Positions 1-64,000 of a stretch of 64,000 nt of DNA are shown here, one piece after another. Within the stretch, counting starts at the first letter, position 1, and each line of letters begins with the position of its first letter. Source of the DNA: an uncultured Gammaproteobacteria bacterium (GTDB lineage Bacteria > Pseudomonadota > Gammaproteobacteria > JABCZS01); assembly GCA_963848305.1 (NCBI GenBank), contig CAWKDC010000001.1, positions 256,001-320,000 on the forward strand, written 5' to 3'. Under the pieces are notes generated by a model that saw only the letters and a program-made list of their open reading frames with translations, searched no databases and had not been told where the DNA came from. The position numbers and the translations under genes were made by a program.

Positions 1-282
1 TACAAAGCTCCCATGTTCGGGAGAAATGGAAAAATTCAGGGCATTTCAGGCACCTCCGTATTTATCAGCAAAGAAAGCCTGATTGCTCTGACAAAACAAC
101 AAACCGCCTGTTTGCGTCTGTTAGCGCTAGGGAATACACACAAACAAATTGGAGATAAGCTTGGGCTGTCTGCGAAGACGGTTGAGCATTATTTGGATGC
201 TGTCAAATTGAAGCTGAATTGTGAATCAAGATCAGATTTGGTCATGCAGGCCATTGAGCGGGGATTGGTCGGAATTTTATAG
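1..282 (+). CDS. PAS + LuxR-type HTH transcriptional regulator (5' end outside window)
   Basis: Frame is open from base 1 (YKAPMFGRNGKIQGISGTSV resembles a PAS C-terminal strand). LTKQQTACLRLLALGNTHKQIGDKLGLSAKTVEHYL is a LuxR HTH. Confidence 0.8.
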   Translation, partial: YKAPMFGRNGKIQGISGTSVFISKESLIALTKQQTACLRLLALGNTHKQIGDKLGLSAKTVEHYLDAVKLKLNCESRSDLVMQAIERGLVGIL

Positions 283-445
283 GGGATAATCCACTTAGTT
301 CATCTCCACTGGAGTGACAGGCGGTTTGTGCCATATCTCCAAGATATTTCCCAGCGAGATCACTCGCAGAAAATCCTGCACTTGCAAAGGTTGCAATGGC
401 GGACAGAGGCATCACTTTTGCTAAGACAACGGCTCCTGCCACCGT

Positions 446-472
446 CAACGCGTTCAATAACCTGAATGCGGT
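446..472. repeat. 27-bp near-identical direct repeat of 1823-1849 (encodes RIQVIERV of the transposase N-terminus on the - strand)
   Basis: caacgcgttcaataacctgaatgcggt vs caacgcgttcaataacctgaattcggt, one mismatch. Confidence 0.85.
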
Positions 473-474
473 TA

Positions 475-527
475 GGACATTGCTATTTAGAGATGTCCTA
501 GGGTGGGCTAAGTAGAAATGTCCGCTT
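475..527 (-). mobile_element. Degenerate terminal repeat (probable IRR) of an IS1202/ISNCY-family IS
   Basis: Minus strand reads GGACATTTCTACTTAGC-CCACCCTA-GGACATCTCTAAATAGC. Two subterminal GGACAT(T/C)TCTA repeats are typical of this family's ends. The terminal TGT is not intact. Confidence 0.6.
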
Positions 528-761
528 TTGGGCATGCTATTGATCTCACCAATATCTTCAATTTCATTTTAATTTGGTTATATCGAAATTAGAATGAAAG
601 GATTGTATTCTTGAGGCTGAATATAATTCAATAAATTCATAAAGATAGCCTTATATGAACCAATTGACATTAATGTGTTAATCTGCTAAGATTATATGGT
701 GCCTCAATTATATTTTTAGGTTTGAGAGCAGAGTCATAGTTTTTTACGTCGGGAGGTAGCC

Positions 762-1127
762 ATGTTGCACTTATTTTCTTCCAAGAAGGAGCCGCAAGAG
801 GACGCTGTTGTTCTCGATGAAAGCCTAAAAAGAAAACTGTCCAATCTGACAGACTCTGATGTATTCACACCGTGTGGTGATTGTAAATCCTGCACCATTC
901 GTTATAGCTATATAGGTGCGGGTTTGATCGGGTTAAAAACAACTGACATAGAAAAACTACTCCCATTCTTTAAGCAAAGTGGAATAGAGTGCTCCACCCT
1001 ACAGATTCGGGAAGGGATGCAAGAATATAGTGATAATATTGTTTTCCATGATTTCACCGATAAAAAATCATTAGTGGATACAATTAAAAGTTTGCCAGGA
1101 ATTAGAGAGATGCCAAAGTTAAAATAG
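762..1127 (+). CDS. Hypothetical protein (passenger inside the IS remnant)
   Basis: 121-aa ORF with a GGAGG RBS. It lies between the IS end and the transposase 3' end. Confidence 0.65.
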   Translation: MLHLFSSKKEPQEDAVVLDESLKRKLSNLTDSDVFTPCGDCKSCTIRYSYIGAGLIGLKTTDIEKLLPFFKQSGIECSTLQIREGMQEYSDNIVFHDFTDKKSLVDTIKSLPGIREMPKLK

Positions 1128-1215
1128 CAAGTGTAATATCCACCTGCTCACCTACAGTGGGAATGTTGCTGCTGTTCAAGCAGCCCAACATACCCAGCTG
1201 GCTACTTATATTTTT

Positions 1216-1858
1216 CTAGTTCACCGAATGCTGTCTCTTCTGAACACTCTTGCTTCTCTCACAATTCAACTCTGTTTTTTTCTCCAAAATGAATGCCATC
1301 ACATTGCCAAGGCGTTTATTATCAACCACTTCGCCCTGTTCGATTCGTTGCAGGCGATCGTGAAGAATAGAGTAGGGCAGCCTGCGTATCTAACTTCGAT
1401 ATAAACCAACAAGGTGCATTTAGGGCCACGCTTTTCAAACCAATGATGTTCAGAGCCATCAATTTGAATAAGTTCGCCGTAGCATTCACGCCGGTATCTG
1501 GGCTGATAGGCACGCTTGAGGCGCTGTGTGCGGGTCTTCCATAAACCAGCCTCAACCATCAGTTTTCGTACGGTTTCGGTACTTAAGGCAATTCTATGAA
1601 GCTCTAGGAGCTTCGCAGTAGTCAGGGTTGGCCAGAGTCGTAAAAATGCTCTTTGATGAGGCTCAGAGCATTTTGTTTAACCTCATCCGATACTCTATGA
1701 TTGGATCTTGGAGGTCAAGGCAACGGCCCCAGATTCCTTGTAGGAGGCGATTAGACATCGCATCTGTCTTGAGGTCACCCCGAGGGTTTCTGCAGCTTGT
1801 GTTTGATTTAAACCGTGGCTAACAACGCGTTCAATAACCTGAATTCGGTACTTCAATT
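1216..1858 (-). pseudogene. IS1202/ISNCY-family transposase remnant with internal deletions and frameshifts
   Basis: Minus-strand fragments: RIQVIERVVSHGLNQTQAAETLGVTSRQMR (HTH); TETVRKLMVEAGLW...GELIQIDGSEHHWFEKRGPKCTLLVYI (first DDE Asp). The sequence then jumps to the C-terminal IEVRYAG...LQRIEQGEVVDNKRLGNVM. Confidence 0.85.
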
Positions 1859-1860
1859 GT

Positions 1861-1888
1861 TGTTCGCATAATGTATATTATGTTAATA
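1861..1888 (+). other. dif site (XerC arm TGTTCGCATAA, spacer TGTATA, XerD arm TTATGTTAATA); also attL of the element
   Basis: Matches E. coli dif GGTGCGCATAA-TGTATA-TTATGTTAAAT except at 2 XerC-arm positions and the last 2 XerD-arm positions. Confidence 0.9.
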
Positions 1889-1971
1889 CACGCACCAGGC
1901 ATGTCTATGTCAACCATGTAATCAATGTTGATTAAGTACTTGATCCTTCATAACCAATCCTGATACTCTAT

Positions 1972-3207
1972 GTGATACGCACACCATGTCATTTATGTAA
2001 TATTGGCTTACAAGGAGTTAAAGCGTCAATGGAATTGGTTAAGATCAGATACCCCAATAATAGGATCTCATGGTCTGTTTTAAGCAATGATATTACCGTG
2101 GATCAGCTCAGAAATTGGATTATACATTTAGAAGAAATCAATCAGTCACCCAATACCATTCAGGCCTATGCTCGGCATATGGTTCGATTTGGGAATTATT
2201 TAGAAGCAAATGCCAAAACATTCAAAAAGATCTGCATTTCAGACTATGATCAGTTCCTTCAATGGCTTCCCTATGCGCTTTCAAATCCAGAGTTTCCAGG
2301 CAATGTCGTTTCGTTAAATCATCAACCAAAACGGCTTTCACCAGCACTGAAGAATCAAGTCCATTTGGCTGTGAAATCATTCTACAGATATTTGTCTGGA
2401 CAGCCTAATTTCGATTTTGACAGCGCTGAAGAATCAACCAGTTATGACAGCCCAGAAAGGTATAAACCATTTCTAGAGCATATTAATGCTCGTAGAACGA
2501 CAAGAACCAAGGATCGGTACCTACATGGTGATCCCGGTAAAGCTCAGAGAAGCGTCAGCAAACGACTAACCCCTGAAAACGTTTTAACGTTGATTAAGGC
2601 CTGCCACTTGATTCGAGATGCTTTCCTCGTGACACTTCTTTATAACACTGGCATGCGCATTGGAGAAGCTTTGGGGCTTAGACATACAGATATTGATCTG
2701 AAAGATGGCGTTATCTGGGTCATACCTCGGGCTGACAACGAAAACGGAGCTCGCGTCAAAGGCATGAAGACCCGAGCGATTCCCGTCATGAAGTACATAG
2801 TGGACATGTATGAGGATTACATCACAAGCGATGAGTATTTGGGCGCATTTGAATCTGGCACACAGTACGTGTTCTGCAATGTTCAAAAGTCACAAATTGG
2901 AAAAGCATTGTCCAAAAGCTATGGTGACAATCTCAAGAATTACCTCAAAAAAAGAACTGGCATCGAATTTACTTGGCACATGTTTAGGCATACACATGCC
3001 AGCGAAGCAATTGCAGATGGCTATAGCCTGCTTCAAGTATCTGATCGGTTAGGACATGCAAGCCCTCAAACAACAGTCAGTTTCTACAAACATTTGTTCA
3101 GCCATGAAATCAGAAAATGTCATTTAACTGGAGCAAAAAAGCTTGAAGAACGTTTAAGAGAGTTTAGTGCGACGCATACCAGCGAACGAGGTTTAAAATG
3201 GCTTTAA
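1972..3207 (+). CDS. Tyrosine recombinase, Tn554 TnpA-like (likely start ATG 2029)
   Basis: N-terminal SAM-like SPNTIQAYARH. Catalytic motifs LYNTGMRIGEALGL, HMFRHTHA and LGHASPQTTVSFY. Confidence 0.9.
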   Translation: MIRTPCHLCNIGLQGVKASMELVKIRYPNNRISWSVLSNDITVDQLRNWIIHLEEINQSPNTIQAYARHMVRFGNYLEANAKTFKKICISDYDQFLQWLPYALSNPEFPGNVVSLNHQPKRLSPALKNQVHLAVKSFYRYLSGQPNFDFDSAEESTSYDSPERYKPFLEHINARRTTRTKDRYLHGDPGKAQRSVSKRLTPENVLTLIKACHLIRDAFLVTLLYNTGMRIGEALGLRHTDIDLKDGVIWVIPRADNENGARVKGMKTRAIPVMKYIVDMYEDYITSDEYLGAFESGTQYVFCNVQKSQIGKALSKSYGDNLKNYLKKRTGIEFTWHMFRHTHASEAIADGYSLLQVSDRLGHASPQTTVSFYKHLFSHEIRKCHLTGAKKLEERLREFSATHTSERGLKWL

Positions 3208-5321
3208 CACTTGCATATATGACAGATGATTTAAATGAACAATACGAGGCTCAATTATCGTCTGCAATTTCGGTTATATCTCCGCTGCTTCTTAGCAATG
3301 ATGTTTGGGATCAGGAATTTGCAAATTCTGTACCGAAATTTGTTAATAAGCACATCGGTGCAAAAAGTCCTATTTCTTTCGCATCACTCCCCTCCTCCTT
3401 GAAGCTGGAGCTCAAATTATACTGGGCGAAATTGCTTTCAGACGATCGATGCAATTCGATGAGTGCAATTGAGAGAAGAAGACAATCAATGAGATGGTTC
3501 AACTCTGATGGAGCAAATATACTTTCCGATTTTAATGTCAAGACTTTATCTGATATTCCTCACCCAGAATTTCCGATAAATTGCATTGTCACATCTCGCT
3601 CAATCAAGAAGCACAATGATAGATTGTTGGAGCTGTATTCATGTTTTGAAGGGAATGGTGATCGACCTCCGCAAAAAATTTGTGTCGTCGATGATGCTAC
3701 AGGACGTGTCAATCAAAAAGAATATTTATCCACAAGGGTCACCATCATTGGGGATTTTCACAAGCAAGCTATTATAAATAGGGAACAGCTGCAACCAATG
3801 AATGGCCGGAACATTATTTTTATTAACGACCTTTACTCTGAAGAAAATGTACGATTCAAAGATAAACAACGGCAAACTGATACATATTTAAATTTTTTTC
3901 TATTCCCTCCTTGGCTGCGAGATGCCGCCAAAACGCACCTGCTTCAAAAGATATCCTTTGGCGAATTGGCACCAGGATCATTGCTTGGTTATTTTTCTAG
4001 GTTATTAAGTTTCAGAGATTTCATGCATGAAAGATTTGATATTCCACGCCCAAAACTTGTCACTGTTACTTTGATTGAAGACAATTATGTTGCCTGGGGC
4101 AATGAGAAAGGATTGGCGGGAAAGAACTGGTTTACCGACACCTTAGCGATGCTATCCACAGCGGGACGTATGTGGCCAAATGAGTGGCCTTCCCTATCAG
4201 TCTCAAATCGAGCGGCTAGAAAGATCAAAAAAACACATTACAAACAGGGGCTAGGTCGCATCGGTCAAAATCAAGAAGGTGCTGGACGCTCATATTCCCA
4301 GCGCATTGTGGATGAGCTTAATAGATCAATAAGTTCAGCACCAGATCCAATTCATGATATTTTTAGCATCATCATGGGCACTGGCATGAGAGCTGAAGAT
4401 GGGCATGCCCTCCTCTTTGATTGCCTTAAAGATGATCCAAATGATAATGATTTTATGCTTTTAACTTTTTGGCAAAATAAAGTAAGAAAATGGAATACAA
4501 AACCTTTATTAAAAAAAGATAAAGGCCATGCATATTTAATTGATTTAATTGCAGCCAGGCGAAAAAAGAATATTCATAAATACGGGAGAGAAACAAAATA
4601 CCTTTTTCCGTCCTTCACGGGGACGCAGGAGAACTTTCTAACGCCCGGATGGACAGTGCTTGAAATCAAGAAACGATGCATTGCGGATGACATCCGTGAT
4701 GAGACTAATAAACCTTTGAGCTTTTCATGGCATCCACTTCGACATACCAAGGGCACATCATTAGCCAAGGAAGGTCATGACGTAATGAGCATCATGATGG
4801 AGCTTGGACATGCCAGCCCTGATATGGCCGCTGTGTATGTTAACAATAGACTCGAATTAAAAAAACAAGCCCTCATGGAAAAAGGCAGTGGCAAATTCTT
4901 TACCATCGAAGGCAAAGTCGATACAAAAATTATGGAACTGATGGTAAGAAAGGAGCAGCTCAGCGCTACTAGAGTATGCGGTGGTGCTTGCTCTATGCCC
5001 AGTCAGCTTGGCGATTGGTGCGAGCACGCGAATGCCTGTTATACCTGTAAGCATTATCGGGCTGACGGAAAAGATATTGAGTTTTTTAAGCATGAGAAGC
5101 TTGCCATTACTGATTTAATTGAACAGCAAAAAATCGAAAGCAATGAGTTAAATGATGCCGGCCACAAACGTATGGCTGAAATACTGCAAAGACGCATGGC
5201 AAAAAACATGGACATCAACGCTTCGCTTGGCAACATTATTCAGGCAATAGAGACAACGGATCGATATCAAGGCGATAAACCAATGGCGAAGAAAATGAGT
5301 CTGGAGCAACCACATGATTAA
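3198..5321 (+). CDS. Large tyrosine recombinase, Tn554 TnpB-like
   Basis: GTGMRAED, HPLRHTKG and LGHASPDMAAVY. C-terminal Cys cluster GACSMP...CEHANACYTC followed by a coiled coil. Overlaps tnpA. Confidence 0.85.
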   Translation: MALTLAYMTDDLNEQYEAQLSSAISVISPLLLSNDVWDQEFANSVPKFVNKHIGAKSPISFASLPSSLKLELKLYWAKLLSDDRCNSMSAIERRRQSMRWFNSDGANILSDFNVKTLSDIPHPEFPINCIVTSRSIKKHNDRLLELYSCFEGNGDRPPQKICVVDDATGRVNQKEYLSTRVTIIGDFHKQAIINREQLQPMNGRNIIFINDLYSEENVRFKDKQRQTDTYLNFFLFPPWLRDAAKTHLLQKISFGELAPGSLLGYFSRLLSFRDFMHERFDIPRPKLVTVTLIEDNYVAWGNEKGLAGKNWFTDTLAMLSTAGRMWPNEWPSLSVSNRAARKIKKTHYKQGLGRIGQNQEGAGRSYSQRIVDELNRSISSAPDPIHDIFSIIMGTGMRAEDGHALLFDCLKDDPNDNDFMLLTFWQNKVRKWNTKPLLKKDKGHAYLIDLIAARRKKNIHKYGRETKYLFPSFTGTQENFLTPGWTVLEIKKRCIADDIRDETNKPLSFSWHPLRHTKGTSLAKEGHDVMSIMMELGHASPDMAAVYVNNRLELKKQALMEKGSGKFFTIEGKVDTKIMELMVRKEQLSATRVCGGACSMPSQLGDWCEHANACYTCKHYRADGKDIEFFKHEKLAITDLIEQQKIESNELNDAGHKRMAEILQRRMAKNMDINASLGNIIQAIETTDRYQGDKPMAKKMSLEQPHD

Positions 5322-5745
5322 CAAAACTGATGGCTTAAAAAAGGCAAGAGACCTTAGAAGCAAAGAGAAAAGAGAGGCTGTTGAAAAAGCTATCAGCGAA
5401 CTATCGCAACGAAATGAGGCAGTAACATTTCAATCCGTGGCAGCTATGGCCTGTGTCAGCAGACAGTATCTTTACAATAACTTTAAGGACTCAATCTCTG
5501 TTGAGCGCAATTCCTCTAGGAGTGTTGCTGATGTGATTGATGGCATCACGGTACCAGCGAGAACGCCAGATGAGCACAAGCATGTTGAAGCCCTGCTCCG
5601 CAACAAAATTGAAAAGCTTGAGAAGGAAATGAGCGCGCTGAGGCAGGAAAACGCACGAATGAAGCAATCATTGGAAAAAGAAAGGGGTAAAGCCGAACAT
5701 TTTAGGCAAAATTGGCTTAATTCAAAATCAAAAGATGTATTGTAA
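5314..5745 (+). CDS. TnpC-like (DUF6262-type) HTH/coiled-coil accessory protein
   Basis: KREAVEKAISEL...VTFQSVAAMACVSRQYLYN plus a C-terminal coiled coil. Third gene of the overlapping trio. Confidence 0.8.
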   Translation: MINKTDGLKKARDLRSKEKREAVEKAISELSQRNEAVTFQSVAAMACVSRQYLYNNFKDSISVERNSSRSVADVIDGITVPARTPDEHKHVEALLRNKIEKLEKEMSALRQENARMKQSLEKERGKAEHFRQNWLNSKSKDVL

Positions 5746-5758
5746 AAGGAAAGGTTGA

Positions 5759-7465
5759 ATGGGCATTATTCATGATTCGATAAAAGCACTAGATGTAATT
5801 GATTCTCAACTGGAAGAATATGAGATCCTAAATGTATTATCCAAAATCGATAAACATGCACTTACCCCTCAGGAATTGAAGCATGGTGAATACGAGTGGA
5901 TTGCTTTCAACATGCAGGATGGATTTAATTGGTCGAAATATGCAGGAAAAACATGGGGGACTTACTTTGGTCCTGTATGGGTATTTCCTGATGGAACAGT
6001 TTGGCCTGATAAGTCAATGATTACAGAAGAAGCTGTTTGCTATTGGGCAGCTCGGTTGGATGAGTGTGCTCATCCTGTTCTTAAAGCAAGATATGCTGGG
6101 CTCGTTTGGGATTTTAAAAACATCCTCAAGGAAAAACAGAATCTTCGTGAACTCCCGAAGATTATTATTAATAACTGTTTAGTGATTTCAAAAAATCACC
6201 TCCACAAATATCCTCATGAGGAGCTTATAAAGTTAAAGTGGGCTCTTGAGACCGCACTCTCTGTAAAGGATGAAAATATTGCCAAAGATATACTACGTGA
6301 GATGTTCAATCGCAATGGCTTTGGCGGAAATATTTCAATTATCGAGTTCTTATTGAAGAATAAAAAGGCACCGTTAATTCCTGAGCAAAAAAATCAACTG
6401 ATAACCGAGCTAAGAAGTTACAGCGAATCTCGTTGCTTCTCGACTGCCATGCAGTCAGCGGTAATTCTTGCCAATTACCACAGAAGCAAAGATAACGAAA
6501 AAGAGGCCAAGCAATCGATTCTTAAGTATATCAATAATGTTCTTGAAAATTCAACTGTCGAGCAACCTTTAAGATGGAAATTTATTCTTGAGGAGGCATT
6601 AAGTTTGACAAGAAAATATGGCCTGGGAGATGACATTGTGAATCAAGTGGAATGTGAGCTGAGATTGATTTGCGATAACATTTGGAAAGACATGAAAGTA
6701 ATTAAGGCTGAGGCTATTGTCGATTTCACTGAATTCGACCTTTTTATCGACTCTGTTCTTTCAAACAAAAAGAGCTCGATTCTTGATGTGCTAGCAATTA
6801 ATTTTATACCGAAAGCTCAAGATGGAAAGATGCTTTTTGATCAACTAAAAAATGACAATCCAATTTCCTATTCTATAAACAGAACCTTGTTTGGGCCTAA
6901 TAATATAACCTCGGCCGATCTGGATGAAAATGATAACGACCTTATTCATACCATAAAACAGCTGATCATAATAAATGGGGTTTTTTTGAAAAGATTTATA
7001 GAAAAGTGTCGCTTTTGTAAAAGAATAACCATGAGAACCGTCAAAAAACATTTTTCTAAATCACATTTATTCAAAGAAACTCATAATCGGCAGTTGTTTC
7101 ATGGTCTTAAGTCATATTTTAAAAAAGATTATATTACGTCAATATACATTCTTGTCCCTCAGCTCGAAAATGCAATAAGAGTGCTTTTAAATGAAAGTGG
7201 TTCGGCAGGTTTAGAACCAAATAAATCTGGCGGATTCGATGAGCGCGCCCTGGGAGCCTTGTTTAGCATGGATGGTTTAAAGTCAATTTTAGGCGAAAAC
7301 CTCATCACATATTTCAAGACGATTTATACACATAATGCAGGGATTTACTTAAGAAATTTAATATCTCACGGTAACGCATGTGATGCTGTATTTACTGCAG
7401 AACACGCAGATTTGGTTTTTCACTCACTCATAATACTGGCTGCGCTACCCTCCCTGAAAACATAA
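5759..7465 (+). CDS. DUF4209-type HEPN-domain protein (putative RNase/defence cargo)
   Basis: C-terminal SIYILVPQLENAIR...GIYLRNLISHG (Rx4H). N-terminal YW..R....HPVLKARYAGLVW motif seen in this family. Confidence 0.7.
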   Translation: MGIIHDSIKALDVIDSQLEEYEILNVLSKIDKHALTPQELKHGEYEWIAFNMQDGFNWSKYAGKTWGTYFGPVWVFPDGTVWPDKSMITEEAVCYWAARLDECAHPVLKARYAGLVWDFKNILKEKQNLRELPKIIINNCLVISKNHLHKYPHEELIKLKWALETALSVKDENIAKDILREMFNRNGFGGNISIIEFLLKNKKAPLIPEQKNQLITELRSYSESRCFSTAMQSAVILANYHRSKDNEKEAKQSILKYINNVLENSTVEQPLRWKFILEEALSLTRKYGLGDDIVNQVECELRLICDNIWKDMKVIKAEAIVDFTEFDLFIDSVLSNKKSSILDVLAINFIPKAQDGKMLFDQLKNDNPISYSINRTLFGPNNITSADLDENDNDLIHTIKQLIIINGVFLKRFIEKCRFCKRITMRTVKKHFSKSHLFKETHNRQLFHGLKSYFKKDYITSIYILVPQLENAIRVLLNESGSAGLEPNKSGGFDERALGALFSMDGLKSILGENLITYFKTIYTHNAGIYLRNLISHGNACDAVFTAEHADLVFHSLIILAALPSLKT

Positions 7466-7648
7466 CCGAAACGACAGCCCCCTACTGGTTGTCCAGAGGC
7501 TGTGAAAATTTCACTGCTAGTTAATGCCGTGAATATTTTATAAATATCCCTTGTTTCCACTTGAAAATTGAGCTCTCAATCACCATGTAAGCAGCTGATC
7601 GTTATTTTTGAAAAATATCCATAAATAATTCATTGGAGTCAGATTCTC

Positions 7649-7849
7649 ATGAGATTATACGATAATTATGATGCATTTAAAGCGAACCCATATGATGAAG
7701 ATGAGAAAAACAGAGTGATCAAGCACTGTGCCCATTATATGGAAAGGAATGCGACTATTCCATATGAGCTGCAGTTATGTTTTGATCTTTTGAAAGAAAG
7801 AGAACCTGAATATGTGAATTCATACTTATCACTAATGACATTAGCATAA
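7649..7849 (+). CDS. Small hypothetical protein
   Basis: 66-aa ORF with a GGAG RBS, ending just before the first right end. Confidence 0.45.
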   Translation: MRLYDNYDAFKANPYDEDEKNRVIKHCAHYMERNATIPYELQLCFDLLKEREPEYVNSYLSLMTLA

Positions 7850-7873
7850 CATAAGTCATTGATTAAAGGGATG

Positions 7874-7905
7874 TTTACACGATTTGGTGTGCATACATGT
7901 TAAAT
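7874..7905 (+). repeat. Right end/attR copy 1 (32 bp), preceded by IHF-like TAAGTCATTGATT
   Basis: tttacacgatttggtgtgcatacatgttaaat, identical to 8615-8646. Confidence 0.9.
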
Positions 7906-7920
7906 GGAGATAAAAAGCAG

Positions 7921-8538
7921 CTAGAGCCTCGGTGTTATCGCTTTATACCCACGCCAATCAAGTAAGTGAATTTGGTTTTTTTGCATCTCGTACATTTTAT
8001 ACACTGCGATTGCTTTCGGATCTTCTAAAATAATAACATTCTTGATGGCGCCATCTCCAGAGCGTAGGTTTTTTTCAGTTGATGGCGCATTGGTCACATC
8101 CCCAATTACAATTGTGTCAAAGTTAGCGCGATTTTTCACTTGTGCACAGCACACTTCGCAAGGTGTCAGTGTTGTGAACATTGTGGCTTGGCGAAAATCT
8201 ACAGGTCCCTGTCCTTTAAGCTTTGCGACTCTTCCCGCATCTCTCAATGCGCTTGTTTCACCATGCATTGTTGAGTCATTTTCTTGAATAAGCGTATTGT
8301 GTCCCTTACCGATAATTTGTCGCCCTTCACCAATGATCACTGCGCCAATCGGGCATCCTCCTTCTTTGAAAGATTTAATCGCAAGAAAGGTTGCTATTCG
8401 CATGAAGTCTTTATTTTGGAGTTTATTGAAAAATGCAGGCTCCACAACACGTGGCAGAAATTCCGTAGGGAGCAATGCAATGAGATTAAGCACGGCATCA
8501 TCAACGGGAGTGTATCGAGTTATATAAAGATGTTCCAT
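7921..8538 (-). CDS. Zn-dependent nucleoside/cytosine deaminase (CDA superfamily)
   Basis: EGGCPIGAVI, GHN, MHGETSAL (HxE) and TLTPCEVC (PCxxC). Confidence 0.85.
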   Translation of the reverse strand: MEHLYITRYTPVDDAVLNLIALLPTEFLPRVVEPAFFNKLQNKDFMRIATFLAIKSFKEGGCPIGAVIIGEGRQIIGKGHNTLIQENDSTMHGETSALRDAGRVAKLKGQGPVDFRQATMFTTLTPCEVCCAQVKNRANFDTIVIGDVTNAPSTEKNLRSGDGAIKNVIILEDPKAIAVYKMYEMQKNQIHLLDWRGYKAITPRL

Positions 8539-8614
8539 TCGTCTATTCTACCACCTTACTTGCCTCATCTCTTTGTTTACAGAAATAATGCATAACCTAT
8601 TGATTCAATCGTCA

Positions 8615-8646
8615 TTTACACGATTTGGTGTGCATACATGTTAAAT
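8615..8646 (+). repeat. Right end/attR copy 2 (32 bp), preceded by IHF-like TAACCTATTGATT
   Basis: Identical to 7874-7905. Confidence 0.9.
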
Positions 8647-8702
8647 TATGTTCATCATGGCTATTATATTGGTTTGTATGACATATGATGAGCCTAGAAT
8701 AT

Positions 8703-9194
8703 CTACTGGTTCAAATGACGGGATACCACATCTTTCGTAGCCGTATAATCAGCCTCTCTTGCACGTACTCGTTGTTCATACAACGACCATACGGTTAGAT
8801 AGAAGTTATTTGTAGGAACAACTACGTCAGCAGGGATTTTTCCACCATGCTGCAAAAGTATATTAAGCACCCCAGCGCGACCATATTCAATGGCTATTTC
8901 AACAGGAGTTTTTAAGCCGTGCATATCATCTTTCACGTCGAGACTAGCACCATTAGTGCATAAGTCTTCAACTAATTCTTTATCATCTAAAAGCACAGCA
9001 TAGGTAATTGCAAATTCCGCACAATATCTTTGACCCATATCAGTATTTGCGACATCCAGGTAATGATCCAAAGGCCAGTCTAAATCAATCCCCTCAAGTA
9101 ATGACCAATATTTTATCAGTGGCTCGAGTTTAGCGATGGATTCCTGAGTGAGATCTCTGTATGTTTTTACCATGTTGGAGCGTGGGTTTCTCAT
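8703..9194 (-). CDS. Ankyrin-repeat protein
   Basis: LVEDLCTNGASLDVKD...KTPVEIAIEYGRAGVLNILLQHGG. Confidence 0.75.
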   Translation of the reverse strand: MRNPRSNMVKTYRDLTQESIAKLEPLIKYWSLLEGIDLDWPLDHYLDVANTDMGQRYCAEFAITYAVLLDDKELVEDLCTNGASLDVKDDMHGLKTPVEIAIEYGRAGVLNILLQHGGKIPADVVVPTNNFYLTVWSLYEQRVRAREADYTATKDVVSRHLNQ

Positions 9195-9487
9195 ATCTAT
9201 AGCACCTCATCTATTACTTCAACTTATTCAAAATCAAGACACATTCTACCCCTTCACTTAAACGACTGTCAAGCCCAGGCGATGAAATGCCGAATATCGC
9301 TCCTGTAGGCTTGCCGAGTATTGTCGCTGGTGGCATGCTGGATATAGTGATGCGAGGGCTTAGTGCCTAGCTCATCGCGTGGTGGCTGTATCATTCCCTT
9401 GCTTTCAGGCATCCCCTTCCCCTTCCATTCATCCTTGCCATATGATATGATCCCGTTTTAATCACTGAGCGTAAGGGCTTCAGCGCC

Positions 9488-10219
9488 ATGACAGTTATAT
9501 TCAAAATTTTTGACAAAACCTTTCAAGCTTCATCGGGTGTATACGGAACTGCTCGTTTTAAAGACTCCGATGAATATAAAGAAGTTAAAAAAAATCACTT
9601 ATCTATCATGAATGACATGGCTGCTGACAGAATGCTAATCACGAACCACGTGTTTGGTCTTCATGTTGTCGACGCAGACCAAGTAGCGGACTTCGCAGAT
9701 GAGCCTGATGCAGATGCTGCTGTCACTACGCTTCCAGGCGTACTATTGACCATTCAAACCGCAGATTGTGTCCCTGTGATGCTAGTAAGTGATGATGACA
9801 AAGTAATCGGTGCTGTTCATTGCTCTTGGCACACTACCAAAAATGGTATTCTAGCCAATGTCGTTTCTTTAATGATAAAAAAAGGCGCACGAAGTATTCG
9901 CGCTATCATTGGGCCTGCTATCCATCAGAAGTCATATGAAGTCGATCAGGCGTTTTACGAATCCATCATCTCATCAGCGCCTAGAGCATCCTACCTCTTC
10001 ATTCCATCAAAAAGACAAGGCCATTATATGTTCGACTTACCAGGGTTCTGCAAGCTGAAATTAAGTCAATTGAATATTTCAGAGGTGCTTGATCAGTGTG
10101 AAGACACTTATCAATACACAGATAAATATTACAGTTATCGTCGCGATGCACATCAAGGAATTTTAGGTGAAAGAAAAAATATATTATCGACTATCATGAT
10201 AATGGAAGCAGGAGCCTAG
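9488..10219 (+). CDS. YfiH/PgeF (LACC1/FAMIN-like) purine nucleoside enzyme
   Basis: ADAAVT, TADCVPV, AVHCSW, IGPAI..SYEV and YYSYRR motifs. Confidence 0.85.
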   Translation: MTVIFKIFDKTFQASSGVYGTARFKDSDEYKEVKKNHLSIMNDMAADRMLITNHVFGLHVVDADQVADFADEPDADAAVTTLPGVLLTIQTADCVPVMLVSDDDKVIGAVHCSWHTTKNGILANVVSLMIKKGARSIRAIIGPAIHQKSYEVDQAFYESIISSAPRASYLFIPSKRQGHYMFDLPGFCKLKLSQLNISEVLDQCEDTYQYTDKYYSYRRDAHQGILGERKNILSTIMIMEAGA

Positions 10220-10223
10220 TTTC

Positions 10224-10583
10224 ATGAAATACACACGAATTTATGCAGGAGATGACAAGCATTCTCATTTCGAAGATAGCGATTTTGAGATGTTTGATGC
10301 CATTATCGGTAAAATTAGTGCAACGATTCCAACAAATTGTTTATATTTTGGGGAGATAACCGATACTGATGAAATCAGCTGGCACAACCCACCCGTGCCA
10401 CAATTTGTGATCATGCTGGAAGGTTCCATGGAAATAGAAATTGGCGATGGGACTAAAAAAATATTCAACACGGGTGATATTGTGTTTATTGAGGATACCA
10501 CTGGGCAAGGACATGTGACGCGAGCAGCAAGCTCAGGGAAGCGCAGGTATCTGGTTATTCCAGTCACAAATCAAAGCGAATAA
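10224..10583 (+). CDS. Cupin-domain protein
   Basis: WHNPPVPQFVIMLEG...GDIVFIEDTTGQGH. Confidence 0.8.
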   Translation: MKYTRIYAGDDKHSHFEDSDFEMFDAIIGKISATIPTNCLYFGEITDTDEISWHNPPVPQFVIMLEGSMEIEIGDGTKKIFNTGDIVFIEDTTGQGHVTRAASSGKRRYLVIPVTNQSE

Positions 10584-11163
10584 TGGGCAATATCCTGCCA
10601 GGAGTTAAGAGCGAGGGTTGCGTTCCTATTTGCTTGCCCCTGACTTTCTCATAAAATGGTGCAGCATTGGCATCTGCTTCCAATGTGAAAAATTTCAACC
10701 CCTTTCGCTTTGCTTCATTTTTAACTGCTTCGGCTAAAATCCGTCCATAGCCTTTACCTTGATGTTCTGGAGCAACAAATAAAAGTCCAGGTGATGTTTT
10801 TTCAGATTGAATGGGTGATCGCGCCCAGCAGGCAATCACATGTCCATCTACTTCAACAACAAATGTTATCCAGTCGCTAATCATTTCTTTTGTGACTGTA
10901 AGCTCATCTGTCCAGATTTTGAGCCAGCTATCAGGGTATCCCCAACTAGCTTTGGAGCGGAAACTTTCTTGCGTCAGGAATTCTGCTTCTTCCAGCCTGG
11001 CAGGTCTTACAGTAATAGGGTATTCAATGCTAGTCAATTTTAAACGGTTCCACGTCGGCTTTAATCTCGAGTAATGATAGCATAGCTCGGCGGATATACT
11101 GCCTCCCCCTATATAGGCAAGCTTGCCAGATAGGGACGGATAACTCAGATTATCGTAGATCAT
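10564..11163 (-). CDS. GNAT N-acetyltransferase (true start probably near 11037)
   Basis: RSKASWGY, LFVAPEHQGKGYGR (acetyl-CoA loop) and ADANAAPFYEK. Confidence 0.8.
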   Translation of the reverse strand: MIYDNLSYPSLSGKLAYIGGGSISAELCYHYSRLKPTWNRLKLTSIEYPITVRPARLEEAEFLTQESFRSKASWGYPDSWLKIWTDELTVTKEMISDWITFVVEVDGHVIACWARSPIQSEKTSPGLLFVAPEHQGKGYGRILAEAVKNEAKRKGLKFFTLEADANAAPFYEKVRGKQIGTQPSLLTPGRILPIIRFDL

Positions 11164-11291
11164 GCTGGTACCAACACTTAGTGGTCACAGACCAATATAC
11201 ATAACAAAATGTTTTCTTTAATCTTTTTATATCAAAAAAGCCAGCTTTAAAACTTGACAAGCCGCAGCGCATCAGAGGATAATGACAGAAT

Positions 11292-11957
11292 ATGTTAAAA
11301 CAGCAATTCGAGGTACCAGGCATGAACCCACTACTCCACCCAAACACAGAAGGCTCCATTCGCGTCTTTCATATTACAAAGACACCGATTGATAAAATCC
11401 TTCGAGAAGGTCTTAAAACCGTTGCTCAGTTAATGAATGAGGGGGAAATGGAACGCAGAAACCCCTCTAGTTATGGTCTATTGCGAGATCAATATACTCA
11501 CATTTATTTTCGACCTGTTGAAAATGCTGATAACTATATTACAGCGATTCGCGGGTGTACATGGATCGCCATAGATGTGCATCCAGATAGCATTGTATAT
11601 GATTCCGAATTGAGATTTGAGCGAAACCTGTCCTATTACGCATCACAAATTACTTTGCGTGACTATGTAGCGCCAGGATCGGCAACGGGGATTACGCGTG
11701 GAGGTGAGATACTGATAACGCAACCAGTACTATCCCCTGAGATGTTTAGCGATAACAGCCGGGATTATTGGCTTAGAAAAGAAAATGAGGCAAAAAAGGT
11801 GCAGGTTCCCGATCCTCAGGTGTCTTCCGGTGCAGGAATTGTGAATAATAGCTATACATCGGCCCCGTTTATCCCGCGCTCATCAGAATTGCTCTCAAAT
11901 GTAGCCGTTAGACAGAAACAGCAGTCTCAAAATAAACATTGCTGTACTTTTTTATAG
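11292..11957 (+). CDS. Hypothetical protein, possible ADP-ribosyltransferase fold with C-terminal CaaX-like motif
   Basis: VFHIT...ILREGLK, HIYF and GEILI. Ends CCTFL. Confidence 0.5.
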   Translation: MLKQQFEVPGMNPLLHPNTEGSIRVFHITKTPIDKILREGLKTVAQLMNEGEMERRNPSSYGLLRDQYTHIYFRPVENADNYITAIRGCTWIAIDVHPDSIVYDSELRFERNLSYYASQITLRDYVAPGSATGITRGGEILITQPVLSPEMFSDNSRDYWLRKENEAKKVQVPDPQVSSGAGIVNNSYTSAPFIPRSSELLSNVAVRQKQQSQNKHCCTFL

Positions 11958-12143
11958 TATCTAGCTGTGTACCGCCGGTAACATTCGGTACATTTGAGCC
12001 GTAATCAGCTGTAAACCCAAAAACAGTGGCGCTTTCATCCTTTCGTACCCCTACACTTAAAACCCACTCTTAATCGGCCTTGGCTCTGATAATTCCGAAA
12101 TACTAGGCTGTACAGCACCACGCATTAACGATATACTCACCTC

Positions 12144-13172
12144 ATGATCAGAAGTTTATACACATCAGTCAACAGAATACTCAATCCCTTCACCCTAAGA
12201 GACCTCCTCCTCCAACAGGCCGAATACTTTTCCATGTTCTTAAGCAGGGCCGTCGGTCTCAACTGTACTTTGAAGCCAATCAGCCTCACTCCATTCTCCG
12301 CACCCAGGCACTTCGTTCTGGAGTCAGATGGCGAGCCCATGTCTGTTGAGCACAAACACAAAATCTTAGAATGGGGGCTTGAACACCATCCGAGCTGGTT
12401 TTGCCGATGGTGGAGAGATGAAGCATTTGAAGGAGATATGATCGTCTTAAATAAGGACGGTGATTTTTGTATTAACTCGCACGATCTGCTTAGATTGATT
12501 GTCGCATTAGACCCTTTCCTGGCCAATTCACTTAAAAATGTCGAAACCATGTTGAATCAGCGGTACAGCAAGACTCTGTCCCTTAAAATTCATCCCACCG
12601 ATTGGTCCATGGATCTTTATATCAATGACGAGACCTTAACTTCTGCTGAATTGCATGAATTTAGCGAAACATTACAAAACGATGTGTATAGAAAAACAGG
12701 CCGTCATATTAGCCTTTCATCCGGCTGGTCATTTACACGCGCTCCTGTGAGGGTCGTGCCATATCACGCTAAAATAGTCTCTGCAGATTCGTCTAGTCAA
12801 GACATGAGTGGTTCTACTACAATCGAAGAGAGGTTCAAACGAAAATTCCTCTGTCAATCTGAAGCAATTAAGTGTTCAGGCATACGGCTTTCTGTCAATT
12901 TCGATCTTCCTCCACTTTTTGACTTTTTAGACCTCAAATGCCCGAGCTATTTCCCATCAAGTCAAACACATATTCCGCCTGTTGAGCTCAGCATTGATCC
13001 CCACCCGGTTTTATTGTTGACGAAATGGCGGTTTGTGGGCATTAATATCAATGGAAATTGGTTTGGCGCGTCACAACAAGAGAAGGATTTCAGTGAAAAA
13101 TCCTGGGAGGAGGTCGCAAAACGAATGCTAACCCAACCAGAGGATAAAAGAAAAGCGCTGACTTATTTTTGA
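12144..13172 (+). CDS. Hypothetical protein
   Basis: 342-aa ORF with no recognised motif. Confidence 0.55.
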   Translation: MIRSLYTSVNRILNPFTLRDLLLQQAEYFSMFLSRAVGLNCTLKPISLTPFSAPRHFVLESDGEPMSVEHKHKILEWGLEHHPSWFCRWWRDEAFEGDMIVLNKDGDFCINSHDLLRLIVALDPFLANSLKNVETMLNQRYSKTLSLKIHPTDWSMDLYINDETLTSAELHEFSETLQNDVYRKTGRHISLSSGWSFTRAPVRVVPYHAKIVSADSSSQDMSGSTTIEERFKRKFLCQSEAIKCSGIRLSVNFDLPPLFDFLDLKCPSYFPSSQTHIPPVELSIDPHPVLLLTKWRFVGININGNWFGASQQEKDFSEKSWEEVAKRMLTQPEDKRKALTYF

Positions 13173-13265
13173 GATATCTTTCCACGTCTTTACATGGCGA
13201 GCACGCCGGACAAACATGTCCCGGACTCGCATCCGGGATTGCTCGGAGTACATCGCGTATTTGCC

Positions 13266-13421
13266 TTTAGACCCTCCCTTTTTAGTACCAACTTAAATTA
13301 GAGGTCTCCGGAGTGGTCAAACGGTATTGAACGGGTGTCATGCAGTTTAAAGCCTGATGTGGCCGTTCTTCGTTGTACTCTTTAATCCATGCTTCTGTTA
13401 TCTCTTTTCACTTTCAGACTA
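13266..13421 (-). mobile_element. IS3-family remnant (transposase 3' end plus degenerate IRR)
   Basis: Minus strand encodes EITEAWIKEYNEERPHQALNCMTPVQY...SWY*, then TGGTACTAAAAAGGGAGGGTCTAAA. Confidence 0.75.
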
Positions 13422-13715
13422 TTCTTCGCAATAATTCTCACCGCCGATCAATGGGATTAATCTACAAAGTACTTCGTCAATAATATGTTCATCTGCATGA
13501 ATGCTTGAAGGAGTCATATTTTTGAGCAGTTCTTTTTCTGAAAAATGAAGTCTTTTTTTAGGCCAAGGCTTAACCTTTTTCACTGTAAACACATCTTCTG
13601 TGACATCCACGATAACTTTCGTTCCTTCAGTAAAATGCGGGATATCTCGCATTATGCCGGATACTCTGAGGGCTAATCCATTGCCCCATTTTTGTATACT
13701 TGCTTCTGTCTTCAC
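13419..13715 (-). CDS. mazE: AbrB/MazE antitoxin, apparently fused to the C-terminal tail of a deleted MazF
   Basis: IQKWGNGLALRV AbrB motif. The tail IIDEVLCRLIPLIG resembles a MazF C-terminal helix. Confidence 0.75.
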   Translation of the reverse strand: MKTEASIQKWGNGLALRVSGIMRDIPHFTEGTKVIVDVTEDVFTVKKVKPWPKKRLHFSEKELLKNMTPSSIHADEHIIDEVLCRLIPLIGGENYCEE

Positions 13716-13810
13716 GATAAGTTACCTCTAAAATAATCTTAACCTGAAAAGCACATACTATGTATCAACATCTGTCAAGCACTTTGTTCAATCAGCTAAA
13801 ATGACACGAT

Positions 13811-13835
13811 CCCGAGCCCATTATATGGGCTCGGG
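13811..13835 (-). terminator. Hairpin downstream of the oxidoreductase gene
   Basis: cccgagcccat-tat-atgggctcggg, a perfect 11-bp stem. No clear U-tract. Confidence 0.5.
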
Positions 13836-13844
13836 TATCCAAGC

Positions 13845-15458
13845 TTACTGCGGCTTTCTCTTCGAGCTGGCATATGCCAATACAGGATGATCTCCAGAGG
13901 TATCCACGCTTTGGCTCGCTTGCACGGCAGCGGGCGCAAAGGAAACGCCACCAGAGCCTAACCCTGTGGTCACGCGAGCGTTGGCAACTGGAACACCGTT
14001 TTGATAAACACGCCCTAGTGTGGGGAAGCCATCATATGCAACCGCACGAGAGCCAACGCCGCGTATCGCCTTACCTGAGCTGACCAGTTGCTGCAAGTCT
14101 GCTTCCGTCAATTCTTGACCATGAGTATTTCGTCCTAAGGCAGCTGAAATCAATTCAGGCAATACATTGTTGATCATATTCAATTGCAACAAATTTCGAT
14201 TTTTCGCAAAATCTTGTTCAGCTGTAGGTACTTGATCACCATAAAATGCTTTTGTTCCTGCTACGGCGATAGAGAGTTCAGGCCCCCGTTTTCCGGCTTG
14301 CCAGGCTAATACAACTCCTTGCTGGTGAACTTCCATGTAGTGATTAAAGGACTTATATTTTTCCAACATGTCATCTGAAACACGAAAGGATAACCTGAGC
14401 GCAGCGCCAGCAAATATGGCATAAGCAGGTTCATTAAAACCAAATTTCCTCAATGTGCCAACGGATTCGCCAGGACAAAATACATATTCATGATTGTCAT
14501 ATGTATGATGATGAGATTCCTTTTTGAAATTTGAAAAGAATAGGCCGTTTACGCGACTTCCAGACCCATTTTCAGTGGTTGAAACGTTACTGACCTCGCG
14601 GTTAAATTTAATGCGGAAATTGTCTTTGTCCTGATGTGATACATTGGATGTGTACTGCCCCATCACTTTACTCAAATAAGTGGAGAATTTAGGCAGAAAA
14701 GTTGCAACGTGCAAACAGCCGCCTGGACGCCATAGGGCTACCGCATCACTTTTCCAAACAAGCTCGCCATTCAATTCAATCGAATTTGTTTTGCAAAAAT
14801 CTACCAACGAAATATCCCGTTTCATAACCTCAGCAGGAGACAATATTTCACAATGATGATATCCCAGTTTGTCGTAATCGTTCATCATATCTTTGGCTCT
14901 TTGTGCTGCATCGGGAATACGTTGGATTAAATCTATCCGATACCCTTCTTGCAATACTTTTTTATCTGTTTCTCGGCATGGATTGTAATTGGAGTCTCGC
15001 ATGATTTTTTTCAGCTCATCATCTCCATTCTGATAAATATCTTCCCATAAATCCATGCTCAGTTTGCCAAGGGTCAGCAGAGCTTCGGTGCGTGCCAGAT
15101 GGCCTGCCTCGTCTTTACTGTATTCTTCAACAGCCCTAATGAATTCTTTTGCTGCTGCGGATTCATTAATTCCTTCTACATCATTGACACGAACGCCCCC
15201 AGGCACGCTGAATAAATCTTTGAGCTTTTCAACCAGCAAGGTGCCTCTCGGAACCACTGAGAGAATCTCATCTGGTGTTAAACTGGGGGCAATTTTTGCG
15301 GCAGTTGTTTGGTCAAACCTTTCATTTTTTTCATAAATGGTCGCACGTAATCGTTCGTTTTTTTTCTGCGCCTTGAGGTAAGCAAAATAAACCTCCATAA
15401 ATCCGATGATACCGCCACCGATGATAGTGACTTTATTTTGTGCATAGTCATTAGGCAT
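13845..15458 (-). CDS. FAD-dependent oxidoreductase (DAO-like)
   Basis: KVTIIGGGIIG Rossmann motif and C-terminal GSRAVAYDGFPTLG...TGLGSGGVSFAP. GGAGG RBS precedes ATG 15458. Confidence 0.8.
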   Translation of the reverse strand: MPNDYAQNKVTIIGGGIIGFMEVYFAYLKAQKKNERLRATIYEKNERFDQTTAAKIAPSLTPDEILSVVPRGTLLVEKLKDLFSVPGGVRVNDVEGINESAAAKEFIRAVEEYSKDEAGHLARTEALLTLGKLSMDLWEDIYQNGDDELKKIMRDSNYNPCRETDKKVLQEGYRIDLIQRIPDAAQRAKDMMNDYDKLGYHHCEILSPAEVMKRDISLVDFCKTNSIELNGELVWKSDAVALWRPGGCLHVATFLPKFSTYLSKVMGQYTSNVSHQDKDNFRIKFNREVSNVSTTENGSGSRVNGLFFSNFKKESHHHTYDNHEYVFCPGESVGTLRKFGFNEPAYAIFAGAALRLSFRVSDDMLEKYKSFNHYMEVHQQGVVLAWQAGKRGPELSIAVAGTKAFYGDQVPTAEQDFAKNRNLLQLNMINNVLPELISAALGRNTHGQELTEADLQQLVSSGKAIRGVGSRAVAYDGFPTLGRVYQNGVPVANARVTTGLGSGGVSFAPAAVQASQSVDTSGDHPVLAYASSKRKPQ

Positions 15459-15588
15459 GATAATTTCCTCCAAAAATTTATTTATCGTATCATGAAAAAA
15501 ATGAGATGCGCAATATTTATTTTCACAAAAAGTTTTTGTTTTTCAACTGACAACTGAAAGTGTGATAAAGGTTGAAGTACACTGAGCG

Positions 15589-17244
15589 TCATTTCATCGC
15601 CGCCGGTGATCTGATGACCTGTAAAGTGGCTGGTGATTCAACAGGGCTCAGCGTTGGCGTATCGGCTCTATTGCTTGCACGCTCACTGTGATTATCTTTA
15701 TCCTGAGATCCACAACTCGAAGATGAAGATGAAGCAGTGCTGTAATTGTTATGACGGTAACTCGAAGTACGTGCGCTAGAACGTCTGCTTGATTCGCTTT
15801 CGTTAATGCGAGACGAAGATGGCTCCCCCCAAGTATTAGGCGTGAATAATAATGACACTTCAGGGCTAGAACATTTATATTGTTCAGCATATTTATAGAA
15901 AAACATTTTATCACTAGATTTTTCTCTGATCGCATTCAATAAATATTTGTCATGTTCTAGCAACTCTCGAAATGAAACATTACCCGAACATACTGCGTCG
16001 AAGTATCGCTGATATTTTTCTTCACCATCTGATGCCTGCTGCTCAAAAATAGCTTTGATGTGATCACTGATATTTCCCCACAATAGCATATTAAGCTCTT
16101 GATAAATGTTAAGGAGCGTTTCTCTGATAGAGATGATGTCTTTCAATAATTGCTCGAAATCATTTGAGTTGTAACTCGTCATCAGATCTTCGTCGAATGT
16201 TTTAATAAATTTCAGTCGTGGTGAACCGTTGATATTAATTTCATCCACACTAAAGCTATCAATGAAGAACAATCTGAATTGATTCAAAACATCTAAGAAT
16301 TTATCCATTTTCCCTTTCATTTGATGTAAGGGTTCTGGCGATGTCAAAAAGTCAGCGCTCAGTGCCAAAATTTCTAGCGCAAATACCATTGCATCAGGCG
16401 TATCAGATCTGTCGGATTCTGCACTGAAAATGGCAATCCAATTCAGCATGTCTTGGTGTTTTTTAGCTAATTTTTTCGCATCATTGAGGGTAATATCAAA
16501 TGAAAGTTTTTCATCCCTGTCTTTGGAAAGACGGTAATGTGTTCTTTTGATATTTCTGATTAAACACACATAGCCTTCCGGCGAAGTCCATTTTTCCAAC
16601 AAGAGTAGACGCATGCAATGGTACCCTTTGGCAATTGGATTTTTTTCATGTTCATATTTTATAAAACGTTTATTGTAGTTATCAATAATAAAGGCTATGA
16701 TGGTCTTCAATAAGGATGGTGACAACGGTGATCGAGCCGAAGCACCAATATGGGATGTATAATCTTGCTCATAGAGTTCATTGGCATGAATCATTTCTTG
16801 GGTGAATCGAGATGGCCCCCAAGGCTTTTTATCTTCATATCCCGTTCGAACCACGTGGGTCGACATGCTGAACATGCGCCTACTCTCCCCTGTTTCATGA
16901 TCGGGTCGTCCTGTTCTGGGCGTTCTCGGTGTTAAGGGTTGGCTGTATAAGATATCTCTGTCCATCAGATTCGCAAGTGCGTTGGTGAGAGCGGATACTC
17001 GGGCTGCCTCTTCACTATCGTGTCGTCGGGTGATAAAACGCCACAAACGTGCCCAGCGGGAAAGCCTTCGAACAGGTAATGGAGACTTTAGGATTCGGGT
17101 AATGGCTTCATGCAACTCTTCTCTGCTTAAGTCATGTTGATTCGCGTTGCTTATCAACTCAACCAATGGTTGATAGCAATGTATTAAAGGGTACTGATGA
17201 ACGATAGTCAATAATTCGTTTTTATAGTCTTCTGTTATATTCAT
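15589..17244 (-). CDS. Hypothetical helical protein with Ser/Arg-rich disordered C-terminus (effector-like)
   Basis: About 550-aa ORF with a low-complexity tail. Confidence 0.65.
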   Translation of the reverse strand: MNITEDYKNELLTIVHQYPLIHCYQPLVELISNANQHDLSREELHEAITRILKSPLPVRRLSRWARLWRFITRRHDSEEAARVSALTNALANLMDRDILYSQPLTPRTPRTGRPDHETGESRRMFSMSTHVVRTGYEDKKPWGPSRFTQEMIHANELYEQDYTSHIGASARSPLSPSLLKTIIAFIIDNYNKRFIKYEHEKNPIAKGYHCMRLLLLEKWTSPEGYVCLIRNIKRTHYRLSKDRDEKLSFDITLNDAKKLAKKHQDMLNWIAIFSAESDRSDTPDAMVFALEILALSADFLTSPEPLHQMKGKMDKFLDVLNQFRLFFIDSFSVDEININGSPRLKFIKTFDEDLMTSYNSNDFEQLLKDIISIRETLLNIYQELNMLLWGNISDHIKAIFEQQASDGEEKYQRYFDAVCSGNVSFRELLEHDKYLLNAIREKSSDKMFFYKYAEQYKCSSPEVSLLFTPNTWGEPSSSRINESESSRRSSARTSSYRHNNYSTASSSSSSCGSQDKDNHSERASNRADTPTLSPVESPATLQVIRSPAAMK

Positions 17245-17469
17245 TGAGGGCTCTCCCAAGTCTTAATGGTAATGCAAATAATTTCTTAATAAATAGTAGT
17301 AGGTCATTCTGAAATTAGCAAGTTTCCTAGGATTTGATATTTAACATTCTGAATTAAAATAAATTGGGCATACGGATTGTTTTTAATGATAATACACTAT
17401 ATCATTCATAAGAACTCAAGGGGTAGCACCCCGCACGGACGAATGTTATCAAACGGATAGGAATTTCTT

Positions 17470-18438
17470 ATGAAGACGTTACTCACAGTGATCTTGGCGC
17501 TGTCCATCATGCCAGCATTTGCTGCTGATACCAATCAATTTGTCTATATCACTAATTACTGGTACGACGGCTCCACGCCTGCCATCACATTGTGTTCAGT
17601 CAAACAGAGCGATGGATCATTTACCAATTGCCAAGATTCAGGGTTTACCATAGAGGATTTAACCGCACCAGCTCAAATCACTTTTGGCTACAGCCATGCG
17701 TATGTGACCACTGTAGATGGTCCTGTTGTGCAGTGCGAAGTGTCGAACAAAACAGGTCTGCTCTCTGATTGCGTCGAAGCTGGTGATGTTGAAGATACCG
17801 ATATTATCGGTATTGAGTTGATCACTTCCAATAATGGCCCCTCCTTTGCCTATCTGGCTGATGCGAATGCGGAAGGTCAGCTTTGGCAATGCCCTGTTGA
17901 TCTCGGGTCAGGACTTTTTGGCACATGCGCCACAAACAGTCAGAACTTCACTAATGGGTTGAGCTTCGCAACCTTGCAAACATTCAGTAACAAATACCTT
18001 TATCTGCCAGAGGGCGATTTTTGGGAGGATGAGCAGCCCATATGGAAATGTGAGGTCAATCTGCTCACGGGTGCCATACCTGATACCTGCGCTGACTCAG
18101 GTGCTGGCGCGATTTTCGACGGCCCTGGTTCTATTGAATTCATCACCATCAATGACAATACCTACGCTTACATCACGAGCTACAATGATGGCACAATCAT
18201 TCTTTGCTCAGTGGATACAGAGGGCAACTTGAGCGACTGCAGTCCTTTGTCACAAACATTCTTTGAGCCAGGGCAAATTGCATTACCCGTGATTCAAAAC
18301 ACACATTATTTCTATGTGACAGATACATGTGGCGGTGATGTCGTCAAATGCATTATTGCATCTGATGGCACATTGAATCAGTGCGGAAATGTTCTGACAA
18401 ACATGAGCGCACCCTACGGACTGACATTTTTCCCTTAA
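17470..18438 (+). CDS. Secreted Cys-rich beta-propeller-like repeat protein
   Basis: Signal peptide. About 7 repeats of (A/L)Y....C.v....G.l..C. Confidence 0.75.
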   Translation: MKTLLTVILALSIMPAFAADTNQFVYITNYWYDGSTPAITLCSVKQSDGSFTNCQDSGFTIEDLTAPAQITFGYSHAYVTTVDGPVVQCEVSNKTGLLSDCVEAGDVEDTDIIGIELITSNNGPSFAYLADANAEGQLWQCPVDLGSGLFGTCATNSQNFTNGLSFATLQTFSNKYLYLPEGDFWEDEQPIWKCEVNLLTGAIPDTCADSGAGAIFDGPGSIEFITINDNTYAYITSYNDGTIILCSVDTEGNLSDCSPLSQTFFEPGQIALPVIQNTHYFYVTDTCGGDVVKCIIASDGTLNQCGNVLTNMSAPYGLTFFP

Positions 18439-18453
18439 ATTGAGGATGGTATC

Positions 18454-19424
18454 TTGAAAAAATGCATTGTTTCGTTTGCCGTGTTGGCTTTCTCTCATGT
18501 GGGATTGGCTACCTCTCCCAATAATAAGTTTGCGTATATCACAACACTGGGCGATGCCCCGTACCCTATTGTGCTGTGCAGCGTAAAACATTCCGATGGT
18601 TCATTTTATAATTGCGGTGATTCCGGCTTTTCCTATGCAGAACTAACGCGCCCTGGGCAAATCGTCTTTCACAATGGTTACGCTTACGTAACCACTTATG
18701 TGGCCCTGTTTTGAAATGCGATATCGATAGTGAAACAGGCATACTATCGAGTTGTGATGTTGTTGCAAATCTGGCTGATACCAATATCATTGGCATTGCC
18801 TTTAAAGAAACAACCACCGGTCAATTATTTGCATACATTGGCGATGGGAATCCTGATGGGCAGCTTTGGCAATGTCCTGTGGATCCTGTCTCCGGTTCAT
18901 TTGGCACTTGTGTGACAAATAGTCAACCATTTGCAAATGGTCTCCTCTTTGAAACGCTGAAAGAGTTCAATGGAAAAACATATTTATACTTACCAGATGG
19001 TAATTATGGTGATCCCGACCAACAAGTGTGGAAATGCCCGATTGATCCTGTCACAGGAACAATTCCCAATTCTTGCCCTGATTCAGGTGCCGGCACTCTA
19101 TTCAATGGACCCGATGCCATTGCATTCACTTCATGCAGTGGTGTCCAGTATGCGTATATCGCCAATTATAATAATGGCATCGTGAATAAATGCCATGCAG
19201 GACCCAATGGGAATTTGCAAAGTTGTACAGCATTATCCCATTCATTCGACGTGCCTAATCAAATTGCATTGCCAGTGATTGCTGGGAAGAATTATTTTTA
19301 TATGGCTGATTTAGGCGCTGGCGATGTTATAAAATGTGATCTTGGTGTAGATGGTAGCTTATCCTATTGCGAAAATGTTGACACAGGATTATCGGCGCCA
19401 TTTGGCTTGACCTTCTATCCCTGA
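18454..19424 (+). CDS. Paralog of 17470-18438, frameshifted near 18700
   Basis: ORFs 18454-18714 and 18711-19424 align end to end with the upstream paralog (AYVTT..GPV..C). One base is missing. Confidence 0.75.
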
Positions 19425-19438
19425 TTTTTAAGAAACAC

Positions 19439-20381
19439 TCATCTGAAAAAATCAAGGTCCAACGCAGGAAGAAATCCCAGAAAGAATGAATAATTCTCAT
19501 GTGCATTGATTTCTTCCTCATTATCGCCCCCCTCCCAGCTCACGGGATGAAAAAATACTGAGATACCATGACGATTGCACATTAACCAGCCGACTGCAAT
19601 GCCAATTGTTTCGAGCACTTTAGGATCACGTGTTTCAAATTTTACTTCCCATCCGCCCAATTCATGCCGGTCCATTTTCTTTGGGTGCATACTGTCTGGT
19701 GCTGCTTGGTCGAAGCCCTCGTCCTAGCAAATAATACATGAAATGATCGAAAACTTCTCCCGCTAATGCCTTTTCATCTTCATTGTAGTCCATATGAATA
19801 TGGAAACCTCTGACAATCACATTTCGGGGATCATGGAATGTGATTGTGCCGAAAGCCTGATGACCTTGTTGTTTCATCGCTGATTTTTCGCTGTCTGACA
19901 GTACGCGTTCTGATCGTGTATCGACAATACAACCATCATCTGTTAAGGGCGGGTTGAAGAAAAAGTCTTGATGCTGTTCCACGCGGGTACCGAACCACAG
20001 AGCATTCACTTGATTGGTTTCGCCTTCTTGTCTCAAGGCTTCAAGCTCAGACAAACTCTCATCGTGCATGAGCGGATGAATATAGGCAGGCAAATCACGT
20101 CGATTAACAGCTAAAAAAGATATCATTGCGCCCATGTGCTCAAGCACATTGCTTTTTTGTTTTTCAACACGTAATTCCCACATCGGATTGATGTGCGGAC
20201 CATATCCTTCTCGTAGCACGTCATCAAAATCAACTGTGACACCTCTCTCAACCAGGAAGTTTTTGCACGCAGATTGTATTACCAATGATCTCGCGAAATC
20301 TTTTTCTGGCAACTCTTGATGGACATGAAATCCCCATAAAATATTTTCAGGATCTTTCCACTGCATTGTACTTTTCATCAT
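19439..20381 (-). CDS. Tandem two-domain DOPA 4,5-dioxygenase-family protein, frameshifted near 19666
   Basis: Domain 1: GFHVH, GPH, YIHPL. Domain 2: GFHIH, GP[+1 nt]H, WLMCNRHGISVFFHP, AH...FFLG..LDLDFF. Confidence 0.7.
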
Positions 20382-20390
20382 GTTCCCCCA

Positions 20391-21599
20391 TTAATGGTTA
20401 ATCATCAAATCAAAACCGATCATGCTCAATCCACCGATCATCAGCAAACCCAGCGTGACAGCTCCTCCAGGCACCCTGAATACAGCCTTTCTGTATTCAT
20501 GTGTTTTTTTACGTATAATGTACACCATTGTCACAGGCAACAATATACATAATATTGCTTCAAATATGGCGCCATAAGCCAATGCTTTTTCAAATCCTTT
20601 TGGGTCAAACAACGTGAAAATAAACGGCGGCGCAAATGTGAGCGAGAAAGCCAATAGTTTTTTATTGATTTTAAATTTTAACGCTGATAAATTTTTATTC
20701 CAAAAATCGAATAAACTCAAAGATACCCCTAGGAATGATGTCATGAGAGCAAGATTTGCAAACAACATAAGTGCTGTGCTTAAGTTTGAAGAGCTGACAT
20801 ATTGGCTCAGCATCACCACCATTTCACCGATTGAACCCTCCATTTCTCTTAGTGTTTCGAAACTCGACTCACCTTGCAGTGGCAAAGTGCCGAGTATGGC
20901 CATTTCCCAACAGATATAGCAAACCAATGGTATCAGCGAACCAAATCCAAGTGCCCACTTTAATTTCGCTGCATCATCGCCCATGTAGGTTACTAATGAA
21001 GGGATCACGGTGTGAAACCCGAACGAGGTCAAAACAACTGGCGCTGCCAAATATAGCAATGTGCTTTCACTTTCAAGTAATAACATCCAATCAATATTAG
21101 GTGAAAATAATGTGAGTAAGACTGAAAAAATAATCATTTGCATTGCGAATAAAAATGAATTGATTTTATCAACAGCACTCGTGCCGACATAGATGAAACT
21201 GCCTAATGTAATTAAAAACAATAGCCCAGACAGTTCGTTTGGCATATAGATATTAAACAAATAGCTGATTGAGTTGCTGATAATAGATGCACCACCCGTT
21301 AGATATGCTGAAATAAGCGCATATATAAAACTCAAAAAAGAAATATACATTATAATTTTACCAGGTTTTCCAAGCGTGATTGCTGCCATTTGGCTAAAAC
21401 TGTTTTTATTTTTATCAAAAGACAAGGTGACTTCAAGCATGACCAGCGCTGAGACCATCATCAATCCCCAGCAGCTGAACATCAGTACGAGGCCATTCAT
21501 AAAGCCCAGTTGTGCTGTGGCCAAGGGGATAGCCAGCATGCCGGCTCCAATCGCCATACCTGCAACGATAAATGTGCTTCCCCATAATCGCTTATTCAT
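20391..21599 (-). CDS. Aromatic amino acid permease (TyrP/Mtr family)
   Basis: GSTFIVAGMAIGAGMLAIP, SFGFHTVIPSL and TSFLGV. Multiple TM helices. Confidence 0.9.
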   Translation of the reverse strand: MNKRLWGSTFIVAGMAIGAGMLAIPLATAQLGFMNGLVLMFSCWGLMMVSALVMLEVTLSFDKNKNSFSQMAAITLGKPGKIIMYISFLSFIYALISAYLTGGASIISNSISYLFNIYMPNELSGLLFLITLGSFIYVGTSAVDKINSFLFAMQMIIFSVLLTLFSPNIDWMLLLESESTLLYLAAPVVLTSFGFHTVIPSLVTYMGDDAAKLKWALGFGSLIPLVCYICWEMAILGTLPLQGESSFETLREMEGSIGEMVVMLSQYVSSSNLSTALMLFANLALMTSFLGVSLSLFDFWNKNLSALKFKINKKLLAFSLTFAPPFIFTLFDPKGFEKALAYGAIFEAILCILLPVTMVYIIRKKTHEYRKAVFRVPGGAVTLGLLMIGGLSMIGFDLMINH

Positions 21600-21708
21600 C
21601 TTGTATCCCCTTGTGATAGACCTGACAATGGGACTATAGCGAGGATGTTGATAAATTAATAATATTATATTACAATGAACATGATTATAAATTACAATCA
21701 GGACACCT

Positions 21709-22601
21709 ATGACACTTGATCAACTCATTGTTTTTATTAAGATTGTTGATGAGGGTAGCTATCGACAAGCTGCTGAGGCCCTTTCCGCAGTCAACCCGCT
21801 TTGACTCAAGCCATTAAAAAGCTTGAGGATGATCTGAGTATTCAATTATTTTCACGCGACACCTATCGGCCAACGCTCACATCGGCAGGGAGTATTTTTG
21901 TCAAGCACGCACGCAGGGCTGTTGATGAAATGCAACAACTTAAAGTACTTGGCATGGAGCTTGGGAAAACGAATGAACCTTATGTCAGAATTGCGTTAGA
22001 TATTATTTGCCCTGCAAATGAGATCGTTCATATTGCCAATGAAGTGCTGGAGCAATATTCTCCGAATACCGAATTGGTCTTATACACGGAAGTGTTGTCA
22101 GGTGGACGTGAACGTTTATTATCAGACAATGTGGATATGGCTATCATGCCTCTACATAGCGCGCATCCTGAGTTATATGCCGAGCCTTTTATGAATGTGA
22201 ATATGATTCCTGTATGTGCGCAGGATTATTTACCGAAAATTCATTTCAACGATGAGCGGGCTTTACGACCTTATCGACAAATCATTTTAAGCGACAGCGC
22301 GAAAATGAGTCAAAAAATATCTGACGGCGTGGTGAGTGATGCGAATCAATGGATTGTGACAGATATTTATTTGAAAAAAAGTACCATCATGCAAGGACTG
22401 GGATGGGGATATTTGCCTGAACATATGATCATTGAAGAAATACGAACAAAGCATTTGGTGCCGATTCAAATAGGCGGCCACCGCGATCACAAAATCCCTA
22501 TTTCATTGATACGACATAATCTGCATCCCATGGGACCTCTGTCAAAGCGCATTTGGGAAGCACTCAGAAATAATATGCAACCCCAAACAGCAGTTGACTG
22601 A
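21709..22601 (+). CDS. LysR-type regulator, frameshifted near 21783
   Basis: MTLDQLIVFIKIVDEGSYRQAAEAL then (F)RSQPALTQAIKKLE after adding one T. GLGWGYLP in the substrate domain. Divergent from the permease. Confidence 0.85.
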
Positions 22602-23228
22602 GTGTAATATTGGAACGCGTATAATCAACTGGAAGTCCCGAATGCTGATCGTCTAACGTTGAATCAATAGACGCATAACCATTGTACGTATATTCAAAGC
22701 GAAACTCCCAATGATCTTCCACAAGATTAGACATGCCTAAACCAGCACGGTATCCTATGCGAGTTTCATCATATGTGGAACCGGGATATTGCCAATATCT
22801 CCCGTCACGTCGGAATAGCTGAATTCCCCAGCCAAAACACCAATCAAGGCATAAAATACAAAAGCATGATTCACAATATATCCAGGTTTGAAATGGAAAT
22901 AATAATCATCTTTCAAGCGGGTTGATAAAATGGCTGTTCCCGGATGGTTAGAACCATTCACATGAGTCACTTTTTCAGCATTGAAGCCCTGAAATTCAAC
23001 GCCTGTTTCAATTCCCCAGAAAAAATCACCCCAATGATCAGCATATCCAATACCCAGTTGTCCTGCGCCATTGATTTGGCCTACTGTTTGTGTCATTGAT
23101 GAATTTACCTGGCTGTAGCGTAAACTGCCTTCAGTTAAAGCGCCACCGATGGAAGCATAAACAGATGCCTGAGCCAACGAGCTGCTGAGCAACATTGCAA
23201 ATAAGAATAATGATCGTTGATATCTCAT
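22564..23228 (-). CDS. Outer-membrane beta-barrel protein, frameshifted near 22783
   Basis: Signal peptide. The shifted frame continues IGYRAGLG...FRFEYTY...LLFGVAYYF* (terminal Phe). Confidence 0.7.
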
Positions 23229-23232
23229 ATTG

Positions 23233-23913
23233 TCACCAGTTGTAGGTTAAACCAATTAGGTATTGGCTTTGGGTAGTAGGAAATTCAGCCGTCACAGGCA
23301 CTGGTTTATTGCTTAAACCATATTGCGGCGCCGTGTGGGTCAAAGTTTCATACTGCGAAAAAATATAATCGAAGCGGATCATTAGATGCGTGGTGAGCTC
23401 ATATCCGGCGCCAAGACCTGCTTTGTAACCCCAAACATGTTCATCAAAATTAATAGCCTGAATTTGATGCGTGCCTGGTGCGGCTGTTATTTTGGTATAG
23501 GCTGCGCCAACATTCAGGTATAAAAGCAGTGGCGCATTGGGAAATATCTGATAACCTGGCCGTAAAAGCCAAACGTATTCATTACTGAGCGAAATATCTT
23601 CACCACTGCTGGGACTTCCGCGATTGGTATCCTCTTTAATTGAGGTCCAAAAAGCTTGAAATTCAGCGCCCAGATCAAACCTTCCCCAAGACCAATTGTA
23701 TCCTACCAAGGGCGCAATAATAAAATCTTTGGCTGATAACTCAGCCTGGATATCCGCGCTGATGTCCCCTTGGGGAATGGCAAAGCTAACATTGGGCGTC
23801 ATGTCTACCACCCCATAACCCATGACAGCGCCAACATACGGCCCAGCATGGGATACGCCAGTTAAGACCAAACTGAGTAAAATAAAAGTGATGCGTAGAT
23901 TCATTGACCTCAT
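23233..23913 (-). CDS. Outer-membrane beta-barrel protein (OmpA/Omp25-like)
   Basis: AGPYVGAVMGY, GYKAGLGAGY, IRFDY and C-terminal IGLTYNW. Confidence 0.8.
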   Translation of the reverse strand: MRSMNLRITFILLSLVLTGVSHAGPYVGAVMGYGVVDMTPNVSFAIPQGDISADIQAELSAKDFIIAPLVGYNWSWGRFDLGAEFQAFWTSIKEDTNRGSPSSGEDISLSNEYVWLLRPGYQIFPNAPLLLYLNVGAAYTKITAAPGTHQIQAINFDEHVWGYKAGLGAGYELTTHLMIRFDYIFSQYETLTHTAPQYGLSNKPVPVTAEFPTTQSQYLIGLTYNW

Positions 23914-24020
23914 CCTTGATGCTTATTCCTATAAAGAAGCATAGCATACAAATGGGCTGTCAAAAATCAAGTCATCGTCTATACTGAAATAAGCCTGAAC
24001 CCCTCAATAAGGATCCTAAC

Positions 24021-24467
24021 ATGAGAATGCAGACATTGCTGGCCGCCCTCCTCCTGCCTATATCTCTTTTTGCGGCAGATTGTAATGATATGGATATACA
24101 ATTCAAGCATGGCTATGCGCGGCCAGTTGAAGGAGATCCCATGTCTTTAGTGGCCTACATCACCATCATTAACAGAGATTACCATTCACACACCCTGACC
24201 AACGTGTCTACTTCTGATCCTACTGCTGATAATATCAATATGTTTGGACCTGGTGGGGATGTTAAAGGAACCACCGCCACGTTACAGCCCCTTGGGGAGA
24301 TTTATTTACATGCCAATGGCGGAAGATATACTTTCAGACCTGGTAAAAGCCATATCTTTCTAGGACGCTTCCGGGATCGACCGGATCCAGGTGATGAAAT
24401 TTCACTTACCTTTACCTTTGCAGATGATTGTCAATTGTCCGCTAATAACATACCTGTTCGGGAATAG
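24021..24467 (+). CDS. PCu(A)C copper-chaperone-like secreted protein
   Basis: YAR, AYITIIN, FRPGKSHIFL and GDEISLTFTF. Confidence 0.65.
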   Translation: MRMQTLLAALLLPISLFAADCNDMDIQFKHGYARPVEGDPMSLVAYITIINRDYHSHTLTNVSTSDPTADNINMFGPGGDVKGTTATLQPLGEIYLHANGGRYTFRPGKSHIFLGRFRDRPDPGDEISLTFTFADDCQLSANNIPVRE

Positions 24468-24473
24468 TGGGGA

Positions 24474-25004
24474 ATGCTAAAACATTTCATTTTCATCTTG
24501 ATTTGTTATTCAGCGTCACTTGCCGCTTATCCGAATTGTCATTACCTGGATGAGCTTGAGGTCGTTGGCGTTGCCGCTGAAATAGTGCCGCGTTCACCCT
24601 ATCCTGCTTCGATATTTGCTGAAGTCATCAATCATTCGGATCAAGATCTACTTCTCATAGGGGTTGCTGCGAATAAAATGACCGATTCTCCGAAAACAGA
24701 TCCCACGCCTGGCAGTTTTTTTGTGACACTGCGCGAAGGCGGTGCAGGCTTTGTTGTGCCACAAAGCGTCGATAATTTTACTGTGCCAGCAGATGGTTCC
24801 ATGGCTTGGCCAAAGAATGGCAGAAACATTATCAAAATATATTTGGGAAATCCTTATTCAGGCGGCATGGGATTCAAACCCGCCGATCAAGTCATGATTG
24901 CACCGCTTAAAGTTACTTTCACCTTTCAAGATCCGCGTGGAAATAAGTGCAAAATCTTGGTGAAGAATGTGCAGGTAGGTATCGATACTATCCAGTATGA
25001 TTGA
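24474..25004 (+). CDS. Divergent PCu(A)C-like secreted protein
   Basis: SIFAEVINHSDQDLLLIGV, FTVPADGS and LKVTFTFQD. Confidence 0.45.
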   Translation: MLKHFIFILICYSASLAAYPNCHYLDELEVVGVAAEIVPRSPYPASIFAEVINHSDQDLLLIGVAANKMTDSPKTDPTPGSFFVTLREGGAGFVVPQSVDNFTVPADGSMAWPKNGRNIIKIYLGNPYSGGMGFKPADQVMIAPLKVTFTFQDPRGNKCKILVKNVQVGIDTIQYD

Positions 25005-25005
25005 T

Positions 25006-25323
25006 TCATGAGAACAATGCATCGATTTTTGCAGCACAAATAAAATCGTTTTCAGATAATCCTTTGATTGCGTGCGTGGTGAAAGTCACTTCGCAATAAT
25101 CGTAGCCTAACTTTAAATCAGGATGATGTTGTTCGCGATTCACTATCCAGGCAATTGCATTGGCAAATTCCATGGTCTGACGAAACCCTTTAAATGCGAA
25201 GCGTCGCGAGATGGCGGTATTGTCTGATGAGATTACCCAATCAGCATGTAGTTCTGCTTTTTTTGCAACTGATTCTTCGAGTGTTAATGGTTTCACGCCA
25301 CCTTCGCAGCCGATGCATTTCAT
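25006..25323 (-). CDS. phhB: Pterin-4a-carbinolamine dehydratase
   Basis: EQHHPDL and THAIKGLSENDFICAAKID. Adjacent to phhA. Confidence 0.92.
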   Translation of the reverse strand: MKCIGCEGGVKPLTLEESVAKKAELHADWVISSDNTAISRRFAFKGFRQTMEFANAIAWIVNREQHHPDLKLGYDYCEVTFTTHAIKGLSENDFICAAKIDALFS

Positions 25324-25343
25324 ATAGCCCCCTCCATAAGCGG

Positions 25344-26153
25344 TTAACAGGATCGCATATCCTCTATCTCCGGCTTCTCCAGATCCCGCTCGACATCGCC
25401 CATCAGCTTCGCTTGCTTCAACAAACCCAATAAATCTTGCTCGACCATTTCATACAATGTTTTAAAATCATTAATAGCATAGTACAGTGTTTGGATAATA
25501 TCATATCGATATGGCGTGCGCAGCGCCGTGAGCAAATCGAACGGAACGCGATGAGGTGACGGATGTTCCGCGGCATAAACTGTTTCGGATTTAGACGATA
25601 AAATGCCTGCGCCATAAATTTTATGTTGTTCATTTCCCTGAAACAATCCAAACTCTGCCGTGAACCAATATAGACGAGCCAATCGTGCCCGGTCATGCTT
25701 GCCAGCTTTTAACCCTATTTTCCCAAATGCTTCTGTGAATTTCGCAAAATCGGGATTGATTAACATTGGGCAATGTCCAAATATTTCATGGAAAATATCG
25801 GGTTCTTGCAAATAATCCAGTTCTTCACGTATGCGTATAAAGCTCGCCGCAGGAAAACGCCGTGTTGATAAAAGAGTGAAAAATTCTTCGAAAGAAATCA
25901 GTGCCTTAACAGGAACCACAGACCAGCCCGTATAACGCGCCAATACCTTGGAAACTTCCGCGCACTGGGGAACATGATCTGGACTCAATTTAAGGGCTTC
26001 TAGACCATCCAAATAGGCCTGGCAGGCTCTGGGCGCCACAATAGGCACCTGCCGCTCGTAGAGCGTGTGCCAAACGGCATTCTCCTCGTCCGTATAAGGA
26101 ATATACCCCCGGCAATCGGGCTGTTTGGCGATATAAACATGTCTTTTGTCCAT
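25344..26153 (-). CDS. phhA: Phenylalanine 4-monooxygenase
   Basis: DYLQEPDIFHEIFGHCP, LYWFTAEFGL and YGAGILSS. Start MDKRH. Confidence 0.93.
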   Translation of the reverse strand: MDKRHVYIAKQPDCRGYIPYTDEENAVWHTLYERQVPIVAPRACQAYLDGLEALKLSPDHVPQCAEVSKVLARYTGWSVVPVKALISFEEFFTLLSTRRFPAASFIRIREELDYLQEPDIFHEIFGHCPMLINPDFAKFTEAFGKIGLKAGKHDRARLARLYWFTAEFGLFQGNEQHKIYGAGILSSKSETVYAAEHPSPHRVPFDLLTALRTPYRYDIIQTLYYAINDFKTLYEMVEQDLLGLLKQAKLMGDVERDLEKPEIEDMRSC

Positions 26154-26290
26154 CCTTCTATCGTACCCTCCCCTGCCCAAGGCTGTCAAGCCCCTAAAAG
26201 ATAATGATATCAATACATTGGACTTGAATCTTAATGTATGTTTGACATTCAACTGGTTAAAATGGTATAAATAGTCATGAGACTTTCATC

Positions 26291-27889
26291 ATGCCAAGTG
26301 AGGCTGATATGGTAGTAGTAAACGATGATAAATTGAATCTGGCGGCCGCCAACTCTGACGACCTATTCACTCGTTTTATTGCTCAAAACAATGTCGTGAT
26401 GGCCGCCGATAACTTCCTGAATGGTGCTGACGTTTATGGTGCCACCTCGCTGCGCTGCCTATTTCAATTTTATTTCTGCCTGCGTTTACCGAATGGGTAT
26501 GATCACCCCAAAATCGAGGATAATGCGCTTGCTGCTGTATTGGGCTGGGTAGGCGCGACTGCATTGATTGGTTTTATTGGATGGACTGGTTATCAGTTTA
26601 ATAAAGATCAGAAACAGCTGTGGATTGAAAAGCAATTCACAGATGAATTTTTATTGACTTATTATGTGTTGGGTTATGATAGCGCAAACGACAAGAGAGA
26701 TAAAGTATTAGAAAACAATCTTGTTGAAATCAGAAGATTGATATCGGCACTCAGTAAGAAAGATAGCGATTTTCAAAAAAGAAATGATCTTATCTGTGAC
26801 AAAGCAACTGGTGAAGCTAACCGTGCGGCTATATTAGATATTCTCGCTAAAGAGTATCCAGATCAAAGGCAAGACAATCCCACAATAGGCAGAACACGCT
26901 GGAAAAACACTTACGATTATATCGTTCACTTTGCTTATGCGCAATGGCTATTCTGGATGGCCACCACCATTGTGCTATGCCAAGCAATTGATGGATACAC
27001 AACTGATAATGAAGATCTGAGCGGCGCATTCACAAAAGAGCTGGTTGGACACGAAGGACTTTTGTATGTTCAGGCAGTGATTGGCTTTGTCGTTGCAACA
27101 GCAATTCTATTACTGAAAAAGCATCCCAGTGAAAATGAGATAGCCAATGAAAACAAAATGAAGAATCAGCAAGAAGCGCTGAGAAAATGGTGGCTGACGC
27201 CTAAGGAAACACATGGCGACATCACTGTCAAAATCACCAAAGAGTATATTGAAGAAAATATTTCAGAATTTAATAAAGCCATTGGCTACTCACGCGCACT
27301 TAGCGTCACCAATTCTTTTATCAGCAATTTCCTACTGATCCATATTGCCATTTGGCCTGTCGCAGTATTTTTTAGAGAAGGTTTCCATGTAGATTCCGAA
27401 CTGGCCGAGGAATATGTGACTGTATTCTTACTGTCCGTTGCTTTTGCAACCCTATGCGCAACGATTAAATATCGCGATTTGACGCAAGAAAATGAAGCTT
27501 GCAAAGTTATTATTCGTTCTGGTTATTGCCCAAAAAGCAAAACATCCGCAGAAAACAATTTACTAACCTTCTGGTTCAAAAATTCAGAACATACACATAA
27601 ATTCATTTACATTGTTATCGGCGGTATTTTAGGATCAGGCGGGTTCTTGTTAACGCGCACGTTATTTTCAGGCGGTATTGGTAACGTGGATTTTGGCGAA
27701 CTATTTAAGGGGCATTTGACCGATTCGAAAGATTTGATGAAACATGGTTGTTTCGATGACCCCTTGTTTTTGATAGGTGTGTGTGCCACAGTGCTGATGA
27801 TTGGATTGCAAATGTGTGAATATTATAAAAATATGCAGCGCAAGGAAATATTGTCGGATGCGAATGATTATAAATTGAAAAATAATTAA
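26291..27889 (+). CDS. Uncharacterised multi-pass membrane protein (paralog A)
   Basis: Several hydrophobic segments. Shares blocks with 27955-29739. Confidence 0.7.
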   Translation: MPSEADMVVVNDDKLNLAAANSDDLFTRFIAQNNVVMAADNFLNGADVYGATSLRCLFQFYFCLRLPNGYDHPKIEDNALAAVLGWVGATALIGFIGWTGYQFNKDQKQLWIEKQFTDEFLLTYYVLGYDSANDKRDKVLENNLVEIRRLISALSKKDSDFQKRNDLICDKATGEANRAAILDILAKEYPDQRQDNPTIGRTRWKNTYDYIVHFAYAQWLFWMATTIVLCQAIDGYTTDNEDLSGAFTKELVGHEGLLYVQAVIGFVVATAILLLKKHPSENEIANENKMKNQQEALRKWWLTPKETHGDITVKITKEYIEENISEFNKAIGYSRALSVTNSFISNFLLIHIAIWPVAVFFREGFHVDSELAEEYVTVFLLSVAFATLCATIKYRDLTQENEACKVIIRSGYCPKSKTSAENNLLTFWFKNSEHTHKFIYIVIGGILGSGGFLLTRTLFSGGIGNVDFGELFKGHLTDSKDLMKHGCFDDPLFLIGVCATVLMIGLQMCEYYKNMQRKEILSDANDYKLKNN

Positions 27890-27900
27890 TCTAATCAAAC

Positions 27901-27939
27901 CCAGGGTTATAGTGCGCTCGGCATTCGCCTAACCCTGGA
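27901..27939. terminator. Hairpin between convergent genes (possible bidirectional terminator)
   Basis: ccagggtta...taaccctgg inverted repeat. Confidence 0.5.
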
Positions 27940-27954
27940 TTAATATTCAAATGG

Positions 27955-29739
27955 TTAAATAGAAAGTTTAGGCGCTTTCTTTTCAAGCGTCACATCGTCC
28001 AAATGAGCACTGATTTCACTGAGCTCGGTACGCTTGCGGTATTGCAACATGTTCAGCGTGATCATGATCGCCGTGACAACAAATCCAATTAACAACAAAT
28101 TGTCATCGAAATGATGATCTTCCATGCCTCGATCAAGCGGTCTCGATTCAAACTTTTGGTCAATCAAAGCCCCAGTTAGCACGTTACCGCCGCCGCCCAT
28201 GAACAAAATACGGGTTAGAAGGAATCCACCGTTCCCTACCAAACGACCGATAACGAAATAGCAACCAAAATGGAAGTTCTTCTTGTCTTTCCACCAGAAA
28301 TCCCAAGGCGTTTTCTCTTTTTGTTTATCCATGACGTCGATAGGATTGAAGTTTTCTTCATTGATAGCTTTGCGGACACGCTCTCTTTCTTTGACCAAAT
28401 CATCATCCTTGTATTTGGTATAAATTCCTGCAAATAATGCAGTGACAAAGAATGTGATTGTTTGTGAAGATGCATCGTCAAGATCAGAGTCACATCCTGC
28501 CGTCGCGAAGACAATGATTGGCCACGCAACGATATTGAACAACAGAAACGTACCTAATGCATTTGTCGCTGCAGTTAGCCCGCGTGTATGTTGAGTATAA
28601 TTCTCGAATTCTGTCTGTAGCTGAAATTTTGTCAGCGCCTTTTTGACACATTTTGTTTCAACAATGAGCGGATCAACAACTGAAATTTCATCATTTTGTG
28701 CCCCATCCTTTACATCCAGAATTGTCCTATTCTTTTGGTAAAGACCACGTAATGCATCATATTTGTCTTTATAAGATTGCTCAATTTCTTCAGCCCTTTT
28801 TGCTTCCAAAAATTTGTCTTCTGTAAAATACATAAATGGTGCCAAAAGCGCCAGCAACCCTCGACCTTTAACGAAATTTGTGTGGCCCTCTTTGCCTAGG
28901 AGTTTTTCGCGCTCTTCATCCTCTTTATATTTACTGTAATACCAAACCGCCATGGCCACAACGATACCGATCATGCATTGTGTCCATAAGAGGCGTTCAT
29001 TACCCAATAAATCTTCTGAAAATGCTCCTGAGAAATTCGAGCGTTCAGGATTATCTGGATTATCACAATATCCTTCTATCACTTGATAAAGAATCACCGT
29101 GCTGATCATCCAGAAAAACCAGTGCGAATAAGCAAAAGGAATAGCTATATTGTTAACCAATCCATCAAAGTACCAACGAATTTTTTCTTTGGTTTCATAT
29201 TTATTCTTGTCAAAAGCAGGTTGATTTTCATCATGCTTTACTGTGTTAGTAATAACCCCTCTGAATTTCGTTGCGAATGCTTTTAGCCTTTCTTTTCGTT
29301 CTGTATCCTCAACGTGGAGATCAATTAAATCACGCAACATTTTATGCTGTTCTTGTAACTCTTCTGAATCTCCTTTGTCGAATGCTTTGTATGATGCCCC
29401 ATCATCATCTAAATACATCGCATAATAAGCCAATAGGAACTCATCTGTCAGCTGGCTCTTGATCCATAAATTTTTCTCGTCGCGAGTGAATTTGTATGCG
29501 ATAAAAATCATTAGTGCAAGAAGCACTGTCAGAGCAGTTGGCCCAGCCCATGCACCATGAGCTTCCCCAATGTGTTCTGCATCATATTGATTAGGTAGAC
29601 GCTTATGAAATATAACCTGCGGCCAAAAACGCAACGAAGTTAAAGCGTAGGTATCGCCGTGGTCAAAGAAATAATATACAGTCCTCGAAGGATTGTTCCG
29701 TAAAATAAATATATCAAATAACAGATTTTGAGTGGTCAT
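27955..29739 (-). CDS. Uncharacterised multi-pass membrane protein (paralog B)
   Basis: Blocks LWI..Q.TDEFLL.YY, FAY..W.FWM and GGFLLTR.LF.GG are shared with paralog A. Confidence 0.7.
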   Translation of the reverse strand: MTTQNLLFDIFILRNNPSRTVYYFFDHGDTYALTSLRFWPQVIFHKRLPNQYDAEHIGEAHGAWAGPTALTVLLALMIFIAYKFTRDEKNLWIKSQLTDEFLLAYYAMYLDDDGASYKAFDKGDSEELQEQHKMLRDLIDLHVEDTERKERLKAFATKFRGVITNTVKHDENQPAFDKNKYETKEKIRWYFDGLVNNIAIPFAYSHWFFWMISTVILYQVIEGYCDNPDNPERSNFSGAFSEDLLGNERLLWTQCMIGIVVAMAVWYYSKYKEDEEREKLLGKEGHTNFVKGRGLLALLAPFMYFTEDKFLEAKRAEEIEQSYKDKYDALRGLYQKNRTILDVKDGAQNDEISVVDPLIVETKCVKKALTKFQLQTEFENYTQHTRGLTAATNALGTFLLFNIVAWPIIVFATAGCDSDLDDASSQTITFFVTALFAGIYTKYKDDDLVKERERVRKAINEENFNPIDVMDKQKEKTPWDFWWKDKKNFHFGCYFVIGRLVGNGGFLLTRILFMGGGGNVLTGALIDQKFESRPLDRGMEDHHFDDNLLLIGFVVTAIMITLNMLQYRKRTELSEISAHLDDVTLEKKAPKLSI

Positions 29740-29779
29740 TACACACCGCCTTCACCAAACATTTTTAAACTTTTTAAAC

Positions 29780-30760
29780 TTAGATCAAATGGGCAACTGC
29801 CGCTTTTTCATCTAGAAGCTCTTGGTGGACTGCATCTATGCGGGCCTGTCCAAAAGCGCTTATCTCGAGACCAGAAACAATCTTGGCCTCACCCTGGGTA
29901 CACGTACACGGGTAACCGAATACGAGCCCTTCAGGGATACCATAGCTACCATCGCTATAAATACCCATGCTGACCCAGGTGCCGGGCGTTGTGCCCAGCG
30001 CCCAGTCACGCATGTGATCGATGGCAGCGTTGGCTGCACTTGCCGCGCTTGAAGCACCTCGTGCCTCAATGACGGCTGCGCCGCGCTTTTGAACAGTAGG
30101 AATGAAATTTGTTTCAATCCAAGCTTGATCGACAAGCCCAGACACGGGTTTACTCGCTGCGGTCGCATGAAACAAATCAGGATATTGCAGGGCAGAATGA
30201 TTGCCCCAAACAATGACGTTTTTCACGTCTCTGACAGGCACACCCGTTTTTTGGGCGATTTGTCCCAAGGCGCGGTTGTGATCCAAGCGCATCATCGCGT
30301 GGATTTGACGTGGATGTAAATCAGGTGCATTATTGATCGCAATGAGGGCGTTCGTATTCGCAGGATTGCCGACAACCAATACTTTCACATCGCGTGAAGC
30401 ATGATCATTCAAAGCCTTGCCTTGAACGCTGAAAATCGCAGCGTTGGCCGTCATCAAGTCAGCACGTTCCATGCCCTTGGTGCGCGGACGTGCGCCAACC
30501 ATCAGCGCATAATCAGCGTCTTTGAAGGCGACAGCCGGATCGTCGGTCGCAACAATGCCAGCCAAGAGGGGAAAGGCGCAATCGACCAATTCCATCACGA
30601 CACCCTGGAGGGCGTTCATGGCTTGGGGAAGATCCAAGAGCTGCAAAATCACGGGTTGGTCTTTGCCCAACATATCGCCATGCGCGATACGAAACAGCAA
30701 ACTGTAACTGATTTGGCCGGCAGCCCCAGTCACCACAACACGTACGGCAGTCTTCATCAT
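29780..30760 (-). CDS. mdh: Malate dehydrogenase (type 2)
   Basis: [35 protein letters not shown] and WGNHS. Confidence 0.95.
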
Positions 30761-30854
30761 GATTCCCCTTCTCAACGCAATATATACTTCGAGCATACCA
30801 TAGAGAAAATGCAGATGCTATACCCATTTTTATAAAATATGTTATATTCCCGGT

Positions 30855-31643
30855 ATGAAAACGAGATTGTTACAGACCTGCATACTCACTCTACTTTTAT
30901 TTGGCTGCACGACCTCGCCAACGGGTCGTTCGCAAATAAAAATCATTTCGGCTCAGCAAATGGATAGTATGGGGGCACAAAGCTTCGCGGCCCTCAAAAA
31001 AGAAAGTAAAATTGACCCTGACAAGCGCCATCAAGCCTTCGCTCGATGTGTCGCTGATGCCCTGATACCCGTTTTACCCCCTCCCTACCCCAGCAAAGAC
31101 TGGGAAGTCGTCGTTTTCATTGATGAATCCCCCAATGCATTTGCCCTACCTGGCGGCAAAATTGGCGTGAATACTGGGATGATTGAGCTGGTGAGTGGCC
31201 AGGACGAATTGGCTGTGGTCATGGCCCATGAATTGGCACACGTGGTCGCTGAACATGGGAATGAGCGGGTATCGACTCAAATGGCCACGGAACTGGGCAT
31301 CAACCTGATTGCATCTTCTGCGGGGACATCCAATCCCGACAGAACAGCTGCCCTGCTGGGCGCAGGGGCTCAATTGGGCATTCTCCTCCCCTTCTCACGG
31401 ACGCAGGAATCTGAAGCGGATGAGCTGGGTTTACATTATATGGCTGAAGCAGGGTTTAATCCCAAAGCGAGCATCACGTTATGGAAAAAGATGGCCGAGA
31501 AATCTGGCAAGAAAGTGGAGTTTTTACAAACCCACCCGAACAGTGAGAATAGAATCAGACAGTTTGAAGCCTGGATGCCCAAAGCAGAAGTTGAGTATGA
31601 AGCAGCAAGGAATGCGGGTAAGAAGCCGGATTGTTATCGTTGA
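30855..31643 (+). CDS. M48-family metallopeptidase lipoprotein
   Basis: Lipobox LFGC, PNAFALPGG, HELAH, FSRTQESEAD and THP. Confidence 0.9.
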   Translation: MKTRLLQTCILTLLLFGCTTSPTGRSQIKIISAQQMDSMGAQSFAALKKESKIDPDKRHQAFARCVADALIPVLPPPYPSKDWEVVVFIDESPNAFALPGGKIGVNTGMIELVSGQDELAVVMAHELAHVVAEHGNERVSTQMATELGINLIASSAGTSNPDRTAALLGAGAQLGILLPFSRTQESEADELGLHYMAEAGFNPKASITLWKKMAEKSGKKVEFLQTHPNSENRIRQFEAWMPKAEVEYEAARNAGKKPDCYR

Positions 31644-31655
31644 TCACTTCATCCT

Positions 31656-31687
31656 CCCGGGTCGCGCTAAGCGCGCCCGGGATGACG
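31656..31687. repeat. GC-rich palindromic element between convergent genes
   Basis: cccggg-t-cgcgct-a-agcgcg-cccggg hairpin followed by atgac. Confidence 0.5.
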
Positions 31688-31700
31688 CGACAAGAATCAT

Positions 31701-32141
31701 TTACATCATGTCATCTTCATCTTGACCATGCTTCTTCATCATCTTTTCATGCTTTTTCATACGCTTTTCCATACGTTCCTGGCGCACTTTTTGCCATTCT
31801 TCGTATTGAGCAGGCGTCAAAATGCCTTTCAGCTTGCTGCTAGTATCAGCTTCCATTTCATGGCGAGCTTTTTCAGCTTTGATGAGCATGTCATTGAAAA
31901 CACCCTTAACATTCTTCATTTGCTCGTCTGTCAATTTCAATTCTTCTTGCATACGCTTCGCCATTTTGGTTGAGCGCATATCAGCCATTTGCTCATCCGA
32001 CATCATGGGTTTTGCTGCAGGTGCCATAGCGGCAGGGGCTGGCGCTGCAGCAGGAGCAGCTGCTGTCGCAGCGATAGCAACATTAGCAGCCAACAGGCTA
32101 GCCAATACCACGGTGTTTAATACAGTATTCTTCATAGACAT
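31701..32141 (-). CDS. Spy/CpxP-like periplasmic protein
   Basis: Signal peptide, Met-rich, with two LTxEQ-type motifs (LKLTDEQ, ILTPAQ). Confidence 0.7.
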   Translation of the reverse strand: MSMKNTVLNTVVLASLLAANVAIAATAAAPAAAPAPAAMAPAAKPMMSDEQMADMRSTKMAKRMQEELKLTDEQMKNVKGVFNDMLIKAEKARHEMEADTSSKLKGILTPAQYEEWQKVRQERMEKRMKKHEKMMKKHGQDEDDMM

Positions 32142-32233
32142 AGTAATCCTCCAAAAGGAAAAATGAGACTCATTGCATTAAATATACTCTATTTTTTTCA
32201 AATCACCAGTGAAAAAGCAGCTAAAATATAGCC

Positions 32234-32947
32234 ATGAACGAACTTAAACACCATATCCTTGTCGTCGATGATGACGATAAATTGCGCCGTCTGCTGGAGC
32301 GTTTCCTTAAAGATCAAGGCTTTGAGGTATCAACTGCCCCTGACGGCGCCGCCATGGACAAGCGTTTAGAGCGCGAACACATTGACTTGATTGTCCTAGA
32401 CCGCATGATGCCTGGCGAAAGTGGGATTGAGATATGCCGGCGATTGCGTGAACAGCCCTCCTCTCCAGCCATTTTAATGCTCACAGCCCAATCTGATGAG
32501 GAAGAAAGGATCCTTGGATTGGAATCAGGTGCTGATGATTATTTACCCAAACCATTCAATCCACGCGAACTATTGGCGCGAATTCGTGCTATCTTAAGGC
32601 GCCTGCCAACTGAGATTCCTGGCGCTCCTACAAACGATGTGATTTCATTTAGCAACATGGAGGTCGATTTAGCCCAAAGGACGCTAACCCAGAATGGCGT
32701 AGAAATGGAATTATCGAGCGGGGAATTCGCATTGTTAAAGGCATTGGTGATGCGCCCGTATCAAACCCTTTCGCGCGAACAATTGATGCACCTGGCAAGG
32801 GGAAAAGATTTTGATCCAAACGATCGCACCATTGACACACAAGTATCCCGTTTGAGAAAATTAATCGAGCGAGATCCTGTTCACCCCAAACATATTCAAA
32901 CAGTGTGGGGCAAAGGTTATGTATTTATCCCGGAGGGGGAAAAGTAG
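32234..32947 (+). CDS. ompR: OmpR-family response regulator
   Basis: ILVVDDD, LDRMMPG, GADDYLPKPF and winged helix DRTIDTQVSRLR..IQTVWGKGY. Confidence 0.85.
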   Translation: MNELKHHILVVDDDDKLRRLLERFLKDQGFEVSTAPDGAAMDKRLEREHIDLIVLDRMMPGESGIEICRRLREQPSSPAILMLTAQSDEEERILGLESGADDYLPKPFNPRELLARIRAILRRLPTEIPGAPTNDVISFSNMEVDLAQRTLTQNGVEMELSSGEFALLKALVMRPYQTLSREQLMHLARGKDFDPNDRTIDTQVSRLRKLIERDPVHPKHIQTVWGKGYVFIPEGEK

Positions 32948-32950
32948 TTC

Positions 32951-34234
32951 ATGAGAAGTTTTATGCCGAGAAAGATTTCAACTCGAATTGTAGCGCTCAT
33001 TTTATTCATTTTGCTCGCGAATGCAGCCTTAACCACCATTTTCTCAAGGCAACATGCAAAAGAACTGGCGCAACAAAAAACAACACAAGTCTTGAAAGCC
33101 GTCATCAGCTATATCGCCACGAATTCGTCTGTATTGCACATCGATAAAGTACTGGAAACTTATGGCATTCAAATTGTAGCGCATCCGACAGCGCACGTGC
33201 TTCCTGCGCAGAACGATATTCTTCAAAAGATATCGCTTGATTTCAACAAAGCCCATAAATCTAAAATTTCTCTCTATGAAGACAAGGCCCAGCCCAACAT
33301 TCTATATATTTTATACACGCCATCTAGAGACAATAGCCACCAATGGTTAACAATACCACAGGAACCTGTTGAAAAACACTCGATAACGATTGCGCATGCT
33401 GAAGAATTTATCATTCTCTTGATCATATTTTTGGGCAGTTATTTCACGGCAAGAACCATCAACAAACCGCTTGAAAAAATCATGAAAAGTCTTGACGATT
33501 TTGGCCTCAACATTATCCCCTCTCAACTGCCAGAAGAAGGTTCAGAAGAGATAGAGCATTTGGCTCGAAGTGTGAACCAAATGATCCGCAATCATCATGC
33601 GTTGGCCAAAGAACGCGAACTCATGCTCGCCGGCATTTCACATGATCTACGAACTCCGCTGACACGTTTGCAATTACTGGCAGAGCTATCGAGCGCATCA
33701 CCTGATACCGTCACTGCAATGAAAGAAGAAATTGAGCAGATCACCAAAATGCAACAACAATTCATCGATTTTATCACGGCATCGACTCAGGAAACATCTG
33801 ACTGGGTTCATCTCAATGAGTTCTGCCAAGAACTTGCGAATAAATATCGATTGTCATCTCAAATCATTCATCTTGATACACATGGCATCACAGATATCGT
33901 CTTGAAAACGCAGCCAATCGGTTTATACCGGATTTTAACGAATGGTATCAATAATGCCATTAAATATGGCGAGCCACCCTATTCAATTGAATTGAAAGAA
34001 AATGACAAGGAAGTGACGATCAATATCAAAGACATGGGTGTTGGCGTGCCAGACAATATGTTATTAGAAATTTTCAAACCGCTTTATCGAGGAGATGCTG
34101 CCAGGCAAAATGCCGATGGCAGTGGTTTAGGGCTTGCCATTATTTCTCGGATTGTTGAGCGCTTAGGTGGAACCATTCGAGCCTATAATTTACAGCCAAA
34201 AGGTTTTTGTCTTGAAATAAAATTGCCTAAATAA
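32951..34234 (+). CDS. EnvZ-like sensor histidine kinase
   Basis: Two TM helices, HAMP, AGISHDLRTPL, NAIKY, DMGVG and GSGLGLAI. Confidence 0.9.
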   Translation: MRSFMPRKISTRIVALILFILLANAALTTIFSRQHAKELAQQKTTQVLKAVISYIATNSSVLHIDKVLETYGIQIVAHPTAHVLPAQNDILQKISLDFNKAHKSKISLYEDKAQPNILYILYTPSRDNSHQWLTIPQEPVEKHSITIAHAEEFIILLIIFLGSYFTARTINKPLEKIMKSLDDFGLNIIPSQLPEEGSEEIEHLARSVNQMIRNHHALAKERELMLAGISHDLRTPLTRLQLLAELSSASPDTVTAMKEEIEQITKMQQQFIDFITASTQETSDWVHLNEFCQELANKYRLSSQIIHLDTHGITDIVLKTQPIGLYRILTNGINNAIKYGEPPYSIELKENDKEVTINIKDMGVGVPDNMLLEIFKPLYRGDAARQNADGSGLGLAIISRIVERLGGTIRAYNLQPKGFCLEIKLPK

Positions 34235-34257
34235 GACATGTCCTCTTACGTCCATGC

Positions 34258-35007
34258 TCAAGCCCCAGAAGATGACGCCTTGCAGACCCCTTCACCTGGC
34301 GGTGGTTTAGGGGGTGCTTGACGGCCTTCACCCTTGATAAATACACCTTTAGAACCCGCTTGTGCAGCCGCAGCCGCTTGTTGCCTCAGTTGGTTGAATC
34401 CCCCTGGTTTAAAGCCTTGGCTTAAGCTCGCAGGCATGCTGAATGTACGTGTAAATTGGCCATTAGGCGTGACTTCTATCCCTGGATGTTCAGTATCAAG
34501 ACGAACCTCTTGTCCAGTGGGTAACTTTAAATTGACAGCCCCTTCTTCGATGAAAGCATCCACATTCTGTTGAATACCCAGGGTATAAGCTGTTCCCTGA
34601 ATGGTTAATGTGGTGGTTTCAGCTTTGATTTGATAAGCAGTAGGGCTACGCTTGCCCAGCTCCCCCGTGATGGTTCTGAATGCACCATAAAGAAGCTCAA
34701 TGAAATAAGAATCCTTCTCTGGCTCCGATTCGGTGTAATGATAGTCACTGATTTTGTAAGAAGTTTTTTCACGCAGCTCGACCAATGTGCCATCCACAAA
34801 ACGAAGAGATGCACTTGCAGCTTCCCCAGTCGTGATGACATCTTTAGAAAAAAAATCATCGTTACGTTTTAATGGCCTCTTGGGGGCGCCCCCATTACTA
34901 GCAAATACGTCACCATCTGCGGCAATCACTTTACCGGCAGATAACTGGGCATCGGCAAAGGCAATAGAGAACATCAAGCAAAGCAGCAACGCGAAGATGT
35001 ATTTCAA
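34258..35007 (-). CDS. Periplasmic FecR-domain protein
   Basis: Signal peptide, then AGKVIAADGDV, DVITTG...LRFVDGT, G.FR.ITG and TLTIQGT. Confidence 0.75.
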   Translation of the reverse strand: MKYIFALLLCLMFSIAFADAQLSAGKVIAADGDVFASNGGAPKRPLKRNDDFFSKDVITTGEAASASLRFVDGTLVELREKTSYKISDYHYTESEPEKDSYFIELLYGAFRTITGELGKRSPTAYQIKAETTTLTIQGTAYTLGIQQNVDAFIEEGAVNLKLPTGQEVRLDTEHPGIEVTPNGQFTRTFSMPASLSQGFKPGGFNQLRQQAAAAAQAGSKGVFIKGEGRQAPPKPPPGEGVCKASSSGA

Positions 35008-35796
35008 TTAATATCCTCCCGATGATAAATCCAGATGAAGTTCAAAATCTTTCACACGGAATACTGATGTTTCAAAAGTACCATCATCACGAAGGGTGAT
35101 CGTACGGTACCCTGGCATGATTTGCTCCAGCCCAAATGTTTTGCTCTGGCGTGAAAACTGAAAACATGTTGAAGGTGAAGTATAGACTGGTATGCCATGG
35201 CTTTCAGTGTAAAATTCCTGATGCACATGTCCACAGAAAATGCCCTTCACGTGATGAAAGGGTTCTATCATTGTCCAAAAATCATCCGAGTTCGTTAACA
35301 TCAATCTATCAAGCCATTCGGATCCAACCTTAACAGGCGGATGATGCATAAAAATGAGTGTGTGATGCTCAGGATAATTGCCCAGTGTCATATTCAAAAA
35401 AGTCAATTCATCATCGGTTAAAAGTCCCTCAACAGCTTCACGTTTTTGTGTGTTAAGCAAAATAATATTCCAATTATCGATCACCAGCTGTCTATTTTCC
35501 TGTAAATTTTTTTCATGAAAAACGGTTAACATGTGATCTTCACTGTCATGGTTGCCTGGAATACCATATTTGGGGCAAGAAAAAATATGCAAACGATCTG
35601 TTAATTTTTGATATGTCTGGATGGCTTCGTCTTGTGCCAAATCACCGGTTAAAAACATAACGTCAGGCTTGGGATGCTGTTGCTCTACAAGGGACACCAC
35701 TGCATTGAAACTGTCCCAAGTTTTCATGCCCAATAATGTGCCATCCTTGTCTTTAAATAGATGCATGTCAGTTATTTGAATAATATTCTTAGACAC
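35008..35796 (-). CDS. cpdA: 3',5'-cyclic AMP phosphodiesterase
   Basis: QITDMHL, TGDLAQD, PGNHD, HHPP, CGHVHQ and SPSTCFQF. Confidence 0.9.
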   Translation of the reverse strand: MSKNIIQITDMHLFKDKDGTLLGMKTWDSFNAVVSLVEQQHPKPDVMFLTGDLAQDEAIQTYQKLTDRLHIFSCPKYGIPGNHDSEDHMLTVFHEKNLQENRQLVIDNWNIILLNTQKREAVEGLLTDDELTFLNMTLGNYPEHHTLIFMHHPPVKVGSEWLDRLMLTNSDDFWTMIEPFHHVKGIFCGHVHQEFYTESHGIPVYTSPSTCFQFSRQSKTFGLEQIMPGYRTITLRDDGTFETSVFRVKDFELHLDLSSGGY

Positions 35797-35881
35797 AATT
35801 TTTCCCCAAATGATTGTTCCAATTTGACATTTACAGCTATTATTAAATAGTGTAGCTCATGGATCTAATGGAGACAATAAG

Positions 35882-38104
35882 TTGATTTTAAATAAAATCT
35901 CACAAAAAATGCAGCCCATCCTGCTTGGATTGTTTATCACGATTGGCGTACTTTGGTTCGATACCACACAACATCCAGGCGCAAGCTTAGTACGCGAGCG
36001 TTTAAATAATCTCTTTTACGACATGCATATGCGTATTAATATCATTCAAAACAAACCTAAAGAAAGCAATATCATGATCGTCGATATTAATGATGAAACC
36101 ATGAACAAAATGGGGCGATGGCCATGGCCACGGGATACGGTTGCCACATTGATAGACATTCTCAGAGAACAGGGTGCAGCAGTGATTGCCATGGACATTG
36201 TTTTTCCGGAAGCAGAAAAAAACATGGTAGATTCAATTCTTGAACGCGCGCCGAGTCATACACTGAGTCCTGAAACGATTCATGATTTGATTGGCATCAA
36301 GCCAAGCTATGATCACGATAACGCGCTTGCCAAGGCCATTGCCACGCCTGACGTTGTGGCTGGTTATATCTTGACGGCTGAAAAGGGTCAACATATTGGC
36401 ACATTACCACCTCCCCTTGAAACTTTATCGCCTGACAAAATAGACCATGTGTTTGTGCGTGAAATGAGCGGTTATATCGGTATAACACCGGTTTTGGCGG
36501 CAAGCGCACAGAGCACCGGTTTTGTCACCACCTTGACAGACGATGATGGCGTCATTCGCCACTACCCTGTGGTGCTCGAATATCAAAATGCCATTTATCC
36601 ATCATTGGCGTTGAGTGCCGTCAAACAATATTTATTGTTAAATGAGATCAAATTAAATTGGGTGAATATTGGTAATGATTTTTCTTTATCAGATATTCTT
36701 TTTGGCACCAGAAAAATACACACTGATGGAAGTGGACAGGTATTAATTCCATATAGAAATCTGCAGAATATTTATAATTATGTCTCGGCTGAAGATATTT
36801 TTGCTCGAAAAAATGATCCTAAATTTGTTCATGGTAAAATTGTTTTTATAGGAACGTCTGCAGCAGGTTTGGGGGATTTACATACTACCCCCATTGAAAC
36901 CTCATTTCCTGGCGTTGAAATTCATGCAACAGTTGCTGATACATTGCTATCAGGTAAATTTCCCTACAAACCTGATTGGGCAATTGGCGCACAGATTTCT
37001 CTCATTATTTTTGTCGGCATTGTGTTTTCAGTTTTGCTCCCATTCATGCCCGTTTGGTTAACCATATTTATACCAATGGTGTGCATGACAGCCCTACTCT
37101 ACTTAGACGATATGCTCTGGGATCACCTTAATTTATATTTACCATTTTTTTCAGCAGTATTGAATATTTTTCTGATCACTGTGTTCGCATTGATGCATGG
37201 TTTTATATTTGAAACCCGAAAGAGATCACAGCTCAAACACATGTTCGGTCAATACATTCCACCTGAACAAGTTGAAAAAATGTCTGACTCCAACAGAAAT
37301 TATGGTTTTGAAGGAGAAAGTCGTGAAATGACTGTCCTATTTGCAGATATTCGCAACTTTACCGGCATCAGTGAACACATGGATCCCACCGTACTCAAGA
37401 AATTTTTGAATGATTTCTTTACACCCATGACAAAATCAATCTTTGAACACAATGGTACCATCGATAAATATGTAGGTGACATGATCATGGCGTTCTGGGG
37501 CGCCCCCCTGGAGAATCCCCATCATGCGCTTGATGCCGTTAAAACAGGCTTTGAAATGCTGCGTATAGCAACAACGCTAAAGGAAAATTTTGACTCCATT
37601 GGCGTGAGAGATCTGCACATTGGCATCGGCATTAACACAGGTAAAATGAACGTCGGCGACATGGGATCAGAGTATAGACGTTCTTATACCGTTTTGGGAG
37701 ACTCCGTTAACTTGGCATCTCGTCTTGAGAGTTCCACCAAATTCTATGGCACTTATTTTATCATCAGTGAACATACGCTCAAGGAATGCAAAGGAGAGGT
37801 TGTCTGCCGTCACTTGGACCGTGTCAAGGTGAAAGGCAAAATCGATGCGATTGATATTTATGAACCTATTTGCATGCGGGATCAACTGACGTCCGAAATT
37901 AAAACGGAATTGGGCATGCTGACGGAAGCACAGCATCATTACTTCCAAGCTGAATGGGATCAGGCTATTGCTGGTTTTGAAGCATTGAACCAGGCATTCC
38001 CGGGTCATAAGCTTTATGAATTATATGTCGACCGTATCAAAGCGATGAAGGATGTGGGGATCACAGCACCTTGGGACGGATGCTTTGTGCGTGACGAAAA
38101 ATAG
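35882..38104 (+). CDS. CHASE2-domain class III adenylate/guanylate cyclase
   Basis: GRWPWPR, DDDGVIR and PGVEIHA, then 3 TM helices. LFADIRNFT, DKYVGD (Lys suggests ATP specificity) and LGDSVNLASRLE. Confidence 0.92.
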   Translation: MILNKISQKMQPILLGLFITIGVLWFDTTQHPGASLVRERLNNLFYDMHMRINIIQNKPKESNIMIVDINDETMNKMGRWPWPRDTVATLIDILREQGAAVIAMDIVFPEAEKNMVDSILERAPSHTLSPETIHDLIGIKPSYDHDNALAKAIATPDVVAGYILTAEKGQHIGTLPPPLETLSPDKIDHVFVREMSGYIGITPVLAASAQSTGFVTTLTDDDGVIRHYPVVLEYQNAIYPSLALSAVKQYLLLNEIKLNWVNIGNDFSLSDILFGTRKIHTDGSGQVLIPYRNLQNIYNYVSAEDIFARKNDPKFVHGKIVFIGTSAAGLGDLHTTPIETSFPGVEIHATVADTLLSGKFPYKPDWAIGAQISLIIFVGIVFSVLLPFMPVWLTIFIPMVCMTALLYLDDMLWDHLNLYLPFFSAVLNIFLITVFALMHGFIFETRKRSQLKHMFGQYIPPEQVEKMSDSNRNYGFEGESREMTVLFADIRNFTGISEHMDPTVLKKFLNDFFTPMTKSIFEHNGTIDKYVGDMIMAFWGAPLENPHHALDAVKTGFEMLRIATTLKENFDSIGVRDLHIGIGINTGKMNVGDMGSEYRRSYTVLGDSVNLASRLESSTKFYGTYFIISEHTLKECKGEVVCRHLDRVKVKGKIDAIDIYEPICMRDQLTSEIKTELGMLTEAQHHYFQAEWDQAIAGFEALNQAFPGHKLYELYVDRIKAMKDVGITAPWDGCFVRDEK

Positions 38105-38119
38105 TGGTAAAATGCTGCC

Positions 38120-41100
38120 ATGATTTATACTTATCCTGCCGCTGTTCTCGGCTTAAAGCTCAGCGAATTGATTGCCCAAGCCAATGCTCCAATACTGGTT
38201 ATTGTCGAAGAAAGCACCAGTTTGCAGCGGATTCAAGATGAATGCCACTTTTACCTCGGGCACAACTTCCCCATGATGGTTCTCCCAGACTGGGAAACCC
38301 TGCCTTACGACCATTTTTCGCCCCATGAAGATATCATTTCAGCCAGGCTTAAGGTCATGTCTACACTCCCCCAACTGACCAAGGGAGTGGTCTTCACGAC
38401 GGCCAGCACCCTGATGCATCGTTTACCCCCCGTTGATTTTGTGAGTGCTCATAGCCATGTCTATCGGCAGGGTGAGAAGCTCAATATTATCCCCTTTCGT
38501 GAACGCTTGCAGTCAGCCGGTTATCGGGCTGTCAACCAGGTTTATCAGCATGGTGAATATGCCCTTCGTGGGTCCATTTTAGACTTGTATCCCATGGGGT
38601 CATCGCGCCCCATTCGTATTGATTTATTTGATGACGACATTGACACGATTCGTTTTTTTGATCCAGAAACGCAACGCTCTGATGCACCAATCGATGCTTT
38701 CGAACTGTTGCCTGCCCATGAATTTCTGCTCACCGACGAAGCCACCTCGCAATTCCGCAGTGCTTGGCGTGCACGATTTTCTGGTGATCCGATGCAATGT
38801 CGCGTGTATGAAAGTATTTCAAAAGGCCAAGCACCTGCCGGCATTGAATATTACTTACCGCTTTTTTTCAATCAAACGACATCCCTCGTTGATTTCCTCC
38901 CGCAAAATGGCCTCATCATCAAAATCAATGATCTGGCCAAGCGATGTGATGATTATTTTCGTGAGACCGAAAAACGATATGAGCAATATTCGCATGATAT
39001 GAGTATGCCTATTTTGAAACCCTGTGAAATCATCTTTTCAACCTCAGCACTATTGGCTCAGGTAAATTCTAGAAAATCAATTCACTTGAAGTCAGGTAAT
39101 GATGAAACAGGAAAATACTCAATATTACCTGATCTCAAACTGGAACATCAGAAGCAGTATCCTTTGCAAAAACTGTCTGATTTTCTTTTACAATATTCAA
39201 AAGACAAGATATTATTTTCTGCCGAATCAAAAGGTCGTCGAGAAACACTGCACGAAACACTCAAGCCTTTGTCGCTCCATCTCACTGACATTCAACATTG
39301 GGATGACTTTGTGAATGCCCCGATAGGACGATATATCAGCGCGGCTCCCATTGAACAAGGTTATATTGACAATCAAAATCACCTGCTGGTGATCACAGAA
39401 CAAGATCTGCTTGGCGAACATGTGCGCCAAACGAGAACCAAAGGCACTAAAACATCCTCTGAATGGGTGATTAAAAATCTTGTCGAACTGAAAGTTGGTG
39501 AATCCGTTGTGCATGAAACGCACGGTATTGGGCGATATTTGGGATTAAAAACGCTCACCATCGATGGCGTTCCCGGTGAATTTTTACAGCTAGAGTATGC
39601 AAATCAAGATAAAATTTATGTGCCCATTCAAAAGTTGGGTTTGATCAGCAGGTATGGTGGTCTCGACAGTGATCATGCTCCCCTTACCCGTTTGGGCACA
39701 AAGCAGTGGGATAATGCCAAGCGTGCGGCCATTGAAAAGATCAGGGATACGGCTGCTGAATTATTGAATATTTATGCACTGCGTAAAGCAAAGTCTGGCT
39801 TTGCGCATAAACCACTAGATGACACGTACCTGGCTTTTGCGAATAGTTTTCCGTTTGAAGAAACGGCTGATCAATCCAGAGCCATTCAGGAAATGATCAC
39901 TGACATGTTGTCTCCTCAACCCATGGACAGGTTGATTTGTGGTGATGTGGGTTTTGGAAAAACTGAGGTCGCCATGCGTGCGGCATTCATTGCAGCGCAC
40001 AGCGGAAAACAGGTAGCTATTCTAGTGCCAACAACTTTGCTCGCAGAGCAACACTATGAATCTTTCAAAGATCGATTCGCCGACTTCCCGATCACAATCT
40101 ATTCATTGTCTCGATTTTCAAGCGAGAAAGAAAAACTCAAAACAATCGATCAAATTAAAGAAGGCAAGGCTGATATTGTGATTGGTACTCATGCCCTGTT
40201 GAATCATTTATCTGATTTCAAGGAATTGGGTCTGATCATTATTGACGAAGAGCATCGATTTGGGGTGCGTCAAAAAGAGAAAATGAAATCAATTCGTTCT
40301 AGCATTGATGTACTCACGCTCACTGCAACGCCCATTCCGCGCACACTGAACATGGCCATGCACACCATCCGAGATTTGTCGATCATCGCCTCTCCCCCTA
40401 AGCGTAGGTTGTCCGTCAAAACATTTGTCAGGGAATTTGACGAACAAATCGTTAAAGAGGCCATTTTGCGAGAAGTCTTGCGTGGAGGTCAGGTTTATTA
40501 TTTGCACAATAAAGTTGAAACGATCGAAAGAACTGCTGACATGCTCAGACGATGGGTGCCTGATGCCAAAATTGAATTGGCACATGGCCAGATGCGAGAG
40601 CGTGATCTCGAGAAAACCATGGCTGATTTTCATCATCAACGTTTCAATGTATTGGTTTGTACAACAATCATTGAAACTGGCATCGACATTCCCACAGCAA
40701 ACACTATTATTATAGAACGTGCAGATATGTTTGGTCTCGCACAATTGCATCAATTGCGCGGCCGCGTGGGACGATCTCATCATCAAGCGTATGCTTATTT
40801 GTTTACACCACAGGAAAAAGAAATCACCAGCGATGCAGAAAAGCGTCTGACGGCCATTGAATCCCTAGAAGATTTAGGCGCAGGATTCATGCTGGCTACA
40901 CATGATTTGGAAATCCGAGGCGCAGGAGAAATTCTCGGGGAAGAACAAAGCGGTCACATGCAAAGCATTGGGTTCACATTGTATACTGAATTACTGGAAC
41001 GTGCTGTAGAATCCATTAAATCTGGTAAAGAGATCAGCGCGGAATCTCTCGAAAAAGAGGAAATTGAGATTAATTTGCGCATTCCTGCTCTCATTCCAGA

Positions 41101-41488
41101 TACTTATATGCCAGATGTTCATACTCGTCTCATCTTTTACAAACGACTTGCATCCTGTCCGGATAACGAGACCACTGATGAACTGCAAATTGAAATGATA
41201 GATCGCTTTGGTTTATTGCCTCAACCTTTGAAAAATCTTTTCATGATCACCAAAATGCGTTTGACCGCACAAAAAATAGGTGTGCGTAAAATTGAAATTG
41301 GCAATGAAGGAGGATATATTGAGTTTGGCCAAAACCCTCAGCTGAATACTTCATTTTTACTGACACTTATTCAGACAAAACCCAAACAATATCGATTGAA
41401 AGGAAACAAAGCATTATATTTAACCTACCCGATCCCAGAGACAGATAGGATACGAACCGTTCAGGCATTATTATTTGATTTGCAATAA
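38120..41488 (+). CDS. mfd: Transcription-repair coupling factor
   Basis: LPDWETLPYD, CGDVGFGKTEVA, DEEHRFG, TATPIPRT, QLRGRVGR and a TRCF C-terminus. Confidence 0.97.
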   Translation: MIYTYPAAVLGLKLSELIAQANAPILVIVEESTSLQRIQDECHFYLGHNFPMMVLPDWETLPYDHFSPHEDIISARLKVMSTLPQLTKGVVFTTASTLMHRLPPVDFVSAHSHVYRQGEKLNIIPFRERLQSAGYRAVNQVYQHGEYALRGSILDLYPMGSSRPIRIDLFDDDIDTIRFFDPETQRSDAPIDAFELLPAHEFLLTDEATSQFRSAWRARFSGDPMQCRVYESISKGQAPAGIEYYLPLFFNQTTSLVDFLPQNGLIIKINDLAKRCDDYFRETEKRYEQYSHDMSMPILKPCEIIFSTSALLAQVNSRKSIHLKSGNDETGKYSILPDLKLEHQKQYPLQKLSDFLLQYSKDKILFSAESKGRRETLHETLKPLSLHLTDIQHWDDFVNAPIGRYISAAPIEQGYIDNQNHLLVITEQDLLGEHVRQTRTKGTKTSSEWVIKNLVELKVGESVVHETHGIGRYLGLKTLTIDGVPGEFLQLEYANQDKIYVPIQKLGLISRYGGLDSDHAPLTRLGTKQWDNAKRAAIEKIRDTAAELLNIYALRKAKSGFAHKPLDDTYLAFANSFPFEETADQSRAIQEMITDMLSPQPMDRLICGDVGFGKTEVAMRAAFIAAHSGKQVAILVPTTLLAEQHYESFKDRFADFPITIYSLSRFSSEKEKLKTIDQIKEGKADIVIGTHALLNHLSDFKELGLIIIDEEHRFGVRQKEKMKSIRSSIDVLTLTATPIPRTLNMAMHTIRDLSIIASPPKRRLSVKTFVREFDEQIVKEAILREVLRGGQVYYLHNKVETIERTADMLRRWVPDAKIELAHGQMRERDLEKTMADFHHQRFNVLVCTTIIETGIDIPTANTIIIERADMFGLAQLHQLRGRVGRSHHQAYAYLFTPQEKEITSDAEKRLTAIESLEDLGAGFMLATHDLEIRGAGEILGEEQSGHMQSIGFTLYTELLERAVESIKSGKEISAESLEKEEIEINLRIPALIPDTYMPDVHTRLIFYKRLASCPDNETTDELQIEMIDRFGLLPQPLKNLFMITKMRLTAQKIGVRKIEIGNEGGYIEFGQNPQLNTSFLLTLIQTKPKQYRLKGNKALYLTYPIPETDRIRTVQALLFDLQ

Positions 41489-41585
41489 ATGACCTATTAA
41501 CAATCTATACTTTCTGCTTCGATGCACATTTCCCCACCCCATGCTACACTCCAAATGAGCCCTTGTTGTTTTTGGGGAGTATTTT

Positions 41586-41903
41586 ATGCCAGTCCTATGG
41601 TCGTATGGTCGTAAAACGCATCTGTCACCTGCAGAAGTGGATGAATTTATTTCAAAAATTCCTCCTAACGTCAATCCGATATTTTATCTGATGAATGAAT
41701 CGTCTGCGCTCAACAAGTATGATGTTCTTTCGGCTCGTTTGCAAATTATTCAGGTGCTGCTAGAAAGGAACCCAGCATTGGCACATTCAACGAACGCGAT
41801 GGGAGATACCCCGCTGACCTTAGCAAAAGAATCCGGCCAAACAGCCCTGATTAACCTATTAACAGATATAGGAAATAAGCAAAATCGTCCATCAATGCTA
41901 TAA
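41586..41903 (+). CDS. Small ankyrin-repeat protein
   Basis: IIQVLLE...NAMGDTPLTLAKESGQTALINLL. Confidence 0.65.
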   Translation: MPVLWSYGRKTHLSPAEVDEFISKIPPNVNPIFYLMNESSALNKYDVLSARLQIIQVLLERNPALAHSTNAMGDTPLTLAKESGQTALINLLTDIGNKQNRPSML

Positions 41904-41910
41904 TTTTTGA

Positions 41911-43654
41911 ATGGCGAAACAGCAACACTATCATTTTCCCTCTCTGCCGGCATCCTATAGGCCAAATCTATGGGATTTGATGATTTTCGTCCTTATTTTT
42001 TCATTATTTGTTTTGTTAGCCCAATCTGCAGCCAAAATGGCCATGCCCTATCATTTGGGTGAAATACTGCCCATTAACTTGGATCCAAGCGCCCTTCCCG
42101 AGTACGCATTACGGACTGTATTGCGTATGTTTTTTGCCATGATATTGTCTCTCCTCTTCAGTTTGGGAGCAGGATTATTAGCAGCAAAATCTCGATATGC
42201 CGAACGAATCATTATACCCGCGATTGATATTTTACAATCCATTCCCATTTTGGGATATTTATCGATCACTGTGGTTGGATTTATTTGGCTTTTTCCAAAC
42301 AGTTTGCTCGGGCCCTGAATGTGCAGCGATATTCGCCATTTTTACCTCCCAAGCGTGGAATACAGCGTTGAGTGTTTATCAATCCATTAAAACCGTACCA
42401 CTCGATCTCTGTGAAGCCGCAGACATTTATCGTTTATCACCTTGGCAACGATTTTGGCGTTTAGAAATGCCCTACGCAACACCTCCGCTGTTGTGGAATA
42501 TGATGATGTCAATGTCTGCCGGTTGGTTTTTTGTGGTTGCTGCTGAAGCAATCACTGTCTCTAATCAACAAATATATTTACCAGGAATAGGTTCGTACAT
42601 TGGCGCAGCCATCAATGAAGCTAATATCCAGGCCGTTTTTTATGCAATTCTCGCTATGTTTATTGTGATCATCATATATGATCAGATTATTTTTCGCCCC
42701 TTAATCAAATGGTCTGAAAAATTTAAAACAGATGAAAATACGATGGAGCACGCCGCTTCATCTTGGGTGTATTCGATGTTTACGAGAAGCCGATTATTTC
42801 AGAAATTCGGCATAGGTTTGTCTATCATCAGTGATGCTCTTATCAATATGCCTATTTTTATCAGGCAAAAAGAATCATATAAAACAGAAAAACTACAGCG
42901 ATCAAGCTCAATATTCTTTACCTTCCTTGGCATTGCAGCACCACTCTCCGTGATCTTAATTGGCTTCTATGGAATGAGTCACTATATTTTAGAAACCATC
43001 TCCTATCAAGAAATAAGCTATGTCTTTCAATTGGGGGGAGTCACTGCCCTCCGTGTTTTTTCGTTAGTCATCATTTCATCCATTATATGGGTGCCGATAG
43101 GTGTTTGGATCGGCATGCGACCCCGCATTCGTCAAATTGTACAACCGATTGCGCAATTCATGGCAGCCTTCCCAGCAAATTTATTATTTCCTATTTTCGT
43201 GATCTACATTGTTAAATATCATTTGGATGTCAATATTTGGTCTTCTCCGCTGATGATCATTGGGACTCAGTGGTATATTTTATTCAATGTGATTGCGGGC
43301 GCTGCGAGCATTCCTGGCGATTTATATGACATGAGTGAAAATTTCGGCTTAAAGGGTTGGCTATGGTGGAAACGACTGGCACTGCCTGCCATTGCACCAC
43401 TTTATGTGACTGGTGCATTAACAGCTGCAGGCGGTGCATGGAATGCGAGCATTGTTGCTGAAGTGATCAGTTGGGGAAACACAAAATTAGTCGCGACAGG
43501 TCTTGGCGCTTATATTACAGAATATACCACCAGTGGCGACTTTCATAGAATTTTACTCGGGATTGGCGTGATGAGTATTTATGTTGTCACGTTCAACATC
43601 TTATTCTGGCAACGCTTATATACTTACACTCAAAAACGGTTTCGCGGAAATTAG
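41911..43654 (+). CDS. ABC transporter permease (NitT/TauT type, two-domain), frameshifted near 42315
   Basis: IPAIDILQSIPILGYL..LLGP continues ECAAIFAIFTSQAWN after removing one base. Confidence 0.85.
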
Positions 43655-43662
43655 GAGCAGCA

Positions 43663-44967
43663 ATGAATACTTCCATCATCAAATGTCATAACATCTGCAA
43701 ATCTTTTCCAAAGCCAAATGACAAGCCTTTGTTGGTTTTGAATAATATCGAATTAGAATTGTACCAAGGCGAAATTGTCGCATTACTCGGAAAATCAGGC
43801 TCTGGAAAATCTACCTTACTTCGGGTCATCGCAGGTTTGATTCCTCCTTCAAGCGGTGATGTCTATTATCGTGGACAACCGATTAAGGGCCCTGTGCCAG
43901 GCATCAGCATGGTATTTCAACATTTTGCGTTGATGCCATGGTTAACGGTATTACAGAATGTTGAATTAGGATTAGAAGCACAAGGTGTTCCACGTGAAGA
44001 GCGCAGGCAACGCGCCTTGAAAGCCATTGACATGATTGGGCTGGACGGATTTGAATCAGCTTTCCCAAAGGAATTGTCCGGCGGCATGAGACAGCGTGTT
44101 GGATTCGCACGTGCCTTGGTTGTCAATCCTGATTTGCTTTTAATGGATGAACCATTTTCAGCATTGGATGTGCTGACAGCTGAAAACTTGCAATCAGATT
44201 TGCTTGATCTATGGAATGAAAAGAAAACACCGATGAAATCCATTTTATTGGTCACACATGATATCACTGAAGCCGCAACAATGGCTGACCGTATTATTAT
44301 TTTCAACAGTGATCCTGCTTCTATTCGCGCGGAACTTGACGTCGATTTTCCGCATCCACGAAATCCACAAGATCCTAAAATGCGTGAACTGATCGACGAA
44401 ATTTATACCATGATGACATCTCCTGAGAAGGACGTCAGTCGTGTTGCATTTGGACCTTATCAGCATAAAACCATTGAGATAGGCTATCCATTGCCTGATG
44501 TTGAAGTCTCGACACTCACTGGATTGATTGAAGAACTCGCCTTCGCGAATCATGAAGGGGCTTATCACTTGCAAGATCTGAGTGATTCACTTAAAATGGA
44601 CATCGAAGATCTATTCCCCATCATTGAAATGCTCGATATTCTTCATTTCGCACAAATCACGGACGGTAATATCGCACTGACTAAAGCGGGGTCTGATTTT
44701 GCTGATGCCGATATTTTAAGCAAAAAGGAAGCATTTGCCAACCATTTGATGCGATTTGTTCCCCTTGCAAAGTATATCCAAGATGCCATTGATGACGCAC
44801 CAAATCATCGTATTAAAGAGGAAGATATTCTTAACAAACTTCAACAATATTTAGATTCGAAAAAAGCTAAGCGTGCCATGTCCACGATTATTGACTGGGG
44901 ACGTTATGCAGAGATATTTGCATATAACGTAAATAACAGAATGCTTAGTTTCGATAACCCTGATTAG
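43663..44967 (+). CDS. ABC transporter ATP-binding protein with C-terminal AAA-associated domain
   Basis: GKSGSGKST, LSGGMRQR, LLMDEPF and IDWGRYAEIF. Confidence 0.92.
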   Translation: MNTSIIKCHNICKSFPKPNDKPLLVLNNIELELYQGEIVALLGKSGSGKSTLLRVIAGLIPPSSGDVYYRGQPIKGPVPGISMVFQHFALMPWLTVLQNVELGLEAQGVPREERRQRALKAIDMIGLDGFESAFPKELSGGMRQRVGFARALVVNPDLLLMDEPFSALDVLTAENLQSDLLDLWNEKKTPMKSILLVTHDITEAATMADRIIIFNSDPASIRAELDVDFPHPRNPQDPKMRELIDEIYTMMTSPEKDVSRVAFGPYQHKTIEIGYPLPDVEVSTLTGLIEELAFANHEGAYHLQDLSDSLKMDIEDLFPIIEMLDILHFAQITDGNIALTKAGSDFADADILSKKEAFANHLMRFVPLAKYIQDAIDDAPNHRIKEEDILNKLQQYLDSKKAKRAMSTIIDWGRYAEIFAYNVNNRMLSFDNPD

Positions 44968-44991
44968 TTTGTAAACGTGAAAAATGCACCC

Positions 44992-45705
44992 CTACACTTT
45001 GATGATCACACTCATGACAAACGCTAATATATTCATCATGGTCCAAAACAATACCATGGCAGACGGAAAGGGATAAAACAAAACCAGAAAAACAATGGCC
45101 ATCGCATATAAAAAGTATTTTTCGTTTGTCTTTTTCATCAAAAAGGTTGATAACATTGAGACGGCTGTCATCACAAAAGGCAAGATAGGATCAGGCAAGG
45201 ACAGATCCTCTATCCAAAGAAGTGAAGCCCCCTCCAACTCAGGCATTTTCCACAAGACATTAAAAATGGCGACCTGAATAGGTAATTGCACAGCAGGGCC
45301 AATCATGGGTTTCATGCCATAAAAAGGGGTGATACCTAATTCTTTGTATTCAGCCATGATGAGATGATGTGCTTCTTCCCCATCGTATTGTTTTTTGATC
45401 TCGTGAAGCTTCGATTTTAAAATCGCTGCATAGTGATCGTTCGTGCGTTGCATCTTTTCGACCCAGAATTGTAGCGGTAAAAAAATGACTTTAAAAATAA
45501 TTGCCAAAACAATAATAGCAATACCCCAATGATTCCTGAGTAATCCGCCTAATACGATAAAAGCCGTTTCAATAGCGCGACACACCACAGCCAACCATGG
45601 CCACAAATAATCATATTGCGCTGAGGATTGCACCAAATCATTCGCTTGAGCAACACCTGAAAAAATCAAGTAAAAAAATAAAGTCAAAAAAGCTATTGGT
45701 CGCAT
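44992..45705 (-). CDS. Short YidC/Oxa1-family insertase paralog
   Basis: WGIAII..., YKELGITP, QLPI, LWIEDLSLPD and PSAMVLFW. Lacks the large periplasmic domain. Confidence 0.8.
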   Translation of the reverse strand: MRPIAFLTLFFYLIFSGVAQANDLVQSSAQYDYLWPWLAVVCRAIETAFIVLGGLLRNHWGIAIIVLAIIFKVIFLPLQFWVEKMQRTNDHYAAILKSKLHEIKKQYDGEEAHHLIMAEYKELGITPFYGMKPMIGPAVQLPIQVAIFNVLWKMPELEGASLLWIEDLSLPDPILPFVMTAVSMLSTFLMKKTNEKYFLYAMAIVFLVLFYPFPSAMVLFWTMMNILAFVMSVIIKV

Positions 45706-47387
45706 GAAATACCACCCAAATCCGAACATTTTAAAATCCAATCTTGTGGATTACGTACATCACCATCAATCGTATATATTGTCAAAGGTGGAAGCTTACT
45801 GTCTCCCCAATAGGTTTCATCAAACTCATAGAAAATGAACTCTCTTACCCTTTTGTCAGTTTCTTGTAGTGCGATTATATTTTTACCGTTATTTAATAGT
45901 GGCATTTTCATGGCAGCCAATATTGTATTCGGGATATCATTGAGTGAGACAGGTGCATTCGATGTGCGCATAGGCCCAGCTGAATGAAATGGTTTGATAA
46001 AAAGTGTCGCGAGTGCAGTTGAATAATGTTTCTGACTGATTGGAGTCTGTATCAAATTTTGTTTCTGCGATTCAGATAGATAGTTTGAGCCATGATCAGA
46101 TGAAATGATGATCAACGAATTATCATAAATATCCGCTTTTTTCAGATTTTCCAACAATGAATCAATATGATTGAAAGCACATTGGGCCTGGTCTGTTTTA
46201 CCAATCAAACCTCTTCGAGAGGCCTTTGTGATACGCAATTCACAATCCTTACCAAGGACAGCTGGACTGTGGGTGATCATCGAATGATAAAATTTATAGG
46301 TTGGGTTGATATCGTCAACTGAGAATTGATCATTAAAATATTGAAATGCCAAATGATTCAAGCCGCCGAGTGTTGTTTCATGGCTCGGATTGACGAAATA
46401 TCGCCTGATTATCCAGTGGTCATCATGGTAAATGACAGGTTTAAGTATGTCAGGCACTGCTTTGAAAAGGCTATAATCGAGAAGTAAAAACGCGCTCTTA
46501 TCCGGGGATAGCTCTGGTTGCGAGATACAATTTTTAATGTGGGATTTATTGCAGTAATAACCCATTGTATATATCGAAGTTGAAAAATTACTCTGCTCTA
46601 ATTGCGTCGTCAGTGGATTATGACTAAGGACATCATCGAGGAACTGATTTTTATCACCATTGTTCTTATAAACCTCACCAGTCAACATCGCTGGAATAGC
46701 CATGTTAGTTGAGCGATAATTAGACGTTGTATTTGGAAAAAAGATAAATCCAGACAAATGTTGAATGAACGATGGATCAGTTTCAATCAAATGCTCAATC
46801 ACAGTTGACTGTTGCTCATCAAGCACAATGTGGATAATATTTTGGTGTTTTGAAAATGTGGCAAAGTCCTCTGGCATAAAGTTTGATTGATACTGACGCC
46901 TGTTGAGTTTATCTATATTGTTGATAACTTGAAATCCAGTGAATATCATGACTGCGCATAACAAACCCGTCACTGCCTGATACATCACGAAGTGTATCTT
47001 TTTGCAAAAGATAATGGCAGATATTAGCATAATAATCCAAATGGAAGCTTGAACAATTGATTTGACTGAAAATGGCTCAATCGACAACCCGCGGCCATCA
47101 AATGCGCCATAACTACCGAAGAGAAAATTTGCTGTTATCCAGCATAGTACTGCAAACATCGCTAAAAAAGCAAAATAGCGATCTCGAAATCCTGAATAAG
47201 GAATGATGGCAGGCAAAAAGGCCATGAGAAAGAGAATTACAAATGAAATACCCAATGTATAACAAAGTGATTTTAAGGGGATGGAAAACTCGTCTATATT
47301 ATTTATATAGATATCTACAGGCATCTGTATGCAAATCACAAATGCCAAGAATAAGCCTGCTGAAATAATAGGCAATATTTTTCTCAT
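45693..47387 (-). CDS. Membrane-anchored sulfatase/alkaline-phosphatase-superfamily transferase (LtaS/EptA-like)
   Basis: About 5 N-terminal TM helices. NIIHIVLDE, NYRSTNMAIPAMLTG (candidate Thr nucleophile), THSP and SSDHG. Confidence 0.75.
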   Translation of the reverse strand: MRKILPIISAGLFLAFVICIQMPVDIYINNIDEFSIPLKSLCYTLGISFVILFLMAFLPAIIPYSGFRDRYFAFLAMFAVLCWITANFLFGSYGAFDGRGLSIEPFSVKSIVQASIWIIMLISAIIFCKKIHFVMYQAVTGLLCAVMIFTGFQVINNIDKLNRRQYQSNFMPEDFATFSKHQNIIHIVLDEQQSTVIEHLIETDPSFIQHLSGFIFFPNTTSNYRSTNMAIPAMLTGEVYKNNGDKNQFLDDVLSHNPLTTQLEQSNFSTSIYTMGYYCNKSHIKNCISQPELSPDKSAFLLLDYSLFKAVPDILKPVIYHDDHWIIRRYFVNPSHETTLGGLNHLAFQYFNDQFSVDDINPTYKFYHSMITHSPAVLGKDCELRITKASRRGLIGKTDQAQCAFNHIDSLLENLKKADIYDNSLIIISSDHGSNYLSESQKQNLIQTPISQKHYSTALATLFIKPFHSAGPMRTSNAPVSLNDIPNTILAAMKMPLLNNGKNIIALQETDKRVREFIFYEFDETYWGDSKLPPLTIYTIDGDVRNPQDWILKCSDLGGISCDQ

Positions 47388-48505
47388 GTGAGTATCTCCA
47401 GTAAGGCGCGAGCACCTTTTTGGCCGCTTTGATGGATGTTGAATACATGAGATTCACGCATGATAGTCATTTTTTCTACCAAATGATTGTTGATAAGCAA
47501 CCTTTCTACATATTCTGTCAGCGCATTGAGTTTATCCAATGGGACAATTTCTCCGATTCTTTCGCGTATAAAATCTTCGAACGGAACAATGGCCAGATCA
47601 GTGTATCTCGGATTATTGATCTTCCTTTCTATATCTAAAAAAAGCACAGGTTTACCAAGACCGAAAGCATAATCCAGTGCCGCGCCAGACCAATCACTGA
47701 TCATCAACGATGAAAGATGCAATGATGATTGATCAGCCATATTGGTTTCAAATGAAAATAATAGATTACTGGCATATTTCTCTTTAATCTTTTTTAGAAT
47801 TCCGGAAGAAAACTTGACAGTTTGGGGATGCGGACGCAATGTGACTTTATAACCATGCTTCAGCAACTGCCCAATCACTTGATCACCTATAGTTTCTATC
47901 ATGCCATGCTGCCCCCACGAGGGGGCAATCAATATATGCTTTGGTTCTGGCATAATGTTGTGTGATTGTGCATTTGCTAAAATAGCATCTAGCCTTCCAT
48001 AGCCATGTTCAACTAATTTTTTTGGCTTCAACTGATGCAGTTTTTCCAAAGTGCGAATTTCATCAACATGATGAGGACCTGCGCAAAAAATAGTATCAAA
48101 ATGATCGAAAGCACCAGGACGGTACACCATATGGCAGCTAACCAATGCATGATGAACATAAACATAGTGAACAGGGTATCGGGAGCGTTTAACTTGAAAA
48201 TTGTCTAAATCAGGCATCGTCATGATCATGACATCTGTATCAATATTAGAGAATAACCAGTTCCTGAGAAATCCTTCGTCCAAGTAAAAAATGGTCAGGT
48301 TTGGATGATCAACCTCAAATGCGGGATCATCTAATCCTGACGTGATATAGCAAACAGGAATATCACTTAGGATCAAAAATGATCTTAATAGGCTTTCCAA
48401 GTGCGGCCAATTTGATTTCCCCTCGGAATAAAAAACAATGCGACGCCTAGATTTAGGCAATTGCATGAATGTCGCTATATCAAAGATTGATCGAAAAAAA
48501 CTCAC
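47384..48505 (-). CDS. CDP-glycerol glycerophosphotransferase (TagF-like) family protein
   Basis: GYGRLD, ILIAPSWG, LRPHP and MISDWSGAALDY. Confidence 0.8.
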   Translation of the reverse strand: MSFFRSIFDIATFMQLPKSRRRIVFYSEGKSNWPHLESLLRSFLILSDIPVCYITSGLDDPAFEVDHPNLTIFYLDEGFLRNWLFSNIDTDVMIMTMPDLDNFQVKRSRYPVHYVYVHHALVSCHMVYRPGAFDHFDTIFCAGPHHVDEIRTLEKLHQLKPKKLVEHGYGRLDAILANAQSHNIMPEPKHILIAPSWGQHGMIETIGDQVIGQLLKHGYKVTLRPHPQTVKFSSGILKKIKEKYASNLLFSFETNMADQSSLHLSSLMISDWSGAALDYAFGLGKPVLFLDIERKINNPRYTDLAIVPFEDFIRERIGEIVPLDKLNALTEYVERLLINNHLVEKMTIMRESHVFNIHQSGQKGARALLEILT

Positions 48506-49262
48506 TTAAATCTCCTGAAGCATATAATTGCTCGTACAGTTTCAAATCATCGACAGAATCAACTTCTAGCCAGCCATTTTTAACAGGAATAGCTTTGATT
48601 TTCCATCCAGCATTTATCAATGATTGAAGAAAGCTTGTCATGTACATTTGATCAAATTGTTTACCGTCGTAAATTGCTTGTTTATCTAATCGTTCATAGA
48701 AATCGATCATTTCAGGGATTCGACCTGCTTTGATTTTGATCAACCCTGTGTATTGCCCTTGAATATCGTTGAATGATGCTGGTTTCTTACCGAGCTCTTT
48801 CACGAGACCATCCTCATCCATTTTAAATGATTCAGCGTCCGACAGCGGATCTTCAAATCGAAGTGACCAATAAGATTTCCAATCAATATCACACATAATG
48901 CTTATCTCAGCATCTGATGCAAGAATAGCTTTTAAATTTTCTGATTGATATATGATATCACCATAGGAAATCAGCAAATCATCCTCACCTTTCAAGTAAT
49001 CCATCGCTGAAAACAAAGTTGCAACCATATTGGTTGTTTCAAAATGCGGATTAACAGAACAAACATAGCCGTGATGCATTATCTGATCAGCGCAATACCC
49101 TCCCACAACATGGATATTTTTCACGCCACAGTCTTGCAAAACACCAGATTGCCAAGCCAAAAGAGATTTCCCTAAAAAAGGAACCAGGCACTTAGGTCGA
49201 TTATTTGTTAAAGGCCTTAATCGTGTCCCCTGCCCCGCTGCTAAAATAATCGCGCGTGTCAT
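48480..49262 (-). CDS. CTP:phosphoglutamine cytidylyltransferase-like (Cj1416/LicC family)
   Basis: AIILAAGQGTRL..LT..RPKCLV, TNMV, YGDIIY and WLEVDS. Confidence 0.85.
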   Translation of the reverse strand: MTRAIILAAGQGTRLRPLTNNRPKCLVPFLGKSLLAWQSGVLQDCGVKNIHVVGGYCADQIMHHGYVCSVNPHFETTNMVATLFSAMDYLKGEDDLLISYGDIIYQSENLKAILASDAEISIMCDIDWKSYWSLRFEDPLSDAESFKMDEDGLVKELGKKPASFNDIQGQYTGLIKIKAGRIPEMIDFYERLDKQAIYDGKQFDQMYMTSFLQSLINAGWKIKAIPVKNGWLEVDSVDDLKLYEQLYASGDLSEFFSINL

Positions 49263-49861
49263 GCTATTAATCTCCTGAGCAATGCGATGTCTTCTTCGCT
49301 TTTTGTCGATTCACGCTCTGGGTGCCACATGATACCTGTAATATTGTATTCAGGATGAATAAAAGCTTCGATGGAACCATCCTTATGGATAGCTGTCGGC
49401 ACCAAGACCCTAGAAAGTTGTTCCGGGTACATTCCAAAGTCATGATAGCTATTGACGTCTCTTGCGTGATCCTCTGCCCACGCATTACTGAATAAAACTT
49501 CATGACGTGTGAGTTTATGTCCAGCCAGCTTAACAAGCGTACCGCCGAAATATCGATTCAATGTTTGCATGCCTCGACAAAATCCTACGATGGGAATATT
49601 TTTATTGATCGCCCAATCTATCAACGCAAACTCGAAAACATCTCGTGTCGCATCATCATCACCGCCTGTGAAAAAAATGGCTGAGAGATTTAATGATTCT
49701 GCATAGGGTGCTGCTAAAGACCCAGACAAAGTGGCTAAAGGAACAGGAAAAAAACCCAATGCCTCAGCTACTTGCCACCAGCGCCTGTCTAAACTGTCTC
49801 TTTGTTCATGGTATTGCTCTACCACTGTGACTCTTTGGGTGAATCCAATTTTTTTGCTCAT
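49259..49861 (-). CDS. Gamma-glutamyl-CDP-amidate hydrolase-like class I glutamine amidotransferase (Cj1417-like)
   Basis: IGFTQRV..EQRDSLD, GFCRGMQ, VNSYH and MWHPER. ATGA overlap with the upstream kinase. Confidence 0.85.
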   Translation of the reverse strand: MSKKIGFTQRVTVVEQYHEQRDSLDRRWWQVAEALGFFPVPLATLSGSLAAPYAESLNLSAIFFTGGDDDATRDVFEFALIDWAINKNIPIVGFCRGMQTLNRYFGGTLVKLAGHKLTRHEVLFSNAWAEDHARDVNSYHDFGMYPEQLSRVLVPTAIHKDGSIEAFIHPEYNITGIMWHPERESTKSEEDIALLRRLIA

Positions 49862-52826
49862 GATAATCCCCGTACTTGTTGCAGACCACAATCTAAATGC
49901 AGAAAACTTGATCGACATAACTCTTCATACAATTTATCCCCTACACCAATCGCAGCAGGAATTGCCATTTCAGCTGCGCGAATGGCCATATGGGAATTTG
50001 CCCCACCATATTGTGTGATGAGACCTGCTATTCCATGCGAGAAAAGCCAATCATATCCTGGATCAGCCTGGGGAACCAAGACAATCGACCCGCGAAGATT
50101 GTCATGTTTATCATGTGAAACAGCCGGGGCAGTCACCGTCATGGTGGTGATAAAATTAGGTTGAGAGGTCATTCGCTCAAAACAATAAAAATCATTTTCC
50201 GAAACAATCAGTTGTGGCAGCTCAACCATTTTAGTCAGTTTCGCATTTCTACGACGTTGATCAACAATCTCTTGAATCATCGATACATTCAATTGACCTG
50301 ATCTTATTTGCTTAAACTCATCGAACTGCAAATATGAAATTGACTCACGCGAAAGCCCTACAAGTTTTCCAAAATGAGAAAAATGGTCTAGTGCAATACT
50401 CAGATTTTTCGTAAATTCAAACTTGACAGACTCGCGTGATTTGATAGCGCTTATCAAATAATTCACAAAGCACGAGAAAGAGATTGGCGATCCCAGATCA
50501 TTCAATACTGTCTGAATTGCATATTCAGCATTTTTTGAAAAAATAAATTGTTTATGTTGCGGTTTCTCATGAATCAATTTTGTTTTACGCAATAGATACC
50601 GTTCAGCTTCCTCCCAATACGCATGTTGTGTAATTTCATATGTTCCTGGCCTGAGGTGCCCATATCGCTGGCAAAAAACATTAACATCTAACTGATCATT
50701 TGCGACCTGATATGCATCTTCTTCAAATTCGCCAGCCACAGTTTTGATGGCATTCAAAAAGTCCTGCTTATCTTCAACAGATAAAATATGCGCTCTCACA
50801 AGACTATTGATAAAACTCATAGCGACAAAACCTGCTCTAGCTGCATGAGCAAATGCAAGTGTACCGAATTGGCGACAGTCCTCCAACAGTAAAATGGCTT
50901 TGTCGAGCGGTTCTAAATCACTACCCAGTATCAGTTTTCTTCTTTCCTCAAGTTGATTTAAGCTCGATATGTCATTATCAAGTCGTGTTAACGCTTGACG
51001 GGTGAGGATTTTCAATCCGTCTGACAACGCGATGATCTCATCGTGAGTGATGCCCAGTGGCGTTAATCTTGCTTTAGCTTCCTGCTCAAAGGTTGGTGTC
51101 CACACTGTAAAGGCAACAGCAAATTCAAGTTTGTCGTGAAGGTGTGGATTAGTGCTCAGAATGGACAGGTATGCATTGACAAGTCTTTTGGCACAATCAT
51201 GGCTCACTGTTTTTGGGATAAATGAATTAAGACTGGCTCGAATATCAACATAAGGTTGACCACAAAATGACACCAAAAGAGGCTGCGGGCGAACATCACG
51301 GTATCCGAACTGTGCACGTTGCGTTGCCCATACATCATCTGTAATCAGGAAACGATAAAGACTATAAGCCAGTGGTCTTGGGCGGATTCCAATAATTTCT
51401 GCGGGATTCCAATCGGGCATAACGCCAAATAATGTTTTTTCTCCTAACATAAATGGAGTAGGAATCTGAAGTGTCTGGAAAAGCTTTTTACTTTGATGAA
51501 GAGAGTCAGCAATATCGTTATCGCTGATATCATAATTGCTGTGATCCACTGTGATTGGACGCACCTGAAAAATATGCACAGTGCCACGTTTATCAACGGC
51601 AAATTCCACATCAAAGCGATCATAATCTAAGAGCACTTCGAGCTCACGAACAGCCCCGACAACGGGCGGCAGCTCTGGCGCAATATCAACGACAGATGAC
51701 GTTTGATCGCGGTTAATCAATACGGTTCTCAGATGTGCGCCATGACCAGAAGTGACAGATTCTGTCGAGCAAGATTGGTCGTCGAAGTTGATGCGATAAT
51801 AAGGTGAACCTGTTTCAAGTCCACGTGTAAATACGACACCCGAAAATTGAACGTCTGATAAAAAAGATTGAATGAGAATTTGATCTGAATGAGAAGATTC
51901 ACCAGATCGATACGATGCCACAACACTTTCAATACCGACATAAACATCTTGATAATTTCCGCTATCCACATTAAGAATGCTGGTGTAACAACCTGCATTT
52001 GATTTTGACCAATTGTCTTCAGATTTAGAACTGCTTCGAATAACGATTGGTGAATCATGAAAGGATTTTTTTATTTCACAAATAATGTCATTGGGTTTCT
52101 GAAGCCATTCTTTCACAGTGAAGCAACATTGCTCACCAATCACAGACTTTTTGACAAGTGGAGATAGACGGCTGAGGGTTTCTGCTTTCGTACCTAAAAT
52201 AAAATGCGCGATGTCTTTCGGGGAATTGAACTCAGTCCAGGCGCCTTCAGCATTGATCGATTGAATGCTGAAACCCTTTTTTGACAGAAATGTGAGCAAA
52301 TCCGTTAAATGCTGTCCAACCCATCGTTCATTCAAATCGATCATGTATTGACTTGCAAGAGGAGAAAATTTTAGCAGTCCTGTAAATTCCATTATTTGAC
52401 CGTCAATAGACATGACCTCTGCGCGCTTGATATCTTCTGGATCACGGTTGTCGTAACGATGTCGCCACTGTGCATCGTAAACCCAAACAACATCAGCCGT
52501 TTGTTCATATGCTTGACGAATGACCTCCGGTCGAAAAATGGTATCTGCGTAGGAAACAATGGTTGTGGCGGCGCGCCAGGGTGCCTGAAAAAGTGTATGG
52601 AGCACTGAATGTGACTGCCACTCCGGTACAACGATATAATGCAATTGTGGATAAGCAGCAATAATATCATCAATATGATACCCGCCTAAAAAATGAACTT
52701 TGGGCTGAGGCAATACGGACAAACTGTGTATCTGCCAATCTAACGCACGCTTCTGGATGCCGATTTCTTTGAGGGCAGATGGCTTCTCTCCAGAAACAGG
52801 TCGTCCTGCTCCTAGAAAGAAAACAT
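49858..52826 (-). CDS. L-glutamine kinase-like PEP-utilizing enzyme (Cj1418-like) with N-terminal nucleotidyltransferase-like domain
   Basis: TKAETL, IRSS, SNAG, MPDWNPAEIIG, GHLRPGTYEI, ADPGYDWLF and GGANSHMAIR (phospho-His). The frame extends upstream of 52722 as FFLGAGRP...KPSAL. A start at about 52826 needs one extra T. Confidence 0.85.
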
Positions 52827-52832
52827 CACAGG

Positions 52833-53048
52833 CTATTGTGGGGTTGTTTTCTCGGGTTCTTTTTTTTTAGATTTCACAAATAGGGATTTTATTTTGTACC
52901 AATACCCCTTGACAGCCATCACTGATGCCACCAATAACCCAGCCAGGGCTGACAAAATGGCACTGCCCGAACCCGGGTCAATGTAGGCCATCGCAGGTGT
53001 GGCGAATAAACTGAGACATATTGTCGCCATGAGAAATCGTGTATGCAT
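52833..53048 (-). CDS. Small membrane protein with AYIDPGSG motif
   Basis: Signal-like N-terminus (PAMA), then YIDPGSGS, one TM helix and a basic tail. First gene of the operon. Confidence 0.75.
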   Translation of the reverse strand: MHTRFLMATICLSLFATPAMAYIDPGSGSAILSALAGLLVASVMAVKGYWYKIKSLFVKSKKKEPEKTTPQ

Positions 53049-53127
53049 TGTATTGCCCCTGAAATCCTTTAACACTCTGCAATATTACATGCAATGTGCC
53101 TAAAATACAAGGCGGATATAACGTAAG

Positions 53128-53817
53128 TTAGTTAGACTCGAGAAGTTTTTTTCGTGCTCGCCAGTCAGGCATGAATTTATCCATCAATGACTTGAATCGT
53201 GCATTATGAGAAGCTTCTAACAAATGCACCAATTCATGCACAATCACATATTCAAGACAAGCAAGTGGGTATTTTATCAACGCGAGGTTCAAGCAAATAT
53301 TGCGTTTAACAGGGTGACATGTGCCCCAACGCGATTTCATTTGCCTTATTTGACAATGCGAGACACGCTCACCAATCATCTCTTCCCAGTGCGGTAACAA
53401 TTGTGTCATTTTCACTTCTAATTGATGGCGGTAAAATTGCATCAGTGCCTTCTGGCGATGCAATATCGTAGAGTTTTTTGAAACAAATATATGGATGTAA
53501 TCAGAATCGATGCAATGAACTTGTGATCGCTTGAGACGTTCATTGACTTGCAATACATATTCTTGACCTAAAAAAGCATGTCGCTCCCCGGAGTGATAAT
53601 GATAAACCGCTTCCGGCGATTGTGATTGACATGCAGATTGATGTTTTTTTATCCATTGAATATTCATTTCTGCAAAACGACGAATGGATGTCATTGAGCT
53701 ATGCAAGGGTGCTGATAATTTCACGGTGCCCTGTGGCGCGCAGACACGCAATGACATGTTTTTCATTTTCTTGAGATGCACTTCAATTGAAATGCCGTCT
53801 ATGCTGAATGTTATCAT
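53128..53817 (-). CDS. YgjP/DUF45-family zinc metallohydrolase
   Basis: MKSRWGTC and YVIVHELVHLLEASHNARF. Confidence 0.88.
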   Translation of the reverse strand: MITFSIDGISIEVHLKKMKNMSLRVCAPQGTVKLSAPLHSSMTSIRRFAEMNIQWIKKHQSACQSQSPEAVYHYHSGERHAFLGQEYVLQVNERLKRSQVHCIDSDYIHIFVSKNSTILHRQKALMQFYRHQLEVKMTQLLPHWEEMIGERVSHCQIRQMKSRWGTCHPVKRNICLNLALIKYPLACLEYVIVHELVHLLEASHNARFKSLMDKFMPDWRARKKLLESN

Positions 53818-53964
53818 ATATCAAGTTTGCAGTATTTATGAAAAAGTTTGAAATCGCCACGAGCCGTAATCAACTGACAACCGTAAAACCACAGATCATC
53901 TATGCCCATGCCGTAAAGTATACCGTAATATGTGACGTAAGACAAAGGTACTTGGGATTTATTA

Positions 53965-54420
53965 CTATACTTTCATCAAAAACCGATCCAATGCATTGGC
54001 AAAAGCCTGCTGATCCTGCTTATTTAACGGCGGTGAGCCGCCTGTTATCTGCCCTGCCCCACGTAGACCGTCCATGATATTGCGTACCGCAAGACGTTCG
54101 TGAATATTGTCTTTTGTATACATCTCCCCACGTGGATTGAGTGCATGCGCTCCTTTTTGAATCACAGCTGCAGCCAAGGGAATATCAGCGGTGATCACTA
54201 AATCACCAGGTTGAGAGACATCAATGATTTTTTGATCTGCAACATCAAAACCACCCAGCACCTGAACACGTTTAATAAAGGGGCTGCGCGGAATGGTGAT
54301 TGCATGATTTGCATAACAAATCGTTTGTATTTTTAATCGAATAGATGCGCGAAAAATGATATCTTTGACTTGATTAGGACACGCATCAGCGTCAACGAGA
54401 ATGTTCATTATGCTGCTCAA
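53965..54420 (-). CDS. yaiI: YaiI/YqxD (UPF0178) family protein
   Basis: [15 protein letters not shown] and [11 protein letters not shown]. Confidence 0.9.
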
Positions 54421-55540
54421 TGCCTAGTCGCGCTTTCAAATAGCGCTCTTGCCGACGTGTTTTGTCTTTGACCTGCCCCACCAACTGCCCGCAAGCTGCA
54501 TCAATATCATCGCCACGCGTGCGTCTGACGGTCGTCACAAAACCGGCTTTAGACAGGATATGTTGAAAACGATCAATCGTATCGTCATCAGATCGTTGAT
54601 AAATCGTATGGGGAAAAGGATTGAAAGGGATCAAATTCACTTTTGAGGGAACATCACTCAACAACTTCACAAGCTGTCGTGCATGCTCTGGTTGATCGTT
54701 CACGCCCGCCAACATCACGTATTCCATTGTGACACTACGTCTTGGCTCATCTTTGAAAAAGTTTTTACATGCGAGCATCAAATCTTTAAGCGGATATTTT
54801 TTATTGAGCGGCACTAATTTATCGCGCAGCTCATCATTGGGTGCATGCAAAGACACCGCCAATGCCACATCACATTCTTTGCTCAGCGCATCCATGCCGG
54901 GAATCACGCCAGAGGTGCTCACAGTGACGCGGTATTTTGATAAACCATACGCAAAATCATCTCGCATCAAATTCAGTGCAGGAATGAGATTATCATAGTT
55001 CAACATCGGCTCACCCATGCCCATCATCACGACATTGGTCACGGCATGATCATGCATGCCATTGGTTTTTGATAATGAGCGCACAGCAATCCAAAGCTGG
55101 CTGATAATTTCTGCAGTGGTGAGATTCCGATTAAAGCCTTGCTTACCGGTAGAACAAAAATCACAATTCAGAATGCAGCCCACTTGTGATGAAATGCACA
55201 ATGTCCCGCGATTGGCAGATGGAATGAATACCGTTTCAATCGAATTCCCATCTTCTAATTGTATGATCCATTTGTACGTTCCATCATCCGCGCGTTTTTC
55301 AAGCGCTATTGTCGGTAATTTGATCTCGGCAATTTCAGCTAATTTTTCACGCAATACTTTGCTGAGATTGGTCATCTCATTGAAATCTTGAACACCTGCC
55401 GTATGGATCCACTTCAATACTTGTTGCGCACGAAATGGCTTCTCCCCATGGGATTCAAAAAAGGCGCGCATGTTCTTTAAATCAAGGCCTAATAGATTTG
55501 TTTTGGGTAACGTATTAATTTTCAGATCCTGTGACAACAT
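54392..55540 (-). CDS. rlmN: 23S rRNA A2503/tRNA A37 C2-methyltransferase
   Basis: [26 protein letters not shown] and DIDAACGQL. Confidence 0.95.
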
Positions 55541-55733
55541 ATTGATAAAATGCCCGCATGCTTCGCCCCTGCAATTCTGCATGATTTTCACGTTATTGTG
55601 AATCATACTGCAATAAGCCGGAACAAGTCAATCAACTAATAATGGAATTAAATCAATACATTAAAATATCATTGTATCCTATTGATTTATATGACCTATT
55701 GACAAGTTTTTATGGCTGGTATATCCTGGGGGC

Positions 55734-56681
55734 ATGACTCAACCTAAAGAACCAATACAGACAGATACCACGCTGACCGAGCAAGAAAAGGCCATTCTCT
55801 GGGGGATGCTGGCTGCCACTGCCTACGAACTTGTCGTTGTCGGCCTCGCTGTTTATTTGTATTTTGAATACGGCCTCATCGAAACCATGATATCTACCAT
55901 GGTGGCGCTCGGCATCCAATTGCTGGCCATGAAAGCTTTGAAAAAAGACATTCACCCTGTCTTATACGTTCAATTTTTTATTTTAATGGTATTTGGTTTG
56001 CCTGCGATGCTAGTCGATGAAGATTTTTATAAGTATTCGCAAGTCGGATCTGGGCTGATCATGGGACTTGCCTTTTTTGCACGATCTTTTTATGCGTCCT
56101 ATTACGACCAAACGGTACCTCCGCTTGTGCAATCGTTTATTCCAAACGATGCAACAGGCGCCCTGTCGAAATATTTTCATCTTAAGGATGAAGCATCTCA
56201 ACATACACGCATAAAACAATGGACACTGATCGGTCTTTCAATAGGAATCATCATTGGATTATCTCTTTTATACACTCAACAAGACGTTCTGCACAGCGAC
56301 TTTTTAGAAGAATGGGCTTCTTGGCTGTGCATAGCTGCGCCAGTCATTGCTACACCACTGTTGGGGTGGGGTTCTGCACATTTGGTCCAAGCATTTCCGC
56401 GCATCCATGATACGATCGCGTCGTCAATACCTCAAAATCCGCATTTATGGCGAAAAGTCGATCACCTCTGGTCCGCCGAAATGACAGCCAGCGCATTGAT
56501 CAGTGGTGCCGTTGCGCTTTGGGGTAATACTGATCAATGGTTTATTGGCAGCTATACCATTGGGCCGTCGCTCACATTCATTGCTTTCGCGATCTGGGGA
56601 AAATGGATGTATGATGCGGCTAAGTCAAGTTCTTCAGCACAGGCAACTGAGCCCAGCGCGTTGTGTAAGCAGGCGACTTAA
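55734..56681 (+). CDS. YciB/IspA-like membrane protein with internal insertion
   Basis: ILMVFGL...DEDFYK and WRKVDHLW...NTDQW...LTF resemble the YciB N- and C-halves, separated by about 110 extra residues. Confidence 0.5.
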   Translation: MTQPKEPIQTDTTLTEQEKAILWGMLAATAYELVVVGLAVYLYFEYGLIETMISTMVALGIQLLAMKALKKDIHPVLYVQFFILMVFGLPAMLVDEDFYKYSQVGSGLIMGLAFFARSFYASYYDQTVPPLVQSFIPNDATGALSKYFHLKDEASQHTRIKQWTLIGLSIGIIIGLSLLYTQQDVLHSDFLEEWASWLCIAAPVIATPLLGWGSAHLVQAFPRIHDTIASSIPQNPHLWRKVDHLWSAEMTASALISGAVALWGNTDQWFIGSYTIGPSLTFIAFAIWGKWMYDAAKSSSSAQATEPSALCKQAT

Positions 56682-57885
56682 ACTCAAATTGCGTATCCCA
56701 GGTTTTATCAAAACCAACTGAAGCCAATCGCACAGTATTTTTACCGTACCGTTTATTGATGCTATCGAAAATAGATAAAAATGCGGCGGTTTCTTCCTCT
56801 TTTGCCTCATCTTGTTTTTGAAATAAATCACATTGAATAATGCTGTTGTCTGATAAATCATCCAGCCACACGCCTACTTTTTTGTATTGAAAAGCGGGCT
56901 TAAAAATCTCGCGCAAACATTGTTTGGCATGATGGGTGAGCACCCTTATATCATCGGTTGGCACAATAAAACGCACGGAGGCTGATTGTTCATATTGAGG
57001 CAAATCCTCCCGAAAACGATTCGTGCGCAAAAAAACACTGAGATGCCTTGCCAATGATCGTTGCTGACGCAATTTCTCATAAACGGATGCACAATGCATG
57101 CTAACGGCCTGCGCAAGCACATCCAATTCTGTTTCCATTTTATTGAAAGAACGGGATGATAGGATAGATTTTCTCGGCTCTTCTACTTGCTCCATCGCCA
57201 AACAAGACACGCCATTTAATTCCATCGCCGTTCGCATCATCACCACATTATATTGCCGCCTCAATTGATTCGGATCGATCTGTGTTAAATCGTATGCAGT
57301 ATTGATGCCTTGACACATCAGTTTTTTACGCCACTGCCGCCCTATTCCCCACACATCGCCAATATCGATTCTCTTCAGCCAATCAAGCTCGTTCATCACA
57401 TTAAACACAGGCACTTTCAAACATTTTTTAGCGACATGATTTGATATTTTGGTTAACGTTTTGCTCGCGCCCAAGCCAATCGAGGTGGGAATGCCTGTCC
57501 ATTTGAAAATCTTTTTTTGTAGATCGATACAAAAGGATTCGTGACGATCAGGCGGCAAAGCTGATAAATTTAAAAATGCTTCATCGACAGAATATATTTC
57601 AACCTCTTCCCAGGCATCCTCAATCACAGACATCACACGCTGTGATAAATCCCGGTAAAGCGTGAAATTCGATGAAAACACATGAATATGTTTGCTCATG
57701 CAAAATGGTTTGATTTTAAAATAAGGCTCACCCATCTCAACGCCGAGCGCTTTCGCTTCATTTGAGCGCGCAATCACGCAGCCATCGCCACTTGATAAGA
57801 CGACAATGGGCTTTCCTATTAAATCCGGGCGAAATAGCCGTTCGCAAGATGCATAGAAGTTATTACAATCGACCAATGCATACAT
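56620..57885 (-). CDS. umuC: Y-family DNA polymerase V subunit
   Basis: ALVDCNNFYASCE, YSVDEAF, DVWGIG and C-terminal SPAYTTRW. Confidence 0.93.
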   Translation of the reverse strand: MYALVDCNNFYASCERLFRPDLIGKPIVVLSSGDGCVIARSNEAKALGVEMGEPYFKIKPFCMSKHIHVFSSNFTLYRDLSQRVMSVIEDAWEEVEIYSVDEAFLNLSALPPDRHESFCIDLQKKIFKWTGIPTSIGLGASKTLTKISNHVAKKCLKVPVFNVMNELDWLKRIDIGDVWGIGRQWRKKLMCQGINTAYDLTQIDPNQLRRQYNVVMMRTAMELNGVSCLAMEQVEEPRKSILSSRSFNKMETELDVLAQAVSMHCASVYEKLRQQRSLARHLSVFLRTNRFREDLPQYEQSASVRFIVPTDDIRVLTHHAKQCLREIFKPAFQYKKVGVWLDDLSDNSIIQCDLFQKQDEAKEEETAAFLSIFDSINKRYGKNTVRLASVGFDKTWDTQFEFKSPAYTTRWAQLPVLKNLT

Positions 57886-57892
57886 ACTATAT

Positions 57893-58414
57893 TTACTCCG
57901 GCGTATGAATCACGTGGGTGACAACTCCCCAAATCACCAATTCGTGCATATCAGTGATATCCATCGGGTGATACTGTGGATTGGCGGGCATGAGTTGTAA
58001 ACGCCCATTTATTTGCGACAGCCGTTTCACGGTTAATTCCCCGTCTATGGCTGCAATCACGATTTTGCCATGCCGAGCCTCTAGGCTTCTGTCGACAATC
58101 AGCAGATCACCAGATTGAATGCCCGCACCCGTCATCGAATCCCCCGAGGCGATAACCATAAAGGTAGCTGCCGGGTGCTTGATGAATTGCTGGTTTAAAT
58201 CGAGATAACGTTCAATATAGTCGTCCCCAGGCGCAGGAAAGCCAGCGGGAACTTTACTACCGTACAAGGGGATGCCGTGCTTATGTTCAAGTAACAGCTG
58301 AATATCGTCCACCCGGGAGACTGGGACGCGGATAGACTGCGTCGGGCTTAACCCGAACTTCCCGCGCCCCACAGGCCGCCCCGCCCCTTCCCGCCGACCA
58401 CCCCTTTGAGCCAC
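57893..58414 (-). CDS. umuD: UmuD (S24) with N-terminal RGG.R.GAGR extension
   Basis: VPAGFP cleavage site, GDSM and TVKRL. Confidence 0.9.
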   Translation of the reverse strand: MAQRGGRREGAGRPVGRGKFGLSPTQSIRVPVSRVDDIQLLLEHKHGIPLYGSKVPAGFPAPGDDYIERYLDLNQQFIKHPAATFMVIASGDSMTGAGIQSGDLLIVDRSLEARHGKIVIAAIDGELTVKRLSQINGRLQLMPANPQYHPMDITDMHELVIWGVVTHVIHTPE

Positions 58415-58530
58415 AACTGCACCCCTTTTGATTATTGAAACAATATTCAAATAGTAGGTTAAGCGCTAAGGCCTGTCAAGGAGAAAAATATGCGGTATAC
58501 TTCATGGGGAATATATGGGGATAAGGGACT

Positions 58531-58968
58531 ATGAGACCGTACAAACTAGACACATCATCATTGGCGCGAGCCATCAAGCAAATGGAGCAAAGTCTCGCCT
58601 ATTACCATTCAGAGACAGTACAAGCAGATCCTGGGCTGACACGGCAGTTGCGTGCGGCAGCTATTCAGGCATTTGAATTTACCTATGAGCTTTCATGCAA
58701 AATGCTGAAGCGTTATCTTGAAATGACCTCCCCTCATCCACAAGAAATCGAATCGATGTCTTTTAAAGATTTAATTCGAACAGGCTGCGAGCGTGAATTA
58801 TTACTGTCGGATGTAGAACAATGGACACGATTTCGATATGAGAGAAGTATTACCAGCCATACGTATGATGAAAAAAAATCAATAGAAGTTTTTCAGAGTA
58901 TTCCATCATTTTTGAATGAAGCAGAATACCTTCTCGCATCACTCAACACAAGAATCGGTGAAGTATGA
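58531..58968 (+). CDS. HI0074-type HEPN nucleotidyltransferase substrate-binding protein
   Basis: AIQAFEFTYELS.K and RSITSHTYDE (Rx4H). Confidence 0.85.
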   Translation: MRPYKLDTSSLARAIKQMEQSLAYYHSETVQADPGLTRQLRAAAIQAFEFTYELSCKMLKRYLEMTSPHPQEIESMSFKDLIRTGCERELLLSDVEQWTRFRYERSITSHTYDEKKSIEVFQSIPSFLNEAEYLLASLNTRIGEV

Positions 58969-59264
58969 TTGCGATGAATTCTTCTCATCTTGAATTGGTT
59001 AAAAAAATTTTGCATCATCATCTGCCGAAAGGAACAAGTATTTGGGTATTTGGATCACGCGCAAGAGGACAATCAAAAAAATATTCTGACCTCGACCTGG
59101 CAATTGACATGAACGGAGAACCCATTCCAATCAAACTGCTTTCTGCGATCTGTTTTGATCTGGAAGAATCAGACCTGCCTTACAAAGTAGATATTGTAGA
59201 TTGGAATACGATTGACAAAACGTTCCAAGAATGTATTCGAGAAGATATGGAAGTATTAAATTAA
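58965..59264 (+). CDS. Minimal nucleotidyltransferase (HI0073/MNT type)
   Basis: VFGSRARG...SDLDLAI and LPYKVDIVD. Overlaps the HEPN gene. Confidence 0.88.
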   Translation: MIAMNSSHLELVKKILHHHLPKGTSIWVFGSRARGQSKKYSDLDLAIDMNGEPIPIKLLSAICFDLEESDLPYKVDIVDWNTIDKTFQECIREDMEVLN

Positions 59265-59270
59265 AAAGGA

Positions 59271-60454
59271 ATGGATATGAGAACAAAATGTTTTAAAATT
59301 GCTTTTCTAACGCTGTGCTTATGTTTTATGGGGATCCTCTCAGGACAGGCAGCAACCTCATTAGAAGATAAAGCCAAAAGCTGGATGAAACGTAATGGCA
59401 TTCCTGGGGCAGCCATTGTTGTCTACGACAATGGCAAAATCAAAAAATACTCTTTCGGATATGCCGACAGGGAGAATAAAAAACCAGTCACAGAAGACAC
59501 CATTTTCGAGATCGCCTCTCTTACCAAAATTTTCACGGCTGTTTTATTAGCGGGAGAAATCAATAGCGGCAGCATGAAACTCAGCGATTCCGTGACAAAA
59601 TATGTTTCCGACATCACTCCATCGTCTCGCAATAAATTCAATCAAATCACGCTTGAAAACTTGGCCACACACACTTCAGGCCTTCCTTTCAATGTTCCAA
59701 GAAGCATTAACTCAAGAACTAAATTGGCGAAGTATTTGTCCTCATGGAAGAATCCTGCATCGGTAGGCGCATCCTGGTTATATTCTAATGTCAATTTAGG
59801 GCTGATAGGTTATGCGCTTGAAAAGGAAAGTCAAAAATCGATTTATGATTTATATGCTGAAAAAATTTTACATCCACTCGGCATGCGCACCAGTAACGCA
59901 ATGATTCCTGATGGCTTGCTGTCCTTTTATGCACAAGGATACAACATGGCGGGCAATCCAGCACCACGACGCAACATGAAAGAGTGGATCAAACCGCCGA
60001 ACAGCGATTGGATATTCCCAGCAACAGGTGCGCTCAAATCAACGCCACGCGATATGGCACTGTTCTTGAAAGCTGCTTTGCGATTACCCGGTACGCCTGC
60101 ATACATTGCTGATGCGATGAAATTAACACAAACCACTTTTGTTCAAACCACTCGTTTCCAACAAGGATTAACGTGGATTATTCACCCAGATCCTGTCAAA
60201 AACAAAACTAAATTATTATCTGCTAAAATCAAGGGCGAGCCTTTCCAGCGAATGCCTACACTAAAGGTGATATATTTGATGGAAATGCGTTGATGGAAAA
60301 AACAGGTGCGTCTGGTGGTTTTCGTGCCTATATTGCTGTTATCCCCAATCAGCAAAAAGGAGTTGTCGTGATGGCGAATCGTTACATCACAAGCACCGAA
60401 TTGGTTCACATGGGGAGATGGGTTTTGCTTAGCAACGACATTTTGATGCAATAA
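59271..60454 (+). CDS. Class C beta-lactamase/serine hydrolase, frameshifted near 60263
   Basis: FEIASLTK (SxxK), THTSGL and YSN. KTG (EKTGASGGF...VVVMAN) lies in the shifted frame. Confidence 0.85.
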
Positions 60455-60491
60455 ACATGACCTTAGTTATACACGGATTATAGGCGACATT

Positions 60492-61268
60492 ATGATCATT
60501 CCATTGGTTAACATATTCATCGGCATGTTCATCCTCATGTCTGTTTTGTGGTTATATCAAGTTGTTACACGCAATGCAACCATTGTCGATGTAGGATGGG
60601 CTTATGGCATGGGTGCTTCCAGCGTTTATCTTGCGCTCGCTACACATGGTGATATGGGCGTTGGGCTTCTTGCATCGATATTATTACTGATATGGTCATT
60701 ACGATTAGGTACGTATTTATTCAGAGCACGTATACTGAGTGGCGAGGGTGAAGATACGCGCTATCAAACGATGCGTAAGAAAATGGGCAATAGGGCAAAT
60801 CTCATGTTTTTTATTTTATTTCAAGCGCAAAGTCTTTTTGTGCTGCTATTCATGGCACCGCTGCTCGTTGTCTTTGATCGATTGCAGCCTCTTTGGCAAT
60901 GGCATGATATCCTTGCTGTGATTATTTGGACAGTGGCTGTTGCGGGAGAAACGATTTCGGACAAACAATTACATGCATTTAAACAAAATCCGGAAAATCG
61001 TGGTAAAACTTGTCAGATCGGTCTGTGGCAATTCTCTCGTCATCCTAATTATTTTTTTGAATGGTTACACTGGTTTACCTACCCACTCATAGCATGGGGT
61101 GCACCCAATGCGATTTTGACATGGGTGCTGCCAGCGATCATGTTGCTTTTTTTATGGAAAATGACGGGCATCCCTTTCAGTGAATCTCAAGCGTTAGAGC
61201 ATCGCAGTGATTACGCGGCTTATCAACGTAAAACATCTATGCTGATCCCATGGTTTAAAGGCAAATAA
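60492..61268 (+). CDS. DUF1295 (steroid 5-alpha reductase-like) membrane protein
   Basis: IVDVGW, WSLRLG, EDTRY, D.QL..FK and GLWQFSRHPNYFFEW. Confidence 0.88.
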   Translation: MIIPLVNIFIGMFILMSVLWLYQVVTRNATIVDVGWAYGMGASSVYLALATHGDMGVGLLASILLLIWSLRLGTYLFRARILSGEGEDTRYQTMRKKMGNRANLMFFILFQAQSLFVLLFMAPLLVVFDRLQPLWQWHDILAVIIWTVAVAGETISDKQLHAFKQNPENRGKTCQIGLWQFSRHPNYFFEWLHWFTYPLIAWGAPNAILTWVLPAIMLLFLWKMTGIPFSESQALEHRSDYAAYQRKTSMLIPWFKGK

Positions 61269-61280
61269 TCAGGAAATAAA

Positions 61281-61622
61281 ATGCATCCTTACATTTATTC
61301 AATCGGTTTGTTAATGATCTCAAATGTATTCATGACATTTGCTTGGTATGCGCATCTCAAAGAATTAAGCGGCAATAAATGGTATATCGCTGCACTGCTC
61401 AGTTGGGGCCTTGCTTTTTTTGAATATATTTTTCAGGTACCAGGTAATCGTATCGGCTACACTGTGATGGATTTGTCTCAGCTCAAAATTTTGCAAGAAT
61501 GCATCACACTCACCGTTTTTGTCCCATTCGCGCTGTTTTATATGAATGCGCCCTTAAAATGGGATTATTTGTGGGCAGGATTATGCATGATTGGTGCCGT
61601 TTATTTCATTTTTAGACAATAA
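61281..61622 (+). CDS. DUF486/DMT-family small membrane protein
   Basis: SNVFMTFAWYAHLK, FEY.FQVP.NRIG and QLKILQE. Confidence 0.88.
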   Translation: MHPYIYSIGLLMISNVFMTFAWYAHLKELSGNKWYIAALLSWGLAFFEYIFQVPGNRIGYTVMDLSQLKILQECITLTVFVPFALFYMNAPLKWDYLWAGLCMIGAVYFIFRQ

Positions 61623-61701
61623 CAAAATAGCACTCAATCCGTTACGGGTGAAATTGTTCAGCTATAATTATGATAATTCAATCCACCCTGAGGGTATTCT
61701 T

Positions 61702-62229
61702 ATGAAAAAATCTATGTTGATGCTCGCGTCCACGGCGCTTATTTTTAGCTCTACAGCTTACTCACTTTCGACGTCACAAACAACGGTTTCAGCGACTGAA
61801 GCAAAAATCGGCTATGACTGCTACGTCTCTATTATTGATAATGCCGCTGCAAAACTGTCACAATATCCATGTTACAGTACGAACAAAAAAGGTGTCGCGC
61901 AGGGCACGCAAGATGTTAACAGCCTGACCCTTGGCACTCAGGGTCAGACTTTCGTGATTGCGCCCCCCGCTTTCACCTGTACAGCCAAAAACAGCTGCAG
62001 CGCTTCTGTTTATGTGGGCCTGTCGGCGACGGGGGCATATCCAATCACAATGTCTAAGTCAGCAGCAAGCAAGCTTGAGCTCTCGATTGCAAACTCATGC
62101 CCCAAAAACGCTCAAAATGCTTTAGTCACTAATGGAGGTGTCACAGGTAACGACGGGATGTGTCTCTTACTATGGACATTTGCGAAAGCAAGTGATTTGA
62201 CCAAATTTGAATTTACGGTTAAGCCCTAA
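61702..62229 (+). CDS. Secreted Cys-containing protein, array member 1
   Basis: MKKSMLMLAST signal, FVIAPP and C-terminal DLTKFEFTVKP. Confidence 0.75.
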   Translation: MKKSMLMLASTALIFSSTAYSLSTSQTTVSATEAKIGYDCYVSIIDNAAAKLSQYPCYSTNKKGVAQGTQDVNSLTLGTQGQTFVIAPPAFTCTAKNSCSASVYVGLSATGAYPITMSKSAASKLELSIANSCPKNAQNALVTNGGVTGNDGMCLLLWTFAKASDLTKFEFTVKP

Positions 62230-62239
62230 TAATCTCAAA

Positions 62240-62280
62240 AAGCCTTATTCCCTGTGATTGTATGCGAGGGAATAAGGCTT
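62240..62280 (+). repeat. Intergenic stem-loop 1 of the array
   Basis: aagccttattccct...agggaataaggctt, 14-bp stem. Confidence 0.75.
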
Positions 62281-62302
62281 GCTTTAACTATAGGAGCCTT
62301 TT

Positions 62303-62785
62303 ATGAAAAAAACTATTCTGATACTCGCGTCAACAACATTGTTATTTGGTTCTGTAGCTTATTCGGATTCAGCAACAGCGATTGATTATGTCTGCGCTAT
62401 TTATACGAACGTGCACGCTCAAGACAATATGTACATACAACACAAATGTTATTCTACGAAGAAGAGTGGAAAAGCAAATGCAACTGTCGATGGCACTTAT
62501 CCCATTGGCAAAGACGGTCTTGAGTTTGTGATTAAACCACCCGCATCAACCTGCTGCGGTCAAATTTCGGCGGCGCTAGTGACAACAGGTGCATATGTGA
62601 TCACAATGGCTGCCAGCCCCGAAGAAGCTTATCTTGACTATGATCCAAATGTATCTGGTGCCCAGTGCACAAAAATCAGCGACGGTCACTATGAAACTAA
62701 TGCAACTTACGGTTGCGCACTTACCTGGAATTATAACAGTGTCAATGATTTTACCGAACTTAAGTTTACGGTTAAACCGCAATAA
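62303..62785 (+). CDS. Secreted Cys-containing protein, array member 2
   Basis: MKKTILILASTTLLFGSVAYS, EFVIKP and DFTELKFTVKPQ. Confidence 0.8.
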   Translation: MKKTILILASTTLLFGSVAYSDSATAIDYVCAIYTNVHAQDNMYIQHKCYSTKKSGKANATVDGTYPIGKDGLEFVIKPPASTCCGQISAALVTTGAYVITMAASPEEAYLDYDPNVSGAQCTKISDGHYETNATYGCALTWNYNSVNDFTELKFTVKPQ

Positions 62786-62795
62786 TCTTAAAAAG

Positions 62796-62833
62796 GCCTT
62801 ATTGTCGGTGAAGTTAATGTTAGACAATAAGGC
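62796..62833 (+). repeat. Intergenic stem-loop 2 of the array
   Basis: gccttattgtc...gacaataaggc, 11-bp stem. Confidence 0.75.
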
Positions 62834-62857
62834 TTATTTTCACTATGGGAGCCTTTT

Positions 62858-63322
62858 ATGAAAAAATCTATTTTGATACTCGCGTCGACAACATTGTTAT
62901 TTGGTTCTGTAGCTTATTCGAAGCAGGCACAACCCGCAACGTCGACGACTTCAACATACAATATTCAATATATTTGTCAAGTTACCGCGAGCAACAATGC
63001 TCAACACGACTGTTATATGAGAAACAGTAATACGCATGCAGTAACTGGGACTGTAAATGGCACATATGCCTTTGGTGAAGCTGGTAAAGAATTTGTGATT
63101 AAACCTGCAGCTCTCGGTACAATTGCTGTTATCCTGCAGCAAGCAAGTGTTCCCTATATTATCAGCATGTCTGACACCCCGGAAAAAAGCAATCTTACCA
63201 GCATGAACTGCACAAAAAATGCCGACGGTACCATCGATAATGTTGCGATTTGTGAGCTTGTGTTTAATTATGCCCATAAGAGTGATTTCACTGAGCTTAA
63301 ATTCACGATTATACCGCAATAA
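62858..63322 (+). CDS. Secreted Cys-containing protein, array member 3
   Basis: MKKSILILASTTLLFGSVAYS, EFVIKP and DFTELKFTIIPQ. Confidence 0.8.
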   Translation: MKKSILILASTTLLFGSVAYSKQAQPATSTTSTYNIQYICQVTASNNAQHDCYMRNSNTHAVTGTVNGTYAFGEAGKEFVIKPAALGTIAVILQQASVPYIISMSDTPEKSNLTSMNCTKNADGTIDNVAICELVFNYAHKSDFTELKFTIIPQ

Positions 63323-63408
63323 GCTGTGTAACCTTTGGCATTGTTCGGGCGCACTGTCGGGCGCCCGGACAGTGGATTAAATAGGAATTTACCCCGGCGA
63401 AAGCCGAC

Positions 63409-64000
63409 CTACAATGCCGTCACGACCACTGGCTTCTCGATCGGACCGCGATCTGTTTGCAATTTCACCACCACTTCCTTCGCACCCTTCACTTCTTTCC
63501 ACTTCAATGGCCAGACTTTAGATTGTTCTGGAAGCAAATAAACAAATTTGTCTTTGGTCACCGTGGTTTCCAAAGGTTTTTCCTCACCTTGGTAAAAATC
63601 GATATTCGTGATTTGAATATGACGATTGCCAGCATTCTTAATATGCAATTCCAAATCACCATTAGGCAAAGATTTTGTATCAATACTCAAATCATCGATT
63701 TTGTTTTTCGGTTCAATGAAAACGGGTATGCTAAAGCGAATAAGGGTCTCGACCTGAAAAGAATCAGTCTTGTTTTTAGAAGGAACCTGCGTTGCAATCA
63801 CACGGTAGGTGTGCTCAATTTTGGGATTCAGTGGCGCGCGAAGACCAACGCGCACCAACTGATAACTTTCCTCAGCAATGTTGGCAATGGGTGGATTCAA
63901 GATTATGTCTTTCGTATCGGTGTAAACATCTTTCCCTTCTTCCTGCGTCCATTTGAATGCCTTCAATTGAAACAACACAGGATCCTTACCCGCATTCACC
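63409..64000 (-). CDS. Fimbrial chaperone (PapD/CsuC-like), 5' end outside window
   Basis: PP......QLVRVG...EHTYRV..QVP, RFSIPVF, NAGNRH and YLLP. Confidence 0.8.
   Translation of the reverse strand, partial: VNAGKDPVLFQLKAFKWTQEEGKDVYTDTKDIILNPPIANIAEESYQLVRVGLRAPLNPKIEHTYRVIATQVPSKNKTDSFQVETLIRFSIPVFIEPKNKIDDLSIDTKSLPNGDLELHIKNAGNRHIQITNIDFYQGEEKPLETTVTKDKFVYLLPEQSKVWPLKWKEVKGAKEVVVKLQTDRGPIEKPVVVTAL

What the first reader, a model, noticed from the sequence alone, without database searches (positions are those of the whole stretch)
1861..8646. Tn554-like TnpABC element integrated inside the XerD arm of dif
Seen: dif is canonical up to ATGTTAA (1880-1886), then switches to TACACGCACC. The same ATGTTAA followed by AT recurs at 7897 and 8638, each preceded by GGTGTGCATAC. 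Joining the left core to either right core restores a perfect XerD arm (TTATGTTAAAT). The excised circle would carry GGTGTGCATA-CATGTTAA-TACACGCACC, an imperfect inverted pair (7/10) around a core, which is typical tyrosine-recombinase att architecture. Known: Tn554 uses TnpA/B/C and targets radC, whereas IMEXs (CTXphi, TLC) enter dif with host XerCD and cross over in the central spacer. Inference: this element targets dif with its own recombinases, crossing over in the XerD arm and changing only the outer 2 bp. I am not aware of a described family that does this.
Basis: partly seen in the sequence, partly recalled or inferred. Interest (0 to 1): 0.9.

Follow-up and report, generated by a model that had tools for sequence, protein, structure and literature searches.

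The report
Tyrosine-recombinase transposon that targets dif
A 6-kb mobile element related to the staphylococcal transposon Tn554 sits inside the chromosome's dimer-resolution site (dif), and its many relatives in other bacteria sit at exactly the same base of such sites, which points to an apparently undescribed way for mobile DNA to home in on a universal, near-essential site.

Summary
The only dif-like site found in this genome lies at the GC-skew terminus and is canonical up to TTATGTTAA. It then runs into a 6,010-bp element (window 1887-7896) carrying tnpA, tnpB, tnpC and a candidate defence gene.

All three Tnp proteins are homologous to those of a Tn558/Tn554-type element (34%, 22% and 31% identity). 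The core ATGTTAA followed by AT recurs at 7897 and 8638.

Among TnpA homologues at least 50% identical, a Xer-type site ended 115-129 nt upstream of tnpA in 14 of 17 genome loci, 46 of 49 metagenome loci and 1 of 2 plasmid loci. Distant homologues (under 42%) gave 0 of 43. One isolate carries the same element in all 4 of its Xer sites, and one relative shows an empty site ending ...TTATGTTAAAT.

The left and right cores differ in 5 distinct elements. The crossover therefore lies in the XerD arm, not the Xer spacer, which argues against XerCD catalysis.

The second right end bounds a 741-bp deaminase unit. Two related genomes without tnpA carry dif followed by 4 and 1 such right-end-only units, an integron-like array.

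Ten literature searches found no description. Verdict: a real new variant of the Tn554 family. Catalysis by TnpA/TnpB is inferred, not shown.

The parts
1299..1877 (-). Context, not part of the element: frameshifted, truncated ISNCY-family transposase gene. Its N-terminus abuts the XerC side of dif.
   Evidence: NF033594 transpos_ISNCY_2. Profile positions 1-45 match 1695-1877 (E 8e-8) and positions 75-153 of 368 match 1299-1676 (E 1e-29), in different frames.
1861..1871 (+). XerC-binding arm of the chromosomal dif (TGTTCGCATAA)
1872..1877 (+). dif central region (TGTATA)
1878..1886 (+). First 9 nt of the XerD arm (TTATGTTAA). Positions 1880-1886 are the left copy of the 7-nt core, and 1880-1885 is the inferred 6-bp crossover region.
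1887..2028 (+). Left end of the element. It starts TA, so attL reads TTATGTTAATA. It holds the terminal arm TACACGCACC, a second arm-like copy at about 1976-1985, and five YRTGTHHH motifs.
   Evidence: (I11/I12). 'TA' is the first dinucleotide in 71 of 71 distinct junctions.
2029..3207 (+). tnpA, 392 aa, a Xer-like 'simple' tyrosine recombinase
3198..5321 (+). tnpB, 707 aa. It is a tyrosine recombinase with an extra N-terminal region of about 230 aa, an invariant 4-Cys cluster and C-terminal long helices.
5314..5745 (+). tnpC, 143 aa, DUF6262
5759..7465 (+). Cargo: 568-aa DUF4209 protein matching the PADLOC candidate defence family PDC-S39
7649..7849 (+). 66-aa ORF of unknown function (cargo, if it is a real gene)
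   Evidence: no family match
7850..7896 (+). Right end 1 of the element, ending in the arm GGTGTGCATAC
7897..7905 (+). Right copy of the core ATGTTAA plus AT (the remainder of the XerD arm)
7906..8590 (-). Body of the 741-bp right-end-only unit. It holds a 205-aa cytidine/dCMP-deaminase-family gene at 7921-8538.
8591..8646 (+). Right end 2 (8591-8637), third core copy (8638-8644) and AT (8645-8646). The chromosomal flank begins at 8647.

Best explanation
Window 1887-7896 is an intact 6,010-bp Tn554-family transposon. It consists of a left end, tnpA, tnpB, tnpC, a candidate defence gene and a right end. It is inserted in one fixed orientation inside the XerD-binding arm of the chromosome's terminus dif site.

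It belongs to a large proteobacterial clade of such elements that insert at the same base of XerC/D recombination sites, both chromosomal dif and plasmid-type sites, whatever the 6-bp spacer.

Inferred mechanism. The element excises as a circle whose joined ends form a Xer-like 11-6-11 core site: right arm GGTGTGCATAC, central ATGTTA, left arm ATACACGCACC. TnpA and TnpB, both with complete tyrosine-recombinase catalytic residues, exchange strands with the target, helped by TnpC. The exchange occurs across the 6-7 bp ATGTTA(A), which is positions 3-8(9) of the XerD arm. Heterology in this core is tolerated, as in Tn554, so one junction keeps the donor's core.

Insertion regenerates a 28-bp Xer site on the left that differs only in the two outermost XerD-arm bases (AT to TA). 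The host probably keeps dimer resolution for that reason. The right junction keeps only 9 nt of the XerD arm.

Shown: the anatomy, the homology, the positional specificity, the empty sites and the core heterology. Inferred: catalysis by TnpA/TnpB, the circular intermediate, and retained dif function.
For: Anatomy and homology. TnpA, TnpB and TnpC are 34%, 22% and 31% identical (E 1e-53, 3e-13, 1e-12) to the tnpA-tnpB-tnpC trio of an E. faecium plasmid element, in the same gene order. The same TnpA and DUF6262 proteins sit beside fexA and cfr in an S. aureus plasmid.

Catalytic residues: they are invariant in 37 TnpA sequences and 25 TnpB sequences (R398, H512, R515, H538, Y547). The TnpB model (pLDDT 78.8) matches XerH, IntI, Cre and lambda Int folds.

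The target is the real dif: one exact hit in the genome, at the GC-skew maximum. The host has XerD (359 bits, above cut-off) and a XerC-like gene (310 bits, below the 335 cut-off).

Specificity: a Xer-type site ended 115-129 nt upstream of tnpA in 14 of 17 genome, 46 of 49 metagenome and 1 of 2 plasmid loci with TnpA identity of at least 50%. The figure was 9 of 19 at 42-50% and 0 of 43 below 42%. That regex matched 96 times in 3.68 Mb (both strands, junctions included). There are 71 distinct junctions with 18 TGTATA spacers and many others, and all start TA.

Right ends: 25 of 29 are followed by AT.

Occupancy and empty sites: all 4 Xer-pattern sites of one Novosphingobium isolate genome carry the same left end. 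The single site of a complete Alcanivorax genome is occupied, as are both sites of a Novosphingobium MAG. An empty site with the same right flank occurs in another species.

Core heterology: the left and right cores differ in 5 distinct elements of the 23 distinct ones with both junctions, and in L046.

Core site: whole-element contigs of a sister clade give perfect 11-nt inverted arms around ATGGAA.

Phylogeny: all Xer-site loci fall in one clade of 54 rows, support 100.
Against: There is no direct sign of activity of this copy. No circle junction or restored dif for the 6-kb element was seen in the four runs laid (contigs only).

No isogenic empty site exists for this genome, because its flanks are not syntenic with the same-genus genomes.

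A role for XerC/XerD as targeting or architectural partners is not excluded. The 'arms' the Tnp proteins would need in the target are mostly variable sequence, so DNA sequence alone may not explain recognition.

Exceptions exist. L029/L122 lack a XerC arm. L028/L111 have a XerC arm followed by a non-XerD 9-mer next to tnpA. L118's site is 331 nt upstream.

The genome is 92% complete, so a second dif cannot be ruled out. The tree is a FastTree tree of 74 rows chosen from about 165 loci, with target labels assigned by me.
Confidence: 0.82

Rival explanations
1. The element is an IMEX. Host XerC/XerD catalyse its integration at dif, and tnpABC serve another purpose or only assist.
For: The element sits at dif. 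Its end arms resemble XerC arms: GGTGTGCATAC against the GGTGCGCATAA-type XerC arm (that consensus is recalled, not taken from a call). The attL it leaves is an almost intact Xer site. TnpA's nearest solved relatives are Xer proteins.
Against: The sequence shared by both junctions is ATGTTAA inside the XerD arm. The bases to its left differ between attL (TGTATATT) and attR (GTGCATAC), so the exchange cannot lie in the spacer, where XerC/XerD cut. attR has no spacer at all. The same element sits in sites with quite different spacers (L125-127, and the four sites of G410), whereas Xer exchange needs spacer homology (established knowledge of IMEXs; passages of PMC5357621). The element encodes two recombinases with intact catalytic residues.
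Confidence: 0.05
2. TnpA/TnpB catalyse the reaction, but target choice depends on XerC/XerD bound to the site. The Xer-dif nucleoprotein is recognised rather than the naked DNA sequence.
For: Only the XerC-arm end (ATAA), TT, the core and AAT are conserved in targets. The positions that would be the Tnp-binding arms in the target are the variable spacer and the random flank. IS1202-family elements that target Xer sites were likewise judged not to recognise sequence alone (passage of bioRxiv 10.1101/2022.12.17.520857). The end arms resemble the host's XerC arm in two host groups: GCATA in gammaproteobacteria and GATA in sphingomonads.
Against: Bound XerD would cover the very bases that must be cut. 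L029/L122 lack a XerC arm and L028/L111 lack a XerD arm at the proximal junction. The arm resemblance rests on two clades, which is one evolutionary contrast, and fails in the third clade. No interaction test was run.
Confidence: 0.25
3. The right-end-only units are inert remnants of decayed or partly deleted full elements, not mobile cassettes. This covers the window's deaminase unit, the four units in G002 and the one in G004.
For: G002 and G004 have no tnpA homologue. No left-end or tnp remnants and no second site type are present. No further arrays were found in the 12 genomes of the order. A homologue of G002 unit 1 sits in the window at 13419-13791 without any right end.
Against: Every unit starts exactly after ATGTTAA-AT and ends with a conserved right end of about 50 nt plus ATGTTAA. 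Tandem full elements would instead give ATGTTAA-TA plus a left end. Random deletions would not end at the core each time. All unit genes point the same way. One 597-nt contig of run X4 joins the unit's end to its start, but this crosses a 32-nt repeat and may be an assembly-graph artefact or a tandem duplication.
Confidence: 0.45
4. The dif-like sequence belongs to the element (its own resolution site), or the association arises by chance or from a permissive terminus region.
For: Xer sites travel with some mobile modules, such as the Acinetobacter dif modules (passages of PMC12907356).
Against: Left flanks differ right up to the XerC arm in 71 distinct junctions. The occupied site is the only such site in this genome and in a complete Alcanivorax genome. 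Unoccupied sites with identical architecture exist. The site lies at the skew maximum.
Confidence: 0.02

Closest known systems
Tn554 family (Tn554/Tn558-type transposons of staphylococci and enterococci)
   Same: It has the same tnpA-tnpB-tnpC trio at the left end, and all three proteins are homologous. TnpC is DUF6262. Insertion is site- and orientation-specific. A short core at both junctions can differ between left and right, that is, it is carried over from the donor. That behaviour of Tn554 is recalled from the older literature, not read here.
   Different: The target is the XerD arm of XerC/D sites rather than att554 in radC (recalled). Hosts are Proteobacteria. The ends form imperfect (7/10 to 8/11) to perfect 11-nt inverted arms, whereas Tn554 is described as lacking inverted repeats (recalled). 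Cargo is candidate anti-phage defence genes, not resistance genes. TnpA identity is only about 34%.
IMEXs (CTXphi, VGJphi, TLCphi and similar elements)
   Same: They integrate at dif and leave a usable dif-like site (passages of PMC5357621).
   Different: IMEXs carry no recombinase and cross over in the central region through XerC or XerD. This element carries two recombinases and crosses over inside the XerD arm.
IS1202-family insertion sequences (ISAjo2 / ISAba32 subgroup)
   Same: They are transposable elements that target XerC/D sites, chromosomal and plasmid, in one orientation and regardless of spacer sequence (abstract start of PMC10132070 in listing 80; passages of bioRxiv 10.1101/2022.12.17.520857). 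A degraded ISNCY-family transposase gene abuts the XerC side of this very dif.
   Different: Those IS use a DDE-type transposase (recalled). They land 5 bp outside the XerC arm rather than inside the XerD arm.
Acinetobacter dif modules and dif-module islands
   Same: Small gene modules, often toxin-antitoxin pairs, are strung in arrays bounded by Xer-like sites (passages of PMC12907356).
   Different: Those modules are bounded by complete 28-bp sites and are ascribed to XerCD. Here the boundaries are 20-nt truncated sites (an arm plus 9 nt of the XerD arm) in direct orientation, preceded by a conserved right end of about 50 nt that is shared with the tnpABC element.
Integron cassette arrays and CALINs
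   Same: Arrays of small, co-oriented units each carry one recombination site at one end. They are rich in toxin-antitoxin genes and are found with or without the recombinase gene.
   Different: There is no IntI. No attC-type hairpin was tested or seen. The array sits at dif. Mobility is unproven.

Membership tests
Tn554 family | Three adjacent genes tnpA, tnpB, tnpC in that order at one end | tested here: met
   The order and sizes (392, 707 and 143 aa) parallel 361, 637 and 121 aa in L209.
Tn554 family | TnpA and TnpB are tyrosine recombinases homologous to those of Tn554-type elements | tested here: met
   (34% identity, E 1e-53). (22% over 335 aa, E 3e-13, with HxxR, the Tyr and the Cys cluster aligned). 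Catalytic residues are invariant.
Tn554 family | TnpC homologue (DUF6262) | tested here: met
   (PF19776, E 1.6e-10). (31% identity, E 1e-12). The Tn558-type tnpC is annotated DUF6262.
Tn554 family | Site-specific, orientation-specific insertion with a short core at both junctions that may be heterologous | tested here: met
Tn554 family | No terminal inverted repeats (as described for Tn554; recalled) | tested here: inconclusive
   The window's ends match 7/10 (direct reading). A sister clade has perfect 11-nt inverted arms.
Tn554 family | Circular intermediate | not testable with these tools
   Only assembled contigs of 4 runs could be laid. No junction of the 6-kb element was seen.
Tn554 proper | Target att554 in radC (recalled) | tested here: not met
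   The target here is the XerD arm of dif.
IMEX | No recombinase of its own; relies on XerCD | tested here: not met
   Two intact recombinase genes are present. Dependence on XerCD is not testable here.
IMEX | attP with XerC and XerD arms around a central region in which the crossover occurs | tested here: not met
   The shared segment lies in the XerD arm, and attR has no spacer.
IS1202 family | ISNCY/IS1202-type transposase; insertion 5 bp from the XerC arm | tested here: not met
   The element has no such gene and lies in the XerD arm. A separate ISNCY remnant sits on the XerC side.
Acinetobacter-type dif module | Module bounded by complete 28-bp XerC/D sites | tested here: not met
   The right boundaries are 20-nt truncated sites.
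Integron | IntI integrase and attC sites | tested here: not met
   For TnpA the integron-integrase model scored 49 bits against a cut-off of 265. attC folding was not tested.

The most novel reading that the evidence does not exclude
The TnpA/TnpB pair runs an integron-like gene-capture system anchored on dif. Besides moving the full transposon, it moves right-end-only cassettes (toxin-antitoxin pairs, a DinB-family gene, a deaminase) into and out of the XerD arm. This builds arrays that persist in genomes that have since lost the recombinases. In addition, the site is found by recognising the XerCD-dif nucleoprotein rather than DNA sequence alone.
Probability: 0.3. Interest if true: 0.9.

Novelty: new variant of a known kind. 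Interest (0 to 1): 0.8.

Why it matters
XerC/D sites are present once per replicon in most bacteria and cannot easily be lost. That makes them an ideal 'safe harbour' for mobile DNA.

Two ways of exploiting them are described in the papers I saw. One is borrowing XerCD itself (IMEXs). The other is DDE insertion sequences that land beside the XerC arm. A widespread clade of tyrosine-recombinase transposons that cut inside the XerD arm, while rebuilding an almost intact site, would be a third way.

It links the Tn554 family, known mainly as a carrier of drug resistance in Gram-positive cocci, to Proteobacteria, where the cargo seen here is mostly candidate phage-defence genes.

It raises testable questions. 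How do two recombinases find a site whose flanking 'arms' are variable? Does the altered site still resolve chromosome dimers? Can right-end-only cassettes be mobilised in trans?

It could also give a tool for single-copy, orientation-defined insertion at dif in many species.

Tried and rejected
Reads. Four runs (X1-X4, assembled contigs only) were laid on window 1500-9000. No contig showed a circle junction of the 6-kb element or a restored dif. This says nothing about absence, because cover was patchy (13-23 of 30 bins). One X4 contig joins 8614 to 7874 ('goes back 741'). I do not count it as evidence for a circular cassette, because the join crosses a 32-nt exact repeat. One X4 contig has a different sequence to the left of 1867. 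It is suggestive of the same left end at another site, but only a 28-nt loose end was shown.

Promoters. The consensus scan gave 25 sites against 19.8 +/- 4.4 in shuffles, and none in the right ends on the strand of the cassette genes. I therefore make no promoter claim.

More arrays. A sequence-only model of 7 right ends was searched in all 12 genomes of the order. It found only the 7 known sites plus 3 weak partial hits with E 7e-4 to 8e-3. No locus from other hosts showed two right ends, but many loci end soon after the first.

Co-variation. The resemblance between the element arms and the host XerC arm holds in two clades and fails in the third. That is too few contrasts to count.

L029. 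No XerC arm or second site was found within 10 kb upstream, so its odd junction remains unexplained.

Own-genome empty site. Flanks are not conserved with same-genus genomes.

TnpB had no sequence match in the PDB.

Tools not used or closed. Complex prediction was not used. Supplementary files of papers were not requested.

Literature. Ten searches of the held library found no paper placing a Tn554-like or TnpABC element in a Xer site. For most hits I saw only the listing. I read passages of PMC5385486, PMC5357621, PMC8138268, bioRxiv 10.1101/2022.12.17.520857 and PMC12907356. Subscription journals are not covered, so prior description cannot be excluded.

Full report
1. WHAT IS IN THE WINDOW

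Window 1861-1886 reads as a XerC arm (TGTTCGCATAA), a spacer (TGTATA) and the first nine bases of a XerD arm (TTATGTTAA). From 1887 the sequence is TACACGCACC....

GGTGTGCATAC-ATGTTAA-AT stands at 7886-7905 and again at 8627-8646. Both lie inside a 56-nt direct repeat with spacing 741, whose last 32 nt are identical.

Between them lie these ORFs:
- a 392-aa tyrosine recombinase (2029-3207)
- a 707-aa tyrosine recombinase (3198-5321)
- a 143-aa DUF6262 protein (5314-5745)
- a 568-aa DUF4209 protein that matches the PADLOC candidate defence family PDC-S39 (E 1e-25)
- a 66-aa ORF.

The 741-bp stretch after the first right end holds a 205-aa cytidine/dCMP-deaminase-family gene on the other strand.

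2. IS THIS THE CHROMOSOME'S dif?

The window is G000:C1:256001-320000. The dif 20-mer has one exact hit in the 1.89-Mb, 4-contig, 92%-complete genome, plus one 3-mismatch hit elsewhere.

Cumulative GC skew of contig C1 peaks at 250-260 kb, and dif is at 257,863.

The genome encodes XerD (359 bits, above cut-off). It also encodes a XerC-like protein (310 bits, just under the 335-bit cut-off).

In 8 related genomes where the 24-25-nt dif core matched, 7 sites end ATGTTAAAT and one ends ATGTTAAGT. Here the site ends ATGTTAATA.

3. FAMILY

TnpA is 34% identical (E 1e-53) to the first gene of a tnpA-tnpB-tnpC trio on an Enterococcus faecium plasmid. TnpB is 22% identical over 335 aa (E 3e-13), with the HxxR and Tyr motifs and a cysteine cluster aligned. 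TnpC is 31% identical (E 1e-12).

The same TnpA and DUF6262 proteins lie with fexA and an inserted cfr on a Staphylococcus aureus plasmid. I recognise that arrangement as Tn558-type; the name is recalled, not stated by the record.

Catalytic residues are invariant in an alignment of 37 TnpA homologues and of 25 TnpB homologues (R398, H512, R515, H538, Y547, plus C598, C608, C614, C617).

The TnpB model has mean pLDDT 78.8. About 330 of its residues match the folds of XerH, IntI, XerA, lambda Int and Cre. That leaves an extra N-terminal region of about 230 aa, a poorly modelled Cys-cluster loop and long C-terminal helices.

TnpA's nearest solved relatives are Xer proteins. This agrees with Smyshlyaev et al. 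2021, who place the Tn554 TnpA group among Xer-related 'simple' recombinases (passages of PMC8138268).

I collected TnpA homologues without regard to context: 326 proteins, 80 loci from species genomes, 80 from metagenomes and 2 plasmid loci.

I then asked whether the motif [C/G]ATAA-N6-TTATGNNA lies 60-220 nt upstream of tnpA. A locus was assessable if it had at least 175 nt upstream and the N-terminus matched. Results:

| TnpA identity | Genome loci | Metagenome loci | Plasmid loci |
|---|---|---|---|
| at least 50% | 14 of 17 | 46 of 49 | 1 of 2 |
| 42-50% | 0 of 6 | 9 of 13 | - |
| under 42% (cyanobacteria, actinobacteria) | 0 of 43 | none assessable | - |

All hits ended 114-129 nt before tnpA. 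The motif occurs 96 times in the 3.68 Mb scanned (both strands), the junction hits included.

The seven misses at 50% or more are near-hits on inspection:
- L022 has CAGAA and L117 has TGTAA in place of CATAA.
- L118 has a full site 331 nt upstream.
- L029 and L122 (one junction) have the spacer and XerD arm but no XerC arm.
- L028 and L111 (Halioglobus) have a XerC arm, 6 nt and a non-XerD 9-mer at the usual place. They also have a complete site with a left-end-like sequence and a 257-aa small recombinase gene about 1.1 kb upstream.

With a looser, feature-requiring filter I counted 71 distinct junctions. Spacers are varied: TGTATA 18 times, TATATA 7, TAATGA 5 and many others. XerD arms are TTATGTTAA (50), TTATGTAAA (12) and five rarer forms. 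The element's first two bases are TA in all 71.

5. RIGHT ENDS, EMPTY SITES, MULTIPLE COPIES

A right end of the form GGTNNN[C/G/T]ATA[C/T]-ATGNNAN was found in 29 loci. The next two bases are AT in 25, TT in 3 and AC in 1. Joining left and right therefore restores TTATGTTAAAT.

Element sizes run from about 4.08 kb (sphingomonads, tnpABC only) to 8.6 and 10.5 kb (L024, L025).

The Xer pattern ATAA-N6-TTATGTWAA was searched in five host genomes:
- A complete Alcanivorax genome has one match, and it is occupied.
- A Novosphingobium MAG has two matches, on the chromosome and on a 126-kb contig. Both are occupied.
- Novosphingobium subterraneum has four matches with four different spacers and flanks. 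All four are followed by the same left end.
- A Halomonas genome and a Sphingomonas genome each have one occupied site and one intact site ending AAAT.

Another Novosphingobium species has GATTGATAA-TAATCC-TTATGTTAAAT directly followed by the sequence that flanks the right end in N. subterraneum (88% identity). That is an empty site.

6. WHERE THE CROSSOVER IS

The only sequence shared by both junctions in the window is ATGTTAA. The bases to its left differ: TGTATATT at attL and GTGCATAC at attR. The crossover therefore cannot lie in the spacer, where XerC and XerD cut.

In 5 of the 23 distinct elements with both junctions, the cores differ at position 5 (ATGTTAA against ATGTAAA, in either order). 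These are L030, L036, L143, L145 (L146 is a duplicate) and L155. In L046 the cores are ATGGAA and ATGCGA.

This is what a heterology-tolerant tyrosine recombinase leaves when a donor core is carried into a new target, as described for Tn554 (recalled).

Whole-element contigs of the 43-48% clade begin TTATGGAA-TTAGCTCTAGG and end CTAGAGCTAA-ATGGAA. Their joined ends would therefore be 11 nt, then ATGGAA, then 11 nt, with perfectly inverted arms.

Read the same way, the window's joined ends are GGTGTGCATAC, ATGTTA and ATACACGCACC. That is 11-6-11, 28 bp like a Xer site, with arms matching 7/11. I therefore place the exchange in XerD-arm positions 3-8.

The left end also carries a second arm-like copy about 90 nt inside and five YRTGTHHH motifs. 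The right end carries two such motifs in inverted orientation. They are likely accessory binding sites (inference).

7. PHYLOGENY

In a FastTree tree of 74 TnpA rows, all 50 Xer-site rows fall in one clade of 54 rows (support 100, stem length 1.19). I chose the rows from about 165 loci, dropping truncated and near-duplicate rows, and I assigned the target labels myself.

The other 4 rows of that clade have non-canonical junctions (L040, L042, L167, L173). Cyanobacterial, actinobacterial and Tn558-type rows lie outside.

Xer targeting thus looks like one innovation within the family.

8. THE SECOND RIGHT END: A RIGHT-END-ONLY UNIT AND ARRAYS

A same-genus genome, G002, has an intact dif (...AAAT) followed by four units of 848, 803, about 2,063 and 1,185 bp. 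It has no TnpB hit and no TnpA hit and is 95% complete. Each unit starts after ATGTTAA-AT and ends with a conserved right end of about 50 nt plus GGTGYGCATAC-ATGTTAA. Two contigs overlap by 64 nt to give the array.

G004, from another genus and 97% complete with no TnpA hit, has dif plus one 775-bp unit.

The seven right ends align at 75% mean column identity.

The units encode:
- MazF plus an antitoxin
- two PIN plus MazE pairs
- a DinB-family protein
- Phd/YefM plus YoeB
- the deaminase, in the window.

All unit genes lie on the strand opposite to tnpABC. No left end or tnp remnant is present.

Tandem full elements would give ATGTTAA-TA plus a left end, which is not what is seen. The simplest reading is recombination at the same core between a right-end-bearing circle and dif, or between two right ends. 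This would be mobilisation in trans, integron-like. It is unproven, and decay products remain a serious rival. No further arrays were found in the 12 genomes of the order.

9. CARGO

Relatives carry a HamB-type helicase (E 1.6e-39) with a 260-aa partner (L024). They also carry a Ppl-like ATPase (E 1e-30) (L025), and helicase, ATPase and methyltransferase genes (L112). The window carries PDC-S39. Candidate phage-defence genes are thus a common load.

10. COMPARISON WITH WHAT IS KNOWN, AND NOVELTY

The element is a member of the Tn554 family by gene content and homology, but it has a different target.

It is not an IMEX: it has its own recombinases and crosses over outside the central region.

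It is not an IS1202-type element. Those target the XerC side (listing abstract of PMC10132070; passages).

Its arrays differ from Acinetobacter dif modules, which are bounded by complete 28-bp sites.

Ten searches of the held library found no description of a Tn554-like or TnpABC element in a Xer site. The library omits most subscription journals.

I rate it a new variant of a known kind.

11. VERDICT

- Confidence 0.82 that this is a Xer-site-specific Tn554-family transposon acting through its own recombinases.
- About 0.25 that XerC/XerD are needed as non-catalytic partners.
- About 0.05 for Xer catalysis.
- The mobile-cassette reading of the right-end-only units is roughly even odds against the decay reading.

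Noticed in passing
window 1299-1877 (minus strand): A frameshifted, truncated ISNCY-family transposase gene (NF033594; profile positions 1-45 and 75-153 of 368) has its N-terminus within about 20-25 nt of the XerC arm. IS1202-family elements are reported to sit 5 bp from the XerC arm of dif/pdif sites. This dif may therefore be flanked by two different Xer-targeting elements.
   Followed up: partly
G000:C1:1-140000 (outside the window): The first 140 kb or so of contig C1 has G+C of about 0.59 against about 0.45 for the rest, with flat GC skew. It could be a large foreign island or an assembly or binning chimera.
   Followed up: no
window 482-532: A repeat of about 50 nt recurs twice in G002 contig C61 and four times near dif in G004 at 81-90% identity. 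It may be a small dispersed repeat of this family of genomes.
   Followed up: no
window 13419-13791: This stretch is homologous (85-90% nt) to the antitoxin part of the first unit after dif in G002. It has no right end, and the MazF toxin gene is missing. The 4.8 kb between 8647 and 13418 (ankyrin, laccase-like, cupin and GNAT genes) has no counterpart next to dif in G002.
   Followed up: partly
L141, L144-146, L156-159, L161-162, L175-182; L211 about 1440-1470: A conserved motif of about 25 nt (GACATYTCTA..GCGCYTACA) lies about 10 nt upstream of the XerC arm in many sphingomonad and other alphaproteobacterial Xer sites. One of these is an unoccupied site. Its function is unknown.
   Followed up: no
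L111 10903-11890 (Halioglobus pacificus plasmid), and L028: A complete Xer site followed by a left-end-like sequence and a 257-aa small tyrosine recombinase gene precedes a second junction made of a XerC arm plus a non-XerD 9-mer, and then the tnpABC element. It is a composite or tandem arrangement that I did not resolve.
   Followed up: partly
L157, L140, L155 right flanks: Directly after the restored XerD arm comes an inverted XerC-arm-like sequence, for example ATTATCAAAT. This suggests back-to-back Xer sites, as in module-bearing plasmids.
   Followed up: no
window 1867 (run X4): One contig of a wetland metagenome run has 28 nt of different sequence to the left of 1867 and then follows the window. 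It may be the same left end at another Xer site. Its extent to the right was not shown.
   Followed up: no
L193 3327-4136 (G002, left of dif): An AadA-like nucleotidyltransferase gene (PF13427, E 6e-30) ends right at the XerC side of the intact dif in G002.
   Followed up: no

Follow-up and report, generated by a model that had tools for sequence, protein, structure and literature searches.

Why does the right end of a transposon occur twice beside a chromosomal dif site, with a single deaminase gene between the two copies? The window, a stretch of 64,000 nucleotides from an uncultured gammaproteobacterium, contains a 6.0-kb element with its own recombinase genes (tnpABC), inserted within the XerD arm of dif and closed by a right end (RE1). 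Next to it lies a 741-bp unit that has a complete right end (RE2), no left end (LE) and no recombinase. The locus is ordered dif-left / LE-tnpABC-cargo-RE1 / AT-deaminase-RE2 / AT-chromosome (Table 1). We propose, with a probability of roughly 0.6, that the repeats are two right ends (attR) of a Tn554-like family, and that the deaminase unit is a non-autonomous, RE-delimited cassette using TnpAB-type recombination at dif.

Table 1 Features of the dif locus, in window positions
Feature	Position	Strand	Details
dif left part (attL with left end)	1861..1886	+	XerC-type arm TGTTCGCATAA 1861-1871, central TGTATA 1872-1877, XerD-type arm to core ATGTTAA 1880-1886
Left end (LE) of TnpABC element	1887..1960	+	TACACGCACCAGGCATGTCTATGTCAA then AATCAATG; imperfect inverted repeat of RE
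tnpA	2029..3207	+	Shorter tyrosine recombinase, 392 aa from ATG 2029; open frame from 1972 (to 411 aa)
tnpB	3198..5321	+	Long tyrosine recombinase, 707 aa; catalytic domain in C-terminal half
tnpC	5314..5745	+	DUF6262 protein, 143 aa; Pfam E 1.6e-10
Cargo gene, DUF4209 protein	5759..7465	+	568 aa; Pfam DUF4209; PADLOC PDC-S39 E 1e-25
Small cargo ORF	7649..7849	+	66 aa, no family match
RE1	7834..7905	+	Right end of TnpABC element; core ATGTTAA 7897-7903, AT 7904-7905
Body of 741-bp unit	7906..8574	-	Deaminase CDS 7921-8538 (-), read from RE2 side toward dif
RE2	8575..8646	+	Right end of deaminase unit; core 8638-8644, AT 8645-8646, chromosomal flank beyond

The repeat and the right-end site

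The sequence TTTACACGATTTGGTGTGCATACATGTTAAAT is an exact 32-bp repeat whose two copies in the window, at 7874-7905 and at 8615-8646, have the plus-strand orientation. No third match is present in the window even with up to 3 mismatches, and the whole genome (1.89 Mb) holds two copies in total, both at the dif locus. The chance expectation, from 100 dinucleotide-preserving shuffles, is 0.00 matches. The copies are 741 apart, and their similarity extends leftward to 56 nt with 84% identity. A profile built from 13 RE copies aligns over about 68 nt at 7838-7905 and again at 8579-8646. By this alignment, the 32-bp repeat is the core-proximal portion of a conserved RE of about 70 nt.

The RE comprises a distal TTGACAC motif, an IHF-consensus site at a constant offset, GGTGYGCATAC and the 7-bp core ATGTTAA. 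The motif TAA-N4-TTGATT is present in RE1 and RE2, at equal offset from the end; its reverse complements, AATCAATGACTTA and AATCAATAGGTTA, have 0 mismatches to the IHF consensus, which we take to be WATCAANNNNTTR. This predicted site lies 41-42 from the end of the RE and is found in 14/15 REs with at most 1 mismatch (9/15 with none). No hairpin emerges from the consensus fold of nine of the 13 aligned copies, chromosomal and metagenomic (0 pairs, energy 0). Past ATGTTAA, RE1 and RE2 each show AT and then sequences unrelated to each other; no left-end sequence follows RE1.

An earlier note on this DNA had described much of this anatomy: an exact 32-bp repeat, a YAA-N4-TTGATT IHF-type motif upstream of both copies, only a reversed deaminase gene between them, and a unit starting with AT instead of a left end, next to a dif arm with a TnpAB element and two right ends. 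Window and genome scans agree with it on each of these points, the motif taking its TAA form. The note also held that an assembly artefact would overturn its reading. The genome is indeed a MAG, which leaves some room for a misassembled or chance repeat; against this, 0 matches are expected, independent contigs cover the junctions and 13 homologous RE copies occur in other genomes. Since each copy is flanked by different sequence and RE1 is bridged by a metagenome contig, from 7752 to 8114, the repeat is not an assembly artefact (the contig comes from run X1, which may be the same sample that yielded the genome assembly). We consider a chance or artefactual origin practically negligible.

A TnpABC element inserted in the XerD arm of dif

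The genome has a single dif-like site, the one at 1861. It lies at the terminus as judged by GC skew, whose cumulative curve for contig C1 peaks at 260 kb, about window position 4000, and genes for XerD and an XerC-like protein are found elsewhere in the genome. For these three reasons we regard the site as the chromosomal dif. Its XerC and XerD arms are assigned after what we take to be the E. coli dif consensus. The same 21-mer constitutes the intact dif of a same-genus MAG (G002) and of a same-family MAG (G004).

The genes tnpA, tnpB and tnpC are contiguous and overlapping, with no gene separating the two recombinases. TnpA matches Pfam Phage_integrase (E 1.2e-31), while every match to Xer-like NCBIfam models stays under the cut-off; its catalytic motifs can be read in the translation as GMR, HMFRH and SFY (R, HxxR, Y). 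In TnpB, the Phage_integrase match covers residues 370-550 (E 3.8e-11) and the corresponding motifs are GMR, HPLRH and AVY. Among 86 relatives of TnpB, the full-length ones are 40-59% identical, and the pNL1 protein is 43% identical. Van Houdt et al. 2012 count the pNL1/pNL2 element among the Tn554-like ones, in a paper where 'dif' is absent as a whole word (PMC3414803). At the sequence level, any link to TnpA and TnpB of Tn554 itself is only an indirect one, by way of the pNL1 protein. In another study (PMC11947258), TnpC is the label that a table gives to a DUF6262 family protein, and tnpC is tied to Tn6188.

Behind the recombinase genes, the DUF4209 gene is a candidate defence gene, as judged by its match to the PADLOC candidate family PDC-S39. 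Inspection of ORF lists by eye adds restriction-modification-like genes to the cargo of the elements. Element, unit and flank are indistinguishable by GC content (all 0.40-0.43), and promoter and terminator scans of 7500-9400 return sites no more numerous than in shuffled sequence.

We compared seven TnpABC elements: that of the window, those of four Halomonadaceae chromosomes and those of the plasmids Halioglobus pRR3-57 and Novosphingobium pNL1 (two examined out of 17 plasmid records with TnpB relatives). All seven are inserted at an identical point of a dif-like site and in one orientation, with the left junction TTATGTTAA|TAC, which places the crossover inside the XerD arm. The LE consensus is TACGRACACC..TGTCTATGTCAA. 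Right ends read ...GGTGTGCATAC-ATGTTAA|AT, with the diverged form TGGTGTTGATATATGTTAA|AT in pNL1, and nothing beyond the shared 7-bp core is duplicated at insertion. Six elements have identical left and right cores. The seventh, pRR3-57, is the one informative case, with ATGTTAC as its left core and ATGTTAA as its right core; this would be in keeping with the 'brought-in' core behaviour of Tn554-type elements, as given in the accessible parts of two papers (PMC12486829; PMC10214605).

Right-end-terminated units

Between the two repeats, the deaminase frame (205 aa; Pfam dCMP_cyt_deam_1, E 2.7e-17) is the sole ORF of sensible size. The names of its 625 homologues in their sources are nucleoside, cytosine or creatinine deaminase. 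Going by the Pfam match and these names, the gene of the unit encodes a cytosine/nucleoside-type deaminase.

An intact dif followed by one or more RE-terminated units is found in G002, in G004 and in an isolate of Halomonas organivorans; neither a tnpB nor a DUF6262 gene was found in these three genomes. G002 has at least four REs: two units are on contig C61 and two further REs on contig C15, the ends of these contigs overlapping by 64 exact nt. Its units carry MazEF, VapBC, PIN/AbrB and DinB genes, and two of its RE copies (L009a and L009b) are each 1 nt off TTTACACGATTTGGTGTGCATACATGTTAAAT within the 32. A single unit, with YefM/YoeB, is present in G004. H. organivorans has one unit of 5 kb, and on the right side of its RE the chromosome shows synteny with other Halomonas. 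MAGs make up three of the four genomes in which RE-only units occur, dif is locatable in 3 of the 12 family genomes, and arrays with more than one RE occur in only two genomes, the window genome (G000) and G002, of the same genus. The anatomy of the locus, the position of insertion, the conservation of the RE and the presence of arrays in genomes with no detected tnpB or tnpC can all be read directly from the DNA.

The small units contain MazF/antitoxin, PIN/MazE-type (twice), YoeB/YefM, DinB, one uncharacterised ORF and the deaminase. In 7/7 of them the genes are directed from the RE toward dif. Units are compact, each a single operon with almost no spare sequence, and in one case the stop codon of a gene abuts the unit boundary. 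The internal RE-to-unit junctions of G000 and G002 read ATGTTAA|AT in four of four cases, with no left-end remnant at any of them, and neither LE nor tnp gene fragments were found in any unit. The window additionally holds a mazEF remnant at 13419-13791, which matches unit 1 of G002 at 85-90% identity and has neither an RE nor a unit boundary.

These junctions bear on a different history of the deaminase gene, in which it was the cargo of an older full element: a second element entered the attL of the first, whose LE and tnpABC were then deleted, leaving RE2 as a fossil with no present function. In full elements, cargo does lie in the interval from tnpC to the RE, and two of them (L030, L033) have leftward-reading genes closest to the RE. 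A dif-like attL is formed anew at each insertion, which makes a tandem insertion plausible; moreover, the four Halomonadaceae elements have a single RE each and no internal one, so double ends are not the rule. However, insertion into the old attL predicts that the new RE is followed by TA and the old left end, whereas the window shows AT and unrelated sequence at this point. Random deletion end points would give AT at about 1/16 of junctions, compared with the four of four observed. The absence of LE and tnp fragments from units that are single operons with little to spare, and the full ~70-nt architecture of RE2 with its predicted IHF site, also speak against a fossil. We therefore find this history unlikely. 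The earlier note had weighed a cassette against a relic: the first is strengthened by the REs that follow an intact dif in relatives and by the precise junctions, and the second is weakened, the junctions being too precise for random deletion. Its proviso that relatives might always have a single right end is answered by the four REs of G002.

If the unit is a cassette, another enzyme might still have placed it there. Host XerC and XerD could have inserted the units as IMEX-like or pdif-module-like elements, the TnpABC element sharing or mimicking their site. All units lie at dif, including those in genomes with no detected tnpB or tnpC, and the host itself encodes XerD and an XerC-like gene. 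The RE terminus ACATGTTAAAT agrees with 9/11 positions of the host XerD arm, and the RE contains GGTGYGCATA, resembling what we take to be the E. coli XerC arm. Yet these XerC-like and XerD-like parts touch or overlap and leave no 6-bp central region, and an arm pair spaced as in an IMEX-type attachment site is absent from the RE. In Xer recombination, strand exchange takes place where the central region meets the arms. Such an exchange would put the AC of the RE at the start of the XerD arm, whereas the regenerated dif keeps its own TT in G002, G004 and H. organivorans (all TTATGTTAAAT). The units also share their ~70-nt end with the seven TnpABC elements, in which the crossover lies within the XerD arm. 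Insertion by Xer thus appears very unlikely.

Distribution of the right end and contig evidence

The RE tracks TnpB in Halomonadaceae genomes: its pattern occurs in 6/342 of them, including 4/4 TnpB-positive ones, and a reversed control pattern in 0. In the class sample, 2/401 genomes are positive (G000 and G002 only; control 0). These wide genome scans used exact patterns. No match was obtained in complete E. coli genomes or in viral contigs, and in plasmids the scan recovered the Halioglobus copy already known and, beyond it, just three weak matches (E about 2). One metagenome scan returned two contigs with the same RE, one copy each, neither extending to dif. A weak RE-like site (E 1.2e-5) was seen in one further genome (G436), with no dif within 10 kb.

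The unit of H. organivorans was reached only outside the kin sets of the window genome, and the Halomonadaceae genomes are not part of the class sample. Its content has nothing in common with what the four Halomonadaceae elements carry as cargo, and the unit is consequently untraceable to them.

In the contigs of four sequencing runs, of low depth and partial coverage, no joint skips the element or the unit. One contig of run X3 joins 8614 back to 7874, at depth 2.8 and with 32 shared letters. The word length of Logan is 31. The joint is ambiguous, as a circle or tandem copy would produce it, and equally an assembly-graph mis-join across the 32-bp repeat.

It could also be that the RE-only units spread by homologous recombination of the dif region and that the element landed alongside them, TnpAB never acting on RE2. 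The lack of an excision or circle product in the contigs of the four runs would be in keeping with such a coincidence, as would the fact that all array-bearing genomes are of a single family. That RE1 and RE2 agree at 32/32 positions may reflect no more than conservation of this part of the site, given that L009a and L009b differ by 1 nt each. What this scenario leaves unaccounted for is that the unit boundaries are the end of a transposon, with precise core junctions. Nor does it sit well with the Halomonas unit, found outside the kin sets of G000 and with a body unlike the four Halomonadaceae cargoes. We judge it quite unlikely.

A proposed model for one-ended cassettes at dif

We return to the reading of the deaminase unit as a non-autonomous cassette. 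The enzyme acting on the units, all recombination steps and the mobility of the unit are what we infer here. The family would insert by means of its own TnpA and TnpB (plus TnpC) at the core ATGTTAA within the XerD arm of dif. The unit may first have stood beside an intact dif, as in the relatives, the 6.0-kb element being inserted later into that dif; alternatively, element and unit may have arrived jointly as a composite.

Under TnpAB, RE1 and RE2 could each recombine with attL or with an intact dif. Recombination of attL with RE1 would move the element alone and leave dif-unit-RE2 behind; with RE2, the unit would travel with the element. Recombination of RE1 with RE2 would release a 741-bp circle able to re-enter dif. 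Repeated events would stack units on the XerD side of dif, the newest nearest to it, and every insertion would restore ATGTTAA|AT and hence an intact dif. As a released circle would contain a single specific arm (the RE) beside the core, its stand-alone integration would need half-site recombination. G002, G004 and H. organivorans lack tnpABC, so that in these genomes the enzyme must have been active earlier or in trans.

It is possible, and we hold this tentatively, that dif is the docking site of a second integron-like mode of gene capture. RE-only cassettes would be excised as circles and re-inserted at the XerD arm by Tn554-type TnpA/TnpB/TnpC, in cis or in trans, and their arrays would outlast the transposon. 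One specific arm per site would suffice for this, possibly with a single strand-pair exchange resolved by replication. The outcome would be ordered cassette arrays at the replication terminus, mostly of toxin-antitoxin and small accessory genes. The contents seen so far (a candidate defence gene, restriction-modification-like genes, toxin-antitoxin pairs and a deaminase) suggest that the terminus acts as a small depot of accessory genes.

If the model is true, a Proteobacterial family of Tn554-like transposons targets dif with its own recombinases rather than borrowed Xer. Cargo would be deposited at the chromosome terminus, or collected from it, as one-ended cassettes, in parallel to integrons but with unrelated enzymes and duplex sites. 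It would also offer a simple genetic system for studying site use by the two-recombinase machine of the Tn554/SE type. The XerD arm of E. coli dif is presumably identical in sequence to that of the window, so the system should be rebuildable in a laboratory strain. We found no paper treating Tn554-like elements and dif together in the literature outside subscription journals.

Comparison with known systems

Tn554 transposes through a circular intermediate and requires TnpA, TnpB and TnpC. The Tn554 family (Tn554, Tn6188, Tn552-II and others) has the same gene order as the element described here, in which the gene for the shorter tyrosine recombinase comes first, then that for the long one, then that for the small DUF6262/TnpC protein. 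Insertion is likewise site- and orientation-specific, at a 6-7-bp core and with no visible target duplication (7/7 elements here). In pRR3-57 the cores of the two junctions differ, a single case that would fit a right core carried over from the previous site. In contrast to that family, the element here resides in Proteobacteria and its target is the XerD arm of dif instead of a gene. Its two ends form an imperfect inverted repeat and include an IHF-type site, and right-end-only units stand alone beside the target. A feature in common is that in Tn552-II, too, internal att copies flank a cargo block, according to the accessible part of its description (PMC12486829).

SE and GInt elements are described, in the accessible parts of their sources, with four core genes (intA-tfp-intB-srap or ginA-D, including tfp or ginC), whereas three overlapping genes and no fourth are found here. 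A dif target and one-ended units are absent from those same parts of the SE/GInt descriptions.

IMEX such as CTXphi, TLCphi and GGI also integrate at dif, may form arrays and keep a working dif on one side (cf. the abstract of PMC9226527). They differ in using host XerCD and exchange at the central region, as opposed to the element's own recombinases and a crossover inside the XerD arm.

The pdif modules have full 28-bp XerC/XerD sites in alternating orientation and reside mostly on plasmids. Those of Acinetobacter are small accessory modules, often toxin-antitoxin, bounded by dif-like sites, as far as the accessible parts of two papers describe them (PMC6449649, PMC12907356). The bounds of the units here are, instead, direct repeats of a transposon end.

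Integron cassettes are compact, have one site at one end and a shared polarity, are stacked by a primary site and often carry toxin-antitoxin genes; CALINs are attC arrays with no integrase gene. TnpA is not of the IntI type, as it scores 48.7 bits with the integron-integrase model, the cut-off being 265. The system here further departs from integrons in that the RE has no conserved fold, the recombinases belong to another family, the genes point to the primary site and the primary site is dif. In their arrangement, however, the RE units resemble integron cassettes and CALINs: they are compact, consist of one gene or operon with a single end site, share one polarity, often contain toxin-antitoxin genes, and are stacked next to a primary site in arrays that need not include a recombinase gene.

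A duplicated right end encloses a single deaminase gene

The 32-nt sequence at 7874-7905 has an exact copy on the same strand at 8615-8646. To the left the two copies remain similar, reaching 56 nt at 84% identity; they are spaced 741 apart, and the flanks outside the similar stretch are unrelated. No third copy occurs in the window with up to three mismatches allowed (0.00 expected in shuffled sequence), and none was found elsewhere in the whole genome (1,892,649 bp, four contigs). The exact repeat bracketing a single deaminase gene, as described in the earlier note, is borne out, with two copies only, genome-wide.

The deaminase resembles the TadA model only far below the cut-off. Its 625 homologues are spread over many phyla and carry the names nucleoside, cytosine or creatinine deaminase at source; outside its own cluster they are 54-69% identical among the 120 matches listed. 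The first gene past the second copy (8703-9194) encodes a 163-aa ankyrin-repeat protein. A Dot/Icm effector model (AnkY) matches this protein faintly, with a score far short of the cut-off, which hints that the organism lives in association with a host.

A Tn554-type element in the chromosomal dif site

Positions 1861-1888 read TGTTCGCATAA-TGTATA-TTATGTTAA followed by TA, which, by the dif consensus, is a dif site with its last two bases replaced. There is no second dif-like site of this kind in the genome, cumulative GC skew along the contig has its maximum at 260 kb (window position about 4000), and XerD (359.5 bits, above the cut-off) and a XerC-like protein (310 bits, just below it) are encoded elsewhere in the genome; together these identify the chromosomal dif. 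The bounds of the inserted element therefore follow: it spans about 6.0 kb, with TACACGCACC (1887) at one end and the core ATGTTAA (7897-7903) at the other. It sits within the XerD arm, and the AT completing that arm comes after its right end, RE1; the second right end, RE2, closes the 741-bp deaminase unit.

The three recombinase-region genes upstream of the repeats overlap one another. A shorter recombinase, a long recombinase and a DUF6262 protein form the gene trio of Tn554-type transposons. One paper gives the name TnpC to a DUF6262 family protein in a table and connects tnpC with Tn6188 in its text (PMC11947258).

Features of the window and units of the same-genus MAG G002
Location	Feature	Coordinates or position	Strand	Details
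Window	Tyrosine recombinase, shorter (TnpA)	2029/1972-3207		392-411 aa
Window	Tyrosine recombinase, long (TnpB)	3198-5321		707 aa
Window	DUF6262 protein (TnpC)	5314-5745		143 aa
Window	Cargo, DUF4209 protein	5759-7465		568 aa; PADLOC candidate defence family PDC-S39, E 1e-25
Window	66-aa ORF	second gene downstream of the trio, after the DUF4209 gene
Window	Deaminase gene	7921-8538	minus	205 aa; Pfam dCMP_cyt_deam_1, E 2.7e-17; single gene between the repeat copies
G002, contig C61	Unit 1, MazF/antitoxin	after dif		ends in RE
G002, contig C61	Unit 2, PIN/MazE-type	after unit 1		ends in RE
G002, contig C61	Unit 3, PIN/AbrB	contig end		no recognisable RE before contig end
G002, contig C15	Next unit, unknown 212-aa ORF			RE
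G002, contig C15	Last unit, DinB + 103-aa ORF			RE; GIY-YIG gene beyond

Contigs from four metagenome runs match the window at at least 99% identity in 47 of 49 pieces. Run X1, possibly the sample that yielded the genome, confirms both the attL junction (1848-2096) and the RE1 junction (7752-8114). No joint skipping the element or the unit occurs among the contigs of the four runs. In run X3, one 597-nt contig (depth 2.8) leads from 8614 back to 7874, the junction expected of a 741-bp circle or a tandem copy. It is explained equally well by an assembly-graph mis-join at Logan's word length of 31: the joint falls within the 32 shared letters, and both alternative exits are otherwise uncovered in X3.

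On its XerC side, dif is directly bordered by fragments of an IS-type transposase (1299-1856), comprising an HTH_23/HTH_28 N-terminus and a further ORF. An X3 contig differs from the window left of 1867, and a strain lacking these fragments appears to exist. Outside the window, the first ~150 kb of contig C1 of this genome have a GC content of about 0.58, against about 0.46 in the remainder, and a flat GC skew; this stretch is possibly a foreign island, or else a chimeric join within the MAG.

Architecture of the ends

An ungapped alignment of about 70 nt takes in thirteen RE copies, drawn from six genomes and a single metagenome contig. From left to right they contain TTGACAC, a spacer, YAAY-N4-TTGATT, TTTACAYGATTTGGTGYGCATAC, the core ATGTTAA and AT. 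With two plasmid copies added, the reverse complement of YAAY-N4-TTGATT fits the IHF consensus, at an offset of 41-42 from the end, in 14 of 15 REs with at most one mismatch (nine with none). The left end (LE) is an imperfect inverted copy of the RE, with TAC.CRCACC, then TGTCAA and, in the window, also AATCAATG. Because of this inversion, a circle junction RE-core-LE would resemble a classical core site for tyrosine recombinases, in which GGTG..TA arms in inverted orientation are predicted to flank a 7-bp overlap.

Full elements at dif-like sites

A large protein collection holds 86 TnpB relatives, the full-length ones 40-59% identical and several from Halomonas. A sample of 401 genomes of the class yielded four TnpB matches including our genome, and no strong relative besides it: the other three are about 30% identical over partial length. 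Among 342 Halomonadaceae genomes, four encode TnpB at 58-59% identity. All four elements start at the junction GCATAAT(R)TATATTATGTTAA|TACGRACACC and end at ...TGGTGTGCATAC-ATGTTAA|AT; they measure 8.6 to 16.3 kb. Their 3.9-kb LE-tnpABC core is 93-96% identical across the four species and their cargo differs, which suggests recent horizontal spread with modular cargo. Two of them (L030 and L033) have the RE-proximal block in common and not the tnpC-proximal one. By eye, from ORF lists, the cargo includes large ATPase-like, methylase-like and type I restriction-like genes.

From 17 plasmid records matching TnpB we took two. Halioglobus pRR3-57 carries a 5.6-kb element (11730-17362 of locus L041) and Novosphingobium pNL1 one of 4.1 kb, scarcely extending beyond tnpABC, both arranged as in Halomonadaceae. 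All seven elements examined (window, four Halomonadaceae, two plasmids) are inserted at the identical position of a dif-like site. Only in pRR3-57 are the cores unequal, ATGTTAC on the left and ATGTTAA on the right. Carry-over of the core from the previous site is described for Tn554-type elements and SEs (PMC12486829; PMC10214605); this one informative element is consistent with it. In pNL1, a VapC/AbrB toxin-antitoxin pair (9916-10547 of locus L042) immediately adjoins the occupied site on its XerC side. The pNL1/pNL2 copy is listed as Tn554-like by Van Houdt et al. 2012 (PMC3414803), and the whole word 'dif' is absent from that paper. No paper joining a Tn554-like term with 'dif' as its topic was found in the literature searched, which lay outside subscription journals.

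Units with only a right end in other genomes

When 60 relatives were searched at the DNA level, hits outside our genome were confined to the query's RE region, which matched several times in G002; the exceptions were two 25-nt matches (E about 1e-3). G002 contig C61 has an intact dif (...TTATGTTAAAT) followed by a row of units, and 64 exact nt at its end overlap contig C15. In the same-family MAG G004, a YefM/YoeB unit and then an RE follow an intact dif; a 321-aa ORF and the homologous GIY-YIG gene come next.

An exact RE pattern, too strict for the REs of the four Halomonadaceae elements, was found among ~185,000 species (one genome each) only in G002, G004 and Halomonas organivorans CECT 5995. 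In the latter, an intact dif precedes a 5-kb block ending in an RE with an IHF-type site; the chromosome beyond it shows synteny with other Halomonas. Judged by eye from its ORFs, the block encodes old-yellow-enzyme-, hydrolase-, acetoacetate decarboxylase-, DJ-1- and MerR-like proteins. An RE pattern occurs in two of the 401 class genomes (ours and G002; control 0) and in six of 342 Halomonadaceae (reversed control 0): the four with TnpB, H. organivorans and G436. More than one RE per array was seen in one genus only. No TnpB or DUF6262 genes were found in G001, G002, G004, H. organivorans or G436, the assemblies from metagenomes being 95-99% complete.

In G436, the RE-like site is weak (about 11880-11948 of locus L040), with no dif within 10 kb. 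By eye, its neighbours are an anthranilate-synthase-like gene on one side and, on the other, a gene cluster resembling a CBASS-type defence system. Separately, a ~50-nt stretch of the window (482-532) recurs at 81-90% identity in the dif regions of G002 and G004 (locus L010 at 2435 and 3232; L011 at 13268, 14517 and 16092) and is probably a small dispersed repeat of the lineage. The window also holds a degraded mazE-mazF remnant (13419-13791), 5 kb from dif and with most of mazF deleted. From the stop codon as far as the promoter region it shares 85-90% nucleotide identity with unit 1 of G002, and it has neither an RE nor a unit boundary.

A cassette or a relic

Each unit starts directly after the ATGTTAA-AT of dif or of the previous RE. 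The small ones hold one gene or operon with scant spare sequence (unit 2 of G002 has its stop codon right at the unit boundary), and in all seven the genes point from RE to dif; the 5-kb H. organivorans unit has genes in both directions.

The junction sequences place the crossover of the seven full elements in the ATGTTAA core, which is part of the XerD arm. The units have the same end and junction, and in the regenerated dif that arm still begins with the site's own TT. Canonical Xer exchange takes place at the borders of the central region, so neither feature is expected from it. The earlier note left two explanations of the deaminase unit, a cassette mobilized by TnpAB or the relic of an older insertion. 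None of the four internal RE-to-unit junctions (one here, three in G002) retains a left-end remnant. The loss of a left part would produce a relic, but random deletion would not yield four precise junctions. Since the junctions fit neither canonical Xer exchange nor such a relic, the unit is better read, from sequence comparison, as a putative non-autonomous, RE-delimited cassette dependent on TnpAB-type recombination; of the two readings this is the better supported.

The simplest route for such a cassette would use complete sites only. An element would land beside a resident unit; recombination of attL with the distal RE would let it depart with the unit, and with the proximal RE it would depart alone, dropping the unit. 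Alternatively, a unit circle could be released (RE x RE) and re-enter (RE x dif), which would need one specific arm per site. Strand-biased exchange is reported for SEs in one study (PMC10214605), and a link to one-armed recombination of units would be speculation by analogy. Most simply, the element of the window would have landed in an intact dif by a resident deaminase unit, or the composite arrived whole.

The RE is unlike an integron attC site, having no predicted conserved fold (0 conserved pairs, with 9 of 13 copies folded). The arrangement is a new variant in that it brings together traits of Tn554-type transposons, of dif-integrating elements and of integron-like arrays.
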